From positions 177,649-241,648 of the forward strand of contig JBAZXO010000001.1 of assembly GCA_041659785.1 (NCBI GenBank): a stretch of 64,000 nt of DNA. The letters run 5' to 3'. The notes beneath the pieces are model-generated. The model was not told where the DNA came from. It ran no database searches and saw nothing but the letters and a program-made list of their open reading frames with translations. The position numbers and the translations under genes were made by a program. This DNA comes from Minisyncoccota bacterium (GTDB lineage: Bacteria > Patescibacteriota > Minisyncoccia > Phycocordibacterales > UBA9973). Numbering within the stretch: the first letter of the stretch is position 1; each line of letters begins with the position of its first letter. Positions 1-64,000 of the stretch are shown here, piece after piece.

Positions 1-87
1 TGCTTTAATATTGTTAACCCAGTTGGGGTTCACGGTTAAGGGCTCAGAAACCAGGGAGTTCAATCCTCTCTTCTCACTCACTGTTCA
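1..87 (+). other. possible 3' portion of a tRNA-like RNA, truncated by the window edge
   Basis: Canonical T-arm GGGAG-TTCAATC-CTCTC followed by a 7-nt acceptor-like strand TTCTCAC plus discriminator. The 5' partner GTGAGAA is not inside the window. The upstream region could be a long variable arm of a class II tRNA. It cannot be folded fully. Confidence 0.25.
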
Positions 88-360
88 TTGATTTTTCTGC
101 GGAGGCAATGTATGAAAGAAAAAAATTTCGTGAAAATAAAAATCACAAAGGTCTCTAAAGATCTTGAAGAAAAAAGTATTTACCACCTTTTTGAGGCAAT
201 AAAAAAAGCATTACCAAACATTAATATCCAGACATATATTTACCCTGGAGTAATCAAGGAATGTTTGCCAATGGTCCTAAAAATTGATGAAATTAATCAC
301 AAGGACCTAAGAAAGTTGCGAAACAGTTTGCGACTTGAGGTGGAAAAACTCAATGATTAG
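88..360 (+). CDS. hypothetical small protein, 90 aa (possible internal start at M9)
   Basis: Open frame followed by a strong intrinsic terminator. No recognisable motif. Confidence 0.35.
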   Translation: MIFLRRQCMKEKNFVKIKITKVSKDLEEKSIYHLFEAIKKALPNINIQTYIYPGVIKECLPMVLKIDEINHKDLRKLRNSLRLEVEKLND

Positions 361-401
361 TCCTTTTACAGCCCATCGGCGCAAGCCAAACAAATCTAAA
401 C

Positions 402-428
402 GCCCCGCGCTCACGCCGGGGCTTTTTT
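402..428 (+). terminator. rho-independent terminator
   Basis: Stem GCCCCG / CGGGGC with a 9-nt loop, followed by TTTTTT. Confidence 0.7.
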
Positions 429-512
429 ATTTATATATTAAAAAAATCTAAATTAAGTAAAATTCTTAACCTATCATATATGATATATTAAGAAAATTAA
501 AAAATTATTATT

Positions 513-1973
513 TTATTCTTTCACCGGACGCATTAGTGGGAAGAGTTGTGTTTCGCGTAAAGGTTTGTCTACAAGAAAAGCAAAGAACCTCTCACCGAAA
601 CCAAAGCCGAAAGCTGGAGGCATACCGTGTTCGAGCATCTCCACGAATTCATCATCTGGCATCATTGCTTCATCGTCCCCTTTCTCTATTAATTTTCTTT
701 GAATTTCAAAACGTTCTCCTTGATCTATCGGATCATTTAATTCAGAAAAACCATTAGTCATTTCTGCCCCTGCGAGAAGAAGCTGCACACGCTCAGTCAA
801 AAGTGGATTCTCAGGTTTTGCTTTTGAAAGCGGAGAAACGAGTTTTGGTAAATCGACGAGCCAAGCCGGACCCACGATTTGCTTGCGACAATGTTTCCAG
901 AGAGAATCAGTCAAACGCTCTTTATTATTTCCTTCGTATTTTACTTTGAGCTCATCAAGCTTAACCATCATTTCTTTTTCTGTCGCAGAGAGTACATCGA
1001 TGCCTACCATCTTTTTTATAGTATCGACATAAAGAATCAATTCCCATTTTTTAGATAAATCTATCTTATGTCCGTGAGTTTCGAATTGTAAAGTGCCGAG
1101 GGTTTCTTGTGTAATTTCTTTTAGCATCCTCTCGGTGAATTCCATGCCCTGTTTGTAATCCATATAACCAGCGTAAAATTCTAAATTGGTAAATTCTTGT
1201 GTATGTTCTGGACTAGATCCTTCATTTCTATAAATTCTCCCAATTTCAAAAACTCTAGGAAAACCTGCCGCAAGGAGCCTCTTCTGCCAAAGCTCTCCAA
1301 CAGAAATACGCATAAAAACATCTATATCAAAATCATTGTGATGAGTTTTGAAAGGTCGTGCTTCTGCACCGCCTGTCGTAACCTCAATCGTCGGAGTCTC
1401 AACTTCCAAGAAGTTTTCTTTCTTTAAAAAATTACGAGTCGCATCCCAAAATTTTGCTTTCTTTTCGAAAAGATCTTTTATCTCTGGATTCATTAAAATA
1501 TCCAAATATCTTTTTCGAAATCTTTCTTCTATATCTACGAGGCCGTGCCATTTCTCAGGAAGTGGACGCAAACTTTTACTAAGCATACGCCAGTCTTTTA
1601 TCTCAAGAGTTTTCTCCCCTCTATTTGTTTTGAAAAATGTTCCTTGTATTTCTACAAAGTCTCCAATGTCTACTGTTTCATTCCAAAAAGAAAATTTATC
1701 GTCACTGATGACATCTTTTTTTAATAAACCTTGAAAGGTTCCTGTGCCGTCATTTAAAGTTGTAAAAACGATTGCACCTTGTCCGCGAATAGACATTATT
1801 CTACCTGCAATCCATTTTGTATCCTTGGCTTTTTCAAGATCGTCAAAATTATCAATAGCATCTTTTAAAGTTAATTCTCTATTAGAACTAGCTGGGTATG
1901 GGTTCATACCTCCCTTTTTTAGAAGTTCAAGTTTTTTTATTCTAGTGTCCCGAATTTCATCAATTGAAGACAT
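513..1973 (-). CDS. lysS: lysyl-tRNA synthetase, class II
   Basis: 486 aa. It has an N-terminal OB anticodon-binding region and a class II core. Length and overall architecture are typical of LysS. Confidence 0.9.
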   Translation of the reverse strand: MSSIDEIRDTRIKKLELLKKGGMNPYPASSNRELTLKDAIDNFDDLEKAKDTKWIAGRIMSIRGQGAIVFTTLNDGTGTFQGLLKKDVISDDKFSFWNETVDIGDFVEIQGTFFKTNRGEKTLEIKDWRMLSKSLRPLPEKWHGLVDIEERFRKRYLDILMNPEIKDLFEKKAKFWDATRNFLKKENFLEVETPTIEVTTGGAEARPFKTHHNDFDIDVFMRISVGELWQKRLLAAGFPRVFEIGRIYRNEGSSPEHTQEFTNLEFYAGYMDYKQGMEFTERMLKEITQETLGTLQFETHGHKIDLSKKWELILYVDTIKKMVGIDVLSATEKEMMVKLDELKVKYEGNNKERLTDSLWKHCRKQIVGPAWLVDLPKLVSPLSKAKPENPLLTERVQLLLAGAEMTNGFSELNDPIDQGERFEIQRKLIEKGDDEAMMPDDEFVEMLEHGMPPAFGFGFGERFFAFLVDKPLRETQLFPLMRPVKE

Positions 1974-1990
1974 TTTTAAATTAAGCTAAT

Positions 1991-2464
1991 TTAGGAAACA
2001 CTGATGATTTTATAATTTACTACACCACCTGGAGTTTTTAGGGAAACATTCTCACCTTTCTTTTTACCAAAAAGTGCAACACCTAAAGGAGAACGGTTAG
2101 AAATTTTTCCTTTTAGCATATCTGCTTCCTCTGATCCTACTATAACATAATTTTTCTCTTCCTTGGTGCCTTCTTTCTGTACGACTACCTTAGATCCGAT
2201 TTCAATGATATCTCCACCTCCACCTTTTACCGTTTGGGAAGATTCTAAAATTTGTTCTATTTTTGCAATGCGTGCTTCGAGTTTACCTTGGTCTTCTCGG
2301 ACTTGATGATATTCTGCATTCTCTGATAAGTCACCCAAGGATTTTGCATACTCTAAATTTTTTAGAATTTCTTTTCTTTTAGGTCCTTTCAAATCTTTCA
2401 ACTCCGCTAAAAGTGCCAATCTTTTTTCTTCTGTTATATAATCTCCTGCTTGTTGCATAATCAC
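1991..2464 (-). CDS. greA: transcription elongation factor GreA
   Basis: 157 aa. It has an N-terminal coiled-coil (LALLAELKDLKG...) and a C-terminal FKBP-like domain typical of GreA. Confidence 0.85.
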   Translation of the reverse strand: MIMQQAGDYITEEKRLALLAELKDLKGPKRKEILKNLEYAKSLGDLSENAEYHQVREDQGKLEARIAKIEQILESSQTVKGGGGDIIEIGSKVVVQKEGTKEEKNYVIVGSEEADMLKGKISNRSPLGVALFGKKKGENVSLKTPGGVVNYKIISVS

Positions 2465-2504
2465 ATTATACTATATTTTTTTACAAAAAAGTCAATAATT
2501 TTAA

Positions 2505-2552
2505 CAAAAAAAAAGAGGGCCCGATGTAGATATGGAGCCCTCTGTCACCGAA
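2505..2552 (-). terminator. intrinsic terminator for the minus-strand small ORF
   Basis: On the minus strand the stem AGAGGGC...GCCCTCT is followed by a T9 run. On the plus strand this reads A9 then the stem. Confidence 0.55.
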
Positions 2553-2563
2553 ATGGTGTGAGA

Positions 2564-2797
2564 TTATTTCTTGTTGGCTTGTTTCTTTTCTTGAAGAGCA
2601 TGATTGATATGAAGCTTAAGATGCCACAAAAAGATGTCAAATTGTGCCAGAGCAACTATATCACCTTTTTTTTCCAAAAATTTATTGATAAAATCTTCGG
2701 TAGCTTCAGGTGGTAAGCGGTGTTTATTGTCTTTCCAGATTCTTTTAAAATTAAACTCAATAGCACCAGCCTGAGCTGCTGTTATTTCCTGGGGCAT
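2564..2797 (-). CDS. hypothetical protein, 77 aa
   Basis: ORF with a downstream terminator. No motif recognised. Confidence 0.35.
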   Translation of the reverse strand: MPQEITAAQAGAIEFNFKRIWKDNKHRLPPEATEDFINKFLEKKGDIVALAQFDIFLWHLKLHINHALQEKKQANKK

Positions 2798-2953
2798 TTC
2801 ATCTCCTTAAGAGAATTAGGGTGACGGAATTGTCACCAAGTTGAAAAGGACGTTCTCCCTTTTTCTACACTTAAACTTGATTTATGTCAAGCTTTATCAC
2901 TTCTCATTCAACGAATATTTGCAAAAAATCTTTTATATGGTAATCTTGTTCAT

Positions 2954-3187
2954 ATGGCAAAAACAGTAATAGAAGTGAAGAAAAATCCAAACGAAAACAA
3001 CGCGAGCGTATTGCGTCGTTTTTCTCGTAGAATTCAAGAATCCGGTATTGTCCGCAAGGTCAAAGGCGCTCGCTACAACTTGAGAAAAGAATCCAAACTT
3101 AAAGTTAAAAAAAGTGCTCTAAAGAGAATGGGCCGAAGAAAGGAAATCGAGAAACTCAAAAAGCTCGGTAAGATGGTAACAAAGTAA
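2954..3187 (+). CDS. rpsU: 30S ribosomal protein bS21
   Basis: 77 aa, very basic. MAKTVIEVKKNP...LRRFSRR...KRMGRRKEIEK matches the S21 pattern. Confidence 0.8.
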   Translation: MAKTVIEVKKNPNENNASVLRRFSRRIQESGIVRKVKGARYNLRKESKLKVKKSALKRMGRRKEIEKLKKLGKMVTK

Positions 3188-3192
3188 ACCAT

Positions 3193-3645
3193 ATGGAGGA
3201 AAAACTTTCTATGATAAACAAAACAAAAACGAAAACTCCTCGTCTACCTTTTCTTGATCTTAAAAATGACATTTTAGGGAAAAACTATTCCCTCTCTATC
3301 GCTTTCGTAGATGAAAAAAAATCTAGAGAAATAAATAAGGAATACAGAAACAAAGATAAATCTACAAATATTTTATCTTTTCTTTTACATAAAAACGAAG
3401 GTGAAATAATTATCTGCCCACCCGTCGTAAAGCGTGAAGCTAAAAATTTTGAAAGAAATTTCGACCAATTTATGGGATTTTTAGTTATCCACGGAATGCT
3501 TCATTTGAAAGGACACGAACATAGTAGTACAATGGAGAGACTAGAAGAAAAATATGATAAGAAATATTTCAGTGGGCATAGACGTGGGATCATCCACGAC
3601 ACGAGTCGTGGTAGGAGAATTTCTAAAAGGAGAAAAAAATCCTAA
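3193..3645 (+). CDS. ybeY: rRNA maturation endoribonuclease YbeY
   Basis: HGMLHLKGHEH zinc-binding motif (H-x3-H-x5-H), about 150 aa. The non-conserved C-terminal tail overlaps the ftsA start. Confidence 0.8.
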   Translation: MEEKLSMINKTKTKTPRLPFLDLKNDILGKNYSLSIAFVDEKKSREINKEYRNKDKSTNILSFLLHKNEGEIIICPPVVKREAKNFERNFDQFMGFLVIHGMLHLKGHEHSSTMERLEEKYDKKYFSGHRRGIIHDTSRGRRISKRRKKS

Positions 3646-4717
3646 GATTATTGGTATGGGTGAAAGTATCACTCTAGGCATGAGGCACGGCTACGTCGTA
3701 AACTCTCCACTGGTCACTGCTTCAGTGAGAAATGCAGTTGCGCTCGCAGAAAAAACTTCTGGCTTAAAAATAAAAAAATGTTTTGTTTCACTTTCTGGCA
3801 CCACGCTCAAAAGTGAGATAAGCGGAGGGAGCACTATCGTTTCAAAAGCTGACGGTGAAGTGACCTCTCTCGATGTGAACAAAGCACTTCAGGATTGTGA
3901 GGACAATTTAAGCTTGGGAAATAAAAAAATTATCCATATATACCCCATTTCTTACCGACTCGATGGGAAAGAAGTCTTGGGTAGATTAGAGGGTATGCGC
4001 GGAACAAAGCTTGAGATTAAAGCACTTTTTGTCACTTATTCCGTTGTACACTTAGAGGATTTACTAGGGGCAATAGCAGAAGCTGGAGTAGAAACTATAG
4101 ACGTGATCGCCTCTCCACTCGCCATCAGCAACATCGCTCTAACCGAAAGACAAAAGATCGTAGGCGTAGCACTCGTAGACATCGGAGACCAGACGACATC
4201 TCTTTCTGTTTTTGAAAATGGATTACTCATGTCAGTCGCTACTTTCTCTATAGGTTCGACTGAAATAACAAATGACATTGCACTCGGTTTTAAAATTTCC
4301 TTAGAAAAAGCAGAAGCTCTAAAGCTTGGAAATAGCACAGAAGAATTTTCAAAGAAAAAACTCGACGAAATCATCGAAGCACGACTATGTGACATCTTTG
4401 AATCAATAGAAAATAATTTAAAGAAAATAAAAAGGTCCGAGCTCTTACCGGCCGGTATAGTATTCGTGGGTGGTGGTGCAAATACTCCAATGCTCGCAGA
4501 ATTATCTAAATCTACACTCAAGCTCCCCTCTAGTATTGGTGCAACAGAAATCTTTGGCAACACAAAAACGAAACTTCGTGACCCAGCTTATTTTAATGCA
4601 ATTGGTTTACTCACCTCCGGAAAAGATACAGGTGGCTATGAAGGCAACTCTTTCAAAAAACTCTTAAAAGACCTAGAAAACACAATAAAATCAAGCATAA
4701 AACAGCTGATGCCATAA
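3554..4717 (+). CDS. ftsA: cell division protein FtsA (actin-like ATPase)
   Basis: The N-terminal VGIDVGSSTTRVVVGE phosphate-1 motif is present. Length is 387 aa. It sits immediately upstream of ftsZ. Confidence 0.9.
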   Translation: MIRNISVGIDVGSSTTRVVVGEFLKGEKNPKIIGMGESITLGMRHGYVVNSPLVTASVRNAVALAEKTSGLKIKKCFVSLSGTTLKSEISGGSTIVSKADGEVTSLDVNKALQDCEDNLSLGNKKIIHIYPISYRLDGKEVLGRLEGMRGTKLEIKALFVTYSVVHLEDLLGAIAEAGVETIDVIASPLAISNIALTERQKIVGVALVDIGDQTTSLSVFENGLLMSVATFSIGSTEITNDIALGFKISLEKAEALKLGNSTEEFSKKKLDEIIEARLCDIFESIENNLKKIKRSELLPAGIVFVGGGANTPMLAELSKSTLKLPSSIGATEIFGNTKTKLRDPAYFNAIGLLTSGKDTGGYEGNSFKKLLKDLENTIKSSIKQLMP

Positions 4718-4865
4718 TATTAGTTTTTAGATACTAGAAGCTAGTAAACTAGAACCCAGAAGCTAGAACCTAATACCTAATCTATGGGTTTGCTTTTTTT
4801 TGCTCTAGTGCTAGTATGATTTCATATAAGTTAAATCTTTAATAAGCCTACGGGCAAGTAAAATT

Positions 4866-6071
4866 ATGCCAAAAATAAATCAAGAAATAGAGAGTTTCGC
4901 TCGAATCATGGTCATCGGAATCGGTGGATCAGGAAAGAATGCAGTCAACCATATGATAAACTCTAAGGTCAAAGGTGTGTCTTTTATTTGTATGAACACT
5001 GACACGCAAGACTTACATCACTCTCTTGCTGAGAAAAAAATTCACATTGGAAAAAATTTAACTAAAGGTCTCGGCGCAGGTATGGATCCAGAAATTGGAA
5101 AGAAGGCTGCCGAAGAAACAAAGTCTGAAATACAAGATGTCATCAAAGGTGCAGACATGATCTTCCTCGCTTGCGGAATGGGTGGAGGTACTGGAACAGG
5201 TGCAGCACCAATCGTCGCTCGTGCAGCGAGAGAACAAGGCATCCTCACTGTCGCTGTCACCACCAAGCCATTTTTCTTCGAAGGAAATCACCGTATGAAA
5301 ATAGCTGAGAAAGGTATTGAAGAATTAGCTAAAGAAGTAGATGCAATAATCATCATTCCAAACGACAAATTGCTTCAATTAGCTGAACAAAACACCAATT
5401 TTAAAGACGCTTTCGTAAAATGCGATGACGTATTACGTCAAGCAGTAGAAGGGATTTCTGACCTTATCACCACTCCTGGCGTCATAAATGTAGACTTTGC
5501 AGACATTAAGGCCATTATGGCAAATGCTGGTAGCGCCCTTATGGGTATCGGTAGTGCTTCTGGTGAAAAGCGTGCAGAAAAGGCAGCCTTGGGAGCTATC
5601 AATTCCCCTCTTCTCGAGGTTTCTATTCATGGTGCTAAAGGAGTGCTCTTCGCTATCTCTGGAGGAGACGACCTAACTATCAATGAAATCCAAGAAGCTG
5701 CAAAAATAATCACTGAATCAATCGACAAAGATGCGAAGGTAATCTTCGGAACAATTCGTGATGAGAAATTAAAAAAGGGAGAAATCAAGGTCACCGTCAT
5801 TGCAACCTCCTTCCCTGCTGATATGCCTCGCAAGAATCTTTTTAGCGCAGCTACTACAGGCCTAATGAAAGATGAAACTCCTGTTGCTGTAAAAAAAGAA
5901 ATACATAATACCATCCAGAACAATATGCAGGGCGTAAATCAAAATAATAATTTGAGCAATAATGACTTCATAAAGAAAATGGATAAAAAGGAAGTCAAAG
6001 AAGAAATTATCGAAGATGATGGCGATGACTGGAGCGCTGTTCCAGCCTTCCTCCGAAGAACTAAAAAATAA
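4866..6071 (+). CDS. ftsZ: cell division GTPase FtsZ
   Basis: Tubulin signature GGGTGTGAAPIVA, the N-terminal GIGGSG motif, and a disordered C-terminal linker. Confidence 0.95.
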   Translation: MPKINQEIESFARIMVIGIGGSGKNAVNHMINSKVKGVSFICMNTDTQDLHHSLAEKKIHIGKNLTKGLGAGMDPEIGKKAAEETKSEIQDVIKGADMIFLACGMGGGTGTGAAPIVARAAREQGILTVAVTTKPFFFEGNHRMKIAEKGIEELAKEVDAIIIIPNDKLLQLAEQNTNFKDAFVKCDDVLRQAVEGISDLITTPGVINVDFADIKAIMANAGSALMGIGSASGEKRAEKAALGAINSPLLEVSIHGAKGVLFAISGGDDLTINEIQEAAKIITESIDKDAKVIFGTIRDEKLKKGEIKVTVIATSFPADMPRKNLFSAATTGLMKDETPVAVKKEIHNTIQNNMQGVNQNNNLSNNDFIKKMDKKEVKEEIIEDDGDDWSAVPAFLRRTKK

Positions 6072-6111
6072 AATAGCCAAAAGCTTGACGGCTAGTGTAT
6101 AATAAACGTAT

Positions 6112-7065
6112 ATGACATACGACCTAATAATTATTGGAGGTGGGCCTGCCGGTGTTGCAGCGGCTGTTTATGCTGCTCGTAAAAGGTTAAAAACACTTTT
6201 TATTACTTCCGAATGGGGCGGGCAAAGCATCGTTTCAGAAAAGATTTTCAACTGGATTGGCACACCAGCCATCTCGGGCAATGACCTAGCAGAAAATTTA
6301 AAGAGTCACGTGTTAGCCAATGCAATAAATGATAAAAACCCAGATTCTACATTAAAAATAAAAGAAGGAGAAAAAGTAACTTCCCTGTCAGGTGTTGGAA
6401 ACCCGACAGAAGGATTTTCAGTAAAAATAGAATCAGGTGAAGAATTTTTAACTAAAACAATTTTAATAGCTACAGGTAGTGTGCGCAGAAAGCTTATTGC
6501 AAAAAATGCAGATGAACTTGAACACAAAGGCCTCACTTATTGTGCTTCTTGCGACGGGCCACTTTTTGAAAATATGGATGTGGCTGTAATTGGTGGAGGA
6601 AATGCCGCATTCGAAACAGCCGCTCAGCTACTAGCCTATTGTAAGTCTGTCATCCTCATAAACAGAAGCGACACTTTCCGGGCAGATGAAATTACTGTGG
6701 AGAGAGTTTCTAAAAATCCTAAAATATCAATAGTAAAAAATGTGGATATTTTAGAGATACAAGGCAGTAAATTTGTAGAAGGCTTAATTTATCAGGACAG
6801 AACTACAAAAGTACAAAAAGAATTAAAAGTATCTGGAATTTTTGTTGAAATTGGACAGATTGCAAATACTGATTTTGTAAAAGAATTAGTACCCCTAGAT
6901 GCAGTAGGGAAAATAAAAATTGATGCTTGGTCACAAAAAACTGAGACGAAAGGCATCTGGGCCGCTGGAGATTGTACCAATATCCTCTACCACCAGAACA
7001 ACATTGCTGCTGGTGATGCTGTGCGTGCTGTGGAAGATATCTATCTAGCAATTCACACAAAATAA
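6112..7065 (+). CDS. trxB: thioredoxin-disulfide reductase (FAD/NAD(P) oxidoreductase)
   Basis: N-terminal GGGPAG FAD motif, redox-active CASCDG (CxxC), and a second GGGNAA dinucleotide motif. Confidence 0.85.
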   Translation: MTYDLIIIGGGPAGVAAAVYAARKRLKTLFITSEWGGQSIVSEKIFNWIGTPAISGNDLAENLKSHVLANAINDKNPDSTLKIKEGEKVTSLSGVGNPTEGFSVKIESGEEFLTKTILIATGSVRRKLIAKNADELEHKGLTYCASCDGPLFENMDVAVIGGGNAAFETAAQLLAYCKSVILINRSDTFRADEITVERVSKNPKISIVKNVDILEIQGSKFVEGLIYQDRTTKVQKELKVSGIFVEIGQIANTDFVKELVPLDAVGKIKIDAWSQKTETKGIWAAGDCTNILYHQNNIAAGDAVRAVEDIYLAIHTK

Positions 7066-7082
7066 ATTTCCTAAACAAAAAA

Positions 7083-7111
7083 ACAGCCCTCACAAAAAAG
7101 GCTGTTTTTTT
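7083..7111 (+). terminator. rho-independent terminator after trxB
   Basis: ACAGCC...GGCTGT stem followed by T7. Confidence 0.6.
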
Positions 7112-7132
7112 ATTTTAATTTAGAAATTATTT

Positions 7133-7195
7133 TTAACTTGAACATGTGCAATCACTGATTGGATTACCACAACCAGGACATTTTGGTTCATCCAT
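7133..7195 (-). CDS. candidate 20-aa Cys-rich zinc-knuckle peptide (MDEPKCPGCGNPISDCTCSS)
   Basis: Short ORF with a CPxCG knuckle plus CxC. Four Cys in 20 residues is unusual for AT-rich DNA. There is no other support. Confidence 0.2.
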   Translation of the reverse strand: MDEPKCPGCGNPISDCTCSS

Positions 7196-7299
7196 ATTCT
7201 TTGAGAAATTAGATGATAATTGTATAAAAAATACGTTGGACTAGAATGTATTTATTGTACATTTAAATTATACCACACTACTATGTATTATACCATTTG

Positions 7300-7371
7300 T
7301 GACCCTACTGGGAATCGCACCCAGATTACCAGCTTGAAAAGCTGATGTCCTAACTATTAGACGATAGGGCC
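7300..7371 (-). tRNA. tRNA-Glu (anticodon UUC)
   Basis: Manual cloverleaf. Acceptor GGCCCTA/TAGGGTC, anticodon stem TCAGC/GCTGG, loop TTTTCAA (anticodon TTC). The T-arm is CTGGG-TGCGATT-CCCAG, with an unusual G at position 55. Confidence 0.75.
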
Positions 7372-7431
7372 AATGTCTTTTATCTTATCTTATTTTTGAA
7401 AAAACTGCAAAAAATGCTAGATTAAAATAAT

Positions 7432-7518
7432 GGAGACGTGGCTGAGTGGTTGAAGGCACCAGTTTCGAAAACTGGCATCGGGGCAACTCGATCGTGAGTT
7501 CAAATCTCACCGTCTCCG
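7432..7518 (+). tRNA. tRNA-Ser (anticodon CGA), class II with long variable arm
   Basis: Acceptor GGAGACG/CGTCTCC. Anticodon stem CCAGT/ACTGG with loop TTCGAAA. Long variable arm. T-arm GTGAG-TTCAAAT-CTCAC. Confidence 0.8.
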
Positions 7519-7531
7519 CAAAAATATGACA

Positions 7532-7936
7532 TTAAATTTTTATTCCTAGTTTATGTTTAATCCTTAAAACTACCTCATCTAAAGATGTGTTGGCTTTTGT
7601 TAAATATTCATAATTTTTCCCAAGGCCGGCAAAACTATTTTGAGCAACCATATCACCAGGGTCACTTACGTTCGTGAGGACAATGACTTTTGCGTTTACT
7701 CCCCATGGATCTTCACTTAATTTTTTAATTACTTCAAAACCATCCATCTTAGGCATCAAAATATCGAGCAATATTAAGTCGGGGTGTCTTTTAAGGGCAA
7801 ATTCTAAACCATCAAGACCATTAAAACTTTCAATAACATCAAACTTTTCTGTGTCCAACTTTTCAGTAAGAGTATCAGCTAAGATTCTTTCGTCTTCAAC
7901 AATTAAAATTAAGAATTTCTTATTAGGTTCATCCAT
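7532..7936 (-). CDS. orphan single-domain response regulator (CheY-like receiver)
   Basis: ILIVEDE...DLILLDILMPKMDGFEV receiver signature with the phospho-acceptor Asp. No kinase lies adjacent. Confidence 0.8.
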   Translation of the reverse strand: MDEPNKKFLILIVEDERILADTLTEKLDTEKFDVIESFNGLDGLEFALKRHPDLILLDILMPKMDGFEVIKKLSEDPWGVNAKVIVLTNVSDPGDMVAQNSFAGLGKNYEYLTKANTSLDEVVLRIKHKLGIKI

Positions 7937-7999
7937 GCATCAATTATACCACTAAAAGATAAATTGAAAAACAAAGGGCTTGGTGTATAATCGAGAAAC

Positions 8000-8764
8000 A
8001 TGGAAAAAGACACAAAAATAAAAATAATAATTCTAGCTGCAGGTAAAGGAAAAAGGATGCGAAGTGAGCTACCAAAAGCTTTAATTCCACTTGGAGGCAA
8101 GCCAATGATTAGATATATATTGGATAAAATCGAAACTCTACCCTTTGGAATACCTCATATTGTTGTAGGACACAATAAAGAAAAAATAATAAAAGATTTG
8201 GGAGATACGTATAACTACGTGGTACAAGAAGAACAGCTAGGCACTGGCCATGCGGTAAATGTAGTTAAAACATATATAAAAGACGGAGCAGAAAGTATAG
8301 TTATTTTATATGGCGACCAGCCTTTCACTAGCGCCGAAACCATAGAAAAATTAGTTGAAAAGCAAAAAAGAACTAAAGCGAAAATTGTTATGGCCACAGT
8401 AAAGGTTCCAAACTTTGATGATTGGCGAGCAAACTTTTTAGGTTTTTCTAAGGTAATTAGAGATCACAATGGAAAGATAATAAGAACAGTAGAGAAAAAA
8501 GATTCAACAGAAGAAGAGAATAAAATCAAGGAAGTGAATCCCTGCTATTTTTGTTTTGATTCTAAATGGCTTTGGTCCCACCTTGAAAAATTGAAAAATG
8601 ACAATGCTCAAAAAGAATATTATCTTACTGATTTAATAAAAATGGTAACGGAAGAAGGTATAGAAATAGAATCAATAGAAATAGACGCAAAAGAAGCCCT
8701 GGGTGCAAATACTAAAGAAGAACTTGAAATATTAGAAAATATACTTCGTAATAAAAATTCATAG
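8000..8764 (+). CDS. sugar-1-phosphate nucleotidyltransferase, GlmU N-terminal (pyrophosphorylase) domain only
   Basis: LAAGKGKRMRS...GGKPM and QEEQLGTGHAV motifs match the GlmU uridyltransferase domain. There is no left-handed beta-helix acetyltransferase domain. Length 254 aa. Confidence 0.6.
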   Translation: MEKDTKIKIIILAAGKGKRMRSELPKALIPLGGKPMIRYILDKIETLPFGIPHIVVGHNKEKIIKDLGDTYNYVVQEEQLGTGHAVNVVKTYIKDGAESIVILYGDQPFTSAETIEKLVEKQKRTKAKIVMATVKVPNFDDWRANFLGFSKVIRDHNGKIIRTVEKKDSTEEENKIKEVNPCYFCFDSKWLWSHLEKLKNDNAQKEYYLTDLIKMVTEEGIEIESIEIDAKEALGANTKEELEILENILRNKNS

Positions 8765-8821
8765 TAAATTCATGTCATAGGGAGTAAAATAAAAACATTA
8801 ACAATAAATAAATTAAAATCA

Positions 8822-10039
8822 ATGCAAAACCCATATCAAAACGCAATGGCACAGTTAGACAAGGTCGCTAAGGTCAAGAATTTAGGTGACGAATTTATTG
8901 CTCGCATGCGAGTACCTGACAGAGATGTCAGAATTTCAATCCCTGTAAAAATGGATGACGGAACACTTAAAATATTTGAAGGATACAGAGTAGAACACAA
9001 CAATGCCCTAGGACCCTACAAAGGAGGAATAAGATACCATCATGATACTGAAATAAATGAAGTGAAGGCACTCGCCTTCTGGATGGCAATAAAATGCGCT
9101 GTAGCTGGCATAGCAATGGGTGGAGGTAAGGGTGGCATAACCGTTGATCCGAAAAGTTTATCTAAAGGAGAACTCGAGAGACTTTCTCGTGGATGGGTAA
9201 AAAGATTAGCAGATATTTTAGGACCAAATAAAGATGTTCCCGCACCAGATGTAAATACAACTCCAGAAATAATGGACTGGATGGCTGATGAATTTGAAAA
9301 AATTACTGGTGACAAGACGAGAGCTACATTTACAGGAAAACCTCTCGGTAAAGGCGGATCAGAAGGTAGAGGTCCAGCTACAGGACTCGGTGGATTTTAT
9401 GTTTTTGATTCTCTTCGTGCACAACTAGGCTTACCAGAGAAATGTGAAGTTGTCGTGCAAGGCTTCGGAAATGTTGGACTAAATGCTGCACAGATCTTCA
9501 TCGAACATGGACACAAAGTTCTCGCAATTTCAGACTCAAAGGGTGGAGTTTATAATGCAAGTGGTCTCGACATAAATAAACTCGTTGAACATAAAAAGGC
9601 TAATGGTTCCCTTTCCGGTTTTGAAGGTAGTAAAAATGTCACAAACGAAGAACTTCTAGAAATACAATGCGATGTCTTAGTCCCTGCTGCTTTTGAAAAC
9701 CAAATAACTGATAAAAATGCAAAGAATATCAAAGCAAAGGTTGTCTTAGAGCTTGCAAATGGCCCGACAACACCAGAAGCTGATGAAATCTTATTTAGTA
9801 AGGGCATAGCTGTGATCCCAGACGTTTTAGCTAACTCTGGAGGAGTCACAGTTTCTTTCTTCGAATGGGAACAAAATTTAAAAAATGAACATTGGACTGA
9901 AAAAGAAGTATTCGACAAACTTCTCGTATTGATGAATGACGCTGCACAAAAAACATTCGCAAAAGCAAAAGAATCAAATACTCATCTTCGCATAGGAGCT
10001 TTTATTTTAGCTCTTGAAAGAATTAAAGCTAAGATGTAA
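8822..10039 (+). CDS. gdhA: glutamate dehydrogenase (Glu/Leu/Phe/Val dehydrogenase family)
   Basis: KGGIRYH catalytic-lysine motif and GFGNVG Rossmann motif. Length 405 aa. Confidence 0.9.
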   Translation: MQNPYQNAMAQLDKVAKVKNLGDEFIARMRVPDRDVRISIPVKMDDGTLKIFEGYRVEHNNALGPYKGGIRYHHDTEINEVKALAFWMAIKCAVAGIAMGGGKGGITVDPKSLSKGELERLSRGWVKRLADILGPNKDVPAPDVNTTPEIMDWMADEFEKITGDKTRATFTGKPLGKGGSEGRGPATGLGGFYVFDSLRAQLGLPEKCEVVVQGFGNVGLNAAQIFIEHGHKVLAISDSKGGVYNASGLDINKLVEHKKANGSLSGFEGSKNVTNEELLEIQCDVLVPAAFENQITDKNAKNIKAKVVLELANGPTTPEADEILFSKGIAVIPDVLANSGGVTVSFFEWEQNLKNEHWTEKEVFDKLLVLMNDAAQKTFAKAKESNTHLRIGAFILALERIKAKM

Positions 10040-10045
10040 TATAAA

Positions 10046-10072
10046 ATTTACGAAGGACAGACCTTCGTAAAT
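10046..10072. repeat. conserved hairpin ATTTACGAAGG-acaga-CCTTCGTAAAT (copy 1 of 2)
   Basis: 11-bp perfect stem directly after the gdhA stop. The same stem occurs at 40159-40183 in inverted orientation. Confidence 0.6.
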
Positions 10073-10098
10073 GCGCGGTTAGCTGTTTTGGTGGATAA
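10073..10098 (+). repeat. degenerate duplicate of the tRNA-Val 5' half (GCGCGGTTAGCTgttttGGTgg)
   Basis: The first 12 nt are identical to the tRNA-Val 5' end located 73 nt downstream. The remainder is similar but decayed. Confidence 0.5.
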
Positions 10099-10145
10099 CG
10101 TTATATTTAGATAGAAAGTCGATTGCATTATAAATAATGCAATTT

Positions 10146-10218
10146 GCGCGGTTAGCTCAGTTGGTAGAGCGTGTCTTTGACGTAGACAAGGTCACAGGTT
10201 CGATCCCTGTATCGCGCA
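10146..10218 (+). tRNA. tRNA-Val (anticodon GAC)
   Basis: Acceptor GCGCGGT/ATCGCGC. D-arm GCTC-AGTTGGTA-GAGC. Anticodon stem TGTCT/AGACA with loop TTGACGT. T-arm ACAGG-TTCGATC-CCTGT. Confidence 0.8.
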
Positions 10219-10240
10219 CATTAAATTTGCAAAAAAATAA

Positions 10241-10268
10241 CCCGCACAAATTTCGTGCGGGCTTTTTT
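10241..10268 (+). terminator. rho-independent terminator after tRNA-Val
   Basis: CCCGCAC-aaatttc-GTGCGGG stem followed by T6. Confidence 0.7.
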
Positions 10269-10301
10269 GTTTGTGGAGTTCATATTCCGAACTCCGAGAT
10301 A

Positions 10302-10910
10302 TTATGACTTCAGGTCGTCCCCAAAATCATCAACTTCTTCTTCAATCTTGGGAGGAATCAGTTTTATATCCCATCCCTCATACCCAGTAGAAAGTATTAT
10401 GTGGACCTTCTCCTGACGAAGGGTGTGGGCTAAAATTGACCCTACGCCATTAAGAAACTCCTCAATGATGTGTCGAGATGCGGTCATGGGATTTACGTAA
10501 CCGCTATAGATTAACTGCGGTTCTCTTTCTGTGGACGCATCCCCACCAGATCCATCCATTTGAGCACTGAGATACGTCTTCGTTGTGAAGTGCCCGTCCA
10601 CGTAGAATTTGTTTTCCAGAACCGATTGCCGAAGGAAAGCTTCAATGAGCCCCATCGCCACTTCGGGATGATGCTCTTCGATCCTTTTGCCAATCCGACA
10701 CCGGACCATGCCGCATTGAACCGAAAATTTCCACACAACATTGCGTGAGCCTTGAGTGTACTCGAAGGCAGGATGTATTCTGCCCCTTGCTATGGCTTGA
10801 ATTTCTTTCTGATGCTCGGTGAGCATGGTGTCCCTTTCATTGTGCGAGGCTGTGCTCGCGTAGGTTGGGGGTTGTGAGCGACTTCTAGGCCACTCGTTGG
10901 AATAAAACAA
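10302..10910 (-). CDS. hypothetical protein with acidic C-terminal tail, encoded by a compositionally foreign (GC-rich) gene. TTG start at 10910, or ATG at 10826.
   Basis: ORF of about 200 aa whose DNA is roughly 50% GC, against about one-third in flanking DNA. It ends ...EEEVDDFGDDLKS. No family recognised. Confidence 0.5.
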   Translation of the reverse strand: MFYSNEWPRSRSQPPTYASTASHNERDTMLTEHQKEIQAIARGRIHPAFEYTQGSRNVVWKFSVQCGMVRCRIGKRIEEHHPEVAMGLIEAFLRQSVLENKFYVDGHFTTKTYLSAQMDGSGGDASTEREPQLIYSGYVNPMTASRHIIEEFLNGVGSILAHTLRQEKVHIILSTGYEGWDIKLIPPKIEEEVDDFGDDLKS

Positions 10911-10933
10911 AGATCAAAATATCACCTTTAGAT

Positions 10934-10962
10934 AATATAGCATTCTAAAACACTACTGTCAA
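10934..10962 (-). promoter_or_regulatory. sigma70-like promoter TTGACA-17-TATATT for the GC-rich ORF
   Basis: On the minus strand: TTGACA (plus coordinates 10957-10962), a 17-nt spacer, then TATATT (10934-10939). Confidence 0.45.
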
Positions 10963-11013
10963 GTTTTGATGCTTGGAAAATAAGGACTAATTTGATACAA
11001 TGGATAAACTTTT

Positions 11014-12159
11014 ATGAAACTTTTAAGCATAGAAACGTCTTGCGATGACACAGCAATAAGTATATTCGAAGTAAATGGAGGCATTCAAAATGCTTCTTTT
11101 AAGGTGCTCGCAAATAATTCAAATTCTCAGATAAACATACACATCCCCTATGGTGGCGTGTACCCAGCACTCGCAAAAAGAGAACATGAGAAAAATCTGC
11201 CAATTCTGCTTGAAGCAAGCTTGCTACAGGCTAAACTTAAAAAAGGTCGAACCTTTTTGAATTCCCAAGGTCCGACCTTGAATCCGGGCATAGATGCCAT
11301 CGCTGTGACTTATGGACCAGGTTTAGAAATGTCTCTTTGGACAGGACTCACTTTTGCAAAAGATTTAGCCAAGAAATGGAAAGTGCCTTTAATTCCCACG
11401 AACCACATGGAGGGTCATGTACTTTCAATTTTTGGAAAAGATAAAGGAAAATTTAAAATATCAAAATTAAAATTGCCCATGCTTACCCTCTTGGTATCTG
11501 GAGGGCATTCACAGCTCGTACTAACAAAAAAATGGATGCAATATGAAATAATCGGAGAATCATTGGATGATGCAGTCGGCGAAGCTTTCGATAAGGTCGC
11601 CAGAATGCTCGACCTCCCCTACCCAGGTGGCCCACAGATCTCAAAACTTGCAGAATCTTCCCGTACACCAGGTGTCCGGGAAAACAAAATAAAGCTTCCT
11701 CGCCCAATGTTGAAATCTAAGGATTTTAATTTCTCTTTTTCTGGACTTAAAACAGCTGTACTTTATTTAATACGAGACTTAGGTGGCATAGAAAAGTTAA
11801 GTGAGAAAACAAAAAGTGAAATAGCTATGGAATTTGAAAATGCTGCTATCGAATGCCTAGTTTATAAAACAGCTAAAGCAATCGAAACGTATAAAATCAA
11901 AACTCTAATCGTAGCTGGAGGAGTAGCTGCAAATAAACATTTAAGAAATGAAATAAAAAAAGTTACCACCGCCAAGGCGGGGCAAGCCGGTAAAAAAGTA
12001 AAACTTCTATTGCCTCTAAATGAACTGAACGGAGACAACTCTCTAATGATTGGCATAGCTGGTTACTTGAATTACATAAAAAATAAAAAGAAAGTCCCTA
12101 AACTAGATAGCATAAAAGCGACTGGTAATTTAAGGCTCGGAGAGTCGCCAAAACAATAG
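11014..12159 (+). CDS. tsaD: tRNA N6-adenosine threonylcarbamoyltransferase TsaD (Kae1/Gcp family)
   Basis: MKLLSIETSCDDTAISI N-terminus and an HMEGH metal-binding motif. Length 381 aa. Confidence 0.9.
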   Translation: MKLLSIETSCDDTAISIFEVNGGIQNASFKVLANNSNSQINIHIPYGGVYPALAKREHEKNLPILLEASLLQAKLKKGRTFLNSQGPTLNPGIDAIAVTYGPGLEMSLWTGLTFAKDLAKKWKVPLIPTNHMEGHVLSIFGKDKGKFKISKLKLPMLTLLVSGGHSQLVLTKKWMQYEIIGESLDDAVGEAFDKVARMLDLPYPGGPQISKLAESSRTPGVRENKIKLPRPMLKSKDFNFSFSGLKTAVLYLIRDLGGIEKLSEKTKSEIAMEFENAAIECLVYKTAKAIETYKIKTLIVAGGVAANKHLRNEIKKVTTAKAGQAGKKVKLLLPLNELNGDNSLMIGIAGYLNYIKNKKKVPKLDSIKATGNLRLGESPKQ

Positions 12160-12172
12160 CGGGTATGATATT

Positions 12173-14320
12173 ATGTCTTATATGAACGAAAAGCTGCTCA
12201 AGCCCTACGACCCTAAAAATACTGAGGAAAGAATCTACAAACTTTGGGAAGAAAGCGGTTTTTTTAATCCCGACAACTTACCTGACGACAGAAAAGAAGC
12301 GTTTACCATAATAATGCCACCAGCAAATGCTAATGGATCACTTCATGCAGGACATGGTTTAGTCATGACTATTGAAGACATCATTGTTCGATATAAAAGA
12401 ATGCAGGGTTTTAAAACACTTTGGCTTCCAGGACTCGACCATGCTGGCTTTGAAACACAAGTAGTTTACGAAAAACAATTAGAAAAAGAAGGACGAACAA
12501 GGTTCGGGATGGATCCAGAATTATTGTATAAAGAAATTTTAAATTTCACTCTTACTAATTCGGTAAATATAAAATCTCAAATAAAACAAATGGGAGCATC
12601 GTGTGACTGGTCACGCGAGAAATTTACCCTAGACGATGATGTAGTAAAAATTGTTTATCAAACATTCAAAAGAATGTATGCAGATGATTTAATATATAGA
12701 GGAAATAGAATTGTTTCTTGGTGTTCAAAACATCAGACTTCTTTTTCTGATTTGGAAATTAAAGATGAAGAACGTATAGATAGTTTATATTATTTAAAAT
12801 ATGGGCCATTCGTTATAGCCACCTCAAGACCAGAAACGAAATTCGGTGACAAATATGTGGTAATGCACCCTGACGATAAAAGATATTTGGAATACAAAGA
12901 TGGTCAAAAAATCGACTTGGAATGGATTAACGGCCCCATAACAGCAACTGTGATAAAAGACGACGCTATTGATATGGAATTCGGAACAGGTGTAATGACC
13001 ATCACTCCTTGGCATGACAATACTGATTTTGAAATTGCAGAAAGGCATAAACTAGACAAAGAACAAATAATAGATGAATTTGGTAAATTGCTTCCAGTTG
13101 CTGGAGAATTTGCTGGACAACATATAAAAAAAGCAAGAGCACTTATAATTGAAAAACTTCAAACAAAAGGATTAGTAGAAAAAATAGAAGAAAACTATAA
13201 ACACGTAGTTAGAACATGCTATAAATGTGGAACTGTAATTGAACCACAAATAAAAAGTCAGTGGTTCGTAAGGATGAAACCATTAGCCGAGAAAGCATTA
13301 GAAAAAATAAATAGCGAAGAAATAAAATATATTCCTGAACATTATAAGAAAATAACAACTTACTGGTTAGAAAATATTATGGATTGGAACATTTCTAGAC
13401 AAATCGTCTGGGGTATTCCTATACCAGCAAAAATCTGCACTAAATGCGGACATGGAATGGTGGATCTTGAAAATAAAATAACAAAATGTACTTCTTGCTC
13501 CGGTGAGGTAATAAAAGATAATGATACTTTTGATACTTGGTTCTCATCTGGACAATGGCCTTATGTAGTACTCGGATATCCTGACAAAAAAGATTTTAAA
13601 ACTTTCTATCCTACTAATGTGATGGAAACTGCCGGAGATCTTGTATTCTTCTGGGTTGCTCGAATGATAATGCTCGGACTTTACGTCACAGGTGAAATTC
13701 CATTTAAAACTATATATATGCACGGAATGGTACTCGATGCCAAGGGACAAAAAATGAGCAAGAGTAAAGGAAATGTGATAAACCCACTAACCCTGACAGA
13801 AAAATATGGCACTGATGCATTTCGAATAGGTATGGTTGTCGGTAACACTCCTGGAACATCTCTTTCTCTCTCTGAGGATAAAATACGAGGTTACAAAAAC
13901 TTCGCAAATAAAATCTGGAATGCGACACGCTTTGTATTAGACAATACGAAAAATTTTATTATTCCCGAAATACCAGAATATGATGAAGAAGATAAAAAGT
14001 CAGATGAAGAGTTAAAAGCTCTGATGCAAGAAATAACAAAAGAGATGGATGAATACAAATTCTACATCGTAGCAGAAAAACTTTACCATTATTTCTGGCA
14101 TACTTTCGCTGATATCATTATTGAACGATCAAAAAAGAAGATTTCAGAAAATAAAAACGCCGACTCTGCAAAAGCTCTACTATATACACAACTCACTACC
14201 CTGCTAAAAGCTCTTCATCCATTTATTCCATTCGTTACAGAAGAAATTTGGTCGATGTTACCTAAAGAAAACAACCAGCAAAATAAAAATCTTTTAATAA
14301 TAGAAAAATGGCCTCAGTAA
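12173..14320 (+). CDS. valS: class I aminoacyl-tRNA synthetase, most likely valyl-tRNA synthetase lacking the C-terminal coiled coil
   Basis: PPANANGSLHAGHG (HIGH) and KMSKSKGN (KMSKS) motifs, with a CP1 editing-domain-sized insert. At 715 aa it is short for ValRS, so an IleRS or LeuRS relative cannot be excluded. Confidence 0.7.
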   Translation: MSYMNEKLLKPYDPKNTEERIYKLWEESGFFNPDNLPDDRKEAFTIIMPPANANGSLHAGHGLVMTIEDIIVRYKRMQGFKTLWLPGLDHAGFETQVVYEKQLEKEGRTRFGMDPELLYKEILNFTLTNSVNIKSQIKQMGASCDWSREKFTLDDDVVKIVYQTFKRMYADDLIYRGNRIVSWCSKHQTSFSDLEIKDEERIDSLYYLKYGPFVIATSRPETKFGDKYVVMHPDDKRYLEYKDGQKIDLEWINGPITATVIKDDAIDMEFGTGVMTITPWHDNTDFEIAERHKLDKEQIIDEFGKLLPVAGEFAGQHIKKARALIIEKLQTKGLVEKIEENYKHVVRTCYKCGTVIEPQIKSQWFVRMKPLAEKALEKINSEEIKYIPEHYKKITTYWLENIMDWNISRQIVWGIPIPAKICTKCGHGMVDLENKITKCTSCSGEVIKDNDTFDTWFSSGQWPYVVLGYPDKKDFKTFYPTNVMETAGDLVFFWVARMIMLGLYVTGEIPFKTIYMHGMVLDAKGQKMSKSKGNVINPLTLTEKYGTDAFRIGMVVGNTPGTSLSLSEDKIRGYKNFANKIWNATRFVLDNTKNFIIPEIPEYDEEDKKSDEELKALMQEITKEMDEYKFYIVAEKLYHYFWHTFADIIIERSKKKISENKNADSAKALLYTQLTTLLKALHPFIPFVTEEIWSMLPKENNQQNKNLLIIEKWPQ

Positions 14321-15009
14321 TAAATGATCCGAAAATTTTAATCATGGCATTCTTGGGAGGAATTATTCCTTCCCTTTTGTGGCTGTGGTTTTGGCTTAAG
14401 GAAGATGAAGAACATCCAGAACCCAAAGGAATGCTCGCTATTGTGTTTATCATGGGAATGATCTCAGTCATAGCAGTTTTACCAATTCAAAAATTTATTC
14501 AAGATCATGTAAGCTCATATGAGGGCCAGCTTGTATTGTGGGCTAGTGCAGAAGAGATATTGAAATATATTGCGGTTTTAGCAATCTTATATGATACGAA
14601 CAATGCCGATGAACCAATAGATTGGCCTATATACATGATCACTGTGGCTTTAGGCTTTGCTGCTCTTGAGAATATGCTATTTTTACTTAAAATTTTTCCT
14701 TTATCAATAGGTACAACCCTAAGCCTAAGCACGGGCAACCTCCGGTTCCTCGGGGCAAACCTATTACACGCTATTTCAAGTGCAATAATAGGAATCTCAA
14801 TAGGAATTTCCTTCTACTTGCAGGAATGGAAAAGAAATATTTTTCTTGTATTTGGGTTTATTGTTGCCATTGCCTTGCATAGTGCCTTTAATTTTTTTAT
14901 AATAAGGAATAATGGAAATGATTTTTTGCAAGTGTTAGCATTTTTGTGGGTCGTCACAATTATAATCATGTTACTTTTTGAAAAAATTAGAAGAATGAGC
15001 GGAGAATAA
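14308..15009 (+). CDS. PrsW/CAAX-family intramembrane protease-like protein
   Basis: Multi-pass membrane protein with EEILKY (EExxK) and ALHSAFNFF (FxxxH-like) motifs of the PrsW family. Its start overlaps the valS 3' end. Confidence 0.5.
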   Translation: MASVINDPKILIMAFLGGIIPSLLWLWFWLKEDEEHPEPKGMLAIVFIMGMISVIAVLPIQKFIQDHVSSYEGQLVLWASAEEILKYIAVLAILYDTNNADEPIDWPIYMITVALGFAALENMLFLLKIFPLSIGTTLSLSTGNLRFLGANLLHAISSAIIGISIGISFYLQEWKRNIFLVFGFIVAIALHSAFNFFIIRNNGNDFLQVLAFLWVVTIIIMLLFEKIRRMSGE

Positions 15010-15051
15010 TTAATAGCCTAAAACCCCAAAGCAATACTTAGGGAAAATATT

Positions 15052-15519
15052 ATGGAAAATAAAAAAAGAAGTTTTTTTGAAAGATTGACTGGTAGTGTTT
15101 CTTCAGAAGAAGAAAACCCTAAAAAGGATTATCCCGGAAAAGGTAATAATGGTGATAAGAAAAATAATTGGATAGAAGAAGAGAACGAAGAAGCAGAATT
15201 GTCCGTTGACCTATATCAAACACCAACTGATATTATCGTGCAGACAATGGTGGCTGGAGTTAAACCAGAAGATCTAGAGCTCTCAATCGCCCGAGACATC
15301 ATAACTATCCGTGGTAAAAGAGAAGAAAATAGAACAATAGATGAAGATAACTATTTTACTAAAGAACTTTATTGGGGTAAGTTTTCCCGTACTATTTCCC
15401 TCCCCGCCGAAGTAGAACCCGAAGAAGTCGAAGCTACAGAGAGACACGGCCTCGTCACTATCAAAATCAAAAAAGTAGATAAAGAAAAGAAAAATACTGT
15501 TAAAGTAAAATCTATCTAA
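15052..15519 (+). CDS. small heat-shock protein, Hsp20/alpha-crystallin family
   Basis: Alpha-crystallin domain. The pattern LSVDLYQT...VQTMVAGVKPEDLELSI...GKFSRTISLPAEVEPEEVEA is typical of Hsp20. Confidence 0.85.
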   Translation: MENKKRSFFERLTGSVSSEEENPKKDYPGKGNNGDKKNNWIEEENEEAELSVDLYQTPTDIIVQTMVAGVKPEDLELSIARDIITIRGKREENRTIDEDNYFTKELYWGKFSRTISLPAEVEPEEVEATERHGLVTIKIKKVDKEKKNTVKVKSI

Positions 15520-15533
15520 ATACAACACAAAAC

Positions 15534-15569
15534 AAAATCCGTCGCTCAGAAGCGACGGATTTTGTTTTG
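15534..15569. terminator. bidirectional intrinsic terminator
   Basis: 13-bp stem AAAATCCGTCGCT-caga-AGCGACGGATTTT flanked by T-rich runs on both strands. Confidence 0.75.
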
Positions 15570-15571
15570 TG

Positions 15572-15643
15572 TGCCTGGGGGCAGAATCGCACTGCCGACC
15601 TATCCCTCTTCAGGGGAGAGCTCTACTACTGAGCTACCCAGGC
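15572..15643 (-). tRNA. tRNA-Phe (anticodon GAA)
   Basis: Acceptor GCCTGGG/CCCAGGC. D-arm GCTC-AGTAGTA-GAGC. Anticodon loop CTGAAGA, with a C-U mismatch at the stem top. T-arm GGCAG-TGCGATT-CTGCC, with G at position 55. Confidence 0.7.
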
Positions 15644-15654
15644 ATATTTTATTT

Positions 15655-15927
15655 TTAAATTCCTATTTTCTTTAAAAGGTCTTGAACAGGGGTATCATTT
15701 AATTTCTGTTGAGTGCCAGAAATTGAATCCCATAAACTTATCGCCTTGTTCATATAAGGCTCTAGAAAATAAAAAGACCCTAATGCAATACCAATTACTA
15801 TAAGAACCTTAAGGCCGGACCAGAAGGTTGCCCATTTTTGGACATTTCTGATTTTGTGGAGCATCTTATTATTCTCCTCTGCAAGGGCATATGTATCCTC
15901 TAATAATTTTTTGGATTCAGGATCCAT
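15655..15927 (-). CDS. hypothetical single-pass membrane protein, 90 aa
   Basis: ORF with one hydrophobic segment (LKVLIVIGIALGSFYFL). No family recognised. Confidence 0.35.
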   Translation of the reverse strand: MDPESKKLLEDTYALAEENNKMLHKIRNVQKWATFWSGLKVLIVIGIALGSFYFLEPYMNKAISLWDSISGTQQKLNDTPVQDLLKKIGI

Positions 15928-15948
15928 ATTTATAATTTAGCATAAAAC

Positions 15949-15981
15949 ATAAAAAAAACCAATTCCAAATTGGTTTTTTTT
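15949..15981. terminator. bidirectional intrinsic terminator
   Basis: A8-ACCAATT-cca-AATTGGT-T8. Confidence 0.7.
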
Positions 15982-16000
15982 ATGTTAGATTGTAGCTATA

Positions 16001-16072
16001 GCCCTCGTAGTTCAATGGATAGAACGAATTCGTCCTAAGAATGAAATGTAGGTTCGATTCCTGCCGAGGGCA
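16001..16072 (+). tRNA. tRNA-Arg (anticodon CCU)
   Basis: Acceptor GCCCTCG/CGAGGGC. D-arm GTTC-AATGGATA-GAAC. Anticodon loop GTCCTAA. T-arm GTAGG-TTCGATT-CCTGC. Confidence 0.7.
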
Positions 16073-16086
16073 CACAAACTGAGAAT

Positions 16087-16113
16087 AAAAACATGCATTT
16101 CTGCATGTTTTTA
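16087..16113. terminator. bidirectional intrinsic terminator
   Basis: 11-bp stem AAAACATGCA-tttc-TGCATGTTTT with a T-run. Confidence 0.7.
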
Positions 16114-16219
16114 TGTTTGTGTGCCGACCACAGTGATGTTTTGCGAGCACGCAAAACCACGAGGGGCGGGCTGCGAAAATTTCGAGCGACGGCGAGAAAT
16201 TATTTGTAGCCACACAATC

Positions 16220-16453
16220 CTACAAACCTAGAAGCTTTGCTATCTTTGGTTTATCGAAGCCGACAGTGAGTTCGTTCCCTATTATGATTACAGGCACGCC
16301 CATTTGTCCGCTTTTTTCCATCATTTCTTTTCTTTTTTCAAGATCAGTCGCTACATTGTAGTCTGTATAGACGATACTATTAGCAGTAAAGAAATCTTTC
16401 GCCATGTGGCAGAAATGACAAGTTGGGGTTGAATAAATAGTTACATTTTGCAT
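16220..16453 (-). CDS. glutaredoxin-like protein (NrdH/Grx family)
   Basis: 77 aa with a CHFC active site near the N-terminus and a GVPVIII thioredoxin-fold motif. Confidence 0.75.
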   Translation of the reverse strand: MQNVTIYSTPTCHFCHMAKDFFTANSIVYTDYNVATDLEKRKEMMEKSGQMGVPVIIIGNELTVGFDKPKIAKLLGL

Positions 16454-16510
16454 ATTCTTTATAAATTATCTTTTAATATTCTAATTATAGCATACGTGTC
16501 AAGTTAACTA

Positions 16511-16581
16511 GTGCGGGATGCGGGAATCGAACCCGCGTTTAATCCTTGGGAAGGACTCGTCATACCACTAAACTAATCCCG
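16511..16581 (-). tRNA. tRNA-Gly (anticodon CCC)
   Basis: Acceptor GCGGGAT/ATCCCGC. Anticodon stem AGTCC/GGATT with loop TTCCCAA. T-arm GCGGG-TTCGATT-CCCGC. Confidence 0.75.
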
Positions 16582-16621
16582 CAACATGTATTTCTAAACT
16601 ATTTTTGTAGACTTAGAAATA

Positions 16622-16649
16622 CTCGCATACCACTAAACTAATCCCGCAA
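16622..16649 (-). repeat. near-perfect duplicate of the 5' 27 nt of tRNA-Gly (one indel), preceded by a 10-bp hairpin at 16586-16620
   Basis: GCGGGATTAGTTTAGTGGTATG-CGAG versus GCGGGATTAGTTTAGTGGTATGACGAG in the intact gene 40 nt away. Confidence 0.6.
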
Positions 16650-16664
16650 ATACATAGGAAGAAC

Positions 16665-19088
16665 CTATGTATTTGTTTTATCACCCAACGCTGTAAGAAT
16701 TTTTATAACTGTATCAGGATTTAATGACATACTTTCTATGCCCTCGGCTACGAGAAATTTTGCAAATTCTGGATAGTCTGATGGTGCTTGACCGCAGATG
16801 CCGATATACTTCCCTTTCTCTTTACATTTATGAATTATTTGAGCCACGAGTTTTTTTACTGCAGGATTATTTTCATTTGCTATGTGTGTGACTATTCCCG
16901 AATCACGATCGAGCCCTAAGGTAAGCTGGGTCAAATCATTTGAGCCGATAGACATACCATCGAAAACTTCTAGAAATTCATCCGCGAGAAGAATGTTTGA
17001 AGGTATTTCACACATTACATATATATGAAGGTCTTTATCCTTCTCTCTATCTAAGCCAAATTCTTTCATCACCTCTACTACCTGCTTCCCTTCTTCGGGA
17101 GTACGACAAAATGGAATCATCGGTACGACATTTGTAAGCCCCATATCCTCCCTGACAATTTTCATTGCTTTACACTCGAGGCTGAAAGCTTCTTTAAACT
17201 TCGGATCATAATAACGAGATGCTCCTCGCCATCCGATCATTGGGTTTTCTTCATGCGGTTCATACATATCTCCTCCCACAAGCGTACGGTATTCATTCGT
17301 CTTGAAATCAGAGAAACGAATAATAACTTTTTCTGGGAAGAAAGTAGCACCGATTTTTGCAATTCCTAATGCGAGGTTGTCTACATAAAATTGTGGTTTA
17401 TCTTTATAAAGGGGCGTTAAGTCATCAATTTTCTTAAGAATTTTATTTATTGCTGGAGTTTTCTTTTCTTTTTTTAATTTTTCATAATTAATTAAAGCAT
17501 TAGGATGCACGCCGATATGTTCAGCGATAATGAATTCTAATCTACCTAGGCCCACTCCTTGTGCAGGAATATTATGATTCTTAAATGCCTCATCTGGGGA
17601 ACCAATGTTCACCATGATTTTCGTTTCTATCTTAGGTATTTTATCTAAACGATGTTCTATTATCTTAAATGGGATAATTCCTTCGTACACATTGCCCACT
17701 TGGCCCCCTGAAGAGTCCACAGTGACTTCCTTGCCATTTTTTAATACCTTCGTGGCATTGTTTGATCCGACGATACAGGGTATGCCAAGCTCACGAGATA
17801 CAATAGCCGCATGAGAAGTACGTCCACCTTTATCTGTAACAATAGCTGATGCTATTTTCATAATAGGCTCCCAATCTGGGTCAGTAATCTCCGTCACCAA
17901 TACTTCCCCTTTCTTGAAAGAATTTATGCTTTTTGCATTGTGCAAAACACGAACTTTTCCTGCGCCAATCTTCGCACCGACGGCAATACCACTCACTAAA
18001 ACCTTACCTTTTTTTTCTAATTTATATTCTTTTAAGATATTTTTATCTTCTCCAGAAACAACTGTCTCGGGACGTGCTTGCACAATAAATAGCTCACCGG
18101 TTTTACCATCTTTAGCCCACTCTATATCCATCGGCTGGTAACGATTGTGTTTTTTAGAAAAATATTTTTCTATTTGGTAACACCATTTTGCAAGCTTTAC
18201 AGCTTCGTCATTTGTGATTGAGAACTTTTGCTGATCGGATACTGAAACCTTTTCTTCTTTTGTACCGTCCTTGGCATAAACAAGCTTTATATTTTTCTTA
18301 CCAATATTTTTACCAATAATTGGATTTTTACTATTGTTATCTAAGCTTGGTTTAAAAATAATAAATTCATCTGGGATAACTTTACCTTGAACGATAAACT
18401 CACCGAGACCGTATATGCCTGTGACTACGATAACTTTATCGAAACCTGTCTCTGTGTCTATAGTAAATGCCACGCCTGAAGAAGAAAGATCTGAACGCAC
18501 CATGCGCTGAATACCTACAGACAATGCAGCATCGAAATGGGAGAAACCTTTATCGGCACGATAAGAGACAGCTCTGTCGGTAAAGAGCGAAGCAATACAT
18601 TTCTTTGTCGCAACGAGAATGTTTTCAATACCATGAACATTTAAGTATGTTTCCTGCTGACCAGCAAAAGAAGCTCCAGGTAGGTCCTCAGCCGTGGCAG
18701 ATGAACGCACTGCGACATCACTGTTCTTCCTATACTTTTCACCTAATTTTTTATATGATTCCGTAATTACATCTTGAAGGTCTTGTGGAAGAGTAGCTTT
18801 CAGAATAGCTTCGCGGCATTTCTTGGCACGAACTTGCAAATTACGAATATCTTTTGTATTTAAATCAGAAAGAATCTTTTTTATTTCTTCATCTAGACCA
18901 GTTTTCTTAAAAAAATGACGATAAGCATCAGCGGTAATAGCAAAACCATCCGGTACATTTACGCCAAGTGGTACTAGGTTTGAATACATTTCTCCTAACG
19001 CAGCATTTTTACCTCCCACAACTGAAACATCATCAATACCTACCTCGGAAAACCACTTTACAAAATTCCCTGCTCTTTCTTCTGCCAT
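16665..19088 (-). CDS. ppsA: phosphoenolpyruvate synthase (pyruvate, water dikinase)
   Basis: 807 aa. It has an N-terminal ATP-grasp region, a central phospho-histidine domain (GGRTSHAAIVSRELGIP) and a C-terminal PEP-utilising TIM barrel. Confidence 0.9.
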   Translation of the reverse strand: MAEERAGNFVKWFSEVGIDDVSVVGGKNAALGEMYSNLVPLGVNVPDGFAITADAYRHFFKKTGLDEEIKKILSDLNTKDIRNLQVRAKKCREAILKATLPQDLQDVITESYKKLGEKYRKNSDVAVRSSATAEDLPGASFAGQQETYLNVHGIENILVATKKCIASLFTDRAVSYRADKGFSHFDAALSVGIQRMVRSDLSSSGVAFTIDTETGFDKVIVVTGIYGLGEFIVQGKVIPDEFIIFKPSLDNNSKNPIIGKNIGKKNIKLVYAKDGTKEEKVSVSDQQKFSITNDEAVKLAKWCYQIEKYFSKKHNRYQPMDIEWAKDGKTGELFIVQARPETVVSGEDKNILKEYKLEKKGKVLVSGIAVGAKIGAGKVRVLHNAKSINSFKKGEVLVTEITDPDWEPIMKIASAIVTDKGGRTSHAAIVSRELGIPCIVGSNNATKVLKNGKEVTVDSSGGQVGNVYEGIIPFKIIEHRLDKIPKIETKIMVNIGSPDEAFKNHNIPAQGVGLGRLEFIIAEHIGVHPNALINYEKLKKEKKTPAINKILKKIDDLTPLYKDKPQFYVDNLALGIAKIGATFFPEKVIIRFSDFKTNEYRTLVGGDMYEPHEENPMIGWRGASRYYDPKFKEAFSLECKAMKIVREDMGLTNVVPMIPFCRTPEEGKQVVEVMKEFGLDREKDKDLHIYVMCEIPSNILLADEFLEVFDGMSIGSNDLTQLTLGLDRDSGIVTHIANENNPAVKKLVAQIIHKCKEKGKYIGICGQAPSDYPEFAKFLVAEGIESMSLNPDTVIKILTALGDKTNT

Positions 19089-19100
19089 AATTAATTCTTT

Positions 19101-20342
19101 TTAACTTAATAATAAATTGCTAATTTTTATTAGCCTTTGATACTTTACCATTCTTTCAGCTTTTTGTGGAGAACCAGCCTTCAATCCAAAACAATTAAAA
19201 GCAAAAGCAAGGTCAGCGATAAAATCATCATCTGTCTCCCCGCTCCTATGGCTCACGATGAGCTCTATGTCATTTTCTCTCGCAAGCTGCATGGTCTCTA
19301 GGGTCTCAGAAAGTGTGCCGATCTGATTGGGTTTGATTATCATCGCATTTATGCTTCCCTTTCCTATCGCTTCTTTTAATAAAACTTTATTGGTGACGGT
19401 CAAATCATCACCGACTACTATTATTTTATTATTTTCCTTCAAATTTTTGAAACTTTCAAAATCTTCTTCATCAAAAGGGTCCTCAATAGAAAGTAAATTA
19501 AACTCAGCAATCAAAGAACTATAAATACTCATCAATTCTTCTTTTGAAATATCTTTTCCATCAACTTTATATGTTCCATTATTGTAGAAAGATGAGCTAG
19601 CTACGTCTAAAGCGAGTCTTACTTTGTCCTCTATATTATTTTCTTTTATCGCTTCAGTTAAATATAAAAGTGGTTTTTTTATGTCACTTACTTTAGGAGC
19701 AAAACCTCCTTCATCACCGAGCACGAGCGAATCTTCCCCTAAATCTTTACCTATAATTTCTTTTAAGCTATTTTGAATTTTATTCCCTATTTCTACTGCT
19801 TCAGCAACATCTTCCGTATCTGGCACAACGTGATATTCCTGAAAAGCTAAATCATTTTTCGCATGCTTCCCTCCATTTATTAAATTCATATACAAAAACG
19901 GGACTTTTCTTGAAGGCTTTATCTCTGCAAGGGTCTGTAAATATTCATATGTTTCTTGATTGGTAACTTTGGCTGCCACCTTCGCACAAGCGACACTAAC
20001 TCCAATCATAGAATTGCTACCCAAATTATCTTTATTGGAAGTGCCATCTAGCTCAATCATAATTCTATCTATTTCTTTCTGATTTAAAACATCTTTACCG
20101 ACTAAAGCTCCTGCAATAATTTTGTTTACTTTTTCAATTGCATTTTGCACACCTTTTCCATCGGGATCCCGCAGTTCATGTGCTTCATGAGCGCCAGTAG
20201 AAGCTCCAGACGGCACAGAAAAGCTATCAGACATATCACCTACCCCCGCCAGAGGCGGGCAAGCATACACAGTAACTTTAATAGTCGGATTCCCTCTTGA
20301 ATCTTTTATCTCTTCGGCTGTTATTTTAGTAATTTGATTCAT
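19101..20342 (-). CDS. eno: enolase
   Basis: N-terminal EIKDSRGNPTIKV, SHRSGETDD and KPNQIGTLSETL motifs. Confidence 0.95.
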   Translation of the reverse strand: MNQITKITAEEIKDSRGNPTIKVTVYACPPLAGVGDMSDSFSVPSGASTGAHEAHELRDPDGKGVQNAIEKVNKIIAGALVGKDVLNQKEIDRIMIELDGTSNKDNLGSNSMIGVSVACAKVAAKVTNQETYEYLQTLAEIKPSRKVPFLYMNLINGGKHAKNDLAFQEYHVVPDTEDVAEAVEIGNKIQNSLKEIIGKDLGEDSLVLGDEGGFAPKVSDIKKPLLYLTEAIKENNIEDKVRLALDVASSSFYNNGTYKVDGKDISKEELMSIYSSLIAEFNLLSIEDPFDEEDFESFKNLKENNKIIVVGDDLTVTNKVLLKEAIGKGSINAMIIKPNQIGTLSETLETMQLARENDIELIVSHRSGETDDDFIADLAFAFNCFGLKAGSPQKAERMVKYQRLIKISNLLLS

Positions 20343-20354
20343 TATTTTTTATTC

Positions 20355-21644
20355 TTAATTTTTTTTGGTTAAAAGAACCATTAAGTCAGAAACATTTGCT
20401 CCTGTGGGACCCGTAATAATCATATCTTTTGTCTTTTGGAAAAGAGTATAAGAATCAAAACGATCTAGGTAGTCGTCTACGTCTAAGCCTAATTTTTCTA
20501 TCTCATTTAAAGTATTTTTATCCACCACAGCACCCGCTACGTCGCTATTATCCATGCCATCAGAGGCAAAGGATATAAAGACAGAATCTTCTCTATCTTT
20601 TTTATTTATCATTTCATCTTTTACCACCTCTAACCCCATATGCAAATTCCTGCCACCACGCCCTCCCTTTTTCATAATCACAATCTTGGGTTCACCGGCG
20701 GCGAGTACTACAGTGCCTTCTTTTTTTGCAGAAAATATTTTTTTAATTGCTTTTTCATCTTCGTCATATAAATTTGTAGAAACAATATTTGTATTAAAAT
20801 TTAACTCTTGCGCTTTTTTAGCCATTGCTTCCACTGCGGTTTTATTTGAAACTAAAACAAAATTATGAACTTTCTCAAAGTATTTATCTTCTTTAGGTGT
20901 TTCAATTAATTCAAAATCTCCTAAATTATTTTCTGCAATAATCTTTTTTACGTCCTCTATCGTAGTGTTGTCTTTATATGTTGCCCCAGAAGCAACATTT
21001 TCAAAAATATCTCCAGGAACATCTGAAAAAATAAGTCCGATAACCGTCGCAGGATAGGCTAATTTCGCTAGTCCGCCACCTTTTAACAAGGATAGATGTT
21101 TTCTAACTGTATTGATCTCAGAAATCGTTTTACCAGACTTTAGAAATGCATCATAAAGCTTCGCCCCCTCCACATATTCACTTTCAGGATAACAAAGTAA
21201 AGCCGAACCCCCACCAGAGACAAGAACAATGATCAAATCAGCAGCATCTGAATCTTTAATTATTTCATATATTTTTTTTCCAGCAGGAACATTTACCTCA
21301 CTTGGCCTAGGGTGTGTACCAGCAAAGGTTTCGATATACTTAGCGTCTACTTTTGAAAGTCCAATGACTGCTCCCATTTTAATTCTAGAACCTAAAATTT
21401 CCTCCAATGCTAGAGCTGCATCACAAGAAGATTTACCAAAACCAACAACTTTTATACTTTTAAATTTATTTAAGTCGAAACTTTCCCCGTCTATAAAAAG
21501 TACGCCATCTTCGAGATTTATTTTATTTTTTATTACCTTTTGGGTATTTATAGCATCCAAACCAGCCTCTACTATTTCTAGCGCATTTTTTCTATTGGGA
21601 GTTGTGGCCAACTCTTCAAAGTTTTTAATCCAACTTCTTTGCAT
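20355..21644 (-). CDS. glycerate 2-kinase (MOFRL family)
   Basis: About 430 aa, with N-terminal DUF4147-like and C-terminal MOFRL-like regions and a Gly-rich GGGSAL segment. Confidence 0.75.
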   Translation of the reverse strand: MQRSWIKNFEELATTPNRKNALEIVEAGLDAINTQKVIKNKINLEDGVLFIDGESFDLNKFKSIKVVGFGKSSCDAALALEEILGSRIKMGAVIGLSKVDAKYIETFAGTHPRPSEVNVPAGKKIYEIIKDSDAADLIIVLVSGGGSALLCYPESEYVEGAKLYDAFLKSGKTISEINTVRKHLSLLKGGGLAKLAYPATVIGLIFSDVPGDIFENVASGATYKDNTTIEDVKKIIAENNLGDFELIETPKEDKYFEKVHNFVLVSNKTAVEAMAKKAQELNFNTNIVSTNLYDEDEKAIKKIFSAKKEGTVVLAAGEPKIVIMKKGGRGGRNLHMGLEVVKDEMINKKDREDSVFISFASDGMDNSDVAGAVVDKNTLNEIEKLGLDVDDYLDRFDSYTLFQKTKDMIITGPTGANVSDLMVLLTKKN

Positions 21645-21650
21645 ATAATT

Positions 21651-22670
21651 TTATTTAACTAAATTTATCGGACTATCATTTAAAAAACCTTGGATATTAT
21701 CAACGGTTGTTTTTTGTATCAAGGCAACCGCCTCACGAGTATAGAAGGCAATATGGGGTGTAATGATAACATTAGGCATTTTCATAAGTTCGTGGTTCAA
21801 GCCAATTATTCTTTTATCTTCATCAGTTGCAAGACCACTAGCTAAAAAGTTCACACCATCTTTTAATGGCTTCTCATCCTCTAATACATCTGCACCAAAA
21901 CCAGCGATGATACCCTCTTTCAAGCCCCATACAAGTGCTTCTGTATCGATGAGTTCTCCACGAGCTGTATTGATAAGGTAAACACCTTTTTTCATTAGAG
22001 ATATTTTTTCTTTGTTTATTAAATGAATATCTTCTTTATTGCAAGGAGCGTGCAAAGTAATAATGTCAGCTTCAGAAACAACCTCTGCCAAACTTTTATA
22101 CATAAAGTTATTTTTGAAATTATTCTCTTTAGCAAAAGCTAAGTCTGGGTGTAGATCATAAGCAATTACTTTCATATTGAAACCTTCGGCAATTTTTACA
22201 ACATTTTTTCCAATTTTCCCAGTACCAATAATTCCAAGTGTCTTACCATTCAAATCAAAACCTTCCATCTCTCCAAAATAATTAAAATCTTCTGACTCTG
22301 TTATGTAATTATTCGCTTTTATAATATTTCTCGAGAGACTCAACATCAAAGTGAAAGCAAATTCAGCGACTGTGTGAGAACCATAAGCGGGCACATTGGA
22401 AACTTTTATTCCTTTACTTGCCGCATATGCACAATCAATATGATCAAAACCTGTAGAACGAGTGGCAATAAACTTCAAATTTGGTAATGCATCGATAACC
22501 TTTTTATTTATAGTAGAAGTAACAAAGATACAGACCACATCAGCATCTTTTGCTTTTTCTGCACTATTTTCATTTAGTTTTTCCTCAAAATAAGTAACAT
22601 CTGCACCACCTAAATATCCTGCAAAAACAGACTGTTCTATTTTCAGCACATCAAAAAATACTATTTTCAT
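21651..22670 (-). CDS. D-isomer-specific 2-hydroxyacid dehydrogenase (glycerate/hydroxypyruvate or D-lactate dehydrogenase-like)
   Basis: GIIGTGKIGKNVVKIA NAD-binding motif and the catalytic R/E/H arrangement of the family. Confidence 0.8.
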   Translation of the reverse strand: MKIVFFDVLKIEQSVFAGYLGGADVTYFEEKLNENSAEKAKDADVVCIFVTSTINKKVIDALPNLKFIATRSTGFDHIDCAYAASKGIKVSNVPAYGSHTVAEFAFTLMLSLSRNIIKANNYITESEDFNYFGEMEGFDLNGKTLGIIGTGKIGKNVVKIAEGFNMKVIAYDLHPDLAFAKENNFKNNFMYKSLAEVVSEADIITLHAPCNKEDIHLINKEKISLMKKGVYLINTARGELIDTEALVWGLKEGIIAGFGADVLEDEKPLKDGVNFLASGLATDEDKRIIGLNHELMKMPNVIITPHIAFYTREAVALIQKTTVDNIQGFLNDSPINLVK

Positions 22671-22701
22671 AGATATATTATAACATATTTTAAAAGACTA
22701 T

Positions 22702-23979
22702 TTACCAAGTAGTAATAGCTGATCTTTTCCAAGTATTCGTGGCTACACAAACATAAACGTAGCCGGAATCCCAAGCTATTGAACCAGTAATACAAGCAGA
22801 TGCAGCAGTGGCTGGAGTCTGGGCTGTTTCTAAAATAAAAGAATTTGAATTTATATCAAGCTTTGCTTGTGGTGCTTTTGTACCTATTCCAATATTCCCA
22901 GTTGAAATTGTTGCTCCTGTGCCATCGAGTGCTGTGCCGTAAATTAAATTACCTATGTCTAACTGATTTGATGCAGTTGCACTTGCTACAGCTACATCGT
23001 TACCTATTGATATATTGTTTGAACCAGTGGTGATTTGATTTTGTGATGCAGATATAGTCGAATTTCCAACAACAACATTACGAGCACCCGATGTAACTCC
23101 ATAACCAGACTGATAACCAATTAGGGTATTATAATCCGATCCAGTAAGTGCCTTATAGCCTGACTGATAGCCAAGATAGACTCCACCTTGATTAGAAAAA
23201 TGTGTTACGTTACCACTTCCAGCATTATAACCAACTGCCGTGTTAGATGTAGCTACATCACTAAAATATAAAGCATTTCCCCCAATAACGGTATTTTTTG
23301 AACCCGTAGTGTTGTAGACTAATCCCTCAAATCCTACAATAGTATTATCACTACCTGTGGTATTTGTAGCTAAAACATTGTGCCCTATTGCAGTATTATC
23401 AATACCAGTTGTATTTAACAAAAAGGAATATGAACCAATCCCAATATTAAAAGAGCCTGTGGTATTGGCACTAAGAGTATAGTCACCAATTGCAATATTG
23501 CTAGTTCCTGTGGTATTTGCGTTAAGTGCAAATGAACCCAAGGCAGTATTTTCTAATCCTGTGGTATTTGAAGATAGTGCACTATCTCCCACTGCTGTAT
23601 TATAACTTCCTTGTGATCCAGTACTTCCTGTCATTGTAAAGTTACCTGCATTTATTCCAACAAAAGTATTTTGTCCATCAGTTCCAGCTAGCGCAAAATT
23701 ATGGATAAAACGATTTGCTCCTTTGAAAATAACTCCGGTAGTTGAACTTGTGGTCGTAGGAATAGTAAGACTACTACCCAAAGTAACCATCCCTGTTCCT
23801 GTGGTTATCGCTCCGTTGTTCGTAGTCTGTAATGACAAAGCATTCCCTGCACCTACATCTATCGTAGAAGCAGCATCTCCTGTAATAGCAGCTGAGCTGA
23901 AGGTTAGAGAGGCAAATGCTTTTGTTGCACCTAAGACAATTACTAATAATACAAACAAACTTAATATTTTTTTATTCAT
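22702..23979 (-). CDS. secreted repeat protein resembling phage tail fibre shafts (NTxxG / NTTGxxN tandem motifs)
   Basis: Signal peptide MNKKILSLFVLLVIVLGATKAFA. More than 15 tandem copies of an approximately 15-aa motif (xNTAxGxxALxSNTTG). The C-terminus is Cys-containing. Confidence 0.6.
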   Translation of the reverse strand: MNKKILSLFVLLVIVLGATKAFASLTFSSAAITGDAASTIDVGAGNALSLQTTNNGAITTGTGMVTLGSSLTIPTTTSSTTGVIFKGANRFIHNFALAGTDGQNTFVGINAGNFTMTGSTGSQGSYNTAVGDSALSSNTTGLENTALGSFALNANTTGTSNIAIGDYTLSANTTGSFNIGIGSYSFLLNTTGIDNTAIGHNVLATNTTGSDNTIVGFEGLVYNTTGSKNTVIGGNALYFSDVATSNTAVGYNAGSGNVTHFSNQGGVYLGYQSGYKALTGSDYNTLIGYQSGYGVTSGARNVVVGNSTISASQNQITTGSNNISIGNDVAVASATASNQLDIGNLIYGTALDGTGATISTGNIGIGTKAPQAKLDINSNSFILETAQTPATAASACITGSIAWDSGYVYVCVATNTWKRSAITTW

Positions 23980-24017
23980 AATATACTTAAAAAGTTAATT
24001 ATTAATTCAACTCTTTA

Positions 24018-24047
24018 AGTTTACCCCCCCCCCCGAAATTTTGTTAA
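24018..24047 (-). promoter_or_regulatory. candidate promoter for the tail-fibre-like gene, with the C11/G11 tract forming most of the -35/-10 spacer
   Basis: On the minus strand: TTAACA (24042-24047), 18-nt spacer AAATTTC+G11, then TAAACT (24018-24023). The ATG is 39 nt further downstream. Confidence 0.4.
24024..24034. repeat. homopolymeric tract C11 (G11 on the coding strand of the downstream gene)
   Basis: Direct read of ttaCCCCCCCCCCCgaaa. This is very unlikely by chance in DNA that is roughly one-third GC. Confidence 0.9.
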
Positions 24048-24093
24048 GTGAAAATGGGGATAACTCAAATAACAAGGTTAAACCTTGTAATTT

Positions 24094-24468
24094 TTATTTA
24101 AACCAACTTGTTAAAAATGACCAAAAGCCCGAAGACGCAGGCTTGGGCGCCATGGGTGGATTTTTATCTTCTACTACTACCGTCAGGTCTTCTCCTTCTT
24201 TTACTAGACCTAGATTTTCTCTAAAGAACTTCTCCTTACCTGCATCAGTGTTTAAATTATTTATCTCGGATGAGATATTTTTCTGTTGTTGTTTTAAGGC
24301 AGCTACTTTATCTTCTGCAATTTTTCTATTTTTACTAGTTTCCTCCATTCTGCCCCAAAGCTCCCAAACATTCCAAGCAAAAAATAACAAAACAATACCA
24401 AAAAATATTAAAAATGGTTTTGACTCTACAATATTCCTCCAGCCCCTTTTTTCTTGAAAATTTCTCAT
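24094..24468 (-). CDS. FtsB/DivIC-like septum formation initiator (bitopic coiled-coil protein)
   Basis: N-terminal transmembrane segment (FLIFFGIVLLFFAWNVW) followed by a coiled coil (IAEDKVAALKQQQKNISSEINNL). Length 124 aa. Confidence 0.5.
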   Translation of the reverse strand: MRNFQEKRGWRNIVESKPFLIFFGIVLLFFAWNVWELWGRMEETSKNRKIAEDKVAALKQQQKNISSEINNLNTDAGKEKFFRENLGLVKEGEDLTVVVEDKNPPMAPKPASSGFWSFLTSWFK

Positions 24469-24725
24469 AGTATGCTACCCGGTTAGTAGATTTTGGCAAT
24501 GTAATTTACAATTACGCGCCTTGCGCCTTGCCAAAACTCACTACCGGGTGCTATGCTCATTGTATGCTTTTCAACAAAAAACATCAAAAGAAAATACAAA
24601 TTGCTTGGGCAGTAATTAGCGTACTCATCATCGTCAGTATGCTCGTTCTTTATTCTCCAATTTTTAGGCAATAAGACTTAAGCCGACGTTTCAGTCGGCT
24701 CCCCGACCCAAAAAAGGCGTCGGGG

Positions 24726-26564
24726 TTATTCCCCCGTACGCATCATCTTCAAAAATACATCTTGAGGGATATTTACTCGTCCCCTTTCTTTCATTTTCTT
24801 CTTACCTTTCTTTTGTTTCTCGCGAAGTTTCATTTTACGAGTGATGTCACCTCCATACATATGCTGAGTGACATCTTTTTTCATACCAGAAAGAGTGCGT
24901 GAAGAAATAATTCTACCAAGAGCTTGGCCTTGCACCTTCAAAGTAAACATCTGACGAGGTAATATCTTTGCGAGCTTTTCCACTGCTTCTTCTGCTTCAC
25001 TCTCTGCCCTCTTTCTAGAAACAACCCTAGAGAAAGCTGGCACAATTTCATCAGCTACTAAGATATCGAGTCTAGTCACATCCGCTACTCGCATATCACC
25101 TATCTCATAAGAAATAGACCCATAACCAGAAGAAGTGCTTTTTAATTCATCAAAGAAATTTCGCATCAATTCACGCAGTGGCATCTGTACAGAGATAGTC
25201 GAACGATTGTCTCCGAAGTTTTCCGTATCACCCACTTCTCCCTCATGATCAAAAAGAAGCTGCATAATATTTCCGACATATTGCACTGGAGTAATTATTT
25301 TTAATTTTACCCATGGTTCAAAGACTGTATCTATGTTTCCATCATCTGGAAAATGGTATGGGGAATAAACTTTCTCTTTTTTACCATTTTTCATTAAAAC
25401 TTCGTAAGTGATAGAAGGCATCGTAATCACTAATTCCAGATTAAATTCCCTTTTTAATCTCTCAGTAATAATTTCCAAATGAAGCATTCCAAGAAATCCA
25501 CATCTAAATCCTCGGCCCAAGGATCCGCTCGATTCTTCTTCGTATGAAAAAGCTGAGTCAGAAAGTTTTAATTTTCCTAAAGAAAGTTTTAATTCTGAAA
25601 AATCATCTGCATCTTCTGGAAAAACTGAAGCCCAGACCACCGGCATTGGCTGCATGTATCCAGGGAAGGCCGGTAGTGGATTTTTCGCCATTGTGATAGT
25701 ATCTCCGACTGATGCAATGCCGGGCTTTTTTATTCCAGTCACAATGTAGCCCGTATCTCCAGGAGAAAGAAAATCACGCGGAGTTTCTTCGGGAGAAAAA
25801 GTCCCCACTTCAAGAGCAGTAAATTTTTCCCCAGAAACTGCAAAGACTAAACTGTCACCCTTAGAAACCTTACCATCAAATACTCGCACAAAAACTATCA
25901 CCCCTCGATGATTTGAATATTTAAAATCAAAAACGAGAGCACGTAAATTATTGTCACCTTGATATTTTTCAATTGGTGCTGGAATACGTTTTACGACTTC
26001 TTGTAAGAGTTCTTCTACCCCTTCTCCCGTACGCCCTGAGACCAAAAGTATATCTTCTGAACTACAATCTAATAAGTTCATCACCTCTTCCTTTATGTCA
26101 TTTATCCGAGCTAGAGGAGAATCAATTTTAGAGAGTACAGGGATGATTTTAAGCCCTCCCTGACGCGCCATAGCAAGCGTAGTAAGCGTTTGAGCCTGGA
26201 CTCCCTGAGTTGAGTCTACCAGCAAAATAGACCCTTCTACGGCCTTTAATGCTCGAGAAACTTCATAGGAAAAGTCTATGTGCCCCGGGGTATCTATCAA
26301 ATTAAGTACAAAAACCTCACCCCCAGCCCCTCTCCTGTCAGGAGAGGGTGGCCAAAGGTCGGGTGAGGTATATTCCATTCGGACTGGCTGCATCTTGATA
26401 GTGATACCCCTTTCGCGTTCGATGTCCATAGAGTCTAGTACTTGGTCACGCATTTTACGCACCTCTATTGTGTGTGTAATCTCAAGCATTCTGTCCGCCA
26501 AGGTACTCTTGCCGTGGTCGATGTGCGCTATGATTGAAAAATTTCTAATGTGTTTTAAATCCAT
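24726..26564 (-). CDS. lepA: elongation factor 4 (LepA) carrying an in-frame insert of about 12 aa encoded by a GC-rich palindromic element
   Basis: G-domain motifs AHIDHGKST, DTPGH and SKID. LepA-specific C-terminal domain. Length 612 aa. Confidence 0.9.
   Translation of the reverse strand: MDLKHIRNFSIIAHIDHGKSTLADRMLEITHTIEVRKMRDQVLDSMDIERERGITIKMQPVRMEYTSPDLWPPSPDRRGAGGEVFVLNLIDTPGHIDFSYEVSRALKAVEGSILLVDSTQGVQAQTLTTLAMARQGGLKIIPVLSKIDSPLARINDIKEEVMNLLDCSSEDILLVSGRTGEGVEELLQEVVKRIPAPIEKYQGDNNLRALVFDFKYSNHRGVIVFVRVFDGKVSKGDSLVFAVSGEKFTALEVGTFSPEETPRDFLSPGDTGYIVTGIKKPGIASVGDTITMAKNPLPAFPGYMQPMPVVWASVFPEDADDFSELKLSLGKLKLSDSAFSYEEESSGSLGRGFRCGFLGMLHLEIITERLKREFNLELVITMPSITYEVLMKNGKKEKVYSPYHFPDDGNIDTVFEPWVKLKIITPVQYVGNIMQLLFDHEGEVGDTENFGDNRSTISVQMPLRELMRNFFDELKSTSSGYGSISYEIGDMRVADVTRLDILVADEIVPAFSRVVSRKRAESEAEEAVEKLAKILPRQMFTLKVQGQALGRIISSRTLSGMKKDVTQHMYGGDITRKMKLREKQKKGKKKMKERGRVNIPQDVFLKMMRTGE
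26315..26368. repeat. GC-rich nested inverted-repeat element (copy 1), in-frame within lepA
   Basis: Outer arms cctcaccc/gggtgagg and inner 10-bp arms ccctctcctg/caggagaggg. The outer and inner arm sequences are shared with the element at 45716-45787. Confidence 0.65.
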
Positions 26565-26566
26565 AA

Positions 26567-28342
26567 TTAAATTATATTTTTAAATCCGCCTGCTTGTAAG
26601 TCCCAAAGTTTTTTATACAAACCGTCTTTTTTGTTTACCAATTCATAATGAAGTCCGTCCTCAGTAATCTTTCCTTTTTCCAAAACAATAATTCGATCCA
26701 TTTCTCGAATAGTTGAAAGTCGATGTGCGATAACTATTGTCGTCTTACCTTTGATGAGTGTACGTAGAGCATCTTGAATTAAAGATTCAGAATGAGAATC
26801 AAGAGAAGATGTCGCTTCATCGAGAACAAGAATTGGAGCATTTTTAAGAATGGCCCGAGCAATAGCTACACGCTGACGTTCTCCACCCGAAAGCTTTACT
26901 CCTCGCTCGCCGACGTATGTCTCATAACCTTTAGGCAATGCATCGATAAATTCATCACAGTGTGCTAAGTGTGCAGCTATTAATACTTCTTCGTCTGTAG
27001 CGTCTCGCCTTCCGTAACGAATGTTTTCCATAAGAGTACGATGAAAGAGTACTGGATCTTGTGGCACGAAAGCTATATGTTCTCGAAGATTTTTCTGGGA
27101 AATATTTTTTATATCAACTCCATCAATCATTACTTTACCAGAAGTAATGTTGAACAATCTCATAAGGAGACGTACGAAAGTCGTCTTACCTGCCCCTGAT
27201 GAACCAACAATAGCAATCTTTTGTGAAGCTGGAATCGTCAAAGAAAAATGATCTAATACTTTAGAATTATTATTCTCATATATATAACTAACATCATCAA
27301 ATACGACTTCCCCTTTAACTTTATTTAAAGCTTGTGTCGAATTATCAATAATTTCATAAGGTGTATCGAGGATGATAGTCATTTCTTGCGCGTTGGCAAA
27401 ACTTTCATAATATGCACGCACAATAGCACCAAAACTCCATAAACCATCAACTAAACGAACAAAATAAAGCTGTAATAAAACAATCACGGGTAAAGTTACT
27501 AAGCCAAGTTTCCAATCATCAATAACCAACCAGAAAATAATAAATTCAGCACAAAAAGTATAGAAACTTTCTACAGTATTAAGCCCTTCCCAGAGATACC
27601 AGTTGAATGCTGTTTTGTTTTTTTGATCTTTAACAACTTCATCTATCTGGCTTTTTTCGTATTCATGTCCTGTGAACAACTGAATTGCTGAATGATTACC
27701 AATTGAATCAGACAAAGCACCAGTAGTTTTCGAATCAGCTTCTGAGGCGATGATATCGTATTTCAATTTATAGCGAATATAAATAAATGCTGTAATTAAA
27801 AATATAATACAGAAAATCCCTAAAATATAAGAATACTTTGGTACCAGTGTATAAAAAGCAATTATTATTCCTATTCCACGAACAAAAAGCGGTATGCCGT
27901 CAGCCATCATTCTGTCAGTTAATTTTTCGAAGGCGTTAGCGTATTTATTTATTTTTCTTACGAGAGAACCACCAAAATTATTTGCAAAAAAGGAATGCGA
28001 ATTTCCGATCATATAAGAAAATGCCTGCTTGCGCAGACCAGCAATAGTATTAGCTTCAAAATATGCAAGTGAAAATCCTGAAGTTCTGCGGATTATCCAA
28101 CGAATAAAGTTTAACAATAAAATAAAAAGAATTACAGACTTAGCGACAGAAACTACTGAAAAATTATTGGCGCTTAAAACATTCCAAAGTTTTAAGTATT
28201 GAAATGGTATATAGACATCAAGGATAGAAGCAATTGTTGTACAAACAACAACAGAAAAAAATGACACCTTGAAGCGTTTTACTACTTGCCAATAATATTT
28301 AAGCACCAAACCTCGGTGCAGATTTGAGTAATCTTTTTCCAT
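26567..28342 (-). CDS. ABC transporter, fused permease and ATPase (MsbA-like exporter)
   Basis: Six-helix transmembrane domain followed by Walker A (GSSGAGKTT), the LSGGERQRVAIARA signature and Walker B (ILVLDEATS). Confidence 0.85.
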   Translation of the reverse strand: MEKDYSNLHRGLVLKYYWQVVKRFKVSFFSVVVCTTIASILDVYIPFQYLKLWNVLSANNFSVVSVAKSVILFILLLNFIRWIIRRTSGFSLAYFEANTIAGLRKQAFSYMIGNSHSFFANNFGGSLVRKINKYANAFEKLTDRMMADGIPLFVRGIGIIIAFYTLVPKYSYILGIFCIIFLITAFIYIRYKLKYDIIASEADSKTTGALSDSIGNHSAIQLFTGHEYEKSQIDEVVKDQKNKTAFNWYLWEGLNTVESFYTFCAEFIIFWLVIDDWKLGLVTLPVIVLLQLYFVRLVDGLWSFGAIVRAYYESFANAQEMTIILDTPYEIIDNSTQALNKVKGEVVFDDVSYIYENNNSKVLDHFSLTIPASQKIAIVGSSGAGKTTFVRLLMRLFNITSGKVMIDGVDIKNISQKNLREHIAFVPQDPVLFHRTLMENIRYGRRDATDEEVLIAAHLAHCDEFIDALPKGYETYVGERGVKLSGGERQRVAIARAILKNAPILVLDEATSSLDSHSESLIQDALRTLIKGKTTIVIAHRLSTIREMDRIIVLEKGKITEDGLHYELVNKKDGLYKKLWDLQAGGFKNII

Positions 28343-28397
28343 TAGTCCCTATTATATCACAAAAACCCTTTATTACAAAGCTTTAATTGAAATATTT

Positions 28398-30851
28398 TTA
28401 TAATGCTGGAGCTGGGGTGGATGTAGGAGTAGGTGCTGGGTCTGGGGCTGGAGAACCACCTCCCCCACTTACTGTGGGGACTCCTCCTCCGGAAGGAGGA
28501 GAGGAAGTCGTGCTTTCCCCTCCTTGTGGAGGAGGGGTGCCTCCGCCAGACGGAGGCGGGGTGGTAGTAGTTGTTGGTGCAGGTGTAGGCGTAGAAATTA
28601 ATGCTGTGGGTGGAGGTGTATTATTTTGCAAAAATGTTTGCAACTCTGTTTCAGTCACACAGGTATTGTTAATACATATTTTATCTTTTGCATGGAAACT
28701 TCCTGCAAACACATCCCCTATCCCATTTGTAACATCTGCGAGCCATGCACCCACTTTCGTATAAACATTATTAAAGAAGGCTGTCACGAAAGATTCAGTA
28801 GCGGGTGAAATGGTCTGCCCTGAACTTAGCTGAAGGGTGCCAGAAACTGCGTTTATGTTTAGATTAAGTTCTTGTAAAGCTTTAGTTAATATTGGAATAA
28901 CACCAGTAGTATTTAGAGATTTCATTCCTTCTACATCAGTCGCTACTAATTTAGGAACTACAGTTTCGACTTCTTGAGCGATAAAACCTAAATTTTTAAT
29001 AGAACCATCTACTTCATAATTCCAATTATAAACAACTGGTCTTAACTTCATTATTGTATCTAATCCATAATTAATATCTTCAATATTTTTCTTCATTCTT
29101 ACATCTGAAGTACAAGATATAGTTCCTCCAGTAGCTAAGGTACATCCTGTGGTATTTACATCGGTAAATTTTGCAATTATAGCTCCAGTTCCAGTGCCTT
29201 TTACCTCCAAAGGAATAGTCGTACCAGTTATTCCAATACCCACATTCCCCGTACTCCCTACTTGTAATCCTGTATATGCAATATTGTAAGCTTGAGAGGC
29301 GACAGTTTGAGAAGTTGAAACAGTGAGGCTTGTGGTTGAGCCAAATGCAGTAATTGTTCCTGCATTCGTACCATCCGCAAATACGAATTGCGAACCTACC
29401 ATTGCGGAAGTGAATGTCGTACCTACACCAGTGATTGTAGTCAAAGATTGAGATGCTGTGCCTGTGCTGTATTGAGTAGGGGTGACGGAGAGGATACCAG
29501 CAGGTACAAGTGTTCCAATGCCAAGATTTCCATTAATTGTTAATTTTTGTCCTGTAAGAGATCCTGCTGTGCCTGAAAAGGTTCCATAAAGGAGAGAGTA
29601 GTTTTTGTCATTCGCAAGCGTAGTCTGAAGCACATTATTTACATAAAAAGCGTTAGAATCAATTTCATTATAACCAGCTGAATATCCTAAGGCGACATTA
29701 TTGTTTCCTGTGGAGTTTGTATAAAGAGCATTAGCACCATTCGCGGTATTATAATAACCTATAGTGTTTAAATAGAGAGATTTATAACCATTTGCGGTAT
29801 TTTCCGATCCTGTGACAAAAATAGAATCATCCATGTTAATAGCCGTACCAGTATTAGAGTAAAGAGCATCTTTGCCATTCGCAGTGTTGCCATCTCCTAT
29901 AATATTTGAATAAAGAGCATTAGCACCATTCGCGGTATTACTATCGCCACTGAATCCTATAAAACAACCAGGTTCTAAAGGATTACAAGTACGAGTTATT
30001 GAAGCGTTAGAATAAAGAGAACTTAAACCAATAGCAGTGTTATTGCCACCAGAAGTATTCGAATATAAAGCTGAGTCACCAATTGCCACGTTGGAGGAAC
30101 CTGTAGTATTACTAAAAAGTGCTTCTGTTCCGCTTGCTAAATTGGCAGAACCAGTTGTATTAGAAAATAAAGCAGACTCACCTTGTGCAATATTATACAA
30201 TCCAGTCATTGTTAAATTTCCACCATCACCAAAAAAATAATTACTTAGGGAAGGATCAGCTGTAACAATATTAACACCCGCATATTTATAAGCAGAGCCT
30301 GAAGAAATATTTATATTCCCCACAACGTCAAGTTTTTGTGAAGGAGTAGTCGTCCCGATTCCAATATTTCCATTCCCTAATACTGAAAATCTTGTTCCCC
30401 CAACTAAAGTGTAAGCTACACCAGAGTTTGCAAGGGTAATAGCATCTGTGGTCATGGAAGTATCTGAAGCAATGGCAGAAATAGTTACAGTCTGACCTGT
30501 GGTTGCTGGTATTGTAATTGTGTCTCCAACTTTAAATGTATTGGTAAATTTTGTACCTACACCCGTGACTGTGGTACCGCCAGCATCATTTGAAACTGTT
30601 CCTATTCCTGTTGTTTCTTGAGCGACTTGAAATTTCGCAGTCGGTGCATTTGTACCGATACCATAAAAAAGTGTCGTTGGGTTTACATAAATTTGATCAA
30701 CCGCGCAGTTTGTATCTGTGGGACCACAAGTAGGATTCAATGTCTCTCCTGGTGCAAAGCGGGTACTAGGTGGAGAAGCAAAAACAAAAGTCGTGACCGT
30801 AAAAAAAGATGCAAATATAAATAACCCGATAAGAAAGAAATTTTTATGCAT
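28398..30851 (-). CDS. very large secreted tail-fibre-like protein with a peptidase-S74 intramolecular-chaperone domain and a Pro/Thr/Gly-rich C-terminus. Likely start is M27 (MHKNFF...) at 30851.
   Basis: Signal peptide. NTxxG/NTTGxxN repeats as in 22702-23979. SDVRMKKNIEDINYGLDTIMKLRPVVYNW...GFIAQEVETVVPKLV matches the S74 chaperone-of-endosialidase domain consensus (SDxRxKxNI ... GFIAQEV). Tail is TPPPSGGGTPPPQGG... Confidence 0.7.
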   Translation of the reverse strand: MHKNFFLIGLFIFASFFTVTTFVFASPPSTRFAPGETLNPTCGPTDTNCAVDQIYVNPTTLFYGIGTNAPTAKFQVAQETTGIGTVSNDAGGTTVTGVGTKFTNTFKVGDTITIPATTGQTVTISAIASDTSMTTDAITLANSGVAYTLVGGTRFSVLGNGNIGIGTTTPSQKLDVVGNINISSGSAYKYAGVNIVTADPSLSNYFFGDGGNLTMTGLYNIAQGESALFSNTTGSANLASGTEALFSNTTGSSNVAIGDSALYSNTSGGNNTAIGLSSLYSNASITRTCNPLEPGCFIGFSGDSNTANGANALYSNIIGDGNTANGKDALYSNTGTAINMDDSIFVTGSENTANGYKSLYLNTIGYYNTANGANALYTNSTGNNNVALGYSAGYNEIDSNAFYVNNVLQTTLANDKNYSLLYGTFSGTAGSLTGQKLTINGNLGIGTLVPAGILSVTPTQYSTGTASQSLTTITGVGTTFTSAMVGSQFVFADGTNAGTITAFGSTTSLTVSTSQTVASQAYNIAYTGLQVGSTGNVGIGITGTTIPLEVKGTGTGAIIAKFTDVNTTGCTLATGGTISCTSDVRMKKNIEDINYGLDTIMKLRPVVYNWNYEVDGSIKNLGFIAQEVETVVPKLVATDVEGMKSLNTTGVIPILTKALQELNLNINAVSGTLQLSSGQTISPATESFVTAFFNNVYTKVGAWLADVTNGIGDVFAGSFHAKDKICINNTCVTETELQTFLQNNTPPPTALISTPTPAPTTTTTPPPSGGGTPPPQGGESTTSSPPSGGGVPTVSGGGGSPAPDPAPTPTSTPAPAL

Positions 30852-30888
30852 TTTTTGAATTGTTAATTTTTTGAGATACATATATTTA

Positions 30889-32649
30889 TTATAACAAAAA
30901 ATTCTGATTAATGATCCCCCTCTTTGCATTAATTATACCAGAAGTATAAACAGTAGTATATGATTCATCTGGATTCTTGCGGTCTATGGTAATGTGATAT
31001 TCGCCTTTAGCAAGCAGACAATAATAATGACCATATTTATCAGCAACACGGTGGAATATCTCTTGCGGAAAACCTTTTCTAAACACGCGGACAATAGCAA
31101 AGGACATTGGTGTTTTGGTTTTAGCATCCATAATCGTCCCTAGAGTTTTAGGTTTTAAAAATAGCCGAATGATAAGAAGTAAAACGTAAATAGCAATAAT
31201 TATAAGATTCAACTTATTAGGATTAATAGCCAACAGAACAGTAGCAGAAATAAATCCAAGATAAAAAAGATTGGTTGAAATAATATTAATTATCCTTGCG
31301 TTTTTTGAATAAAATACCATGAGTTTCTTGTCACGTTTTGCAAACTCATTCCAGTCGAAGGCAAGGGGGTCCATTGGGATGTTTTTAGTGATGACTGTAT
31401 TTTCATTTAGAATAACTTCTCCACCGAAGTATAGATTGTCATAAAGTTCATCTCTAGTCTTTCCAGCAAGTTTTATGGAAGGTGCTTGATAGTTTGTTTT
31501 TCTTGTTGTAATTTCGTACGGACCTGGAGGTGCCAGAAAACCAAAACGTCCATCTAAGTCTGTTATGGCTGTGCCCACTTCTTTTCCTTCTTTATTTTTT
31601 AGAACTACATAGACTGGATCGAGTGGTTGCTTGGTAACACTATCATAAACCGTCCCCCAGGGTGCACGTTTTTTCCTTAAACCAAGTGATACCAGAAGAA
31701 CACTCCAAAGACGAAAAATTAAAAGGGGTACATCGGCAAAAGAAAATACATTCCCAGCAAGGGAAATTGCGACGACAGAACTTCCACCAAGAACACCGAC
31801 ACCGGAGACAGTTTTTGAAGCGATGGAACCAGCAGAAGTATTAACAAATCTAACAACATTTTTTCTTATTGTCCTAGTTGTTTTATCTACAAGAGTTACT
31901 CCTTTTTTAAAAGACTCAAAAATTGTTGTAGTAACTGAAGGTAATGATTGAGTGCCGCCACTGACTCCACCCCCAACATTTCCCGTAAATCCTGGGGTTG
32001 GTGTTGGACTCGGAATCGGAGTAGGTGTGGGATTAGGAGTCGGGGTTGGGGTTGGGGTAGGAGTTGGTGTTGGTGTAGGAGTTGGTGTCGGGGTCGGGGT
32101 TGGGGTTGGGGTTGGTGTAGGATGACCTCCCCCACCACTTTCGCTAGGACGTAAACTAAATGGTTTCCAATCAGTTTGCAAATAGAAATTATCAGTTCCG
32201 CATGAATTATCATCTAAACAATTAAAACTAATCCATCCTAAATTTTGACTCCATGCATAACCATGAAAAATTCCTAAATTATCAATAGTAACTCCTCCTC
32301 GTGTGGGCGCAAAATTAATCCAACCAGTATTTTGCCCCCAAGCATAACCAGCGAGATGACCTTCCGCATCATTAGTCACACCTCCATTCGTTGGTGCTAA
32401 ATTGATCCACCCAGCTAATTCACTCCATGCATTACCTGTAAGTCTAGAATCTGTAACATGTACATTTCCTAAAACAAGAGCAAAATTAATTTTCCCGACA
32501 TTACTATCTAAACCTTTTGCGTATTTATGAACACCATCTATCGTCCCATCAGTAGCGGAAGCATATGCAAAAAGTGGTACTGAAAACACAAAAAGACCTA
32601 AAAGTAACAAATTTTTTAGATATAAACTAAAAATTTTTTTATTTAACAT
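30889..32649 (-). CDS. secreted multi-domain protein: three GWINF/GYAW repeats, a (PT)n linker, transmembrane segments and two carboxypeptidase-regulatory-like (DxDGxF) domains
   Basis: Signal peptide. Repeats GWINLAPTNGGVT..GYAWGQNTGWINF x3. A PTPTPT... linker of about 35 aa. LKNKEGKEVGTAITDLDGRFGF motif. Confidence 0.55.
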   Translation of the reverse strand: MLNKKIFSLYLKNLLLLGLFVFSVPLFAYASATDGTIDGVHKYAKGLDSNVGKINFALVLGNVHVTDSRLTGNAWSELAGWINLAPTNGGVTNDAEGHLAGYAWGQNTGWINFAPTRGGVTIDNLGIFHGYAWSQNLGWISFNCLDDNSCGTDNFYLQTDWKPFSLRPSESGGGGHPTPTPTPTPTPTPTPTPTPTPTPTPTPTPNPTPTPIPSPTPTPGFTGNVGGGVSGGTQSLPSVTTTIFESFKKGVTLVDKTTRTIRKNVVRFVNTSAGSIASKTVSGVGVLGGSSVVAISLAGNVFSFADVPLLIFRLWSVLLVSLGLRKKRAPWGTVYDSVTKQPLDPVYVVLKNKEGKEVGTAITDLDGRFGFLAPPGPYEITTRKTNYQAPSIKLAGKTRDELYDNLYFGGEVILNENTVITKNIPMDPLAFDWNEFAKRDKKLMVFYSKNARIINIISTNLFYLGFISATVLLAINPNKLNLIIIAIYVLLLIIRLFLKPKTLGTIMDAKTKTPMSFAIVRVFRKGFPQEIFHRVADKYGHYYCLLAKGEYHITIDRKNPDESYTTVYTSGIINAKRGIINQNFLL

Positions 32650-32744
32650 TTTATTTACGCTAACCCTTGTATTATATCAATATATATTTTGAAATAAAAG
32701 ATATTTGTGGATAACTTTCTAAAGAAGTAAGCTCTTAACAAAGA

Positions 32745-34211
32745 TTACTCATCTAAAATTTCAAAATCATTACCATCTTCTGGTATAACCTTTTTCCGAC
32801 GAATAAAATAAACCGCGCCTGCCGAAGCTCCTATAAAAATAACTGAGGTAATTATGGGTAAATATGAATTACTGGGACTATTTTCTGGTGTATTACTTTG
32901 GATTGCTGAAGAAGTCAAATCCTCTGGAATAGAACTAAGATTAGTATCAATAACCCCTCCTAACCTCCCCTTATCAAGGGAGGAAAAAGATCCAGAACGT
33001 CCCCCTGATAAGGGGGATTTAGGGGGTTGCACTACTGCCAGGTCTTGCCTAACGGTATAATCAAATACAACTCCTCCTTCTCTATTTATTAATTTTAAAG
33101 TATCTTTATCGGTAATTGAAAAATTTGTAATTCTAGGAGAAATAATCATCTTCTTTTTTGATACCAAAATTGTATTCTTTGGAATCATAAAACTTTTTCC
33201 ATCACTTACTAAAAACCAATTTGAAATGTCAGCATTGTAAAGAGTATTATTCGAAAGCTCTACAAAAAAATCTTTTTCATCACCCACGCTAGATATCGAG
33301 ATGTCTGCTCCAACTATTTTTATATTAATTTCATCTATAGCATCCGGAATGTCCGAATAATTATTAGAATAATAAGAAAGAGACACAACATATTCTCCAG
33401 GGTAAAAATATGCATGAGTAAATTTACTACTATTTATCATTTGTATTTCTTTGGAATCTCCATCACCAAAATTCCAAAAATACTTTCCGTAATGCAACTG
33501 CTCTCCGCCATATCCTAATGTCGTAGCATCAAAAGGTAGTGGTAAATTAACAAAACCAAAAGTCTTGCTTATAATTTTAGTTTTAATTTTAGGTATTTCG
33601 GATACTTTCTTCTGTTCTGGTATTGTATTTGAACTTAAAGGAACAGAAGAAATTGGATTTCCGCCACCAGTTGTAGAAGTTGATGTAGTAGATGTTCCAC
33701 CATTTATTTCTCCAGGTGTGGGAGTAGACCCTACCCAAGAGCCTGATATTTTTTGTAAAGAATTTCCATCACCCGCTCCGCCTAAGGATGTTGTATAAGA
33801 AACTTCATCAATAACACTTCCATCTTGATCTAAAATTTTTAATGTTGTACCAGTATTATTTAAACTTGTAAAACCTGTGTCATACACAGAGCCAGCAAAA
33901 GAAGAGTGCTCTGCCAAGAAAGTATCTTTGTCTCCAGTAAAAATTACATAACCATTAGCCGGAATAGAGAAATTCACTTCACCGTTTATTGTTCTGTTCC
34001 CTCCTCCATCATAAAACCTCCATTTCGAAGCATCGACAGAAACTTCGTTAGATCCAGAATTGTAAATTTCTACCCATTCTCTACTTTTTCCGTTTATCGA
34101 ATCAGAACCCGATAAATCATAGTTTATTTCATTGATACTTAAACCAGCAAAAGCTAAACGACACGCTGAAAAGAAAAAAACCAACACAAAAACTGAAATT
34201 GATTTCTTCAT
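32745..34211 (-). CDS. secreted protein with lamin-tail-domain (LTD)-like modules and a C-terminal membrane anchor
   Basis: Signal peptide. INEINYD...EWVEIYNSG...VDASKWRFYDGGG matches the LTD pattern (INE...EWVEL.N.G...L.GW.L.D). A C-terminal hydrophobic helix is followed by RRKK. Confidence 0.55.
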   Translation of the reverse strand: MKKSISVFVLVFFFSACRLAFAGLSINEINYDLSGSDSINGKSREWVEIYNSGSNEVSVDASKWRFYDGGGNRTINGEVNFSIPANGYVIFTGDKDTFLAEHSSFAGSVYDTGFTSLNNTGTTLKILDQDGSVIDEVSYTTSLGGAGDGNSLQKISGSWVGSTPTPGEINGGTSTTSTSTTGGGNPISSVPLSSNTIPEQKKVSEIPKIKTKIISKTFGFVNLPLPFDATTLGYGGEQLHYGKYFWNFGDGDSKEIQMINSSKFTHAYFYPGEYVVSLSYYSNNYSDIPDAIDEINIKIVGADISISSVGDEKDFFVELSNNTLYNADISNWFLVSDGKSFMIPKNTILVSKKKMIISPRITNFSITDKDTLKLINREGGVVFDYTVRQDLAVVQPPKSPLSGGRSGSFSSLDKGRLGGVIDTNLSSIPEDLTSSAIQSNTPENSPSNSYLPIITSVIFIGASAGAVYFIRRKKVIPEDGNDFEILDE

Positions 34212-34254
34212 CGTAAAAATTTTTTAATATTTTATAATATGCTACAATATTACC

Positions 34255-35256
34255 ATGACTACTAATGAAAATAAAATAGATTTTTTGGCAATTGGGGATA
34301 TTGTTATAGATTGTTTTATAAAATTAAAACAGGCAAACATACAAGGTACCCCAGACAGTAAAAATTATGAGATTTGTATGCCTTATGCTGACAAGGTTCC
34401 CTATGAAGAAGTTTTTATCTTACCTGCTGTCGGCAACGCAGGAAATGTTGCGGTCGCAGCTTCTAGGCTCGGACTTCAAACAAAACTCATTTCCAACGTT
34501 GGTGATGATAAAGAAGGTGTAGACTGTTTGAATTCACTTAAAAAAGACAGGGTCGGCACAGAGTTTATTAAAATAAATACTGGAATAAAAACAAATTATC
34601 ATTATGTATTATGGTATGAAGCTGATCGAACTATTTTAATTAAACATGAAATTTATCCTTACAGTTTGCCAGAAGTTGCTCCACCAAAGTGGATTTATTT
34701 TAGTTCGGTAAACGAAACAGCTTTTCCTTTTCATTACGCTATTGCCGACTATTTAGATGCTCATCCAGAAACAAAATTTGCATTTGAGCCAGGTAAATTT
34801 GAAATAAAATTAGGTAAAGAAAAATTACAAAGACTTTATAAACATGCAGATATGTTTTTCTGTAATGTAGAAGAAGCAAGAAAAATATTGGGATTAGATA
34901 GTGGAGAAATAAAGAAACTTCTCACGAAAATAAATGAACTAGGACCAAAAACAGTAGTCATCACCGACGGACCCAAGGGTGCTTATGCTTATGACGGAAG
35001 TGACACTTGGTTTATTGAACCTTACCCAGATCCAAAGCCTCCCTACGAACGCACTGGTGCCGGAGATGCTTTTTCTTCTACTGTGGTAGCTGCAATTATT
35101 TTAGGAAAAACTTTACCAGAAGCTCTTGCTTGGGCAGGAATCAATTCAATGTCTGTAGTCCAAGAAGTTGGTGCGCAAAAAGGACTCCTCTCAAAAGAAA
35201 AACTAGAAGAATATCTAAAAAACGCTCCTGCAGACTACAAAGCAGAAAAAATATAG
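34255..35256 (+). CDS. PfkB-family carbohydrate/nucleoside kinase (ribokinase-like)
   Basis: N-terminal GDIVIDCF, GNAGNVAVAASRLG, and a C-terminal GAGDAFSS anion-hole/DTxGAGD motif. Confidence 0.8.
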   Translation: MTTNENKIDFLAIGDIVIDCFIKLKQANIQGTPDSKNYEICMPYADKVPYEEVFILPAVGNAGNVAVAASRLGLQTKLISNVGDDKEGVDCLNSLKKDRVGTEFIKINTGIKTNYHYVLWYEADRTILIKHEIYPYSLPEVAPPKWIYFSSVNETAFPFHYAIADYLDAHPETKFAFEPGKFEIKLGKEKLQRLYKHADMFFCNVEEARKILGLDSGEIKKLLTKINELGPKTVVITDGPKGAYAYDGSDTWFIEPYPDPKPPYERTGAGDAFSSTVVAAIILGKTLPEALAWAGINSMSVVQEVGAQKGLLSKEKLEEYLKNAPADYKAEKI

Positions 35257-35267
35257 AAAAAAGTTTT

Positions 35268-36266
35268 TTATATTTTTCTCTTTAGCACTTTTTTCACTGC
35301 TTCTTTTATAGAATTTTTTCCCATGCTGTAATGTTCTATAAGTTCATCTGGAGTACCTGACTGACCAAATTTATCTTTTATCCCAATGAATTCTATGGGT
35401 GTTGGGGAATTTTGCGCTAGGACTTCTGCCACAGCCGAACCCATTCCTCCCGATATCTGATGCTCCTCTACTGTTACTATTGCTTTGCATTCTTTTGCTA
35501 AAGATATTATTGCTTCAGTATCTATCGGCTTAATGGAAGCTAAATTCATTACTTTACTTTTTATTCCTTCAACTTCTAACTCTTTCGCAGCGAGTAATGC
35601 ACGATGCATCAAACCACCAGTAACAATTATCCCCACCTCTGCAAGACCCACATCTGGCATCCAGTAAATTTCTGCTTTATTTATATTAAAAGGAGTTTCT
35701 TCTGTAGTTATGATTGGTGTCTTCTCGCGAACTAAACGCAAATATGCTGGTTCTTTCGTTTTTGCTAATGCGAGCGTAGCCTTTTTCGCTTCTATCGCAT
35801 CGCAAGGAGAAATGACATCCATATTCGGCATCACACGCATAAGAGCAATATCTTCTAATGCTTGATGTGTACCTCCGTCAGGACCCACAGAAATACCAGA
35901 ATGTGAGCCGACGATTACAACTTTTCTATCGTTATAAGCTATCGTCGTTCTTATCTGTTCCCAATTTCTACCCGGAGAGAACATCGCATAAGAAGAACAA
36001 AAAGGAATTTTACCCATCGCAGCTAAACCTGAAGAAACTGTTGCAAGATTTTGTTCAGCAACTCCTACTTGGATAAATCTCCCCGGAAACTTATCAGCAA
36101 ATAAATTCATCTGCGTGCTTTCTGTAAGATCAGCGCAAAGCCCTACGACATTCTCATTTATTTCCCCTGCTGCAAGTAAACCTTGTCCGAAACCTTTTCG
36201 GATTGGAACCTGTTCAACGTCATCGTTGAAAATTTTTGAATTTAATTTTAATTTTGGATTAAGCAT
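35268..36266 (-). CDS. transketolase, C-terminal subunit (pyrimidine-binding plus C-terminal domains)
   Basis: 332 aa, collinear with the C-terminal half of full-length transketolases. It lies adjacent to the N-terminal subunit gene. Confidence 0.85.
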   Translation of the reverse strand: MLNPKLKLNSKIFNDDVEQVPIRKGFGQGLLAAGEINENVVGLCADLTESTQMNLFADKFPGRFIQVGVAEQNLATVSSGLAAMGKIPFCSSYAMFSPGRNWEQIRTTIAYNDRKVVIVGSHSGISVGPDGGTHQALEDIALMRVMPNMDVISPCDAIEAKKATLALAKTKEPAYLRLVREKTPIITTEETPFNINKAEIYWMPDVGLAEVGIIVTGGLMHRALLAAKELEVEGIKSKVMNLASIKPIDTEAIISLAKECKAIVTVEEHQISGGMGSAVAEVLAQNSPTPIEFIGIKDKFGQSGTPDELIEHYSMGKNSIKEAVKKVLKRKI

Positions 36267-36287
36267 TTTTTGTTTCTTTGCTAAAGC

Positions 36288-37130
36288 CTAGGGCCTAAAA
36301 TTTCTTAATTCTTTTAATGCCATTTCCCCTTCTTCTTTTGTTGGTGGTTTACCATGCCATTTATAATTTCTCTCAAATTCTTTTACTCCTTTGCCAGGTA
36401 TTGTATGTGCGATGATAATTGTAGGCTTTTCATAAATAGCTTGCGCTTCCTCTACTACCTCATTTAAAGATCTAAAATCATGCCCAGAAACTTCTATCAC
36501 ATGCCAATTGAAAGATTTCCACTTTGCATGAAAGGGCTCTAGGGGCATTACGTCTTCGGTCACTCCTTCTATCTGAATATTATTTCTATCCACAACTGCT
36601 ATCAAATTTCTTAATTTATTTTTCCCTGCGAGCATGGCTGCTTCCCAAGTATTTCCCTCATCCATTTCCCCGTCAGACATAAAACAATAAATAAATCTAT
36701 CGTTTTCTTTTTTATCCATTTTGTCGGCGAGAGCCATGCCGACAGCTTGTGAAAGTCCAGAGCCTAGTGGGCCAGAAGAATTTTCTATATAAGGCAAATA
36801 TTCTCGATGAGGGTGACCTTGAAGTCTGGTGCCAAATTTTCTTAAAGTTTTTAATTCTTCTATTGGGAAATATCCTGCATGTGCCATCGTAGAATAAAGT
36901 ACCGGACAAATGTGGCCATTGGAAAGGACTAATCTATCTCTCTCTGGCCAAGATGGATTTTTCGGATCGTGTTTTAGAATATGAAAATAAAAAAGTGTAA
37001 AAATATCTGCCATACCGAGAGGTCCTGCAGTGTGTCCAGACTTTGCTTCTACGAGCATCTCAATAATAGAGATACGAATATCATTCGCTTTCTTTTCTAG
37101 CTCTAAAATTTTTTCTTCAGTTAAAAGCAT
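36288..37130 (-). CDS. transketolase, N-terminal subunit (TPP-binding)
   Basis: GHTAGPLGMADI and GDGEMDEGNTWEA (GDG-x-N thiamine-diphosphate motif). Length 280 aa. Confidence 0.85.
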   Translation of the reverse strand: MLLTEEKILELEKKANDIRISIIEMLVEAKSGHTAGPLGMADIFTLFYFHILKHDPKNPSWPERDRLVLSNGHICPVLYSTMAHAGYFPIEELKTLRKFGTRLQGHPHREYLPYIENSSGPLGSGLSQAVGMALADKMDKKENDRFIYCFMSDGEMDEGNTWEAAMLAGKNKLRNLIAVVDRNNIQIEGVTEDVMPLEPFHAKWKSFNWHVIEVSGHDFRSLNEVVEEAQAIYEKPTIIIAHTIPGKGVKEFERNYKWHGKPPTKEEGEMALKELRNFRP

Positions 37131-37134
37131 AATA

Positions 37135-37836
37135 TCATTGTACCAAACTTTTAAAAGTTTCGAGAGTGTCTATAGGGTCTCCACTTTTCCAAATAGCAGA
37201 ACCCACAGTAAGCCTGTCTGCATCGACATCTAGAAGCACGGGAGCATTTTCTAAATTAACACCACCATCCACGGATATAACCACTCCAGGCAATTCTTCC
37301 TTAAGATATTTTATATTTTCTACCACATTTTTATCAAATTCTTGCCCTTGAAAACCAATTTCATCTATTCCCATGCATTGCAAGAAATCAACTTTATTGG
37401 AAAGCTTGGATACAATAGACAAATCATCACTGGGCTTGAATGCAATACCTATTTCTACATTGTCTCGTGTGTACATATCTAAACCATCAAGAAAATGTTC
37501 AAATTCTTTTAAATCTTTTTGCGCATCTAGATGAAAGATAATTCTCTTGGGCCCGAGCTTCATATAGATTTCAAAATTTTCTACTGCATCTATCACCATC
37601 ATATCTAATTCGAAATCAAAATCTGTCCAAAATGGCAAACCTTCTTCTTCGTTTAAAATTTTAACAAAATCCTGATCGTCAAAGCCACCAGAGGCAAAAG
37701 GCCAAGTTTTATTTTTAACAAAAATTCCATCACAAATATCAATCTGCACGGTTTTCACTCGCCCCCGCAAAAAGGTAAGCTTATTTTTTATTTCACCATA
37801 ATCTTTTTCTAAAATTGCAGGAGTTATGCTAGCCAT
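37135..37836 (-). CDS. rpe: ribulose-phosphate 3-epimerase-like TIM-barrel protein
   Basis: ITPAILEKDYGEIKNKL...VQIDICDGIFV parallels the Rpe N-terminal pattern (SIL.AD...L....GADWIHVDVMDGHFV). It sits in a pentose-phosphate context. Confidence 0.55.
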   Translation of the reverse strand: MASITPAILEKDYGEIKNKLTFLRGRVKTVQIDICDGIFVKNKTWPFASGGFDDQDFVKILNEEEGLPFWTDFDFELDMMVIDAVENFEIYMKLGPKRIIFHLDAQKDLKEFEHFLDGLDMYTRDNVEIGIAFKPSDDLSIVSKLSNKVDFLQCMGIDEIGFQGQEFDKNVVENIKYLKEELPGVVISVDGGVNLENAPVLLDVDADRLTVGSAIWKSGDPIDTLETFKSLVQ

Positions 37837-37839
37837 AAA

Positions 37840-38328
37840 TTAGAATTTATTAATTCTTCGAACGTGTCTTTCCTCACCTTCAAATTTTGTAGACATGAAA
37901 AGTTCTATAGCAAATTTTATTTCATCTTCGGACAAGAACCGTACAGCTAAAGATAAAATATTTGCATTATTATGAACTCGAGTAAGTTTTATAATTTCAA
38001 AGGGGTCTATACTTTTTCTACCTTTTACGTCGATAGCATCCTTTGGTAAAGCTTCTCCATAAAATACAGCTGCTCGTGCACCATGCACTCTATTTGCACA
38101 CATTGCCTCCCCTTGACCCGAACCACCAAGTATAATTCCGAAACTTTCAGCATCCCCTGCCACAGCTTGCGCTACAGGAGTTATAAAGTCTGGATAATCA
38201 TCAGCTTCGTCATAGATAAAAGCGCCTTTGTCTTCTACGACATTTCCAAGTTCAGTAAAATATGTTTTTAATTTTTTTTTCAATTCATACCCTACATGAT
38301 CCGAGCCAATATAGATTTTCATAAACAT
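37840..38328 (-). CDS. rpiB: ribose-5-phosphate isomerase B (RpiB/LacAB family)
   Basis: MKIYIGSDHVGYELKKKL... N-terminus typical of RpiB. The 5' extension in the ORF track is AT-rich filler, so the start was chosen at MFMKIYIG. Confidence 0.75.
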   Translation of the reverse strand: MFMKIYIGSDHVGYELKKKLKTYFTELGNVVEDKGAFIYDEADDYPDFITPVAQAVAGDAESFGIILGGSGQGEAMCANRVHGARAAVFYGEALPKDAIDVKGRKSIDPFEIIKLTRVHNNANILSLAVRFLSEDEIKFAIELFMSTKFEGEERHVRRINKF

Positions 38329-38364
38329 ATTATAGCATTTTAAAAAATATAGTATAATCAAAAT

Positions 38365-39165
38365 ATGCTTAAATTTTACAAATATCACGGTGCCGGAAAT
38401 GACTTTATTTTCATAGATAATCGTGATAAAAAATTTGATATTAAAGATACGGAAAATATCAAATTGCTCTGCCATAGACGTTTTGGCATTGGGGCTGATG
38501 GACTAATCCTCTTAGAAAAAGAGAAAGGTTATGACTTTAGAATGGTCTTTATAAACAATGATGGCTCTATGGGGAGTATGTGCGGGAATGGCGGACGCTG
38601 TATAGTGCATTTTGCCAATAGTATTTTAAAAATTATTAAACCTGCCCGCCGTGGAGGGAGTCCTAAAAAAGTTAAATTCATAGCAGTGGATGGTGAGCAT
38701 GAGGCTGAAGTATTGAAAGATGGCCGAATAAAACTAAAAATGCAAGATGTAAAAGACATCGGAGAAAGAGATGGGCTAGCTTTCTTGTTTTCTGGAACCA
38801 CTCCACATCATATTCAATATGTGGTAAATGTAGAAAGTTTTCCAATTTGCGAAGAGGCTCGTAAAATTCGTGATAATGGTAAAAATCCTAAGGGTGTAAA
38901 TGTTAACTATGTAGAATATAAAAATGGAATCTTTTATGTACGCACTTATGAACGTGGTGTAGAGGATGAGACTCTCGCTTGTGGCACGGGAGCTACTTCT
39001 GTCGCCATCGCTTCACATCATCTAGGTATTTTAAAAGAAAATATTTGTCATATAAAAATGCCTGGCGGGGACCTCACTGTTGAATTCGAAAAAACAAAAG
39101 ACGGTTCTTATAAAAATGTCTGGCTCACTGGACCCGCTGTGTGCGTATTTCAGGGTGTGTTATAA
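38365..39165 (+). CDS. dapF: diaminopimelate epimerase
   Basis: HGAGNDFIFID N-terminal motif, with catalytic Cys in the GNGGRC and ACGTGATS contexts. Confidence 0.85.
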   Translation: MLKFYKYHGAGNDFIFIDNRDKKFDIKDTENIKLLCHRRFGIGADGLILLEKEKGYDFRMVFINNDGSMGSMCGNGGRCIVHFANSILKIIKPARRGGSPKKVKFIAVDGEHEAEVLKDGRIKLKMQDVKDIGERDGLAFLFSGTTPHHIQYVVNVESFPICEEARKIRDNGKNPKGVNVNYVEYKNGIFYVRTYERGVEDETLACGTGATSVAIASHHLGILKENICHIKMPGGDLTVEFEKTKDGSYKNVWLTGPAVCVFQGVL

Positions 39166-39172
39166 TCCCAGG

Positions 39173-40156
39173 ATGCTTCAAAAGAAAAATATATTCAACG
39201 GCGAAAAAGCTATATTTAATTACTTAACCCCAAGATCCACAGGCCCAACACCAATAATTGAGCTTCCTTCTCGCCTCAATCCATACCTTAAAGATGGCGT
39301 GCATATTTATATAAAATTAGTTCAGAGTTTACCACTCGCCAACATCAAATCTCTCCCCGCTTATTTTATGCTTGATGCGATTCCTAAAAAGGAATTGGGT
39401 AAAATAAAACACCTCGTAGAATATTCATCTGGCAATACTGTAATGTCTTTAACTATTTTGGCACGGCATTTCGGCATACCAAATATTCATGCAATTATCA
39501 CACCTGAAGTTCCTAAAAATAAACAAAATTTATTACGTCTTTTAGGCACTGACCTCATCATCTCGCACGGTCCCTCTTCACCAGATGTAAAAAGTAATAA
39601 GGGTGGTATCTGGGATGCAGCGCAAATGGGCAAAAAGCCAGGCTGGAAAAATTTACAACAATACATAAATCCAAACAGTCCAAAAGCATCAAATGAAATA
39701 ATTGGTAAAGAACTTTTCGAACAATTAGGTAAAAAAATAAATATCCTCTGTGCAGCTTTGGGTACAGGTGGGACGATTACCGGCAGTGCGACTTATTTAA
39801 AAAAGAAAATTCCAAATCTTTATGTGATAGCTACGTCGATAAAAAAAGGTAGCTCCATCCCTGGAGCTCGTGGAGAAGATGCAGTAAAAAAACTTTTCTT
39901 CCCCTGGGAAAAAGTAGTGGACTTAGAGTTTCCTGTAGCTACTCGGCCAGCATTTGAAATGAGCCTCAAGCTTATTCGTGAAGGAATCTTCGTCGGCCCT
40001 TCGACAGGTATGCAACTCGCAGGAATCTTAGAAACTTTGGCAAGATTAAAGAAAGAGAAAAAACTTAAGAAAAACACAAACGCTGTCTTAATAGCCTGCG
40101 ACACAATGTTCCCTTATATAGAGGATTATTTTACTGTGTTACCTGAACTTAAATAG
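39173..40156 (+). CDS. PLP-dependent enzyme of the tryptophan-synthase-beta / cysteine-synthase (PALP) fold
   Basis: TPIIELP...EYSSGNTVMSL...GTGGTITG pattern of fold-type II PLP enzymes. The start was moved to M32, directly after the dapF stop. Confidence 0.55.
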   Translation: MLQKKNIFNGEKAIFNYLTPRSTGPTPIIELPSRLNPYLKDGVHIYIKLVQSLPLANIKSLPAYFMLDAIPKKELGKIKHLVEYSSGNTVMSLTILARHFGIPNIHAIITPEVPKNKQNLLRLLGTDLIISHGPSSPDVKSNKGGIWDAAQMGKKPGWKNLQQYINPNSPKASNEIIGKELFEQLGKKINILCAALGTGGTITGSATYLKKKIPNLYVIATSIKKGSSIPGARGEDAVKKLFFPWEKVVDLEFPVATRPAFEMSLKLIREGIFVGPSTGMQLAGILETLARLKKEKKLKKNTNAVLIACDTMFPYIEDYFTVLPELK

Positions 40157-40158
40157 CC

Positions 40159-40183
40159 TTTACGAAGGGCTGTCCTTCGTAAA
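40159..40183. repeat. conserved hairpin TTTACGAAGG-gctgt-CCTTCGTAAA (copy 2, inverted relative to copy 1)
   Basis: Same 10-11-bp stem as at 10046-10072. The loop is approximately the reverse complement. Confidence 0.6.
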
Positions 40184-40189
40184 CTAGGT

Positions 40190-40218
40190 TTGACAAAAGT
40201 GTTATGAGGTGGTACTAT
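40190..40218 (+). promoter_or_regulatory. sigma70-like promoter TTGACA-17-TACTAT
   Basis: TTGACA at 40190-40195, a 17-nt spacer, then TACTAT at 40213-40218. A GGAG Shine-Dalgarno lies 6 nt upstream of the ATG at 40311. Confidence 0.45.
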
Positions 40219-40310
40219 TCAGGTTGAATGTGCACTTCTTCGACAAATTGATCCCTTGGCATCTCGCCAAATGGACCACATCTTTTTCTCAAAAAAAACT
40301 GGAGATTCCG

Positions 40311-40742
40311 ATGAGACAAGAAACCAAATCATCTCAAGAAGCATTTCATGACACAACCCTTTGGATACTCTTTTTTCTAGTTTTGTTTACGGTGTCAAGT
40401 TTTTGGACATTTGTGACATCCGAACAAATACCGAAACCGAAACAAGAAGGGGTCGTTCTCCGCATGGAGGGATGGGCAAAGCTGATGAAGAAACCCATTC
40501 CCATTGTTCGTTCTGATATTTCCATCCAACCAACCATTGGGCTCACGCAGGTGGAGATTGAGATGGGCAGGGTCCAGATGACTGCATTTTATCCAGGAAG
40601 ACTTGGAGATATCGGTTTCTGGAAAGTGGGAGATGAGGTTATGGTGACATCGTTCCAATGTAAGGGTACAGGAACGCTAAGCCAGACTTCTCCGCCTTCA
40701 ACAATCTATATCGTGATCGGATATCGCCCTCAAAAGCAATAA
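40311..40742 (+). CDS. hypothetical membrane-anchored protein, 143 aa, encoded by a compositionally foreign (GC-rich) gene
   Basis: One N-terminal transmembrane helix (LWILFFLVLFTVSSFWTFV) and a beta-rich C-terminal domain. GC is well above flanking DNA. It has a canonical Shine-Dalgarno and promoter. Confidence 0.5.
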   Translation: MRQETKSSQEAFHDTTLWILFFLVLFTVSSFWTFVTSEQIPKPKQEGVVLRMEGWAKLMKKPIPIVRSDISIQPTIGLTQVEIEMGRVQMTAFYPGRLGDIGFWKVGDEVMVTSFQCKGTGTLSQTSPPSTIYIVIGYRPQKQ

Positions 40743-40761
40743 TCCTTTCACTATCCGCACA

Positions 40762-40794
40762 AAAGCCGCATGGTTCGCCCAGCGGCTTTTTTTA
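40762..40794 (+). terminator. rho-independent terminator
   Basis: AAAGCCGC-12 nt-GCGGCTTT stem followed by T7. Confidence 0.65.
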
Positions 40795-40816
40795 TTTGTA
40801 AAATTTTGAGAAAGTT

Positions 40817-41854
40817 TTATTTTATCGTACTCCCTGTTTTAATAACATGATCTACTAGGGTGTATGTATACCCCATTTCGTTGTCATACCAGCCCATGAC
40901 TTTTACTAAATTTCCATCTACCACACGAGTCATTTTTAAGTCTGCGATAGAACCATATCTACTTCCCAGAATATCACTCGAGACGAGATCTTCATTCGTA
41001 ATAGAGAAAATGCCTTCCCATCTTTTATCTTTCGATGCTTTTTCCAAAATTTCATTTACTTCTTCTTTTGAAGTATTTTTCTTTGAAATAAAAGTGACGT
41101 CCACGATAGACCCAGCTGGCACAGGTACTCTCATCGATACACCATCAAAAAGTCCTTCTAATTTTGTAAACGCTTTTGTCACAGCGATAGCTGCTCCAGT
41201 AGAACTAGGCACAATGTTTTGTGCAGCTGCACGCCCTTCACGAAAATCTTTTTTATTTGGTCCATCGACAATTGCTTGAGAAGCAGTATATCCATGCACT
41301 GTGTTTAAAATTGCTTTCTCTATACCAAGAGCTTCATCTAGTATTGCGATAAGTGGTGAGGCAGCATTTGTGGTACAAGATGCATTGGAAGTAATATCAC
41401 AAGTACCGAATTTTTCTTCATTCACACCCATTAAAATTGTTTCCCCTTCAACTGTTCCGTCTCCATCTTTCGCGGGGGCAGAAATCACAACTTTTTTAGC
41501 GCCAGCATCCAAGTGAACTTTCGCTTTGTCATAAGAAGTGAAAAGTCCAGTGGACTCTACGACTACGTCAATGTCTAAATCTTTCCAAGGAAGAAGTGTT
41601 GGATCTTTTTGAGCAAGAACCTTAACTCTCTTTTCGCCAATAATAATATCACTTGTCCCGTTAGAAATTTCAGTTCTAATGGGATGATTCCACTGCCTAT
41701 AAACCGTGTCATATTTAAGTAAATAAGCCATATTCGCAATGTCACCTAGGTCATTCACAGCCACGACTTCAATTTCTGGACGTTCATATGCAATCTTTAA
41801 AAAAGCCCTACCTATTCTGCCGAAACCATTAATTCCTACTCGTATTTTTTTCAT
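40817..41854 (-). CDS. gap: glyceraldehyde-3-phosphate dehydrogenase, type I
   Basis: KIRVGINGFGRIGR NAD motif and catalytic SNASCTTN. The start was set at MKKIRVGINGFG. Confidence 0.9.
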   Translation of the reverse strand: MKKIRVGINGFGRIGRAFLKIAYERPEIEVVAVNDLGDIANMAYLLKYDTVYRQWNHPIRTEISNGTSDIIIGEKRVKVLAQKDPTLLPWKDLDIDVVVESTGLFTSYDKAKVHLDAGAKKVVISAPAKDGDGTVEGETILMGVNEEKFGTCDITSNASCTTNAASPLIAILDEALGIEKAILNTVHGYTASQAIVDGPNKKDFREGRAAAQNIVPSSTGAAIAVTKAFTKLEGLFDGVSMRVPVPAGSIVDVTFISKKNTSKEEVNEILEKASKDKRWEGIFSITNEDLVSSDILGSRYGSIADLKMTRVVDGNLVKVMGWYDNEMGYTYTLVDHVIKTGSTIK

Positions 41855-41915
41855 AATTTTTCGATAAAATTTTAATACCCTTATTATATCAAAAAAATAA
41901 ACAAAATGTGCTATT

Positions 41916-44900
41916 ATGCAAAGAACAAAAGATATGGAAAAAGACACCGAACCAAAATTTATACACCTCCATACCCACAGCCACTATTCACTATTGGATG
42001 GGCTTTCTAAGCTCGAAGATTTAGTTGATCTAGCCAAGAAATTCGAAATGCCGGCGATAGCCATCACTGATCATGGCAATATGTACGGAGCTATTGAATT
42101 TTATAAATTAGCAAAAAAAGCTGGCATCAAACCAATCATCGGAGTAGAGGCTTATGTAGCAAATCGTAGCAGGCTAAATAAAGATCCTGGTATAGACAAC
42201 AAAAGATATCACCTCACTTTGCTCGCAAAAAATATGCAAGGTTATAAAAATTTAATGAGGCTGGTAACAATTTCTAACATCGAAGGGTTTTATTACAAAC
42301 CTAGAATGGATAAAGAGATATTGAAAAAATACAGTGATGGCATTATCGCCCTCTCTGGATGTCTCGGCGGAGAATTATCTCGTGCGCTCTCTAATAAAAA
42401 TATTGAACTCGCTGAAGAAATAATAAAGGAACATCAAGAAATTTTCGGTAAAGAAAATTATTTTTTAGAAATAATGAAACACAGTACTGTACCAGGTGAC
42501 GAAGAAGTGCGAACAGAAATTATTAAACTTGGAAAGAAATTTAATATTCCACTCGTGGGTACGATCGACTCACATTATCCCTGTTCCGATGACAACAAAG
42601 CTCATGAGACATTGCTCGCAATACAAACAAACTCTGACATTAAGGATGAAAACAAATTTTCTTTTGGTGAAGATGATTATTCTTTTATAGACACAAAAAA
42701 GGCACAGGAAATTTTCAAAGATACACCAGAAGCTGTTACCAATACAGCGAAGATAGCAGACATGTGTAATGTAGAGCTAGAATTGGGCCGTTGGGTTTTC
42801 CCTGATTTTAAAATAGAAGATGGAAAGACTGCCGATGCAAAGTTGCGCGAGCTTGCTTATGCCGGTTTTGAAAGACTTGGTTTAAAAGAAACTCCAGAGA
42901 TAAAAGAACGAGTAGAATATGAACTAAAAATTATTTGCGATAAAGGATATTCTCCTTACTTCTTGGTGGTGGGAGATCTTCTGCGTTTTGCGAAAGAAAA
43001 CGGCATCCTAAGTGCCATTAGAGGCTCAGTCGCAGGATCCATGGTCACTTATCTTTTAGGAATTACGAATATAAACCCTATTGAGTACAAGCTCCCCTTC
43101 GAAAGATTCTTAAATCCATTTCGTCCTTCACCTCCCGATATCGATATGGATTACGCCGACAACAGACGCGATGAAATGATTGAATATGTAAAAAGTAAAT
43201 ACGGTGAAGATAAAGTCGCGCAGATCGGAACTTTCGGTACAATGATGGCCAAAGGTGCCGTGCGTGATGTGGCCCGAGCCCTTGCTTATCCTTACACTAT
43301 CGGAGACAGAATTTCGAAAATGATTCCAATGGGTTCACAAGGTATGCCCATGACCATAGACCATGCTATGGAAATAGTTCCAGAGTTAAAAGATGCTTAT
43401 GAAAAAGAAAAAGACACAAGGGAGATAATAGACTTAGCAAAAAAGCTCGAAGGCTGTGTTAGACACATCTCCGTGCATGCCGCTGGAGTGGTCATTGCTC
43501 CTCGCCCAATCTATGAATACATGCCAACCCAGCTCGACCCTAAGGGCGGAAAAATAATTACTCAGTACGATATGTATAGTGCTGAAGATGCAGGACTACT
43601 AAAATTCGACTTCTTGGGAATTAGAAACTTAGCAATCCTCTCTGATGCGATAACTTTAGTTAAGAAATTTTATAATACAGATATAGATATCGAACGTATA
43701 CCGCTTGATGATAAAAAGACTTTCGAACTACTCGCAAATGGTCAGACTGAAGGTCTGTTTCAACTAAATGGTAGTGGTATGACCAGATACTTAAAGGAGC
43801 TCAAACCTACTTCAATCCATGACATAAACGCGATGGTGGCCCTTTATCGTCCGGGCCCGATGGAATCAATACCAGAATATATCAAGCGCAAGCACAACCC
43901 AAGACTCGTAAAATATTTAGATCCAAGAATGAAAAAGTTCCTTGGGGAATCATACGGGCTTATAGTCTACCAAGACGACCTGCTCTTTTGTGCGATAGAC
44001 CTAGCCGGCTACAACTGGGAAGAAGCGGATAAATTCCGTAAGGCTGTCGGTAAAAAAATTCCTAAAGAAATGGCTGCGCAGAGAGAGAAATTTACGGAAG
44101 GTATAATAACAAACGGTCAGACTCCAGAATTTGCTGAAAAACTATGGAAACTCTTCGAGCCGTTTCAGGCTTATGGTTTTAATAAAGCACATGCAGCCTC
44201 ATATGGAAGAGTGGCGTACCACACAGCCTATATGAAAGCCCACTACCCTGTGGAATATATGACAGCAATCCTCACTGCTGAGTCCGGTGATGTAGAAAAA
44301 ATTTCTGAAATTATCGAAGAGTGTAAGAAAATGAATATTCTGATTCTTCCACCAAACATCAATGAAAGTTACGGAGGCTTTACTTGCTTACCTCATGAAA
44401 AAGATACAAAAATAAGTAATGAAAACAAAAGTGAGAAAATTAGATTTGGTTTCTATACTATTAAAAATCTTGGCACCGATATTTCCGACGCAATCATCGC
44501 GGAGAGAAAGTTAAATGGTAAATTTACCTCTATTACAAATTTCTTAGATAGAATTAAGCATAAAAATTTAAACAAGAAATCAATTGAAGCGTTAATTAAG
44601 TCTGGATGTATGGATGACTGGGAAGATCGAGGAATACTCCTAGCCAATGAAGAAGCAATGCTCGAATACAATCATGAAAATTCTAAACAAAATGAAAACC
44701 AAGTTTCTCTTTTTGGTGGCACTTCCTTAACCAAAGCCCCAGAATTCAAATTACAACCTGGGAAAGCTGCAAATCAAGCAGAAAAGTTGCTTTGGGAAAA
44801 GGAACTTTTGGGACTTTATATTTCTGGACATCCTCTCGACCGCTTACGTGAGAAACTAGAAAAACGAGATATAAACATCAAAAAGATAAAAGAAGAACTC

Positions 44901-45152
44901 GGCAATGGCATGCCCGTAACTATCGCCGGAATAATAGAAAACTCACGACAAGTCGTAACGAAAAATAATGAACGTATGGCATTCCTAAAGATTGCTGACC
45001 TGACCGACTCCATCGAAGCTGTATGCTTCCCTTCTATATTTAAAGAATGTGTAGATATCCTAGTCGCTGAAAAGTGCATAGCCCTTTCTGGAAAAGTCTC
45101 CTTCAAAAACGGCGAAAAGAGCATCATCATCGAAGCAGTAAAGGAAATTTAA
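41916..45152 (+). CDS. dnaE: DNA polymerase III alpha subunit (DnaE)
   Basis: PHP domain [13 protein letters not shown] at the N-terminus, polymerase core, and an OB-fold C-terminus. Length 1078 aa. Confidence 0.9.
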
Positions 45153-45155
45153 TAT

Positions 45156-45695
45156 TTAATTATAGAGAGACATCGCTTTTTCTTTACTCTCAGAAAAAAC
45201 AGTTTCTACTATTTCGGCGACTTTTTTAGATAATTTTTTAAGTGTTTCTAATTCTGGTTTCTTAAATTCACCAAGCAAAAAATTTAATACGGCCTTCTCC
45301 CCTGTTGGCTTTTTTAATTTTCCAGATGGTGTCGCGGGTGATATCCCAACTCTAATACGCAAAAATTCTTCACTCTTTACAGATTTGATGACAGAAGCGA
45401 GGCCATTGTGTCCACCCGAAGAACGATTAAAGGAAATTTTAATCTTCCCTAAAGGCAAATCAATGTCATCATATATAACTATCAGATCTTTCAAATCTTT
45501 ATTTGTCTTTATCAAAGGAGCGACAGCTTTCCCAGAATTATTCATAAAGGTATCTGGAGTAAGAAATTTAATTTTCTTTTTTTCTCCTTCTTTTTCGAGT
45601 TTCTTCTCAACCATGCCCACTAAAATACGCCCGGTATTATGCCTTGTGTTTTCGTATTCTTTTCCAGGATTTCCTAAGCCAACTACTAATTTCAT
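45156..45695 (-). CDS. pth: peptidyl-tRNA hydrolase
   Basis: MKLVVGLGNPGKEYENTRHNTG N-terminal signature. Length 179 aa. Confidence 0.9.
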   Translation of the reverse strand: MKLVVGLGNPGKEYENTRHNTGRILVGMVEKKLEKEGEKKKIKFLTPDTFMNNSGKAVAPLIKTNKDLKDLIVIYDDIDLPLGKIKISFNRSSGGHNGLASVIKSVKSEEFLRIRVGISPATPSGKLKKPTGEKAVLNFLLGEFKKPELETLKKLSKKVAEIVETVFSESKEKAMSLYN

Positions 45696-45715
45696 AAATA
45701 CATAGTAACATAGAA

Positions 45716-45787
45716 CCTCACCCCTGTCTGCCTAAGGCAGACTTCCCCTCTCCAAACAAAATGCTTGGAGAGGGGTTAGGGGTGAGG
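45716..45787. repeat. GC-rich nested inverted-repeat element (copy 2), intergenic
   Basis: Outer arms cctcacccc/ggggtgagg. Inner hairpins gtctgcc-taa-ggcagac and cccctctcc-13 nt-ggagagggg. Confidence 0.65.
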
Positions 45788-45848
45788 TAATTTATTACAA
45801 AACAAATTCCCCTACCCTGTCAAGGATTTTTTATGTTATATTGTAGCA

Positions 45849-46454
45849 ATGGAAGACATTAAACAAGATATGCCTATAAAGGCAATAGAGAAAACACAAG
45901 AAAAGACAAAGATGCAGTCATTTTGGGAGCTTGTACGCTTTGCTTTTATCGCATTAATAATAGTAGTCCCAATACGCGTATTAATAGCTGAACCATTCAT
46001 TGTGTCTGGAAGTTCTATGGTCCCCACCTTTACAAATGGGGATTATTTAATAATAGACAAAATATCTTATAGATTGAGCGATCCTAAAAGGGATGACGTA
46101 GTAGTCTTCCGATACCCAGGTGACACAACAAAATTCTTTATTAAAAGAATTATTGGTCTACCAAATGAAACAGTAGATATAAAAGGTAATGATGTAACGA
46201 TAACCAAAGGAGACAAAACTACCACACTCAAAATTGACCAGCCTTTCGTAAAAAATCCTGCAAACAATGAAACACATTTTGAATTAAAGGGAGATGAGTA
46301 TTTCGTAATGGGCGACAATAGAGGCGCTAGCTCTGACTCAAGATATTGGGGAGCAGTAAAAAGAAATCTCTTAACGGGTAGAGCTTTCTTACGCTTGTTA
46401 CCAATAAATAAAATAGATGTATTGCCTGGCAATTATAAACAAATAGAACAATAA
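45849..46454 (+). CDS. lepB: signal peptidase I
   Basis: Catalytic SGSSMVPTF (Ser) and IKRIIGLPNE (Lys box) motifs, and GDNRGASSDSRYWG. Confidence 0.85.
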   Translation: MEDIKQDMPIKAIEKTQEKTKMQSFWELVRFAFIALIIVVPIRVLIAEPFIVSGSSMVPTFTNGDYLIIDKISYRLSDPKRDDVVVFRYPGDTTKFFIKRIIGLPNETVDIKGNDVTITKGDKTTTLKIDQPFVKNPANNETHFELKGDEYFVMGDNRGASSDSRYWGAVKRNLLTGRAFLRLLPINKIDVLPGNYKQIEQ

Positions 46455-46455
46455 T

Positions 46456-47763
46456 ATGAAAAAATCATCAAACGCAAACAAAGCTAAGATGTCAGAAGTT
46501 TCTTCACCCAAGGGAATGAGAGATTTGATGAATGAAGATTATTATTCTTTTCAAGGATTTTTTGAAAAAGCACAAGAAGTGGCAGTGTATTATGGTTTCA
46601 AACCAATTGATACTCCAATGCTTGAACAAGAAGAAATATTTACCACGACCATAGGAGAAGGTACAGATATCATAGATAAAGAGATGTACACTCTAAAAAC
46701 TAAAGGCGGAGATCACCTAGCTCTTCGTCCAGAACACACTGCTCCCCTCATGCGTGCTTATATCGAACACGGAATGCAGACAATGCCTCAGCCTGTAATG
46801 TTTTATCAGTATGGTCCAGTCTTTAGACATGATAAACCTCAGCGCGGACGTTACCGACAATTTTGGCAATTTGATTTAGACTGTTTGGGAAATGACAAAA
46901 GCATTATGGATGCGCTTGTTATCAAAACAGGAATGACTATATTAGAAGAAGCTGGAGCAACCAACTTAACAATTGATGTAAACTCAATAGGAGACAAAGA
47001 GTGTAGAAATGTATATTTAAAAGAACTCACGAGTTATTACAAAAAACACATTAATAGCTTACCAGCAGTGGATCGTGAAAGATTAAAAACAAACCCACTT
47101 CGCGTATTGGACTCAAAAGAAGAAAAGACAAAAGAAATTAATGAGAATGCTCCAGATTCTGTATCTTTCCTGTGTGCTTCTTGTAAAAAACACTTTAAAG
47201 AGGTATTGGAATACTTAGAAGAAATGGGTATACAATATAATGTAAATAAAAACTTAGTACGTGGACTTTCTTATTACACTCGTACTGTTTTTGAAATAAT
47301 AGAACAAGCGGGTGGAGAAGATGGTACTCCATTAACTCTCGCCGGTGGCGGACGTTATGACTATCTAGCTCGTCAAATCGGGAGCAAGCGTGATGTACCA
47401 GCGATAGGAATATCTATTGGTGTAGATCGAATAGTTGCATCAGCTTGGTATAAAAAACTCTCCCCTCGTATATTGAAGAAGCCAAAAATTTACTTTATTC
47501 AATTGGGCTCTGAAGCAAAATTAAAAAGCCTAAACATTATCGAAATATTACGCAAAGCACACATGCCTATTGCTCAATCCCTATCAAAAGACAGCCTAGG
47601 ATCTCAGCTCGCTATCGCTGAAAAGCTTTCTATCCCCTACGCAATAATCTTCGGACTAAAAGAAGCTCTCGATAATTCTGTTATTGTACGAGATATGTCC
47701 AATAGATCACAAGAAACTGTAAAATTAAGTAAACTTCTAGAATACTTAAAAGAACTAAAATAA
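46456..47763 (+). CDS. hisS: histidyl-tRNA synthetase
   Basis: Class II motifs (MYTLKTKGGDHLALRPEHTAP, QFDLDCLG, GGGRYD). Length 435 aa. Confidence 0.9.
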   Translation: MKKSSNANKAKMSEVSSPKGMRDLMNEDYYSFQGFFEKAQEVAVYYGFKPIDTPMLEQEEIFTTTIGEGTDIIDKEMYTLKTKGGDHLALRPEHTAPLMRAYIEHGMQTMPQPVMFYQYGPVFRHDKPQRGRYRQFWQFDLDCLGNDKSIMDALVIKTGMTILEEAGATNLTIDVNSIGDKECRNVYLKELTSYYKKHINSLPAVDRERLKTNPLRVLDSKEEKTKEINENAPDSVSFLCASCKKHFKEVLEYLEEMGIQYNVNKNLVRGLSYYTRTVFEIIEQAGGEDGTPLTLAGGGRYDYLARQIGSKRDVPAIGISIGVDRIVASAWYKKLSPRILKKPKIYFIQLGSEAKLKSLNIIEILRKAHMPIAQSLSKDSLGSQLAIAEKLSIPYAIIFGLKEALDNSVIVRDMSNRSQETVKLSKLLEYLKELK

Positions 47764-47804
47764 TCGCCAGAACGGCGATCCGCCGAAGAGGCGGAAAAAT
47801 AAAG

Positions 47805-48368
47805 ATGAAAAAAATATTGCAACAAAAAGAGAAGGTCCTACACCAAATAGCAGAAGAGGTGAATATTTCTGATATTAAGACTAAAAAAATACAGACTGTG
47901 ATAAAAGAGATGTCTGCATCTCTCAAAAGCCAAGATGATGGTGTAGCCATAGCCGCACCACAAATAGGATACAAGTTGCGAATTTTTGTTGTATCTGGGA
48001 AAATATTCGCGAAAGATTTTGCTAAAAGTAGAGAAGAACGATTATTAAATGAAAACAACATAATAAAATCAACTTATAAAAAAGAAATATTAAAAGATTT
48101 AATATTTATTAACCCTAAAATTTCCAAACTTTCTCGCGAAAAAGAATGGGTTCCAGAAGGTTGCCTTTCAGTAAGATGGCTCTATGGAAAAACCTTTAGA
48201 TCTAAAAAAGTAATAATCACTGCTTATGATGAAAATGGCAAGAAATTCCAACGAGGAGCATCTGGATTGCTTGCTCAAATTTTTCAACATGAGACTGACC
48301 ACTTAAACGGCATACTCTTCATCGACCATGCCAAAGACATAAAAGAAGAGCTTCCTGAAAGGAAATAA
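47805..48368 (+). CDS. def: peptide deformylase
   Basis: EGCLS and QHETDHLNG (HExxH) motifs. Confidence 0.9.
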   Translation: MKKILQQKEKVLHQIAEEVNISDIKTKKIQTVIKEMSASLKSQDDGVAIAAPQIGYKLRIFVVSGKIFAKDFAKSREERLLNENNIIKSTYKKEILKDLIFINPKISKLSREKEWVPEGCLSVRWLYGKTFRSKKVIITAYDENGKKFQRGASGLLAQIFQHETDHLNGILFIDHAKDIKEELPERK

Positions 48369-48369
48369 T

Positions 48370-49287
48370 ATGAATACACAAAATAATAAATTAAATTTTG
48401 TATTTTGGGGTACACCAGATGTAGCAAGAGAGACATTAGAGATATTAAAAGACTCTGGTTATGTACCGTCACTAATTGTAATCTCACCTGACAAGCCTCA
48501 AGGACGTAAAATGGTTATTACTCCCCCACCAGCAAAAGTTTGGGCTATAGAAAATAATATTCCATATGTTCAACCAGAAAAAAATACGGATCTTTTTTCT
48601 ATTTTTTCGAGCGAGGAATTCAGCTCGGCTGTACGTAGTGAGAAAAAATTGGAAAAAGTGAAGTATGATTTATTTATTGTTGTCGCTTATGGAAAAATAA
48701 TACCAGAAAATATATTAAATATACCTAGATTAGGCTCCATAAATATACATTATTCTCTACTTCCTAAATATCGTGGTGCTTCACCCGTAGAATCCGCTAT
48801 TTTAAACGGTGACACAGAAACAGGTGTTACTATACAAAAAATGGAATACCAGATGGATTCTGGCCCCATTCTCAGTGAGGAAAAAGTAGAAATACTTCCT
48901 AATGAAAAAGCTTCGGAATTACGAAAACGCTTAATAAAGCTCGGCGGAGAACTCTTGATAAAAACTCTGCCAGAATTTATCGCTCATAATATTACAGAAA
49001 TTAAACAGGATGAAAGTAAAGCAACTTTTTGTAAAAAAATAAAAAAAGAAGACGGTTTGATAGATTTAAAAGATGATGCTATGAAAAATTACAATAAATT
49101 TAGAGCTTACGCAGCTTGGCCTAGAACTTTCTTTTTTCAAAATGATAAAAGAATCATTATTACGGAAGCTATTCTAGAAGATAATCCCATCGATAAAACT
49201 CAGGGCAAGCAATTTATAATCAAAAAAGTATTACCCGAAGGTAAAAAAGAAATAAAATATGAAGATTTTATTAAAACTATTATTTAG
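48370..49287 (+). CDS. fmt: methionyl-tRNA formyltransferase
   Basis: N-terminal formyltransferase domain (FWGTPDVA...SLLPKYRGASPVESAIL) plus a C-terminal domain. It lies immediately downstream of def. Confidence 0.9.
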   Translation: MNTQNNKLNFVFWGTPDVARETLEILKDSGYVPSLIVISPDKPQGRKMVITPPPAKVWAIENNIPYVQPEKNTDLFSIFSSEEFSSAVRSEKKLEKVKYDLFIVVAYGKIIPENILNIPRLGSINIHYSLLPKYRGASPVESAILNGDTETGVTIQKMEYQMDSGPILSEEKVEILPNEKASELRKRLIKLGGELLIKTLPEFIAHNITEIKQDESKATFCKKIKKEDGLIDLKDDAMKNYNKFRAYAAWPRTFFFQNDKRIIITEAILEDNPIDKTQGKQFIIKKVLPEGKKEIKYEDFIKTII

Positions 49288-49675
49288 AGGTAAAAGGATT
49301 TCTATCGGAAAGCCCTTTTAGCATTTTTTTGACGCTTGATGCACCACGCTTGAAGAGCGTTTGTTTTCGGTCTTTATTTTTACTTATATCGTTGAAAAGG
49401 GTTTCTTTCACTTGATCGATCGCACTATATAAATCTTCATGGTCACTTTCTCCATAAAAATTTCTGCCATCTAAGTTAATCTTACAGCTCGCATGGAAAA
49501 TCTCCCCTGCTTTGTGGTGATTTGTGGTTTTAACAACTTCAAAATTTGCATTTACTTCTCCTCCTCTTTTCTCAATTCCAGAAAGTAATTTGTCTAAATT
49601 AGTAACTCTTTTAAGAACGTAATCTTTAATAGCCTCTGTTAATTCCATACCCTTTCCTTGTAAATTTATTTGCAT
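49280..49675 (-). CDS. hpf: ribosome hibernation promoting factor (RaiA/HPF family)
   Basis: MQINLQGKGMELTEAIKDYV N-terminus typical of HPF. Length 131 aa. Confidence 0.8.
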   Translation of the reverse strand: MQINLQGKGMELTEAIKDYVLKRVTNLDKLLSGIEKRGGEVNANFEVVKTTNHHKAGEIFHASCKINLDGRNFYGESDHEDLYSAIDQVKETLFNDISKNKDRKQTLFKRGASSVKKMLKGLSDRNPFTSK

Positions 49676-49687
49676 ATTTTTATTATA

Positions 49688-51619
49688 TCACTTTTTTATA
49701 TCACGAGTAAGGGCTCGGAGAAGTATGTCGAGCTCTATCGTAGCCACTCCGACGACAGTATCAGCCCCGCCATAATATATATAAAGTATCCCTTCTCTTT
49801 CAGTCATACCACATGGAAAAACAACATTATTTACTACTCCAACTTTTTCATATGGTTCCGCTGGTTCAAATATAGGATCAGAAAGACGAGCTAGCACTAT
49901 CGCCGGGTCATTTAAGTCAAGCAAGGCAGCTCCTAGACGATAAGTATGATGATTCTTCGAAATACCATGATAAAGAAGGAGCCATCCGTATTTCGTCTTT
50001 AAGGGCGGAGCAGAAATTCCAACTTTTTCACTATCCCACTTATTTATTCTTGGCCCCATAATCCGAATACATTTTCGGATAGTTTCTTTTGTAAAATCTA
50101 GAGATTTTAAATAATCTCCACAAATTTCACTGCCAACTCGATGCAAAATAAAATATTTTCCTTTTGTTTTCTCAGATAAAATACAAGTATCTTTATCGTC
50201 AAATCCTGCTGGAGTAATTAGAACTGGTTTTTCCCATTGCCATTTTTTTGTTAGAAAATTTTTCTCCGTGATAGATGTAACTGCAACTCGCGGTGGACCT
50301 ATGCCATCAAATGCTGTATAACACATATAAATATTCTTTCCTACTTTTGTTAAACGTGGGTCTTCGCAACCTGAATTCCCTCCAGCAATCTTTTTCAATT
50401 CAAAACTTTCTCTGGGAATATATACAGGAGAATCTAATCTTTCATTGATAAAAAAACCATCTTTAGAAGAGGCATAACCTATAGTGGAAGTATTATCTCC
50501 TGAAAGCGCTCGATATAGTATGTGTGTTGTATTTCGTATCCTTAAGGCTGCTGGGTTGAATGTCGCTTGTGCTTCCCATGGATGATTTTTATCTGGCACA
50601 ATAATGGGATTATTTAAAGAACGTAAGAAATGCCATCTCGTACTTGTCTCTGGGCGCATAGTAGAAACAAGGTCGGTTATGTTCACATGAGCGAGGCATG
50701 AAGTCGTATCAGCCGCTCCATAATAAATGGAAAGTACATCTTTTTCTAAAATTGCACCGGAAGGAAAAACGATATTGGGTACATGTCCTATAAGTTCATA
50801 TGGCTCATTGGGTACTAAAATAGGACCACGTGTATGCCCTAAAATCTTTAATGGATTATTGAAATCAAGAAGTACTGCTTCAATACCAAAAATACGGTCA
50901 TGGTCTCCCCCTCCCGCAAAATAATGTTGAATATGAGAATACAGTATAAGCCAACCATGGGTAGTCTTTACAGGTGGGGCTCCAACTTCAGTATGGTCAA
51001 AGGGTGACCTTTTAAAATCTACAACATGTTCATCAATATTTGCATACCATTTTTCCCAAAACTTTTGATTCCATAATTCTTCTATTTTATTTACTTGAGC
51101 TATCGCAATCTTGGAAGGAGGCATATCTGTATTTACTGTTACTATTACTGTAATCTTTCCATTAATACGTTCAGGAAAAAGCGTCATAGCTTTCGCGTTG
51201 AAAGGCGTCACCAAGTGTCGCTCATGAACCTTTTTCAAATCTTTTGAAACTGCTACAGCAACTTTTATCCCACTAGCCTCAAATGGATATTTAGAAAGCG
51301 CTGTATAAAATATATAGTACTCACCTTCAAAGAAAGTAATGCGAGGATCCTCACAGCCAAACTTTTCCCACTCTTCCTTCGGAGTAATAAACGGCATACG
51401 TTCTTCGAAATGCCTGCCGTCTTTTGATTTTCCTAAACCTATTATGGACATTTGGCTAGGTGTGATAAATTTATCTTCCGCTCCGATAGCACGATATACT
51501 CCATAAAGAGTCTTCCCTTTTTTCACAACACTCATATTGAAAGTCGCAAAAGACTCCCAATAGTTATCTCTATAGGGGTCAAGGACTGGGTTATGGTGGG
51601 ACCGTTTTGCTACATACAT
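49688..51619 (-). CDS. glycoside hydrolase family 130 protein with two tandem GH130 domains (beta-mannoside phosphorylase-like)
   Basis: Two repeats of the pattern NP(V/I)(L/I)...W(E)..A.FN....(G..YL.YRA)....IG.A.S.DG..F.....P...P......GCEDPR(I/L)T. Confidence 0.7.
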   Translation of the reverse strand: MYVAKRSHHNPVLDPYRDNYWESFATFNMSVVKKGKTLYGVYRAIGAEDKFITPSQMSIIGLGKSKDGRHFEERMPFITPKEEWEKFGCEDPRITFFEGEYYIFYTALSKYPFEASGIKVAVAVSKDLKKVHERHLVTPFNAKAMTLFPERINGKITVIVTVNTDMPPSKIAIAQVNKIEELWNQKFWEKWYANIDEHVVDFKRSPFDHTEVGAPPVKTTHGWLILYSHIQHYFAGGGDHDRIFGIEAVLLDFNNPLKILGHTRGPILVPNEPYELIGHVPNIVFPSGAILEKDVLSIYYGAADTTSCLAHVNITDLVSTMRPETSTRWHFLRSLNNPIIVPDKNHPWEAQATFNPAALRIRNTTHILYRALSGDNTSTIGYASSKDGFFINERLDSPVYIPRESFELKKIAGGNSGCEDPRLTKVGKNIYMCYTAFDGIGPPRVAVTSITEKNFLTKKWQWEKPVLITPAGFDDKDTCILSEKTKGKYFILHRVGSEICGDYLKSLDFTKETIRKCIRIMGPRINKWDSEKVGISAPPLKTKYGWLLLYHGISKNHHTYRLGAALLDLNDPAIVLARLSDPIFEPAEPYEKVGVVNNVVFPCGMTEREGILYIYYGGADTVVGVATIELDILLRALTRDIKK

Positions 51620-51625
51620 AGATTA

Positions 51626-52837
51626 TTATTCAAATTTAAGTATTTTATTTTTTTCTAATTTTACTGATCCATTCTTCTTCATACTATCGATCAAATCATT
51701 AAGTGGTATAGAAGCTACTCCAATATATTTATCTCCACCACCATAATATACAAAAAGCTTATCTTTTATCATAATTGCACCACTCGCATATATTATCCCT
51801 GGCTTCCAATCATTTTCATACCATGCATCTGGTTCAAGGATGGGATGAGCTGCTCGATAAAGAACTTTTCTTGGGTCTTTCAAATCAAGCAAGAGTGCCC
51901 CTAATTTATAGCGGTTCCCATCGTCTTTATCCATAGCATGATACAACAAAAGCCAACCATCTTTAGTTTTAATTGGAGGAGCAGCAGCACTACGGGTACG
52001 CTTATGCCAAGCTACAACATGGTCAGGTAAAATTTGAGGATCTGGCGCTTCGCTTCCGACACCACTTCCCATAGGGGTTTCAGAATTATCGAGTTTATTT
52101 ACAAAAGCAACACCAACTTGTGATGGATCACCTTTATCTAAATTGTGGAAAATTGCAAATTTACCATTTATTTTCTCTGGAAATAAAACCCAATTTTTCT
52201 GCCTATCTCCAAGACGAGAAAGGTAAGAGAAATTTTTCCAAATCCATTTCTTGTTAAATAAATCTTCTTCCTTAATAGAAATCACTGCCACTCGCATAGA
52301 ATTCCAGCCACTAAAAACATTAAAAGTCATATGTACATTACCATCCATAAGTACAGTTCTAGGATCCTCACAACCACCCCATCCCCCACCCGAAGCATAA
52401 AGCATCGCATCATAGATAGGACGTGAAGGTGATGTAAAAGGCCAGTGTTCTTTTATTTCTTCAGCATTTTTTAAAAAATAAACTGGGTAAAAAAGTCTAT
52501 CATCAAAATTAATACCATCTTTACTAGAAGCATATCCAATACGAGAAATTCCATCATTTCCAAGTGCCCGATAAAAAAGATGTATTCGTCCGCCTGAAGA
52601 TACGACAGCTGGATTAAAGACAGCCTGAGATTCCCAAGCATAAGACGTTGGTTTAAAGATTGGGTTGTGTAAAGACTTAGAAAGTTTTAAAGTTTTTACT
52701 ATTTTCTTTACAACTTTTTTTCTTTTTACAGCTACTTTTTTACCTACTGTCTTTTTTTTAACAGTAATCTTTTTTAAAGTCTTTTTAGTTACTTTCTTTT
52801 TTAAAGTAACTTTCTTCTTTTTTTTAGATACGGCCAT
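51626..52837 (-). CDS. GH130 family protein with a Lys-rich N-terminal extension of about 55 aa
   Basis: HNPIFKP..WESQAVFNPAV...IGYASSKDG..F...GGCEDPR matches GH130. The N-terminus is MAVSKKKKKVTLKKKVTKKTLKKITVKKKTVGKKVAVKRKKVVKKIVK. Confidence 0.7.
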   Translation of the reverse strand: MAVSKKKKKVTLKKKVTKKTLKKITVKKKTVGKKVAVKRKKVVKKIVKTLKLSKSLHNPIFKPTSYAWESQAVFNPAVVSSGGRIHLFYRALGNDGISRIGYASSKDGINFDDRLFYPVYFLKNAEEIKEHWPFTSPSRPIYDAMLYASGGGWGGCEDPRTVLMDGNVHMTFNVFSGWNSMRVAVISIKEEDLFNKKWIWKNFSYLSRLGDRQKNWVLFPEKINGKFAIFHNLDKGDPSQVGVAFVNKLDNSETPMGSGVGSEAPDPQILPDHVVAWHKRTRSAAAPPIKTKDGWLLLYHAMDKDDGNRYKLGALLLDLKDPRKVLYRAAHPILEPDAWYENDWKPGIIYASGAIMIKDKLFVYYGGGDKYIGVASIPLNDLIDSMKKNGSVKLEKNKILKFE

Positions 52838-53165
52838 ATTTATCTTTTATTCTAACAATGTCTTCTTCGTCAAAATTTCCATAAGCTATCTCTAAAACTT
52901 GTACGTCATCATTTAGGGCTTCTAGTTGATGTGGTTGTAATTTTTCTATAGTAAACTCATCTCCAGGGTTTGCATTCTTTATATCTTCGCCTACTGTCAC
53001 AACAGGATGACCAGAAATAATTCTCCAAAATTCAGTTCGATGACCGTGGTCTTGTAAACTCAAAGAACCACCACGGTTAACAGAAAGAATTTTTACTGTA
53101 GTTATTTCATTATGGGTAAATTGATCAAATTGCCCCCATGGCTTTTTTACTGTAAGAGTTTTCAT
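52824..53165 (-). CDS. cupin, type II phosphomannose-isomerase-like (ManC C-terminal domain type)
   Basis: KKPWGQFDQF...SLQDHGHRTEFWRIISGHPVVTVGED matches the PMI-type cupin pattern (KPWG...SLQ.H.HR.E.W.V..G...V). Confidence 0.55.
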   Translation of the reverse strand: MKTLTVKKPWGQFDQFTHNEITTVKILSVNRGGSLSLQDHGHRTEFWRIISGHPVVTVGEDIKNANPGDEFTIEKLQPHQLEALNDDVQVLEIAYGNFDEEDIVRIKDKYGRI

Positions 53166-53204
53166 ATAAAAATTGCTGTCCTAATTATACAACTAAACAA
53201 TTTT

Positions 53205-53972
53205 TTAGCCAATCCAATTCTTTATAATTGTTTCAGTTTCTTGTGGGTTTTTTACAGCGATTGTATCAAAACCAGCTTCGTATACAGAATAATCATTCCC
53301 CCCGGGGAAAAGGCCATCTCCAACAAAAAGTACATCAGATTTATCAAAACCTGCTTTTTTAAGATACCTTGCAAGCCCCACCGCTTTGTTAAACCCTTTT
53401 GGTAAAATATCAATACTTGAGGTGCCGTTAATTAAGAAAGTTAATTCTGGTAATTTAGGCTCGAGCATCGCTACTATCTTTTCTCTCTTTTTACGATTTG
53501 GATCAAAAGCGAGCTTTACAGCGATGGGTGCTTGTTGTCCATTGGGAGTAAAAGTAATTTGGGTATCGCGGTCTTCAATAATTTTTCCAAAAGGGTTTGG
53601 CGGTATTTCATATTGTGGGTCAGTGATAACTCCTTCTAATAATTCTATAGCGAGTTTTTTAGCTTCTACCGGCATTGGTTCTTTGTCAGTCATTTCCCAT
53701 CTATTGTCTTTTTCATTGTATTCATATCTCTGACTACCACTCGTTGGTAAGAGAGTAAAATTTTTTATAAAAGGCAACATAGATTTGTCATTTAAAAAAG
53801 GTGGTAAAAACTGCGTCTCGAGCTGATGAAAACTTCCACCAGCAATAGAAATAACCATCTTTTTTTGAATAAGTTTTTTTATCAAATTTGCCATGCTTTC
53901 TGTTATAAGAGTTTTACTGGCGGTAAGCGTCCCATCAACATCAAAAGCAATAATTTTTTTATCTGGTAACAT
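53205..53972 (-). CDS. eukaryotic-type phosphomannomutase-like HAD hydrolase
   Basis: FDVDGTLT ... ISIAGGS ... FVGDGLFPGGNDYSVY parallels PMM2 (FDVDGTLT ... GVVGGSD ... FFGDKTMPGGNDHEIF). Confidence 0.65.
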   Translation of the reverse strand: MLPDKKIIAFDVDGTLTASKTLITESMANLIKKLIQKKMVISIAGGSFHQLETQFLPPFLNDKSMLPFIKNFTLLPTSGSQRYEYNEKDNRWEMTDKEPMPVEAKKLAIELLEGVITDPQYEIPPNPFGKIIEDRDTQITFTPNGQQAPIAVKLAFDPNRKKREKIVAMLEPKLPELTFLINGTSSIDILPKGFNKAVGLARYLKKAGFDKSDVLFVGDGLFPGGNDYSVYEAGFDTIAVKNPQETETIIKNWIG

Positions 53973-54490
53973 TACATTTTTTTCTTTTTGGTAATTTTTA
54001 ATTTCTGGGCTTGTTTAACTAAATCAGAAGAACTACGAACCTTTCCGCCATGTCCAACATTAAAAACCATTTCAATTCCTAATTTTTTACACATTTCAAT
54101 ATCTTTATATAACGAAGACTCAGGATTGCTTGCATTTTTTTCATCACGATCTCCCCCGTTAGCAAACACATGCGGACGTAAAAATTCTATGTCTTTGCTA
54201 ATACTAAAATCTTTAGTATTTTTTTTATGACTACTTAAAAAAACTTGATCCACAGATTTGATTGCTTCAATAATTTCCTTGCGATCAAAGTCTGGCATAA
54301 AAGCATAACCTTTCTTTGAACGTAGCCAATGATCATTATTTATCACCACCACAAGTTCATCACCAAGTTTTTTAGCGTCATTAAAGAGCCTTACATGGCC
54401 AATGTGTACCGGGTCAAAACCGCCACTAACCATGACTATTTTCTTTCCTCTTTTTTTAGATAGAGATTTTTTTTTCATAACTATATCCAC
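53972..54490 (-). CDS. cytidylyltransferase-fold nucleotidyltransferase (RfaE domain II / TagD-like)
   Basis: VMVSGGFDPVHIGHVRL (HxGH motif), 172 aa. Confidence 0.6.
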   Translation of the reverse strand: MDIVMKKKSLSKKRGKKIVMVSGGFDPVHIGHVRLFNDAKKLGDELVVVINNDHWLRSKKGYAFMPDFDRKEIIEAIKSVDQVFLSSHKKNTKDFSISKDIEFLRPHVFANGGDRDEKNASNPESSLYKDIEMCKKLGIEMVFNVGHGGKVRSSSDLVKQAQKLKITKKKKM

Positions 54491-57108
54491 TCATATTTTC
54501 TAATAAAATACATTTTCAGGAATTGAGTGATTAGGAAATACAATATTAGTCCTATAAATAATAACACGAAATAAAATGGCGGCAAAGGCAAGAATTGAAA
54601 GGCTTTGGCAAATGGAGAAAATGGTAGATAAATTCCAACTGAGATTACGGCGAGAGTGGAAACCAAGAGTGGCCAGCTTGCCCAACTCTGGAAGAATGGG
54701 ATTTTACTAGTTCTAATGATATGCACAATAAAAGTCTGAGTGAGGAGAGATTCTACGAACCAGCCGGTATGAAAGAGCGCAGGGTTGTTCCATGCATGGA
54801 ATATGTAAAGCATCACAAAAAACGTAGCATAATCAAACAACGAACTAATAGGCCCAAAAAATAAAATAAATCTCTTAATATTTTTAAAATCCCATTTTTT
54901 AGGCTTTGATAAATGATCTTCATCGACATTGTCTGTGGGGATAGTCATTTGAGAAAAATCGTAAAGCATATTGTTTGTGAGTATTTGTATCGGCAACATC
55001 GGCAAAAATGGTAAGAAAATACTTCCACCTACCACACTAAACATATTTCCGAAATTGGAGCTAGCCGCCATTTTTATATATTTAATTATGTTATCAAATA
55101 TTCTTCTACCTTCTATTATTCCGTCTTTTAGAACGAGTAAACTTTTCTCAAGTAGGATTAAGTCTGAGGATTCTTTCGCTATGTCTGCTGCGGTGTCTAC
55201 AGAAATACCCACGTCTGCTGCAATAAGGGAAAGAGAATCATTTATACCATCACCTAAAAATCCAACTACATGATTTTTGGAACGCAGGCTTTTTATTATT
55301 CTCTCTTTGTCATATGGAGATAATTTTGCAAATACAACAACTTCTTCTACCTCTTTTGATAATTCTTCATCACTTAATTTTTCAATATCACTACCGAGTA
55401 ATATCCTAGAGACCACAATACCGACGTCTTCACATATTTTTTTTGTCACAATTTCATTATCCCCTGTCAAAATCTTTACTCTTACTCCTATTTCTTCTAA
55501 ATCTTTAATGGTCTCTTTCACGCTTTGCTTAGGAGGATCGAAAAATGCTAAAAATCCAACAAATGTAAGTTCATTTTCATCTTTTGTATCAAAAACTTTT
55601 TTATTAATATCAGTTTCTTTATATGCTACAGCTACCACTCTAAAACCTTCTCTATTTAATTCTTTTTCTATAACTAATTTCTTCTCATCACTAAAATCTT
55701 TAAGAGAAAATACCTTGCCATTTACTAATGCATTTGTGCAAGAAATAATTATTTCTTCGACTGCTCCTGAACAAACTAAAAGTGATCTACTCTCACCCTC
55801 CTTTATAATTACAGACATCTTTCTCCTGTTGTAGTCAAAAGGTATTTCATCTATCTTTACATAATTTTTTATCCCAACTTTTTCTTTTGCTTCTTCGTGT
55901 TTTAAAATAGTCTGGTTGATTATATTACTCACCCCAGTCTGGAAATAACTATTTAAAAATGCATAATGCAAAGACTCAAGATTATCTTTACCATAAATAT
56001 CTAAATGTTTTTCTAAGATAATTCTTCCTTCTGTGAGTGTACCTGTTTTATCTGTACACAATATATTCATTACCCCTAAGTTTTCTATAGCATCTAGGTG
56101 TTTTACTATTACTTTATTTTTTGATAAAACTATAGCTCCTTTTGATAAATTTACAGCCACAATCGTCGGGATCATTTCAGGAGCTACTCCGACAGCCACA
56201 GCAATTGCAAACAAAAATGCTTCAAACCAATCCCCCTTAAAAAATCCGTTTAACAAGAAAACGGCTGGCACCATAATTGCCATAAATTTTAAAATTAGAA
56301 GAACAAATTGCCTTAATTCCTTATTGAAATCTGAAACATGATCATTTTTATTTATATCAGAAGCAATACTTCCTAAATAAGTATTTTTACCAGTTGAGAG
56401 AACTAAGGCTTCTGCTACACCAGACTCGACACTTGTACCCAAAAAACATAAATTGCAAAATTCTAATGCACCTTTTTCATCTAATGAAGAGTCGACTACA
56501 TGCTTCTCCACTGGCAGTGATTCTCCAGTAAGCATTGCCTGATTTATAAATAAATCTTTAGAAGATATCAGCCTCACATCACCAGGGATGATCGTACCTG
56601 AATATAAATAGATGACATCACCCGGAACAACATTCCTCAGAAGGATCTCTTGTTTAACATTATTTCTAATTACTGTTGTTTTAGTATGAATTATTGCTTT
56701 AAGTTTGTCGGCTGCGATGGATGCTTTCGTTTCTTGATAAAAATTTAAAATTATACTAAGAGACACCATTAAAATAATGACCCCGAATGATTTCATGTCA
56801 CCAACAAAAAAAGAAACAACGGCTAGCCCTAGGAGTAGTAAATTTAAGGGACTTTTTGCAATCTCAAATAATTTAAAAAAATGATTAGTTTTCTTTTCAT
56901 CAGCAATATCATTGGAACCATATATTTTTAATCTATTTTTTGCTTCTTTTTCACTCAATCCTTCTGCTCTTGATTTTAATTCGTTAAAAGCAAAATCTGG
57001 ATCCCCTTTTGCAAATTTGTATAACTTTTCAAAAAGATTCTTTTTTAAGGAATCAATCAGTTCACTGTCTTTTTTACTTTTTATAAAAATATGCTTTAAC
57101 CAATTCAT
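54481..57108 (-). CDS. P-type cation-transporting ATPase, MgtA-like
   Basis: DKTGTLT phosphorylation motif, TGESLPVEK, GDGINDSLSL hinge motif and ten predicted transmembrane helices. Length 875 aa. Confidence 0.8.
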   Translation of the reverse strand: MNWLKHIFIKSKKDSELIDSLKKNLFEKLYKFAKGDPDFAFNELKSRAEGLSEKEAKNRLKIYGSNDIADEKKTNHFFKLFEIAKSPLNLLLLGLAVVSFFVGDMKSFGVIILMVSLSIILNFYQETKASIAADKLKAIIHTKTTVIRNNVKQEILLRNVVPGDVIYLYSGTIIPGDVRLISSKDLFINQAMLTGESLPVEKHVVDSSLDEKGALEFCNLCFLGTSVESGVAEALVLSTGKNTYLGSIASDINKNDHVSDFNKELRQFVLLILKFMAIMVPAVFLLNGFFKGDWFEAFLFAIAVAVGVAPEMIPTIVAVNLSKGAIVLSKNKVIVKHLDAIENLGVMNILCTDKTGTLTEGRIILEKHLDIYGKDNLESLHYAFLNSYFQTGVSNIINQTILKHEEAKEKVGIKNYVKIDEIPFDYNRRKMSVIIKEGESRSLLVCSGAVEEIIISCTNALVNGKVFSLKDFSDEKKLVIEKELNREGFRVVAVAYKETDINKKVFDTKDENELTFVGFLAFFDPPKQSVKETIKDLEEIGVRVKILTGDNEIVTKKICEDVGIVVSRILLGSDIEKLSDEELSKEVEEVVVFAKLSPYDKERIIKSLRSKNHVVGFLGDGINDSLSLIAADVGISVDTAADIAKESSDLILLEKSLLVLKDGIIEGRRIFDNIIKYIKMAASSNFGNMFSVVGGSIFLPFLPMLPIQILTNNMLYDFSQMTIPTDNVDEDHLSKPKKWDFKNIKRFILFFGPISSLFDYATFFVMLYIFHAWNNPALFHTGWFVESLLTQTFIVHIIRTSKIPFFQSWASWPLLVSTLAVISVGIYLPFSPFAKAFQFLPLPPFYFVLLFIGLILYFLITQFLKMYFIRKYEWI

Positions 57109-57144
57109 ATTTTTATATTATAACAAATTTATCCAACAAAAATA

Positions 57145-57843
57145 TTAGTTTAAAAGAAATCTGAGTGTAGAAACTACCCGGATCTTCTTGTATTCAGGAG
57201 AACCTGGATCTTTATCTGTTATATCAAACACGCCTTGATTTCCGCGTGACACCCCACCCAAGTGAGATCCGGACTCTTTTGCGAATTGTGTTGCTGCATC
57301 TTTTGCGTTTTTAATAGCTTCAGCAAGCATCTCTGGTTTAACACTATTGATATCCGAAAATTCAAAAGCGATAGAATTTTGATTTAGGGTAACCCCTTCT
57401 TTTACCAACATCAAAGTATCCTTGGAGGCAGACCTAACTGCATCGACTTTCTTTGTATAGACAGACAATTGAGTGTTTGCATTGTATCTAAACAAAGAAT
57501 CTTTGTATGTATCCTGATAAATATTTACTGGAGCTACATTTATCTCTGACGTCTCAAATCCTTTTGCTAAAAGAAATTTATTTATTGCCGTAGTATTTTT
57601 TTCAATATCAGCATAAAGTGAATCAATATTGTTTGACTTAACATCAAAATTGATTGACCATATCGCCACATCAGCTTTGACTATTTTTTCTGATAGACCT
57701 TTCACCTCTACATAAGACTGTTGCTTAGAAAAATTCTGTGCCGCAGCAAAAGAAAGAAATGAAAAAACTAATAATACTGCTCCAATAATCCACATACTGC
57801 TATTTTTTATATTTTCCATAAATTTATTATAACACAAATACAC
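57145..57843 (-). CDS. SIMPL/BP26-family (DUF541) secreted protein
   Basis: Signal anchor. YVEVKGLSEKIVKADVAIWSINF pattern typical of SIMPL-domain proteins. Confidence 0.45.
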   Translation of the reverse strand: MYLCYNKFMENIKNSSMWIIGAVLLVFSFLSFAAAQNFSKQQSYVEVKGLSEKIVKADVAIWSINFDVKSNNIDSLYADIEKNTTAINKFLLAKGFETSEINVAPVNIYQDTYKDSLFRYNANTQLSVYTKKVDAVRSASKDTLMLVKEGVTLNQNSIAFEFSDINSVKPEMLAEAIKNAKDAATQFAKESGSHLGGVSRGNQGVFDITDKDPGSPEYKKIRVVSTLRFLLN

Positions 57844-57864
57844 TGACTAAATAAATTAATAAAA

Positions 57865-59034
57865 TTAAACAAGGCGTTTAAAAAGATAAATAAATACAGT
57901 CATTGCAGTAAATGCTACCAAGGCAGCGAAAACAAAAGCATAAATGGGATTTAAGACCCACAAAATTCCTGCTATCACTGAAGCGAGAAGATATATTAAG
58001 CCTGTAGTAAAGTTATATGCGCCGATGGCTGTAGCTCTCCTGTCCTTCTCTATGTCAGAAATAAATGCTTTACTCTGAGCTTCGTCAATACTATAAAAGA
58101 TTCCAAATAATATGAACAAAATAATTACCTCCCATTTTTCTTTTGCAAAAATAAAACCTAAAGACATAATGATATAAGTTATATATCCTAAAATAATTAT
58201 GTATCTTCGTCCGATAAAGTCACCGAGCTTGCCTATAGGTATAGATATAAAGACAAAAGAGATATTGAAAAGCGCGTAAAGCAAGACCACATCTTTGATA
58301 GCAAAGCCGACAGCATATGCTCTAAGAAGTAAAAATCCAAAACTAAAATAAGCTAAAGAAAAAATTCCCGCAGGAATAAGAAAAAGTCTAAAACTAGGAC
58401 TCAATGTCCCCCAGGCCTTAAAAATATTTTCTCTTTCATGAGGAATACCTGGACGATCCTTCATTAAAGCGAGAACGAGCACAGCGAGTAATGCTCCGAT
58501 GATTGCTATAACAAAGATAATATGAAAAGTACTCCTGGTAGTACCCAAATAAAGAAGTAAGAAATATGCAACAAGAGGCCCTAAGATAGCACCTGCTTTA
58601 TCCATCGCCTTATGTACTCCAAATGTGTATCCCCTAGTAGATTCTTGTGCTACAGCAGAAAGCCATGCATCTCTAGGTGGACCACGAAAACTTTTTCCTA
58701 CACGTTCAATAATTCTAAATGATGCTAGAGATGCCACAGAGCTCGATACGAGAAGAATCACTTTCGCAACAGTTGAAAAACCATAACCAAAAATAGCTAA
58801 TTGTTTCCTCTTACCCGTTTTATCTGAAAGCCAACCAGCAAAATAATCTAGAGAAGACGCGGAAAAATCTGAAAAACCTTCTACTAAACCTAGAAGTGAT
58901 GCAGGCGCACCAACGATTACTGTAAAGAATATAGAAAAAACTGAAAAAATAGCCTCCGAGCTAATGTCAGTCAAAAAACTCACAATACCCAATTTGAAAA
59001 CATCAGGGTGAATATTTAAAAATCTTTTTTCCAT
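57865..59034 (-). CDS. MFS transporter
   Basis: Twelve predicted transmembrane helices and a GxLaDrxGrR-like loop (LSDKTGKRKQLA). Confidence 0.75.
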   Translation of the reverse strand: MEKRFLNIHPDVFKLGIVSFLTDISSEAIFSVFSIFFTVIVGAPASLLGLVEGFSDFSASSLDYFAGWLSDKTGKRKQLAIFGYGFSTVAKVILLVSSSVASLASFRIIERVGKSFRGPPRDAWLSAVAQESTRGYTFGVHKAMDKAGAILGPLVAYFLLLYLGTTRSTFHIIFVIAIIGALLAVLVLALMKDRPGIPHERENIFKAWGTLSPSFRLFLIPAGIFSLAYFSFGFLLLRAYAVGFAIKDVVLLYALFNISFVFISIPIGKLGDFIGRRYIIILGYITYIIMSLGFIFAKEKWEVIILFILFGIFYSIDEAQSKAFISDIEKDRRATAIGAYNFTTGLIYLLASVIAGILWVLNPIYAFVFAALVAFTAMTVFIYLFKRLV

Positions 59035-59056
59035 TACAAGCTAAATATACTAGTTA

Positions 59057-59188
59057 TTAAGCAAACTTTGTTTTGTTTCTAGCAGCTTTTTTAGTAAGCA
59101 TGATACTCTTGACTGCGAGTCTTTTTGCAGTCTTGTGTGAGCGTCTTGATTTCTTTTTGGGACTAAGTGTTGTTCCTCTTTTTGCCAT
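59057..59188 (-). CDS. small basic protein, 43 aa, possibly ribosomal (bL35-like?)
   Basis: MAKRGTTLSPKKKSRRSHKTAKRLAVKSIMLTKKAARNKTKFA. The ...ILTKKA.R.K segment resembles bL35, but the protein is much shorter. Confidence 0.25.
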   Translation of the reverse strand: MAKRGTTLSPKKKSRRSHKTAKRLAVKSIMLTKKAARNKTKFA

Positions 59189-59272
59189 ATAATTCTTGTT
59201 ATTTATTATTAATAAGTTATTTTCTATTATACTTTATAATGATAAATAATTCAATAAAATTAATTCTTATTT

Positions 59273-59557
59273 TTATTCCTTAGTTTTTAGCCATCTTTGT
59301 AATTCAATTACGGCATTTAATTTTTCTTTATTTTCTTCTACCCTTTTTAAATCTTCTAGCCATCCTTCAACCATAGGTTTCATATCTTTTCCATCTGATT
59401 TACCATTTTCCATTATTACTTCTAAATGTTTTTTAGCTAGATCTAGCTTACCCATATCTAACAAATGCTTTGTAACGCTAGTCGCAGAAAGCCATGCCGC
59501 ATTTCCAATTTTATGTTTAAGGTTTTCGTGAAGATTTTTGTGAACAAGTTTATCCAT
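59273..59557 (-). CDS. hypothetical all-helical protein, 94 aa, co-directional with and downstream of the nuclease gene
   Basis: ORF only. No motif recognised. Confidence 0.35.
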   Translation of the reverse strand: MDKLVHKNLHENLKHKIGNAAWLSATSVTKHLLDMGKLDLAKKHLEVIMENGKSDGKDMKPMVEGWLEDLKRVEENKEKLNAVIELQRWLKTKE

Positions 59558-59615
59558 ATAGATTATAAAAAATTAAAAATATTAATAAAACCATTATAGC
59601 ATGTTTATTATTATA

Positions 59616-60368
59616 CTACTTTTCTTCTGCCTCACTAACTGCTTTCCTATAGGCGCACCAATCACAATTTTCTCCTGTTTCTGGAATTTTATCACTATCT
59701 AAACATTCTTTTATTTTAAATAAAGTCTTTTCCACCCATGAGTCATCACCCTCATACGCAATTAGATTTACATCAAAATCAATCCTTTTATCGAAGGCTT
59801 CTCGGTCCATTATACCTGTACAATAAACAAAATAGCCTGTATTAGAAACCTTTAAACCATTATGCCTGACTAGCCACTGATATACCTCCATTTGGCGTTT
59901 ATAGCCATCCTGCCACTCTTTATCGAGCTCTTTTACTGCTTCATCCTTTGCAGTAGCTTTGTAGTCTACGACCATATATTGACCCTTACCATCAATCCAT
60001 AAATCATCGATGGCTCCAGTGACGAGTAAACCTGTGGGTTCATGCAAATATTTAACCCCACCGAAATTTCTTCTCCATTCATCAAGTTCTTCATGAGGAG
60101 CTGGTTTCGCATCTATGCCATATTCTTTCTGCAATGGGTGCTGTTGATTCTTCGCGCGATGAATATCAAATTCTTGTTTAAGCAAATGATCGACTGCGCT
60201 GTTGATAGAAAACGGAAATCCTGGCACTCTTTTTATGCCCAATTTATTATCTATATAAAAACACCTTGGGCATTCCAAAAATAAATCAATCTTGGAACGG
60301 CTAAGTTTCCAATTTCCTCCTCCGTAATTCCAAGCTCTCCCCCTGTTTGGTTTGTAATATTCAGACAT
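59616..60368 (-). CDS. PD-(D/E)xK nuclease, Cas4/RecB-like, with a four-Cys cluster
   Basis: D...VVDYKA (D-x(n)-D/E-x-K) core. Cys pair CPRC near the N-terminus and CDWC at the C-terminus, the Cas4/AddB-type arrangement. Confidence 0.6.
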   Translation of the reverse strand: MSEYYKPNRGRAWNYGGGNWKLSRSKIDLFLECPRCFYIDNKLGIKRVPGFPFSINSAVDHLLKQEFDIHRAKNQQHPLQKEYGIDAKPAPHEELDEWRRNFGGVKYLHEPTGLLVTGAIDDLWIDGKGQYMVVDYKATAKDEAVKELDKEWQDGYKRQMEVYQWLVRHNGLKVSNTGYFVYCTGIMDREAFDKRIDFDVNLIAYEGDDSWVEKTLFKIKECLDSDKIPETGENCDWCAYRKAVSEAEEK

Positions 60369-60403
60369 AAACTATTTTACCATTTTTTTATAATTCTCTA
60401 TAG

Positions 60404-60436
60404 CAAAAAAAAGGTCATCTTACGATGACCTTTTTT
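60404..60436. terminator. orphan bidirectional terminator-like hairpin in a divergent intergenic region
   Basis: A9-GGTCATC-ttac-GATGACC-T6. There is no upstream gene on either strand to terminate. Confidence 0.5.
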
Positions 60437-60446
60437 CCTCGTGGAC

Positions 60447-60457
60447 ATTATATCACA
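60447..60457 (-). promoter_or_regulatory. extended -10 element TGaTATAAT on the minus strand, upstream of the hairpin and the nuclease gene
   Basis: Minus-strand read TGTGATATAAT. No good -35 is needed for extended -10 promoters. Confidence 0.4.
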
Positions 60458-60633
60458 AAGTTGGAACCAATGGGAAAGCTGGGTTTTCGGAGCATACGAC
60501 ACCCTTATCGGAAATTATCGGTCTGAAAATAGCCTTGTTTGTTAAGTATAAATAGATATCTAGTATCACAAGAATAGAATTAAATAGCTTATATTGTGGA
60601 CAACTTTATTAAATAATATGATACAATTATTCC

Positions 60634-61119
60634 ATGAATAAATTAGCAGTAAGTGTGCCTGCTAGCTCAATAGCAGAATACTTTATTCAAAAATCTAATC
60701 TTTCATCTCCGCGAAGGGTTATAACTAATAAGAAAATTCAAAAACTTGTCTATTATGCTCAAGCATGGTCTTTGGCTATAAACAAACGTCCTCTTTTTGA
60801 AGAAAAGATTGAAGCGTGGGTGCATGGACCTGCAATAAAAAGTGTCTATGATAGATATAAAAAATTTGGTTTTAGTGTAATAAAAAAAGAACCTGATTTA
60901 GCTTTAATCAAGGTTATATCTGAGAATGATAAAAATATTTTAGAACAAGTATGGGATGTTTATGGTAAATACGATTCTTCTTACTTAGAAATGCTTACTC
61001 ATTCCGAACTCCCTTGGCAAAAAGCGAGAGAAGGACTTACTGTTGATGAAAGTTCTGAAAATGAAATAAGTATTGCTTCTATGCAAGAGTTTTACTCATC
61101 TAAACTTAAAAAAAATTAA
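60634..61119 (+). CDS. Panacea-domain (DUF4065, SocA/GepA-like) protein, putative antitoxin
   Basis: KLVYYAQAWSLAINKRPLFEEKIEAWVHGPAIKSVYDRYKKFG matches the DUF4065 consensus as I recall it (KLqKLlYyaqgw.La..g.pLf.e.feAW.hGPV.p.vY..yk.yG). Confidence 0.65.
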   Translation: MNKLAVSVPASSIAEYFIQKSNLSSPRRVITNKKIQKLVYYAQAWSLAINKRPLFEEKIEAWVHGPAIKSVYDRYKKFGFSVIKKEPDLALIKVISENDKNILEQVWDVYGKYDSSYLEMLTHSELPWQKAREGLTVDESSENEISIASMQEFYSSKLKKN

Positions 61120-61128
61120 TTTAAGTTT

Positions 61129-61548
61129 ATGTCTATTCCAGAAGAAGCAAGTAAGTTGGCAGTAAGTGACTCTTTAATTCCAGAAAATATCACCCAGCTT
61201 CCACAACGAGAAGATGACCCTGAGTCTTCGCCATTTATGATTTCATTGGCTAGGTATAACGAAAAAGAGTGTGGTATAGACAACATAGATAAAAAAAGAG
61301 CTGTAAAAGCCTTAAAACTAATACGAGAAATAGGAGTTAATACGTATTCCGAATCAGATTTAAGGAGTTTGAAATTAAAACCTGTTTATCCAAATGGAGA
61401 TTATAAAAAATTATACAAAGGATTACCCTTAGACATTGAGATAAAGGAATTATTTATTGACTCAGACAAAGGAAGGATTTTCTTTTTTACTCTTCAGAAA
61501 ATTTTTTATCTTATATCAATAACAGATTCTCATTACAATACCCATTGA
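61129..61548 (+). CDS. uncharacterised 139-aa protein 9 nt downstream of the Panacea gene, a candidate cognate toxin
   Basis: Tight operonic spacing. Helix-then-beta pattern with a C-terminal ...SHYNTH, reminiscent of RelE/YoeB-fold toxins (speculative). Confidence 0.4.
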   Translation: MSIPEEASKLAVSDSLIPENITQLPQREDDPESSPFMISLARYNEKECGIDNIDKKRAVKALKLIREIGVNTYSESDLRSLKLKPVYPNGDYKKLYKGLPLDIEIKELFIDSDKGRIFFFTLQKIFYLISITDSHYNTH

Positions 61549-61720
61549 ACCATAATTTGAAAGTTTTCTGACCATATAAAAATATCGATTAAAATGGTGG
61601 AAAACGGAGGAAATCGGTGGTTTTCGGACATCGTGGAAGTGTTGCCTGATAAACAGGGTAATAACAGGAAAGAACAAGACGGCCTATATAGATAAACTGT
61701 ACAATAACTGCATGAAACAG

Positions 61721-61734
61721 CCAGTTATAACTGG
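61721..61734. promoter_or_regulatory. perfect 14-bp palindrome CCAGTTATAACTGG (operator-like) upstream of the zinc-ribbon membrane protein gene
   Basis: Direct read, followed by a TTGACA hexamer at 61746-61751. Confidence 0.35.
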
Positions 61735-61781
61735 TAGTTTACTGGTTGACACTTAGGATAATAAGAGTAGCATTTAAGTAT

Positions 61782-62585
61782 ATGAAAAAATGTCAAAAAT
61801 GTTTTGAAGAACTTTCTGATGATGCTAAATTTTGTGGAAAATGTGGAGAAAAGATGAGTGAAGTTGTTACAAGTAATTTTTCAGAAAATAATCATGAAAA
61901 TATTACCAAAACACCACTTATAAAAACATTAGTGGCATATGTTGTAGGAATTTTCGCATGTATTCTTGTTATTGGTCTTGTTAATTCAATAATGACTGGA
62001 ATCATCCCTGTAATGATAGGAGTAATTTTAGGAGTATCTGTAGCAGATAAAATAATTGTTAAAATAACTGGAAAACCAGTAAAAAAATTTTATTTTGGAA
62101 AACATAAAGACGGTGAAGAAAAAAAGGGGGTAAGTAAAACTTTAATTTACGTTATTATTGGTTTTGTTGTTCTTGTAATTATTTCTTCTATAATACTTTA
62201 TTACCCAAGTTTTACTAAAGAAATAAATAAGGAAACAGGGAACGCAGGTAATACAGAACTTACATATGAGGTTATGCAAGAAGTAGCAAATGGTATGAAT
62301 AAGGAATATCCACAAATGATAGATTCTGACACTAGGTTAGATTCTGTTACTGGAGCAGAAAATACTCTTTCTTATCACTATACACTTGTAAATTATAGTC
62401 TTGCTGACATAGATGTCTCTAAGCTTAACGATATACTAAGAGGAGATATTGTAAATTTAGTTTGTACAACTCCAGAAATGAAAATTTACGTTAAAAATAA
62501 AGCTGTTTTGAATTATACTTATTATGATAAAAGTGGTTTGTTTTTAATAAATATTCCAGTAAATACTGGAACTGATTGTAAATAA
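61782..62585 (+). CDS. zinc-ribbon (CxxC...CxxC) membrane protein with a C-terminal extracytoplasmic domain
   Basis: MKKCQKCFEEL...KFCGKCGEKM, then two to three transmembrane helices. The ATG at 61782 is preferred over the TTG at 61746. Confidence 0.5.
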   Translation: MKKCQKCFEELSDDAKFCGKCGEKMSEVVTSNFSENNHENITKTPLIKTLVAYVVGIFACILVIGLVNSIMTGIIPVMIGVILGVSVADKIIVKITGKPVKKFYFGKHKDGEEKKGVSKTLIYVIIGFVVLVIISSIILYYPSFTKEINKETGNAGNTELTYEVMQEVANGMNKEYPQMIDSDTRLDSVTGAENTLSYHYTLVNYSLADIDVSKLNDILRGDIVNLVCTTPEMKIYVKNKAVLNYTYYDKSGLFLINIPVNTGTDCK

Positions 62586-62591
62586 AAATTT

Positions 62592-62963
62592 ATGTTTTGT
62601 GAAAATTGTGGAGATAAAATTAAAAAAGAGGAAAAATTTTGCACAAAATGTGGTAAAAGTATCAATTTGCAAGAAATAAAAAATGAAAGGTGGTGGCATC
62701 GTCTACTTAAAGTTTTGTATATAATTGCATATTTTCCATTGATTGGTATTGTTTCATTAACATGGAGTGAAAATTTTCCACATTGCTATACTTATACATA
62801 TTCAACCCCCGATTGTTATGGGTCTTATGGTGAAGCATTTTTATATTCACTTTTAGCCTTGGTAATTTATATGACAATTCTTAGGTTGGCAAAAATTGCC
62901 GTGCTTTATATTGTACTTGGTCGTAGACCAGAATGGGGGAAGGAATTTAAAAGATTTTTTTAG
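62592..62963 (+). CDS. zinc-ribbon membrane protein (paralogous N-terminus)
   Basis: MFCENCGDKI...KFCTKCGKSI, then two transmembrane helices. Confidence 0.5.
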   Translation: MFCENCGDKIKKEEKFCTKCGKSINLQEIKNERWWHRLLKVLYIIAYFPLIGIVSLTWSENFPHCYTYTYSTPDCYGSYGEAFLYSLLALVIYMTILRLAKIAVLYIVLGRRPEWGKEFKRFF

Positions 62964-62974
62964 ATTAATAACTT

Positions 62975-63160
62975 ATGTTTATACCTTGGTGGTTAATAAT
63001 TATAGGAATAATATTTATTGCTAGGATGGCAAGTAGTGGTAAAGATGTATTACGAAGAAGGATTAATGAATTAGAAGAACAAGTTGAAGAACTTGAAGAA
63101 AAAACCAAAGAGGAATCTATTCCTGATTATGGTTATGGAATAAATGATGATAGTTTATAA
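62975..63160 (+). CDS. small single-pass membrane protein with an acidic coiled-coil tail
   Basis: MFIPWWLIIIGIIFIARM, then RRRINELEEQVEELEEK. Confidence 0.3.
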   Translation: MFIPWWLIIIGIIFIARMASSGKDVLRRRINELEEQVEELEEKTKEESIPDYGYGINDDSL

Positions 63161-63515
63161 AATAATATAAATAATTTTTTACACTTTACTTTTCTAAAAT
63201 ATTAGAGTATAATTATTTTAGTGTTCTTTAGTTTTAAATAAAAAGTTTTTGAGAGGTATTATATGCGAAAATAGTTTTTGCGATTAGAATAATATTCTTA
63301 AAAACAAATCAACGAATGTATTTAATTTAATGATGTTCAATCAAAATCTAGTGGAGGTACACGGAGAGACGGGCCAATATGGAAATGCCACTATGATAAT
63401 TAGTACCCGATATAATAATATTATTCATTAAAAATAAATGTGTGGAGTTGGTAATTTGATAGGCTTGCCTAGTTAATTACCAATTCTTCATATTTTTAAA
63501 TAGAAAGGTAATAAA

Positions 63516-63545
63516 AAGGCGACCATCAAGGTCGTTTTTTTGTTT
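63516..63545. terminator. terminator-like hairpin CGACC-atcaa-GGTCG flanked by A5 and T7 runs
   Basis: Direct read. The stem is short (5 bp), so this is weak. Confidence 0.4.
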
Positions 63546-63650
63546 GTGCAAAAAGGCGACATTACTAAGGATGTCCACCTAAAGTCTATTTATTAATCGA
63601 CAGGTCGAAGTGGACATCGCCTGTTGATTGATAAGTAGATTTTTTAATTT

Positions 63651-63908
63651 ATGCGAAGCATAGAAGCAAATTATAAAAAAGTTCAAGCTCGAAATCCTAA
63701 TCTTGGAACTCATCCTTGTTTGTGTAGGGCGGTTAGATATAAAAAGTTTTCACGAAAATCCATAGTGAAAGCTTTTAATGAATTGATGCCAGAAAGTGAA
63801 TATGAACAAGATGAGAAAAAAGAGCTGATTGACTATCTAGAGAATCAAACGAACCTAGCTGAGGAGGGCGAAATTAGGGGTAAAAATGCGTTTAGAGCAA
63901 CGAAATAA
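63651..63908 (+). CDS. hypothetical protein, 85 aa
   Basis: ORF preceded by an imperfect long inverted repeat (63560-63625). Confidence 0.3.
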   Translation: MRSIEANYKKVQARNPNLGTHPCLCRAVRYKKFSRKSIVKAFNELMPESEYEQDEKKELIDYLENQTNLAEEGEIRGKNAFRATK

Positions 63909-63913
63909 CAACA

Positions 63914-64000
63914 TGATAAGCATTGAGAGGTGTAAAGAAATATTGGGCGAGAATATGCCAGACTCTGAGGTTGAGAGACTTCGGGAGGTTCTTTACACTA
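63914..64000 (+). CDS. 5' end of an ORF running off the window (MISIERCKEILGENMPDSEVERLREVLYT...)
   Basis: Open frame starting 5 nt after the previous stop. Confidence 0.3.

What the first reader, a model, noticed from the sequence alone, without database searches (positions are those of the whole stretch)
28398..30851. Giant secreted protein combining tail-fibre shaft repeats with a peptidase-S74 intramolecular-chaperone domain and a Pro/Thr-rich tail
After a signal peptide the protein carries many NTxxG / NTTGxxN repeats, shared with the 425-aa protein at 22702-23979. It then has a clear S74 'chaperone of endosialidase' module (SDVRMKKNIEDINYGLDTIMKLRPVVYNW...GFIAQEVETVVPKLV). In phages this module self-cleaves after folding trimeric tail fibres or spikes. 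Here about 200 further residues follow it, including a TPPPSGGGTPPPQGG low-complexity tail, which is unusual. Together with the phase-variable paralogue, the PT-linker protein and the LTD protein, this region (22.7-34.2 kb) looks like a battery of host- or cell-attachment fibres.
Basis: partly seen in the sequence, partly recalled or inferred. Interest (0 to 1): 0.55.

Follow-up and report, generated by a model that had tools for sequence, protein, structure and literature searches.

The report
Cell-surface fibre with self-cleaving chaperone
This is a secreted, phage-tail-fibre-like surface protein of an uncultivated Paceibacteria (candidate phyla radiation) bacterium; its self-cleaving folding domain is ordinary, but it is followed by a conserved, undescribed tail module that I found named only in that bacterial group.

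Summary
ORF 28398-30851 (-) encodes an 817-aa protein with a signal-peptide-like N-terminus. It has about ten 17-residue NTAxGxxALxSNTTGxx repeats, shared with the 425-aa ORF at 22702-23979. It has a significant Peptidase_S74 intramolecular-chaperone domain (E 2.5e-15) with the Ser582/Lys587 motif, and a 72-aa Pro/Thr/Gly/Ser tail.

Corrections:
- It is not giant.
- It is not in a prophage; enolase, LepA and transketolase genes flank it.
- NCBI already names the identical protein "tail fiber domain-containing protein" from a Candidatus Paceibacterota MAG.
- The chaperone fold runs to about aa 673, so the true extension is about 144 aa.

That extension is not junk. Residues 683-745 form a conserved module (WLAD..NGI..FA..F.AK.K-C-x4-C-xT..L..LL). 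It has no Pfam, NCBIfam or PDB match and was not found in 50,697 phage records. It occurs in at least 1,714 protein clusters, and every named one is from Patescibacteria.

Fibres of this build also share an N-terminal Cys-loop motif. They often sit beside a conserved ~600-aa membrane protein, the 586-aa neighbour here.

The closest characterised analogue is the S74 class of Bdellovibrio MAT fibres. Self-cleavage, trimer formation and an attachment role are inferred, not shown.

The parts
28398..30851 (-). Fibre gene, 817 aa from the ATG at 30851. Alternative in-frame ATGs at 30881 (NCBI, 827 aa) and 30929.
30777..30851 (-). Signal-peptide-like N-terminus, aa 1-25, with a probable cut after VFA(25).
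   Evidence: It is the only 19-aa hydrophobic window above 1.6 in the protein. The cut site was read by eye; no predictor was run.
30699..30755 (-). N-terminal Cys-loop motif APGETLNPTCGPTDTNCAV (aa 33-51; C42, C49).
   Evidence: The motif directly follows the signal peptide in 11 of 266 collected homologues. It is also present in all six S74 fibres found beside a homologue of the 586-aa neighbour.
30357..30629 (-). Small beta-rich domain, aa 75-165. A related segment recurs at about aa 472-526.
   Evidence: AlphaFold2 pLDDT 77-91. 56-83% identical copies occur inside other fibres. Foldseek shows only weak similarity to beta-barrel domains of phage endosialidases, E 9e-3 or worse.
29649..30194 (-). 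About ten 17-residue repeats NTAxGxxALxSNTTGxx (aa 220-401). Two units carry insertions, one of them holding C289/C296.
   Evidence: PHROG tail spike and virion structural protein families match this region. No Pfam match even at E 10.
29109..29246 (-). Distal end of the mature fibre (aa 536-581): an NVGIGITGTTIPLEV loop and the C570...C580 loop, ending in Thr581.
   Evidence: Similar GIGTxxPxxKL loops occur at aa 62-75, 162-176 and 442-456.
29091..29108 (-). Predicted catalytic pair Ser582...Lys587 (SDVRMK). The predicted scissile bond is Thr581-Ser582.
   Evidence: Ser and Lys are invariant in the 27-sequence alignment A2. The geometry matches T5 pb1 (Thr1263-Ser1264, Lys1269; PMC4690869) and the SDxxxK motif of MAT fibres (PMC10769870).
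28833..29108 (-). Intramolecular chaperone domain (CIMCD, Peptidase_S74), aa 582-673. The Pfam match covers aa 582-636.
28617..28805 (-). Post-chaperone module, aa 683-745: two helices, a beta-hairpin with C726 and C731, then a helix.
   Evidence: AlphaFold2 pLDDT 55-82. A profile finds 1,714 clusters at E 1e-3 or better. No Pfam, NCBIfam or PDB match.
28401..28616 (-). Pro/Thr/Gly/Ser-rich tail, aa 746-817, predicted disordered.
   Evidence: In 150 module proteins the tail has a median length of 85 aa, is T/P/S/A/E-rich, has no conserved end motif, and holds a TM-like segment in only 2 of 150.
30889..32649 (-). Upstream neighbour, 586 aa: signal peptide, GYAW..GWINF repeats, PT linker, hydrophobic segments, CarboxypepD_reg domain. 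It is a candidate partner of the fibre.
32745..34211 (-). LTD/PKD surface protein with a C-terminal hydrophobic anchor, the first gene of the recurring trio.
22702..23979 (-). 425-aa paralogue with the same 17-residue repeats but no S74 domain; it has a different C-terminal end.

Best explanation
The gene encodes a Sec-exported, phage-tail-fibre-like cell-surface fibre of a Paceibacteria (Patescibacteria/CPR) bacterium.

Proposed mechanism:
1. The chain is exported unfolded through its N-terminal signal peptide.
2. Three chains are brought into register by the C-terminal intramolecular chaperone domain (aa 582-673).
3. That domain templates folding of the shaft.
4. Once the adjacent fibre end is correctly formed, Ser582, activated by Lys587, cuts the Thr581-Ser582 bond.
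5. This releases a 236-aa C-terminal fragment made of the chaperone, a lineage-specific Cys-hairpin module and the Pro/Thr tail.
6. A mature fibre of about 556 aa is left, with its distal end (the C570-C580 loop region) exposed.
7. The fibre is probably held on the cell through its N-terminal Cys-loop motif. The adjacent 586-aa membrane protein is a candidate partner.
8. The fibre probably serves attachment to another cell or surface.

Shown: domain identities, motif conservation, the chaperone fold, the cellular (non-phage) context, the distribution of the module, and the gene neighbourhood. Inferred: trimer formation, cleavage, which end is anchored, and the attachment function.
For: Chaperone domain:
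- PF13884, E 2.5e-15, above the curated cut-off.
- A profile of the C-terminal region hits solved chaperone-bearing proteins: S16 gp37 (2e-20), 8jov tail fibre (9e-17), MyRF ICA domain (4e-15), T5 L-shaped fibre (5e-9) and 3gud neck appendage (5e-4).
- The AlphaFold2 model has pLDDT 85-97 over aa 579-673.
- Foldseek matches MyRF ICA (prob 1.0, TM 0.64), the K1F endosialidase chaperone 3gw6 (prob 0.96) and 329 viral models at E 1e-3 or better.
- Ser582 and Lys587 are invariant in 27 homologues. The Thr-Ser...Lys(+5) arrangement is as in T5 pb1.

Shaft: PHROG tail-fibre and tailspike families match the shaft and the C-terminus.

Cellular context:
- Flanking genes are PPDK, enolase, a MOFRL-family protein, a 2-hydroxyacid dehydrogenase, a DivIC-family protein, LepA, an ABC transporter, a PfkB kinase and transketolase.
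- GC content is uniform.
- The homologue P0013 lies next to GatC, an amidase and SecDF.
- The identical protein comes from a 318-kb Paceibacterota contig.

Precedent: in Bdellovibrio, 13 of 21 MAT surface fibres have a signal peptide and end in an S74 domain with SDxxxK. Bd3182 self-cleaves at S782, and this is blocked by S782A.

Family architecture: a signal peptide plus the N-terminal PGETL(N/D)PxCxPxDxNC motif, the chaperone, the Cys-hairpin module and an acidic or PT-rich tail recur in fibres beside homologues of the 586-aa protein in L007, L011, L018, L020 (two fibres) and L022.
Against: - No experiment or multimer model supports trimerisation or cleavage.
- The monomer AlphaFold2 model of the shaft is uninformative (mean pLDDT 51, and 25-33 over aa 270-470).
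- The phage mechanism also needs an Arg from a neighbouring chain. Its equivalent was not identified here. At the position where six close homologues have ARF, this protein has AKF (K561).
- The chaperone is not at the C-terminus as it is in phage fibres.
- Nothing shows where the mature fibre stays after cleavage.
- The neighbour association is partial: 3 of 6 sampled homologues of the 586-aa protein sit beside Ig/fn3 giant proteins instead.
- No binding target is known.
Confidence: 0.6

Rival explanations
1. It is a virion tail fibre of a prophage, tailocin or contractile injection system integrated in the genome.
For: PHROG tail fibre, tailspike and baseplate families match. 285 phage records share the chaperone domain.
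Against: There are no phage-type genes within about 12 kb on either side; housekeeping genes flank the locus. GC content is uniform. A Sec-type signal peptide is not expected for fibres that assemble in the cytoplasm (established knowledge). The neighbours are surface and membrane proteins that recur in other Patescibacteria. The C-terminal module was not found in phage records or viral contigs.
Confidence: 0.04
2. The S74 domain folds and trimerises the fibre but no longer cleaves. The chaperone, the Cys-hairpin module and the Pro/Thr tail would then stay attached and form the distal or wall-embedded end of the mature protein.
For: K561 replaces the Arg seen in six close homologues. The material after the chaperone is conserved, which fits a lasting function. 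In about 22 of the top 150 module proteins the module follows domains other than S74.
Against: Ser582 and Lys587 are strictly conserved across the module-bearing subfamily. That is hard to explain without catalysis. Bacteroidota homologues also place a removable sorting domain after S74.
Confidence: 0.2
3. It is a released, soluble tailspike-like protein, for example a polysaccharide-binding or polysaccharide-degrading fibre that acts on host or biofilm glycans, rather than a cell-anchored adhesin.
For: PHROG tail spike family 4636 matches. There is no membrane anchor, LPXTG motif or other known wall-binding domain. After signal-peptide removal and S74 cleavage, no known anchor remains.
Against: No catalytic domain was detected. 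The N-terminal motif is conserved and the fibre is tightly adjacent to a membrane protein that carries an extracellular domain on a PT stalk.
Confidence: 0.12

Closest known systems
Bdellovibrio bacteriovorus MAT (mosaic adhesive trimeric) fibres, S74 class, e.g. Bd3182 (PMC10769870)
   Same: Chromosomally encoded. Signal peptide, long repetitive fibre, C-terminal S74 chaperone with SDxxxK. Recurrent G-x-G-x-x-x-P-x-x-x-L type loops. An S74-less paralogue in the same genome (the 425-aa ORF), as with the MAT NS74 class.
   Different: The host lineage differs (Patescibacteria). The N-terminal motif is a short Cys loop rather than the ~130-aa beta-rich domain described for MATs; these were not compared directly. 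The chaperone is followed by a further conserved module and a low-complexity tail. No localisation or cleavage data exist.
Phage fibres and spikes matured by a C-terminal intramolecular chaperone (K1F endosialidase 3gw6, T5 pb1 4uw8/8hqz, phi29/GA-1 gp12 3gud, S16 gp37 6f45)
   Same: Chaperone domain sequence and fold. Thr/Ser-Ser...Lys(+5) catalytic arrangement. Fibre-like repeats upstream.
   Different: Not in a phage. Has a signal peptide. The chaperone is not C-terminal: 144 more residues follow it, and nothing equivalent was found in 50,697 phage records.
MyRF ICA domain (7dc3), a eukaryotic membrane-bound transcription factor
   Same: It is the best structural match of the model (prob 1.0, TM 0.64). 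In MyRF, too, the S74-type domain is internal and more sequence follows it.
   Different: MyRF uses cleavage to free an N-terminal DNA-binding part from a C-terminal membrane anchor. Here no membrane segment follows the domain.
Bacteroidota 'tail fiber domain-containing' proteins with S74 followed by a T9SS C-terminal sorting domain (e.g. P0026, P0049, P0074)
   Same: Same shaft repeats and chaperone. Something lineage-specific is also placed after the chaperone.
   Different: There the added domain is the known PF18962 sorting signal at the very C-terminus. Here it is an unannotated module followed by a variable tail.

Membership tests
Peptidase_S74 / C-terminal intramolecular chaperone domain (PF13884) | Significant match to the family model | tested here: met
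   56.9 bits against a cut-off of 22, E 2.5e-15, aa 582-636. PDB profile hits to five solved chaperone-bearing proteins.
Peptidase_S74 / C-terminal intramolecular chaperone domain (PF13884) | Catalytic Ser with Lys five residues later (SDxxxK) | tested here: met
   S582-D-V-R-M-K587. Both are invariant in alignment A2. The motif is as described.
Peptidase_S74 / C-terminal intramolecular chaperone domain (PF13884) | Chaperone fold: a mixed alpha/beta part plus a long C-terminal helix | tested here: met
   AlphaFold2 pLDDT 85-97. Foldseek matches 7dc3, 3gw6 and 3gud, and 329 viral models.
Peptidase_S74 / C-terminal intramolecular chaperone domain (PF13884) | Arg from a neighbouring chain and an Asp that complete the active site (T5: Arg1250, Asp1239) | tested here: inconclusive
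   The equivalent residues were not identified. K561 stands where six close homologues have Arg. A trimer model would be needed.
Peptidase_S74 / C-terminal intramolecular chaperone domain (PF13884) | Self-cleavage after trimer folding | not testable with these tools
   Needs expression of wild type against S582A, or proteomics.
Peptidase_S74 / C-terminal intramolecular chaperone domain (PF13884) | The domain ends the polypeptide | tested here: not met
   144 residues follow the fold. The same holds for 21 of 91 cellular homologues.
Phage virion tail fibre | Encoded among phage structural genes | tested here: not met
   The neighbours are housekeeping and surface-protein genes. The context of homologue P0013 is also cellular.
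Phage virion tail fibre | Cytoplasmic assembly (no export signal) | tested here: not met
   The N-terminus is hydrophobic and signal-peptide-like. This was judged by eye only.
Bdellovibrio MAT fibres (S74 class) | Signal peptide plus a terminal S74 domain with SDxxxK on a long fibre | tested here: met
Bdellovibrio MAT fibres (S74 class) | Conserved ~130-aa beta-rich domain right after the signal peptide | not tested
   No MAT sequence was available for comparison. This protein has a 19-aa Cys-loop motif followed by a beta-rich domain at aa 75-165.
Trimeric autotransporter adhesins (YadA type) | C-terminal beta-barrel membrane anchor and YadA head or stalk repeats | tested here: not met
   No YadA_anchor or YadA_head match, even at E 10 on the repeat region. 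Some distant homologues do carry YadA_head.

The most novel reading that the evidence does not exclude
Patescibacteria may have their own fibre-assembly system built around the S74 chaperone. In this reading:
- The N-terminal Cys-loop motif docks the fibre onto the extracellular GWINF-repeat domain of the adjacent ~600-aa membrane protein, which stands on a Pro/Thr stalk.
- The lineage-specific Cys-hairpin module and its tail act as a temporary tether or registration device. They keep the last-exported C-termini of three chains together outside the cell until the chaperone has trimerised them.
- The module and tail are then discarded together with the chaperone by self-cleavage.

That would be an extracytoplasmic adaptation of a folding mechanism so far known from phage fibres assembled in the cytoplasm.
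Probability: 0.15. Interest if true: 0.7.

Novelty: new variant of a known kind. Interest (0 to 1): 0.42.

Why it matters
Most Patescibacteria are thought to live attached to other cells, and how they recognise and hold on to a partner is largely unknown (my own knowledge). I found no paper that links S74 fibres to this group.

This locus gives a concrete, widespread candidate. It is a fibre family built and probably matured like phage receptor-binding proteins, as in the predator Bdellovibrio. It carries two lineage-specific additions (an N-terminal Cys loop and a C-terminal module) and has a recurrent membrane-protein neighbour.

The C-terminal module alone defines at least 1,714 protein clusters with no annotation. 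A family model for it would improve annotation of these genomes.

The fibre itself is not surprising. NCBI already labels it as a tail-fibre-domain protein, and thousands of cellular homologues exist.

Tried and rejected
- A word-indexed homologue search with the 79-aa module found nothing. This was a limit of the index: the exhaustive profile search then found 1,714 clusters.
- The exact protein is not in the contig index, so its own context was read from the window.
- The full-length monomer AlphaFold2 model was poor (mean pLDDT 51). It cannot confirm or refute a trimeric beta-helix.
A narrower alignment worked, but it only reaches close relatives, so "all Patescibacteria" is a biased sample.
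- The single viral-contig hit (L017) is a chance match in a spurious antisense ORF of a large phage gene.
- From memory, I thought the 'GRVPVKV...GD' domain upstream of the module in S74-less proteins might be the Peptidase_G2 autoprocessing domain. Neither Pfam nor PHROGs matched it, so I dropped the idea.
- PADLOC defence models gave no hit for the fibre or its neighbours.
- The YadA/TAA reading was rejected because there is no anchor and no head repeats.
- The downstream ABC exporter is adjacent in the close relative L002 but lies 4.8 kb away in L012. I treat this as shared ancestry, not as a functional link.
Full report
**What is there**

The finding sits on one minus-strand ORF. Two earlier in-frame ATGs exist, at 30881 and 30929. 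The identical protein, called from the 30881 start (827 aa), is in NCBI as [quoted passage not shown], on a 318-kb contig.

The window is a cellular genome. It carries six tRNA genes and has uniform GC of about 0.33-0.41. Around the locus lie genes for PPDK, enolase, a MOFRL-family protein, a 2-hydroxyacid dehydrogenase, a DivIC-family protein, LepA, an ABC transporter, a PfkB kinase and a split transketolase. Nothing phage-like lies nearby.

**Check of the observation**

1. *Signal-peptide-like N-terminus.* The N-terminus reads MHKNFFLIGLFIFASFFTVTTFVFA|SPPS. It is the only strongly hydrophobic stretch in the protein. I could not run a signal-peptide predictor, so the cleavage site is read by eye.
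2. *Repeats.* Residues 220-401 hold about ten 17-residue units with the consensus NTAxGxxALxSNTTGxx. Two units are interrupted by insertions. The core motif occurs 12 times, against a mean of 1.4 in shuffles.
3. *Shared with the paralogue.* The repeats align to the 425-aa ORF at 22702-23979 with 40% identity over 214 aa, E 4e-20.
4. *S74 domain.* Pfam Peptidase_S74 matches aa 582-636 at E 2.5e-15, well above the curated cut-off.

The last 72 residues are 31% Pro, 21% Thr, 17% Gly and 12.5% Ser. "Giant" is an overstatement for 817 aa.

**The chaperone domain**

A profile of the C-terminal region (alignment A2, 27 sequences) was searched against PDB sequences. It finds:

- S16 gp37 (6f45), 2e-20
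- a tail fibre (8jov), 9e-17
- the MyRF ICA domain (7dc3), 4e-15
- the T5 L-shaped fibre (8hqz), 5e-9
- the neck-appendage chaperone 3gud, 5e-4

An AlphaFold2 model of aa 540-817 is confident (pLDDT 85-97) from about aa 579 to 673. This stretch is a small alpha/beta unit plus a long helix. Foldseek matches it to MyRF ICA (prob 1.0, TM 0.64), to the K1F endosialidase chaperone 3gw6 (prob 0.96) and to 3gud. It also matches 329 viral models at E 1e-3 or better, mostly named "intramolecular chaperone auto-processing domain".

Ser582 and Lys587 (SDVRMK) are invariant in A2, and the residue before the Ser is Thr. This matches T5 pb1, where the Thr1263-Ser1264 bond is cut and Lys1269 activates the Ser (PMC4690869). 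It also matches the SDxxxK motif of the Bdellovibrio fibres (PMC10769870).

One caveat remains. The phage mechanism also needs an Arg from a neighbouring chain, and I could not place its equivalent. Where six close homologues read ARF, this protein reads AKF.

**How unusual is the sequence after the chaperone?**

The Pfam model covers only the first 55 residues of a chaperone that here runs about 92 residues. The real extension is therefore 144 aa: a 9-aa linker, a 63-aa module and a 72-aa tail.

Among 91 chaperone-bearing proteins in the top 120 homologues, 70 end 97-171 aa after the Ser and 21 end 200-326 aa after it. Several of the long ones are Bacteroidota-type proteins with a T9SS sorting domain after S74 (PF18962 in P0026, P0049 and P0074). 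Another group shares this protein's module. An extension is thus common in cellular relatives.

In phages nothing comparable was found. 285 phage records match the chaperone, but none covers 80% or more of chaperone plus module, and no listed match extends past query residue 123 of 165.

**The module**

AlphaFold2 predicts helix 683-705, helix 711-718, a beta-hairpin at 724-733 that carries Cys726 and Cys731, and helix 734-743. Confidence is moderate (pLDDT 55-82). The tail is predicted disordered.

A profile of eight module sequences (A1) was run against 1.84 billion representative proteins. It found 1,714 proteins at E 1e-3 or better and 249 at 1e-10 or better. The module always lies near the C-terminus, in proteins of 113 to 4,372 aa.

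In the best 150:

- The consensus is WLADAxNGIGxxFAxxFxAKxKICVDxxCLTKxDLxxLL.
- The two Cys are present in 100% and 97% of sequences.
- The following tail has a median of 85 aa, is rich in T, P, S, A and E, and has no conserved end motif.
- A membrane-like segment occurs in only 2 of 150 tails.

A chaperone domain lies directly upstream in 113 of the 150, with a median gap of 18 aa. Fifteen are N-terminal fragments. About 22 carry other, unannotated domains instead.

No Pfam, NCBIfam or PDB sequence matches the module. Every named member I looked up is from Patescibacteria: Paceibacterota, Vogelbacteria, Minisyncoccia, Nomurabacteria, one Saccharibacteria-labelled MAG, and "Patescibacteria group". 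The genome scan only reaches close relatives, so the restriction to this lineage is a strong impression, not a proof. The one viral-contig hit is spurious.

**The rest of the protein**

The eight Cys form four close pairs: 42/49, 289/296, 570/580 and 726/731. This suggests small disulfide loops, though that is inference.

The first pair lies in a motif, (Y/F)xPGETL(N/D)PxCxPxDxNCxV, placed directly after the signal peptide. The motif recurs in 11 of 266 collected homologues.

Residues 75-165 form a confident small beta domain (pLDDT 77-91). It is 56-83% identical to segments inside otherwise different fibres, which fits a mosaic, shuffled architecture. Its similarity to beta-barrel domains of phage endosialidases is weak (E 9e-3 or worse).

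The repeat shaft was not modelled (pLDDT 25-33 in the monomer model).

Loops of the type GIGTxxPxxKL occur four times. They resemble the capping-loop consensus reported for MAT fibres and MyRF. I did not test this formally.

**Neighbourhood**

The upstream 586-aa gene (30889-32649) ends 7 to 37 nt before the fibre's start. It encodes a signal peptide, GYAW..GWINF repeats, a PT linker, two hydrophobic regions and a CarboxypepD_reg domain. It has more than 1,100 homologues, and the named ones are all from Patescibacteria.

- Three lie directly beside an S74 protein on the same strand: L018, L020 (flanked by two) and L022.
- Three lie beside a 1,077-4,020-aa Ig/fn3/Calx-beta protein, in what looks like one orthologous context.

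Further observations:

- L007 repeats the window's order: LTD protein, 586-like protein, S74 fibre.
- L011 has a short GWINF protein between two S74 fibres.
- All six fibres next to such a neighbour carry the N-terminal Cys-loop motif, the chaperone and a Cys-hairpin module variant.
- The one close relative that lacks the neighbour (L002) also lacks the motif.

The sample is small.

**Mechanism and comparison**

The best-supported reading is a cell-surface counterpart of a phage receptor-binding fibre. It would be exported by Sec, trimerised and folded from its C-terminal chaperone, then self-cleaved at Thr581-Ser582. The chaperone, module and tail (236 aa) would leave, and the fibre end would be exposed.

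The closest characterised system is the S74 class of Bdellovibrio MAT fibres. These have a signal peptide and a terminal S74 domain with SDxxxK. Self-cleavage is proven for Bd3182, and they are implicated in prey recognition and handling. The 425-aa paralogue without S74 parallels the MAT "NS74" class.

The differences from MAT fibres are the lineage, the N-terminal motif, the post-chaperone module with its tail, and the membrane-protein neighbour.

The main rival is that cleavage no longer occurs and the C-terminal parts are permanent. The invariant Ser and Lys argue against this, but the K561 substitution and the conservation of the module keep it alive. A prophage origin is effectively excluded.

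**Verdict**

The fibre is a new member of a known and already annotated kind. The conserved, apparently lineage-restricted module after the chaperone, and the recurring partner gene, make it a new variant worth a family definition and a simple cleavage experiment.

Interest is moderate (0.42). It offers a testable lead on how Patescibacteria attach to other cells, but no function has been shown.

Noticed in passing
window 30889-32649 (-); loci L007, L011, L018-L023: The 586-aa neighbour has GWINF repeats, a PT stalk, membrane segments and a CarboxypepD_reg domain. It belongs to a family with more than 1,100 homologues. In every informative context sampled, the family member lies directly beside a very large secreted protein on the same strand: S74 fibres in L007, L018, L020 and L022, and Ig/fn3/Calx-beta giants in L019, L021 and L023.
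   Followed up: partly
window 24024-24034 (minus strand poly-G): A run of 11 G lies 45-55 nt upstream of the ATG (23979) of the 425-aa S74-less paralogue. This could be a slipped-strand expression switch. I did not compare it across strains.
   Followed up: no
L002 1336-6366 (protein P0121): In the closest relative the 586-aa gene is missing. The 1,673-aa fibre there starts with a signal peptide resembling that of the 586-aa protein, followed by a Pro-rich and collagen-like GPxGPx stretch instead of the Cys-loop motif. This suggests a deletion or fusion, or domain swapping.
   Followed up: partly
proteins P0154, P0160, P0162, P0199, P0203, P0253 and P0158, P0159, P0254: In these proteins the C-terminal module follows two other conserved, unannotated domains instead of S74: 'RPVALSGRVPVKVNLEGG.I..GD.I..SS.PGVG.KA' and 'TEGTNHLDIFDGTAP..GELRVMDAAGN'. 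Neither has a Pfam or PHROG match.
   Followed up: partly
tails of P0005, P0121, P0126, P0128, P0158: A second small Cys motif, 'PTCT.PQ.LV.NVCTDP', recurs inside the low-complexity tails of some module proteins. It is not present in the window protein.
   Followed up: no
L007 4002-5438 and 5413-6360: The fibre orthologue is split into two overlapping ORFs. This could be a frameshift, an assembly error or a real split. The MAG is labelled Saccharibacteria although its neighbours resemble Paceibacteria genes.
   Followed up: no
window 31994-32121: A tandem DNA repeat (periods 6, 18, 24 and 48) encodes the PTPTPT linker of the 586-aa protein. It is a likely site of length variation.
   Followed up: no
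window 32745-34211 (-): The LTD/PKD protein ends in a hydrophobic segment followed by RRKK, a C-terminal membrane anchor, with no recognisable LPXTG motif. Its homologues precede the fibre locus in L002 (63% identity) and L007 (36%).
   Followed up: partly

Follow-up and report, generated by a model that had tools for sequence, protein, structure and literature searches.

The DNA analysed here, referred to below as the window, is a 64-kb stretch of a Candidatus Paceibacterota (Patescibacteria/CPR) MAG. The genes for peptidyl-tRNA hydrolase (pth) and signal peptidase I (lepB) are arranged divergently in it, and the 5′ ends of both face a nested palindromic element located in the spacer between them (Table 1). 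A second copy of this element lies inside lepA, and a third, related element is present between the two loci; the window thus contains two copies and one related element.

Table 1. The pth–lepB spacer element with its parts, its neighbours and the related elements of the window (positions are those of the window).
Feature	Position	Strand	Details
Whole nested palindromic element	45715..45788	.	72-nt core 45716-45787 plus an A/T pair; sequence, RNA and DNA folds, GC
Outer left arm CCTCACCCC	45716-45724	+	pairs with 45779-45787 in all folds; same arm at 26315-26323
Accessory hairpin X, GTCTGCC-TAA-GGCAGAC	45726-45742	+	sequence and fold
Hairpin Y	45745-45775	+	core common to the lepA copy and E. 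coli BoxC/TM
Hairpin Y, polypyrimidine arm CCCCTCTCC	45745-45753	+	base-by-base reading
Hairpin Y, 13-nt loop AAACAAAATGCTT	45754-45766	+	base-by-base reading
Hairpin Y, polypurine arm GGAGAGGGG	45767-45775	+	base-by-base reading
TTA linker	45776-45778	+	base-by-base reading
Third block GGGGTGAGG (outer right arm)	45779-45787	+	base-by-base reading
pth, peptidyl-tRNA hydrolase	45156..45695	-	PF01195; start codon 20 nt from the element
Putative extended -10 box of pth, TGT-TACTAT	45702..45710	-	6 nt before ATG; inferred from alignment
Conserved TTGACA inside block AAAATCCTTGACAGG	45818..45823	-	invariant in six of six spacers; possibly a distal -35 or an operator
Putative extended -10 box of lepB, TGT-TATATT	45834..45842	+	6 nt before ATG; inferred, conserved in spacer alignment
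lepB, signal peptidase I	45849..46454	+	Peptidase_S26; start codon 61 nt from the element
lepA	24726-26564	-	carries the second copy in frame
Second copy, inside lepA	26314..26369 (core 26315-26368)	.	same outer arms and same inner hairpin
Third, related nested GC-rich element	28455..28565	-	stems ACCACCCC / CCCCTCCT / TCTCCTCCT; TM finder match

The anatomy given for positions 45716–45787 in the initial annotation, with outer arms CCTCACCCC and GGGGTGAGG enclosing two hairpins, is correct to the base. The left arm is the complement of the third, G/T-rich block, and the flanking A45715 and T45788 lengthen the outer stem to 10 perfect base pairs. The modules follow one another in a closed nested order: C-rich arm, accessory hairpin, pyrimidine/purine hairpin, linker and G/T-rich arm. 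The predicted fold of either strand is exactly this nested three-helix structure. As RNA, the + strand folds at −52.7 kcal/mol and the − strand at −57.2 kcal/mol (z = −7.8 and −10.3, respectively), and none of 200 shuffled sequences does as well; as DNA, the corresponding values are −31.6 and −32.7 kcal/mol (z = −8.9 and −10.3). The GC content of the element, 0.569 against 0.35 and 0.29 in the 100-nt flanks and 36% in the window as a whole, is well above its surroundings, as had been stated. Accessory hairpin X occurs only here in the 1.2 Mb of related DNA examined. A known RNA family was considered for the element and rejected: Rfam gave nothing for it at gathering or permissive thresholds, the best local match reaching 23 bits against a gathering score of 95, and only tRNAs were found in the window.

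The copy inside lepA shares both arm pairs with the spacer element, an earlier observation that was confirmed at 26315–26368. It is read in frame as the protein sequence TSPDLWPPSPDRRGAGGEV. Relative to the solved structure of EF4 (5IMQ), the LepA insert corresponds to a 12-residue gap between the RGITIK and DTPGH motifs, in the β2–β3 turn; this alignment gap, and not the AlphaFold model of LepA, was used to place the insert. The AlphaFold model is of poor quality (mean pLDDT 52), and residues 67–83 form an unstructured stretch in it.

The composite pattern CCTCACCC..CCCTCTCC..GGAGAGGG has four matches in the window, corresponding to two elements on two strands each, and none in 100 shuffled sequences; further loci were found in relatives and in other phyla. 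The lone 9-mer arms, with one mismatch allowed, are not significant by themselves, and a chance similarity of short G/C runs, named at the outset as a possible refutation, is not borne out for the composite pattern. The two copies do define a modular family, as had been proposed, with an outer inverted repeat, a CCCTCTCC/GGAGAGGG hairpin and variable accessory hairpins. The initial annotation was silent on the divergence of pth and lepB, on the known BoxC/PIT/TM core, on the in-frame reading in lepA and on the pan-bacterial spread of the family.

The work on BoxC, PIT and TM_ECO is reportedly due to Bachellier, in the 1990s, and to Hoyne and Maher, in 2000. These names were given in succession to one E. 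coli motif, first as BoxC, then as PIT elements and then as TM_ECO (PMC4666352). The core at 45745–45787 (CCCCTCTCC–loop–GGAGAGGGG–TTA–GGGGTGAGG) represents this intrastrand triplex motif (TM), its linker being TTA and its loop longer; on the sense strand of lepA, the other copy is the same motif with CTG as its linker. E. coli K-12 carries 23 copies of CCCTCTCCC–loop–GGGAGAGGG–TTA (or CCG, TCG or CTG)–GGGTGAGGG (Holder et al. 2015, PMC4666352). The type A motif is listed as GGGAGAGGG–TTA–GGGTGAGGG and types A/B as CCCTCTCC–loop–GGAGAGGG–TTA/CNG–GGGTGAGG (PMC4666352, Table 1). The spacer element follows the type A arrangement, GGGGTGAGG being a mirror repeat of the purine arm in which T stands opposite A. 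The comparison with E. coli rests on the published table (PMC4666352) and on a direct reading of the hrpB–mrcB pair of MG1655 (NC_000913, 164547–164631); the core words, their order and the linkers agree. A BLAST search of the spacer element against E. coli genomes returned no match, because the query is short and of low complexity.

A triplex motif was searched for as a pyrimidine block, a complementary purine block and a third block mirroring the purine block (G opposite G, A or T opposite A), with a stem of 6–15 nt and at most one mismatch. Matches with no mismatch were obtained at 45745–45786 (+), 26328–26368 (+) and 26314–26347 (−). In 1.2 Mb of related DNA, a mirror block follows 20 of 46 pyrimidine/purine hairpins, against 1 of 46 in a direct-repeat control. 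A divergent variant in the relative L328, CCTCCCCC / GGGGGAGG / GGAGGGGG, obeys the three-block rule despite changes in all three blocks. Under the ITxF definition, in which both loops have 1–6 nt, the spacer copy falls outside (hairpin loop of 13 nt, linker of 3 nt), and the sense strand of the lepA copy falls within (loop of 5 nt, linker of 3 nt).

The E. coli elements and the present ones are both GC-rich, measure about 35 nt per unit, often form inverted pairs, are dispersed and have no coding capacity; both are tied to local between-strain variability and both occur in many phyla. One difference is architectural. Whereas the G-rich third block of an E. coli unit finds its C-rich partner in a neighbouring inverted unit, the partner here belongs to the same unit, on its other side, and closes it; on a single strand, any triplex is then in competition with a nested hairpin. 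Given the closing arm, this hairpin is the predicted ground state of the single strand in a calculation that admits Watson–Crick pairs only. Single strands of the E. coli elements form an intrastrand triplex in vitro, but none has been detected in vivo (PMC4666352). Further differences are the accessory mini-hairpins inserted here, the host genome with 36% GC and the location of the copies. Those of E. coli K-12 are intergenic without exception (PMC4666352); the spacer copy is also intergenic, but the lepA copy and at least ten others in relatives lie inside ORFs, and most copies seen in the present lineage are in frame in genes. The TM motif is present in more than 260 prokaryotic genomes, and the origin, mode of spread and function of BoxC/PIT/TM are still open (PMC4666352). 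The spacer block is probably a copy of a small, non-coding, non-autonomous GC-rich repeat of the BoxC/PIT/TM class, in a closed nested form, which turns over and is retained at permissive sites only.

An alignment of six orthologous spacers has a TGnTAnnnT box 6–7 nt upstream of each ATG. The conservation of this box so near to each start codon suggests that pth and lepB have extended −10 promoters and leaderless mRNAs. On this reading, the element would fill the only free stretch between the two core promoters. Any influence on the pth promoter would be incidental, the element replacing its −35/upstream region, and the putative pth promoter, having an extended −10 box, can presumably do without a −35. 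Among the roles put forward earlier was that of a terminator. An intrinsic, possibly bidirectional, transcription terminator would accord with a stable GC-rich hairpin and AT-rich flanks; it is, however, scarcely conceivable here and was ruled out by gene orientation and by the terminator scan. Both neighbouring genes start, rather than end, at the element, no hairpin-plus-T-run was called there, no T run directly follows either outer arm in the sequence, and the E. coli TM elements have neither promoter nor terminator activity (PMC4666352).

The same spacer was compared among relatives. It contains an identical element in L001, an independently assembled contig, and is empty in L327, L329 and L330, whose pth genes are 96%, 89% and 86% identical to that of the window at the nucleotide level; the insert of L331 (pth 82% identical) is unrelated. 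In L328, with flanking pth and lepB genes 93–94% identical to those of the window, the same point is occupied by another variant of the family, ATACCCCTACC–TAG–CCTCCCCC–TATATA–GGGGGAGG–T–GCCAAAGGC–GGAGGGGGTAT, in which all three blocks are changed with pairing and mirror rule intact. This variant is found again in L133, L136 and L139, at a second site in LepA. In L327, a similarity breakpoint falls in the spacer, pth being 96% and lepB 68% identical.

These alleles bear on the reading of the element as a functional cis-element for the divergent pair, acting at the DNA or RNA level. As DNA, it would form a cruciform or other non-B structure that buffers supercoiling or insulates the promoters, or would supply a −35-like CAGACA 17 nt upstream of the pth −10 box; as RNA, it would give a longer pth transcript, initiated from the conserved TTGACA, a very stable structure at its 5′ end. 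The extreme stability of the structure on both strands, its position exactly between two putative promoters and the conserved TTGACA block 18 nt upstream of the TGTAAT that precedes the element are consistent with such a role, and the presence of two different variants at one position in two strains could reflect a functional need for such an element in part of the lineage. A cis-acting role is nevertheless unlikely. The spacer is empty in three relatives with pth identities of 86–96%, which also speaks against the insulator function suggested earlier, and is occupied by an unrelated sequence in a fourth, while the start-proximal −10 boxes are kept in all of them. The same type of element also lies inside coding regions, where such a role would be senseless, and its E. 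coli homologues lack promoter and terminator activity (PMC4666352). Most likely the spacer element is a passenger whose presence neither pth nor lepB requires. Taken alone, this copy is a modest result, a probable dispensable passenger rather than a regulatory signal.

The lepA site shows turnover of the same kind. The insert is absent from the closest relative, L006 (92% identical at the amino acid and 85% at the nucleotide level), which has an ordinary 21-residue loop. In L002 and L003, the same element occupies the same codon in the opposite orientation and, after reverse-complementing, is identical at 55 of 56 positions; the rest of the L002 lepA gene is 75% identical, with about 49% identity at synonymous third positions. 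L004 has a 58-nt variant that enters 9 nt further on and is read in another frame, and L334 has a decayed copy. In the LepA tree, carriers are scattered among insert-free sequences. The near-identity of the elements despite diverged genes and flanks, the orientation flip and the scattered carriers together point to elements that arrive independently and repeatedly, in either orientation, and are neither inherited nor recombined with their flanks. Spread by homologous recombination through the flanks is unsupported for the window against L002 and L004, since the 40 codons on each side of the insert are no more alike than the remainder of the gene. A candidate case of precise excision (P0079, an insert-free LepA within a carrier clade) was set aside: the sequence, L333, is mosaic or chimeric, being 100% identical to L195 from nt ~760 and 75–85% identical before that point.

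The LepA-loop junctions differ by 0–9 nt between lineages, which weakens strict site-specific integration. Some kind of hairpin-forming insert is present in this loop in about one third of the 120 closest homologues of LepA and also in many that are more distant; unrelated, AT-rich families are among these inserts. The apparent hotspot is better explained by tolerance of the loop than by sequence-specific targeting, because varied families of insert occur there and the junctions vary.

In 1.18 Mb of related Paceibacterota (CPR) DNA, 17 TM-type elements were found, against none in five shuffled versions; lepA is over-sampled among the 17, because most of this DNA consists of lepA neighbourhoods. 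The density is low, at about one element per 70 kb. In species-representative genomes, the pattern CCTCACCC..CCCTCTCC..GGAGAGGG has at least 120 loci, and the phyla among the matches listed include Pseudomonadota, Planctomycetota, Chloroflexota, Cyanobacteria, Bacteroidota, Verrucomicrobiota and others. The closing arm is found no more than 60 nt away in about one sixth of the genomic instances listed. Complete nested copies that keep the module order are present in Richelia, Chloroflexota and Melioribacteraceae; the Richelia copy (L017) has the module order of the spacer copy, with another small hairpin in the slot of hairpin X. One Thermodesulfobacteriota MAG contains the exact lepA-type core with its GGCCAAAGGCC mini-hairpin, and one viral contig contains it twice. 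In the viral contigs of IMG/VR, the composite pattern again has at least 120 loci; IMG/VR takes in prophage regions, and the presence of the motif there is no proof of viral transfer. From the copies in multiple phyla, in viral contigs and in Richelia and Thermodesulfobacteriota, it follows that the repeat family is modular and pan-bacterial and is not peculiar to the present genome. The near-identity of the motif across phyla could equally mean conserved function or structural constraint.

The earlier suggestion of a REP-like or mobile element points in the right general direction: copies are present in relatives and beyond, with polymorphism in presence or absence, orientation and variant. 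Neither a REP tag nor a cognate RAYT was found. An element of the REP/REPIN type mobilised by a RAYT (Y1/HUH transposase) encoded elsewhere in the genome would likewise be a palindromic, dispersed repeat capable of extragenic residence, in the form of short palindromes occurring singly or in inverted pairs, with the single-strand hairpin as the likely active form; moreover, 218-aa Y1_Tnp genes exist in related Paceibacterota (L004 and L329). These genes, however, are flanked by their own, unrelated hairpins, and tblastn found no Y1_Tnp in the 64-kb window, so that a link through them was rejected. The tag that marks REP elements is a conserved tetranucleotide, GTAG or CGTC, at one palindrome end (PMC3733652); the present element ends in ACCTCACC / GGTGAGGT, with neither tag. 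The low copy number and the copies in coding regions are further differences from REP/REPIN. Mobilisation by a RAYT is thus a very doubtful explanation.

Miniature inverted-repeat elements (MITEs) such as Correia, ERIC and the cyanobacterial Nezha offer another comparison. They share with the present element terminal inverted repeats (here 10 bp and perfect), small size, a non-autonomous nature and nested hairpin modules. Elhai et al. (2008) are said to have described small dispersed repeats of cyanobacteria with nested small hairpin modules. The present element, unlike MITEs, has no target-site duplication: its flanks are AAATT|...|TCTATG in the spacer (pth sense) and GAATAT|...|TTTTGT in lepA, with no direct repeat at either site. 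No parent IS with the same ends was seen, and no long pair of outer arms was noticed in an unsystematic look at related loci. The lepA element also replaces four to six loop codons and is not a simple addition. No standard transposition mechanism predicts this replacement, which counts against the preferred reading of the element as a repeat copy that turns over.

Elements with this structural potential, assigned to the family by sequence and by architecture, are polymorphic among relatives and occupy genes in frame. They may move by way of single-stranded hairpin intermediates or template switching. In the Paceibacterota lineage, they are probably gained, lost, inverted and swapped on short evolutionary time-scales, and persist only where about 55–110 extra bases are tolerated, either in the few nucleotides left between two putative divergent promoters close to the start codons or in protein surface loops, where variants free of stops are translated in frame. 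A copying mechanism coupled to replication or repair would fit better than classical cut-and-paste, because there is no target-site duplication, codons are replaced, either orientation occurs with identical borders and the search for a cognate enzyme gave none. A candidate is template switching at a stalled fork, a process for which single strands that form hairpins or triplexes are good substrates. Alternatively, a single-strand enzyme acting in trans might move the elements; no transposase or other mobilising gene was found linked to the element, and no link to transposases or mobile elements is reported for the E. coli TM elements (PMC4666352).

Part of this pattern might arise without mobility, were the element an instability or recombination hotspot of non-B DNA (triplex or hairpin) that is kept, or recurs, because it causes rearrangement in its vicinity, its turnover resulting from polymerase stalling and template switching rather than transposition. 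TM loci in E. coli go with locally raised between-strain variability, and PIT elements block polymerase in vitro (Holder et al., PMC4666352). The L327 breakpoint in the spacer, the replacement rather than duplication of target codons and the orientation flip, whose unchanged borders are what a switch of strands from one outer arm to the other should produce, agree with this. Such a hotspot would explain loss and inversion, but not an element 98% identical across saturated synonymous divergence or its presence in distant phyla; a triplex has not been detected in vivo in E. coli (PMC4666352), and the mechanism overlaps with that of the preferred reading. As an explanation in its own right, instability is improbable.

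At least 11 of the 17 elements are in frame in long ORFs of real genes. The sites comprise the β2–β3 turn of LepA (five elements), a second LepA site (three), leucyl-tRNA synthetase (two) and TsaD, and the third element of the window is also in frame, in the tail of an S74-domain protein. In the frame that is read, the coding copies contain no stop, whereas five of the six frames of the spacer copy are closed. This argues for translation of the inserts and for selection acting as a filter on the variants that survive at a given place. BoxC/PIT/TM elements as a kind are already known; their in-frame occupancy of CPR genes appears to be new. The searchable literature yielded no report of a closed nested architecture with accessory hairpins, of presence in CPR or of frequent in-frame residence in essential genes.

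The closest parallel for such residence is found outside this family. Rickettsia palindromic elements (RPE), mentioned in PMC2267715 and reportedly described by Ogata et al. in 2000, are in-frame palindromic repeats in housekeeping genes. Both RPEs and the present elements are in frame in unrelated housekeeping genes and tolerated in surface loops; both lack a transposase of their own and vary in presence among close relatives. The resemblance is probably not one of sequence, to judge by composition and size: RPEs are 100–150 bp long, AT-richer and confined to Rickettsia, whereas the present family measures 55–110 bp, is built on the pan-bacterial TM core and is found at one site in either orientation. 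It is conceivable, though this wider proposal is tentative, that TM/BoxC nested palindromes are pan-bacterial, possibly virus-carried miniature mobile DNA which, in CPR bacteria with reduced genomes and hardly any intergenic space, resides mainly as translated in-frame inserts in surface loops of essential proteins (LepA, LeuRS and TsaD), as an RPE-like phenomenon outside Rickettsia.

If this is true, the alleles in conserved genes, which are cleanly empty, filled or inverted, could disclose the way in which BoxC/TM elements move; what would need explaining is the replacement of a few target bases with no duplication and in either orientation, which would suggest template-switch or repair-coupled copying and not a classical transposase. 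BoxC/PIT/TM has been known for about 30 years, and here, unlike in E. coli, it is embedded in conserved coding sequence, which permits base-by-base alignment of alleles that are empty, filled, inverted or variant-swapped and makes both the insertion mechanism and the structural tolerance of proteins such as EF4 testable. The main value lies in the alleles of the family in conserved genes, more than in the spacer copy itself. For annotators, length variation in CPR housekeeping proteins can be repeat-derived. The third element of the window, located in the C-terminal tail of an 843-aa protein with a Peptidase_S74 domain (Pfam), has stem modules that match those of the lepA-loop insert of L195.

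The third nested GC-rich palindromic element of the window lies within a protein-coding gene (Table). It shares its stems, ACCACCCC, CCCCTCCT and TCTCCTCCT, base for base with the insert in the LepA loop of the related locus L195, but the loops of the two elements differ.

The β2–β3 turn of LepA varies between 17 and 53 residues in length across Patescibacteria (loci L127–L206) and holds many unrelated hairpin-forming DNA inserts, both GC-rich and AT-rich. These include a 13-bp perfect inverted repeat in L181 and AT-rich palindromes in L139 and L196. A second insertion hotspot of LepA is located at about residue 200, ahead of LRALVFDFKY; in L133, L136 and L139 it is filled by the CCTCCCCC/GGGGGAGG/GGAGGGGG variant, which is also found in the pth–lepB spacer of the relative L328. 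Short elements with the intrastrand triplex motif occur in frame in two other genes, with two in leucyl-tRNA synthetase (L134, 777–4301) and one in TsaD (L146, 7938–9056). The L134 synthetase additionally carries inserted Ser_hydrolase and DUF559 domains.

Relatives L004 and L329 encode Y1 (HUH) transposases that share 37% identity and whose genes occur at variable positions. Each gene is flanked by perfect hairpins of its own, GTTAAACACTCGGTGTTTAAC in L004 and CCACTGAGGCAAGACCTCAGTGG in L329, and the genes with their hairpins look like RAYT/REP-type systems in Paceibacterota.

Location of the described features (window coordinates unless a locus is named)
Feature	Position	Strand	Remarks
GC-rich stretch	16120–16200		between tRNA-Arg(CCT) and glutaredoxin-like ORF (16220–16453, minus strand)
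LepA β2–β3 turn	26300–26380		residues ~65–85
Third nested palindromic element	28455–28565	−	in frame, C-terminal tail of 843-aa Peptidase_S74-domain protein
Putative extended −10 box, pth	45702–45710	−	conserved, same position in L328–L330
Putative extended −10 box, lepB	45834–45842	+	conserved, same position in L328–L330
Second-hotspot LepA copies	L133 6723–6774; L136 3038–3091; L139 724–785		
Y1 transposase genes	L004 20694–21350; L329 2761–3417		218 aa

The whole L327 contig (1382 nt) has a pth 96% identical to that of the window at the nucleotide level and a lepB side only 68% identical. Since the similarity breakpoint falls inside the pth–lepB spacer, this contig is recombinant or else chimerically assembled. 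In the window and L328–L330, the putative extended −10 boxes precede the start codons of pth and lepB by 6–7 nt, a distance which suggests that both transcripts are leaderless. A TTGACA motif (45823–45818, minus strand) is perfectly conserved and has no obvious partner.

Elsewhere in the window, the GC-rich stretch near tRNA-Arg(CCT) reaches a GC content of 0.68 in 40 nt; it is preceded by a terminator-like hairpin (16088–16112) and has no match in Rfam. G/T-rich plus-strand repeats with a 12-nt periodicity (31993–32124 and 28408–28619) may code for linkers rich in Pro, Thr and Gly within large surface proteins encoded on the minus strand.

Follow-up and report, generated by a model that had tools for sequence, protein, structure and literature searches.

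Downstream of a perfect extended -10 box and a strong hairpin lies a gene for a stand-alone Cas4-like nuclease. What does such an enzyme do outside CRISPR-Cas, and from which promoter would its gene be expressed? We analysed these questions in the whole 64,000-nt stretch of DNA (the window), which comes from a genome of the Paceibacterota (Patescibacteria), and in related loci of other genomes. The features concerned are the following.

59273-59557, minus strand: 94-aa ORF, function not assigned (no Pfam, PADLOC, or PHROG match)
59593-59601, minus strand: extended -10 box TGCTATAAT, in the 58-nt gap between the nuclease and the 94-aa ORF, 35 nt before the ATG of the latter
59616-60368, minus strand: nuclease ORF, 250 aa, solo Cas4-like/RecB-type PD-(D/E)XK
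60374-60382, minus strand: extended -10 box TGGTAAAAT, downstream of the hairpin, 5 nt ahead of the ATG at 60368; putative actual promoter of the nuclease gene
60405-60436, both strands: bidirectional intrinsic-terminator hairpin (A8, GGTCATC, TTAC, GATGACC, T6)
60437-60585, both strands: lineage-specific non-coding stretch with a coding-like G+C of 0.40, possible relic of a lost gene
60447-60455, minus strand: orphan extended -10 box TGATATAAT; -35-like element TTCCCA (60471-60476), spacing 18 nt
60619-60627, plus strand: putative leaderless promoter TGATACAAT of the SocA/Panacea gene, 6 nt before its ATG
60634-61548, plus strand: SocA/Panacea antitoxin-like gene (161 aa; Pfam SocA_Panacea, E 5.9e-21) and a 139-aa partner

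The account that we consider moderately probable, judged from the sequences, is that of a vertically inherited solo nuclease at the edge of a defence island, with a leaderless TGGTAAAAT promoter and with the hairpin serving as a terminator or insulator.

The identity of the ORF was examined with profiles and alignments. An earlier, sequence-only reading had described a 250-aa ORF with a PD-(D/E)xK core, and all of its motifs were read in the translation (GAIDDLW, VVDYKAT, CPRC at residues 33-36, and CDWC at 235-238). The profile check confirmed the assignment, with a match to Pfam PDDEXK_1 (PF12705; E 9.3e-14) at 52.4 bits against a gathering threshold of 22. Cas4 models from PADLOC matched at E 1e-10 to 1e-4, the TIGR00372 (Cas4) score of 33.3 bits was below the curated cut-off of 65, and no PF01930 match was reported by the Pfam search at E <= 1. 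E66, D121/D122, D135-Y-K137, and Q159-M-E-V-Y163 did not vary among the 80 and the 33 relatives aligned, and the nuclease carries the RecB/Cas4-like motifs I, II, and III ((D/E)xK) together with QhxxY. More than 8000 homologues were found in Paceibacterota, Andersen-, Staskawicz-, Falkow-, Magasanik-, and Blackburnbacteria, and WWE3. They are labelled PD-(D/E)XK or Cas4 by the source databases, several carry the JGI label COG1468 Cas4, and distant ones are fused to TIR+GYF, NUDIX, or HD domains. At the level of sequence, these results identify the gene product as a CRISPR-independent RecB/Cas4-type PD-(D/E)XK nuclease of a Patescibacteria-wide family. It belongs to the already described "solo Cas4-like" family of CPR bacteria.

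An AF2 model of the nuclease had a pLDDT of 77.7, a moderate confidence that reflects the shallow input alignment, which consisted of database proteins only. The closest solved folds were Cas4, AdnAB, RecE, MGME1, AddB, and Exo5, at TM 0.35-0.5. PDB sequence searches with the nuclease as a single sequence and as a profile gave spurious cellulase matches only, which were rejected. The nuclease would act as a metal-dependent DNA-end or ssDNA exonuclease. Very weak fold matches of the model to RNA 5'-end enzymes (DXO1 and the eIF3d cap-binding domain; probability 0.2-0.7), together with the NUDIX and HD fusions, hint that the substrate may be RNA or a nucleotide.

The cysteines set this family apart from canonical Cas4. 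CPRC and CDWC are present as described before, but the alignments of 80 and 33 relatives showed six conserved cysteines (C33, C36, C183, C222, C235, and C238) rather than the four that had been counted, and no conserved cysteine beyond C238. The earlier comparison with the cysteine positions of Cas4/AddB enzymes did not hold: the family has CxxC...CxxC plus two more, not the 1+3 arrangement of Cas4, and scores 33 bits with TIGR00372 where 65 are needed. In Cas4, the Fe-S cysteines are one N-terminal residue and three C-terminal residues arranged as CX2CX5C (PMC4176176). With Cas4 (TIGR00372/PF01930) the nuclease shares the RecB fold, motifs I, II, and III, QhxxY, the N-terminal 'CPR' cysteine, and the C-terminal CxxC, and Cas4 structures (SSO0001, 4ic1; Pcal_0546, 4r5q; Cas4-Cas1-Cas2, 7mi4 and 8d3l) were among its best structural matches. 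It differs from Cas4 in lacking the CX2CX5C triad, in having an extra N-terminal cysteine as well as C183 and C222, in having ~40 additional residues and a conserved extension at the N-terminus, and in never adjoining cas1, cas2, or an array in the loci examined. The 'iron-staple' helicase-nucleases AddB, AdnA-AdnB, and RecB have the same class of fold, and their metal centre bridges the N- and C-terminal parts. Unlike them, the nuclease is not fused to a helicase, has no adjacent helicase in the window, and reaches a TM of only 0.35-0.5. Pairing with an SF1 helicase of the AddAB/AdnAB type was not seen in the window, and only 7 of 135 relatives have a UvrD-like gene as the immediate upstream neighbour. 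We propose that the nuclease binds a metal or Fe-S centre through its N-terminal CxxC and C-terminal CxxC, which would staple both ends of the fold. This layout, unlike the canonical Cas4/AddB iron staple, represents a testable variation of the metal site.

The solo nature of the gene, as claimed before, was borne out. The whole window contained no CRISPR array and the ORFs scanned at 49-64 kb included no cas gene. CRISPR-like arrays were found in none of 174 sequences (the window and 173 related loci, the loci being covered within ~3 kb), and no cas family was present among the scanned neighbours. Solo Cas4-like nucleases of CPR bacteria have been known since 2017. Over-representation of solo Cas4 in CPR has been reported, as has mostly vertical inheritance of solo-cas4 genes overall (PMC5704561), and the function of solo Cas4 and Cas4-like pfam12705 proteins of CPR was left as repair or defence (PMC5704561, Hudaiberdiev et al. 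2017). The nuclease resembles those CPR proteins (PMC5704561) in being a stand-alone RecB-type enzyme with PD-(D/E)XK motifs and conserved cysteines in small genomes without CRISPR-Cas. That study contains no neighbourhood or conservation analysis for the clade of the nuclease; compared with it, three results are new here, namely a protein identity of ~80% with synonymous sites saturated, cysteines arranged 2+2, and a location bordering a defence hot spot.

We then compared nuclease genes among relatives. The proteins are ~80% identical and the synonymous sites are saturated: at 75-90% protein identity, the identity at 4-fold degenerate sites was 0.30-0.35 (random expectation, 0.25). The GC content of the gene ranges from 32 to 55% among relatives and is adapted to each host. 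In the same genome pairs, the nuclease was 80% identical and TspO 44%. Protein identity of ~80% despite saturated synonymous sites indicates ancient, strongly constrained, vertical inheritance, and recent horizontal transfer as the cause of this identity was ruled out by the saturation of the 4-fold sites. The phage origin that had been suggested is contradicted both by this saturation and by the host-adapted GC. The family is best described as a putative resident backbone gene that would be inherited vertically under very strong purifying selection.

By contrast with the gene itself, its upstream neighbours vary. In 153 distinct loci, the genes immediately upstream of the nuclease keep changing, and many of them are defence genes. 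The upstream gene is on the same strand in 125 of 135 loci, and 86 of these 125 genes end within 15 nt of the nuclease ATG. These upstream genes represent 91 different families. The upstream genes of relatives include methylases (25 loci), AbiP2-type reverse transcriptases (10), another reverse transcriptase with an HTH partner (9), and UvrD (7), with ResIII, GmrSD, HerA, and AAA_15 with OLD-TOPRIM (OLD/Gabija-like) among the further ones. Defence domains were found in at least ~30 of 74 immediate upstream neighbours. Of the phage or defence origin considered in the sequence-only reading, it is the defence link that finds support, in this defence-flavoured neighbourhood of homologous loci. In the window, the divergent SocA/Panacea module, upstream of the nuclease, belongs to the variable cargo of defence type, and a tblastn search of 80 loci found none of the 94-aa, 43-aa, SocA, 139-aa, and MFS proteins of the window beside relatives. 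We propose that the nuclease gene forms the downstream edge of a hot spot with continual exchange of defence genes. Core genes often flank defence hot spots, and the defence link of the nuclease may be purely positional.

The nuclease might instead be an effector or mobility gene of the defence cassettes that moves with them and is not part of the backbone. The tiny gaps to many different defence genes, the TIR+GYF, NUDIX, and HD fusions of distant homologues, the serine recombinase and T5orf172 genes near the nuclease in some loci, and the two nuclease paralogues in one metagenome-assembled genome (L046 and L070) are all in keeping with this. However, the nuclease is ~80% identical whatever its partner and the partners are 30-69% identical, and the saturated synonymous sites and host-adapted GC also argue against joint movement. 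In one subclade, the upstream gene differs between loci but the order nuclease, 100-aa gene, TspO is constant. Moreover, terminal repeats and conserved flanking DNA were not found (no conserved nucleotide or att-like motif flanked the ORF in 117 loci), and the nuclease has no upstream partner in the window. We regard a mobile effector as improbable.

A role in the core of the cell, in repair, recombination, or nucleotide salvage, with no part in immunity and with defence genes using the adjacent site as a hot spot, is a possible explanation that we hold to be somewhat unlikely. As variants, the nuclease could replace AddB/RecB in minimal form or degrade imported DNA. Extreme purifying selection with vertical inheritance, fold neighbours that are repair nucleases (AdnAB, AddB, RecE, Exo5, and MGME1), and the UvrD-like helicase directly upstream in 7 loci all point in this direction; the fusions to NUDIX and HD domains suggest a link to nucleotide metabolism, and both repair and defence were left open in PMC5704561. 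The frequency of defence domains immediately upstream, at least ~30 of 74, and the TIR fusion in the wider family do not fit a role without immunity.

Accessory nucleases of defence systems provide another comparison. Type III R-M, Dcm-Vsr, and pAgo systems have such enzymes in the form of UvrD-Cas4-like fusions and ACE1 (Argonaute-associated Cas4 family enzyme) (PMC5704561, PMC12094033), and in these, as here, a Cas4-family nuclease stands beside varied non-CRISPR defence genes. By analogy, an ancillary DNA-end-processing role is plausible for the nuclease. It differs in having neither a fusion nor a fixed partner and in a conservation far above that expected of a defence accessory, and ACE1 structures matched its model weakly (E 0.025). 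In our proposal, the nuclease would trim or destroy DNA ends, either of a broken chromosome or of invader DNA cut by neighbouring restriction and abortive-infection genes. A bolder form of this, which we put forward tentatively and consider doubtful, is that the nuclease is a shared RecBCD-like hub that finishes off or processes cut invader DNA for many unrelated defence systems, using the variant 'iron staple' CxxC...CxxC. Its premise is that the clade is among the most constrained Patescibacteria proteins, with ~80% identity across class-level lineages, and is fixed as the first backbone gene downstream of the hot spot. If this were true, the clients would be R-M, AbiP2/UG reverse transcriptases, OLD/Gabija-like ATPases, and HerA in CRISPR-poor reduced genomes. 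The extreme constraint and the fixed position make the nuclease a practical landmark for new Patescibacteria defence systems and a candidate shared accessory nuclease.

To see how the gene would be expressed, promoter boxes were surveyed. Extended -10 boxes were enriched in the window (17 sites compared with 5.0 +/- 2.2 in shuffles), and 10 of the 17 TGNTATAAT sites were located 6-8 nt before a long ORF. A -10 hexamer was observed 4-9 nt before the start codon of 27 of the 54 window genes (random positions, 14%) and an extended box at the same distance in 14 of the 54 (random, 1%), and an SD-like motif was found for 1 of the 54. Among relatives, 55 of 149 had a -10 box 4-9 nt before the nuclease start, compared with a background of 11%. 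These patterns suggest that the mRNAs of this organism are largely leaderless: an extended -10 box precedes the ATG by 6-8 nt, and a Shine-Dalgarno sequence is missing. Nothing directly relevant was found in the literature on leaderless translation in Patescibacteria. The leaderless extended -10 pattern is relevant to how genes are called and promoters annotated in genomes of this kind.

Two extended -10 boxes lie upstream of the nuclease gene. The perfect box TGATATAAT was present at 60447-60455 on the minus strand, ~10 nt from the hairpin, as had been reported. No start codon was found 3-12 nt downstream of it. This class of box is clearly functional in the genome, so TGATATAAT probably fires; the predicted transcript is ~40 nt long and ends in the hairpin. 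The TGGTAAAAT box, which had escaped the sequence-only reading, has the form of a leaderless promoter (TGnTAnnnT 4-9 nt before the ATG, no Shine-Dalgarno). The layout of a terminator hairpin, ~20-40 nt, an extended -10 box, 6 nt, and ATG was also found in four relatives (L014, L036, L047, and L062). The nuclease gene would be transcribed from its own TGGTAAAAT box as a leaderless mRNA, the normal mode of expression in this organism.

The hairpin was next considered in its own right. The stem GGTCATC (60413-60419), the loop TTAC, the stem GATGACC (60424-60430), and the T6 run (60431-60436) were as reported before; the A-run is A8 (60405-60412), not A9. With the A/T extensions, the hairpin has a 13-bp stem of -19 kcal/mol with seven core pairs, four of which are G-C. 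Its folding z-scores were -5.5 (minus strand) and -5.9 (plus strand), matched by 0 of 200 shuffles. It is followed by U8 on the minus strand and U6 on the plus strand, the stem-loop and U-tract of an intrinsic terminator. As in Rho-independent bidirectional terminators, a very stable G+C core stem lies between an A-run and a T-run and is expected to work on both strands. Unlike them, it lies between divergent genes, where no annotated unit ends, and has the orphan extended -10 box 10 nt upstream. The lack of an annotated unit to terminate in this divergent intergenic region speaks against our account as a whole. As a unit that might end there, only the orphan promoter (10 nt upstream) and the uncharacterised 150-nt stretch come into question.

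It had been suggested that the hairpin is a promoter-proximal attenuator or an RNA-stability element. In that case, TGATATAAT would be the promoter of the nuclease, and the hairpin would set how much transcript reaches the ORF 72 nt downstream. TGATATAAT is indeed a perfect extended -10 box, and boxes of its class are both enriched and functional here; it has the -35-like TTCCCA at 18 nt and a strong terminator hairpin 10 nt after it, and a few window genes have leaders of 21-35 nt behind such boxes. However, TGGTAAAAT is located 5 nt before the ATG, near the 6-8 nt spacing seen at 10 other leaderless genes, and a 72-nt leader without a Shine-Dalgarno sequence would be atypical in this window, with its SD-like motif at 1 of 54 genes. 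Neither a conserved leader nor alternative terminator and antiterminator folds were found: no antiterminator fold was detected upstream (z +0.6) and no Rfam family matched. The element was conserved in 0 of 170 related loci. The hairpin was absent from all relatives except identical contigs, and the hairpin and the TGATATAAT box were missing even in 91%-identical relatives. Instead, relatives whose nuclease is 91% or 89% identical have a gene on the same strand that stops 6-12 nt upstream of the nuclease ATG. Absence of the hairpin region in relatives had been named in the sequence-only reading as a refuting outcome. The suggestion is not supported, and we consider an attenuator very unlikely.

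We examined whether the stretch at 60437-60585 is the remains of an upstream same-strand gene, lost by deletion or replacement as the SocA/Panacea module came in, with TGATATAAT and the hairpin belonging to the same remains. The hairpin would then be the terminator of the former gene and have no dedicated role today. In ~93% of relatives, the gene immediately upstream is on the same strand, the G+C of the stretch is coding-like (0.40, compared with 0.14-0.22 in neighbouring intergenic DNA), and a 38-aa frame has its stop codon 17 nt ahead of the hairpin. Contig ends were seen at 60585, in identical contigs of the same strain from other assemblies and samples, and at 60398, in a 96% relative; these breaks suggest structural variation there. 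On the other hand, blastn and tblastx searches of 80 and then 88 related loci revealed no similarity of the stretch to DNA or to proteins encoded by upstream genes, except in the identical contigs, and a functionless perfect 13-bp stem and perfect extended -10 box would be expected to decay. Four small ORFs of 33-38 aa are present in the spacer, none with a leaderless-type promoter or a homologue. Gene loss of this kind appears unlikely.

The hairpin could also end a minus-strand non-coding RNA, of ~40 nt from TGATATAAT or of ~135 nt from near 60538. Perfect A/T-flanked hairpins are few in the window and the clearest others follow tRNA genes, and the G+C of the stretch is raised. A weak full-length Rfam match to the Bacteroides sRNA BTnc231 (E 0.035) falls mostly on the terminator, and its 24 bits are below the Rfam gathering score of 80. 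Only tRNAs passed the gathering threshold in the whole window, and an Rfam run at E <= 10 on 59000-61000 gave no passing family. The region upstream of the hairpin (60437-60540) showed no excess folding on either strand (z +0.6 and +1.3), and for this lack of excess stability a riboswitch or structured sRNA was dropped. There was no homologue in the related loci scanned or in viral contigs, the latter having 0 exact matches to the hairpin, nor a convincing promoter for the ~135-nt form. A small RNA seems to us a poor prospect.

We favour a terminator function in the present genome. The hairpin, 22 nt upstream of TGGTAAAAT, would be an ordinary bidirectional intrinsic terminator that closes transcription from the variable upstream segment, including that from the orphan TGATATAAT, and would keep 5'-extended, Shine-Dalgarno-less transcripts off the leaderless start. 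By closing upstream transcripts and shielding this start, it would serve as an insulator where the island meets the backbone, and not as an attenuator.

Finally, the 94-aa ORF downstream of the nuclease was examined. It is on the same strand, as noted before, but the proposed operon with the nuclease was not established, because the ORF has its own TGCTATAAT box and is missing beside all relatives but one. Partnership between the 94-aa ORF and the nuclease is not conserved: homologues of the ORF were absent from the flanks of 80 genome loci. The sole homologue, in L169, shares 58% identity over 50 aa, and the nuclease of that locus is 96% identical.

A sequence-only reading had described a promoter, TGATATAAT, running into an attenuator-like hairpin upstream of the solo Cas4-like nuclease gene. 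The features of the region are as follows.

59057-59188, minus strand: extremely basic 43-aa ORF (MAKRGTTLSPKKKSRRSHKTAKRL...), with a promoter-like site (TTGAAT-17-TATAAT) at 59226-59254
59273-59557, minus strand: 94-aa ORF, 3' of the nuclease gene
59593-59601, minus strand: box TGCTATAAT of the 94-aa ORF, inside the 58-nt gap after the nuclease gene
59616-60368, minus strand: nuclease ORF, 250 aa, with GAIDDLW, VVDYKAT, CPRC (33-36) and CDWC (235-238)
60374-60382, minus strand: box TGGTAAAAT, downstream of the hairpin and 5 nt before the nuclease ATG (60368)
60405-60436, both strands: hairpin, A8 (60405-60412), GGTCATC (60413-60419), TTAC, GATGACC (60424-60430), T6 (60431-60436)
60447-60455, minus strand: orphan box TGATATAAT, 10 nt ahead of the hairpin, with a -35-like TTCCCA at 18-nt spacing
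60619-60627, plus strand: box TGATACAAT, 6 nt before the ATG of the divergent SocA gene
60634-61548, plus strand: SocA/Panacea-domain antitoxin-like gene (161 aa; Pfam E 5.9e-21) and 139-aa ORF

The window is A+T-rich, and TGNTATAAT occurred at 17 sites compared with 5.0 +/- 2.2 in shuffles; ten of the 17 lay 6-8 nt 5' of an ATG opening a long ORF. A -10 hexamer was located 4-9 nt before the start codon in 27 of 54 window ORFs (14% at random positions), the extended TGn form was found in 14 of 54 (1% at random), and a Shine-Dalgarno-like motif was present in only one. The closeness of -10 boxes to start codons, together with the near-absence of Shine-Dalgarno-like motifs, suggests that many genes of this organism are expressed as leaderless mRNAs and that the genome appears to run largely in this way. 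Judged by its sequence, the nuclease gene would follow this rule through TGGTAAAAT, a box between hairpin and ATG that the earlier reading had overlooked. Further boxes of the leaderless type were observed at 7943-7951(-), 22677-22685(-), 49682-49690(-) and 57826-57834(-), in addition to that at 60619-60627(+). The mechanically called starts of ORFs 57145-57843(-), 1991-2464(-), 28398-30929(-), 39080-40156(+) and 40817-41947(-) are probably too long. For the first four, an extended -10 box placed 6-8 nt ahead of an internal ATG points to true starts at 57819, 2455, ~30881 and ~39173; in the fifth, no ATG falls within 12 nt of the box at 41883-41891, and an internal ATG lies ~28 nt downstream.

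The hairpin was present where it had been described, with an A-run of eight rather than nine nucleotides. Together with the A/T extensions, its stem reaches 13 bp and ~-19 kcal/mol (z = -5.5 on the minus strand and -5.9 on the plus strand). The TGATATAAT box belongs to a class of boxes that clearly works in this genome; no start codon was found 3-12 nt downstream of it, and its transcript would be ~40 nt long, ending at the hairpin. The stretch upstream of the hairpin had a coding-like G+C content of 0.40, compared with 0.14-0.22 in other spacers, and nothing similar to it was found in 88 related loci. No excess folding was detected in the 104 nt upstream of the hairpin (z +0.6 and +1.3), and no Rfam family reached the gathering score in the hairpin region (best sub-threshold match, 24 bits vs a threshold of 80 bits).

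Apart from identical contigs, neither the hairpin nor the TGATATAAT box was found in 170 related loci. A same-strand upstream gene stopped 12 nt before the nuclease ATG in relatives with 91% protein identity (loci L170 and L171) and 6-12 nt before it in those with 89% identity (L081-L086, L172, L173). This gene was an AAA_13 ATPase in L081-L083, itself after an HsdM/S-type methylase, and was YgjP-like in L085. Where a new transcription unit began at the nuclease gene in relatives, for example in L014, L036, L047 and L062, the order was a terminator hairpin, ~20-40 nt, an extended -10, 6 nt and the ATG. Because the hairpin and box are absent from relatives while the terminator-promoter layout is shared, we read the hairpin as an ordinary bidirectional intrinsic terminator or insulator, of the standard kind, in front of a leaderless promoter, possibly inherited from a lost upstream gene. 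This lack of conservation and the position of TGGTAAAAT downstream of the hairpin argue against a conserved attenuator. The contig of the 96% relative (L169) stops at window position 60398, and 60585 is where three contigs from other assemblies, all identical to the window, break off; these ends hint at strain-level structural variation exactly at these points, just upstream of the nuclease gene. Among the bidirectional terminator-like structures of the whole window, the strongest was a perfect 22-bp hairpin (15525-15572) that separates the end of gene 15052-15519(+) from tRNA-Phe(-), and similar A/T-flanked hairpins followed tRNA-Val (10241-10261) and tRNA-Arg (16085-16114).

We compared the gene neighborhood in 153 distinct loci, of which 135 were scorable upstream and 138 downstream. 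A same-strand upstream gene was present in 125 of the 135, ending ≤15 nt from the nuclease ATG in 86 of these, and the upstream genes represented 91 different families. DNA methylases were found in 25 loci, an AbiP2-type reverse transcriptase (RT) in 10 (the five members scanned matched PADLOC AbiP2 with E 6.6e-179 at best), an RT of 305 aa paired with an HTH protein in 9, and a UvrD-like helicase in 7. Other recurrent families were ResIII with RE_endonuc, GmrSD, HerA/DUF87, AAA_15 with OLD-TOPRIM, and RhuM-Fic. In our own tally of the Pfam table, defense-type domains occurred in at least ~30 of the 74 genes directly upstream. The downstream side was much less defense-like (70 PADLOC families matched vs 484 upstream), and TspO recurred there in 20 loci. 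One subclade retained the order nuclease, ~100-aa gene, TspO while the upstream gene varied (HerA-like, OLD-like, RT, or UvrD). No conserved nucleotide motif was found outside the nuclease ORF. The changing, defense-rich upstream genes and the less defense-like downstream side indicate backbone-like behavior of the nuclease gene, which borders a defense-gene hot spot on the downstream side of the latter. Two upstream sets recurred, one of a 130-aa protein, a 120-aa HTH protein and the 305-aa RT (9 loci) and one with the AbiP2-like RT of 500 aa (10 loci); loci with these sets or the TspO trio include L031, L116, L139 and others, and L011, L012, L018 and L153.

The divergent SocA/Panacea module makes up the upstream cargo in the window. 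Its 139-aa ORF, which starts 9 nt after the SocA gene and matched no family, is probably the toxin partner; neither gene adjoins the nuclease in any relative. In 80 genome loci, the nuclease was flanked by neither the 94-aa ORF nor the SocA module nor the MFS gene. The 94-aa ORF had a single homolog (L169:977-1126, 58% identity), next to a nuclease with 96% identity. The flank carrying it has either been replaced or is evolving very fast. The nuclease genes of L169 and the window share 81% identity at 4-fold degenerate sites, and DNA homology ends 9 nt past the stop codon. The 43-aa basic ORF matched no family and is annotated as a gene in another assembly (L088).

The nuclease matched Pfam PDDEXK_1 (E 9.3e-14, 52 bits; cut-off 22) and several PADLOC Cas4 models (E 1e-10 to 1e-4). 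CRISPR Cas4 shares this fold and these motifs, but family cut-off, Cys pattern and cas context all spoke against that assignment: the score fell below the NCBIfam TIGR00372 (cas4) cut-off (33 bits vs 65), the window and 173 related loci contained no CRISPR-like array, and the ORFs scanned (those in 49-64 kb) included no cas gene. The RecB motifs E66, D121/D122, D135-x-K137 and Q159xxxY163 are invariant in the family, and six Cys are conserved (C33, C36, C183, C222, C235 and C238). Whereas canonical Cas4 and AddB have a single N-terminal Cys and a C-terminal CX2CX5C (PMC4176176), in this family the third C-terminal Cys is missing and a second N-terminal one is present, which makes it a CxxC...CxxC variant. 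The AlphaFold2 model (pLDDT 77.7) gave TM scores of 0.35-0.5 with Cas4-Cas1 fusions, AdnAB, RecE, MGME1, Pcal_0546, AddB, Exo5 and lambda exonuclease. The nuclease domains of AddB/AdnAB are of the same fold class, but the present protein has no helicase fusion.

More than 8000 database clusters match the family, the best 120 at 76-100% identity; among 1.84 billion cluster representatives, 278 matched at E ≤ 1e-30 and 1015 at E ≤ 1e-10. The protein shares 100% identity with one from a Candidatus Paceibacterota MAG that is named "PD-(D/E)XK nuclease family protein", and genome and metagenome scans yielded 160 loci in many Patescibacteria lineages. Solo Cas4-like (pfam12705-type) proteins of this kind have already been described in CPR bacteria, among which solo-Cas4 was reported as over-represented (Hudaiberdiev et al. 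2017, PMC5704561). Fusions to NUDIX, HD_4, TIR+GYF or DUF2779 domains occur in distant members (P0124, P0138 and P0186 for NUDIX, in a 46-member cluster, HD_4 or TIR+GYF), and HD and NUDIX genes also neighbor the solo form.

At 75-90% nuclease amino-acid identity, identity at 4-fold sites was 0.30-0.35 (random expectation, 0.25). The G+C content of the gene ranged from 32 to 55% across hosts, and TspO was 44% identical in the same genome pairs in which the nuclease was 80% identical. These sequence comparisons argue that the high identity is due to very strong purifying selection over long times, in agreement with the report that solo-cas4 genes are in general mostly vertically inherited (PMC5704561). 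Recent transfer was rejected as its cause on the 4-fold identity and host G+C range.

We consider a combination of backbone gene, terminator and leaderless promoter moderately probable. The enzyme would act as a metal- or Fe-S-stapled DNA-end or ssDNA exonuclease, expressed from TGGTAAAAT as a leaderless mRNA. Transcripts from the variable side, including those of the orphan box, would be halted at the hairpin before the leaderless start, and antisense transcription heading to the SocA promoter could be halted there too. Solo-Cas4 function has been left as "defence or repair" (PMC5704561); we lean slightly toward an accessory defense or repair function over a dedicated effector. The enzyme may be a RecBCD-like finisher for neighboring defense systems or a repair/salvage enzyme only, and we favor neither. 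The extreme protein constraint, non-canonical Cys layout, hot-spot anchor position and genome-wide leaderless promoters may prove of greater use than the claim that prompted the analysis.

Two tandem TGGTATAAT boxes (7267-7275 and 7287-7295, minus strand) lie just 3' of tRNA-Glu, followed only by frames of 17 and 8 aa, without a long ORF, and might serve as promoters for an unannotated small RNA or peptide. The 5' part of tRNA-Gly is exactly duplicated over 24 nt (16561-16584 and 16626-16649, 65 nt apart), and the start of tRNA-Val has an 83% duplicate (10072-10095 and 10145-10168, 73 nt apart); integration (att) scars or tRNA fragments are possible explanations. Finally, a 12-nt tandem repeat, GGnGTnGGnGTn, was observed at 31994-32127 within ORF 30889-32649(-), Gly-Val-rich on the plus strand.
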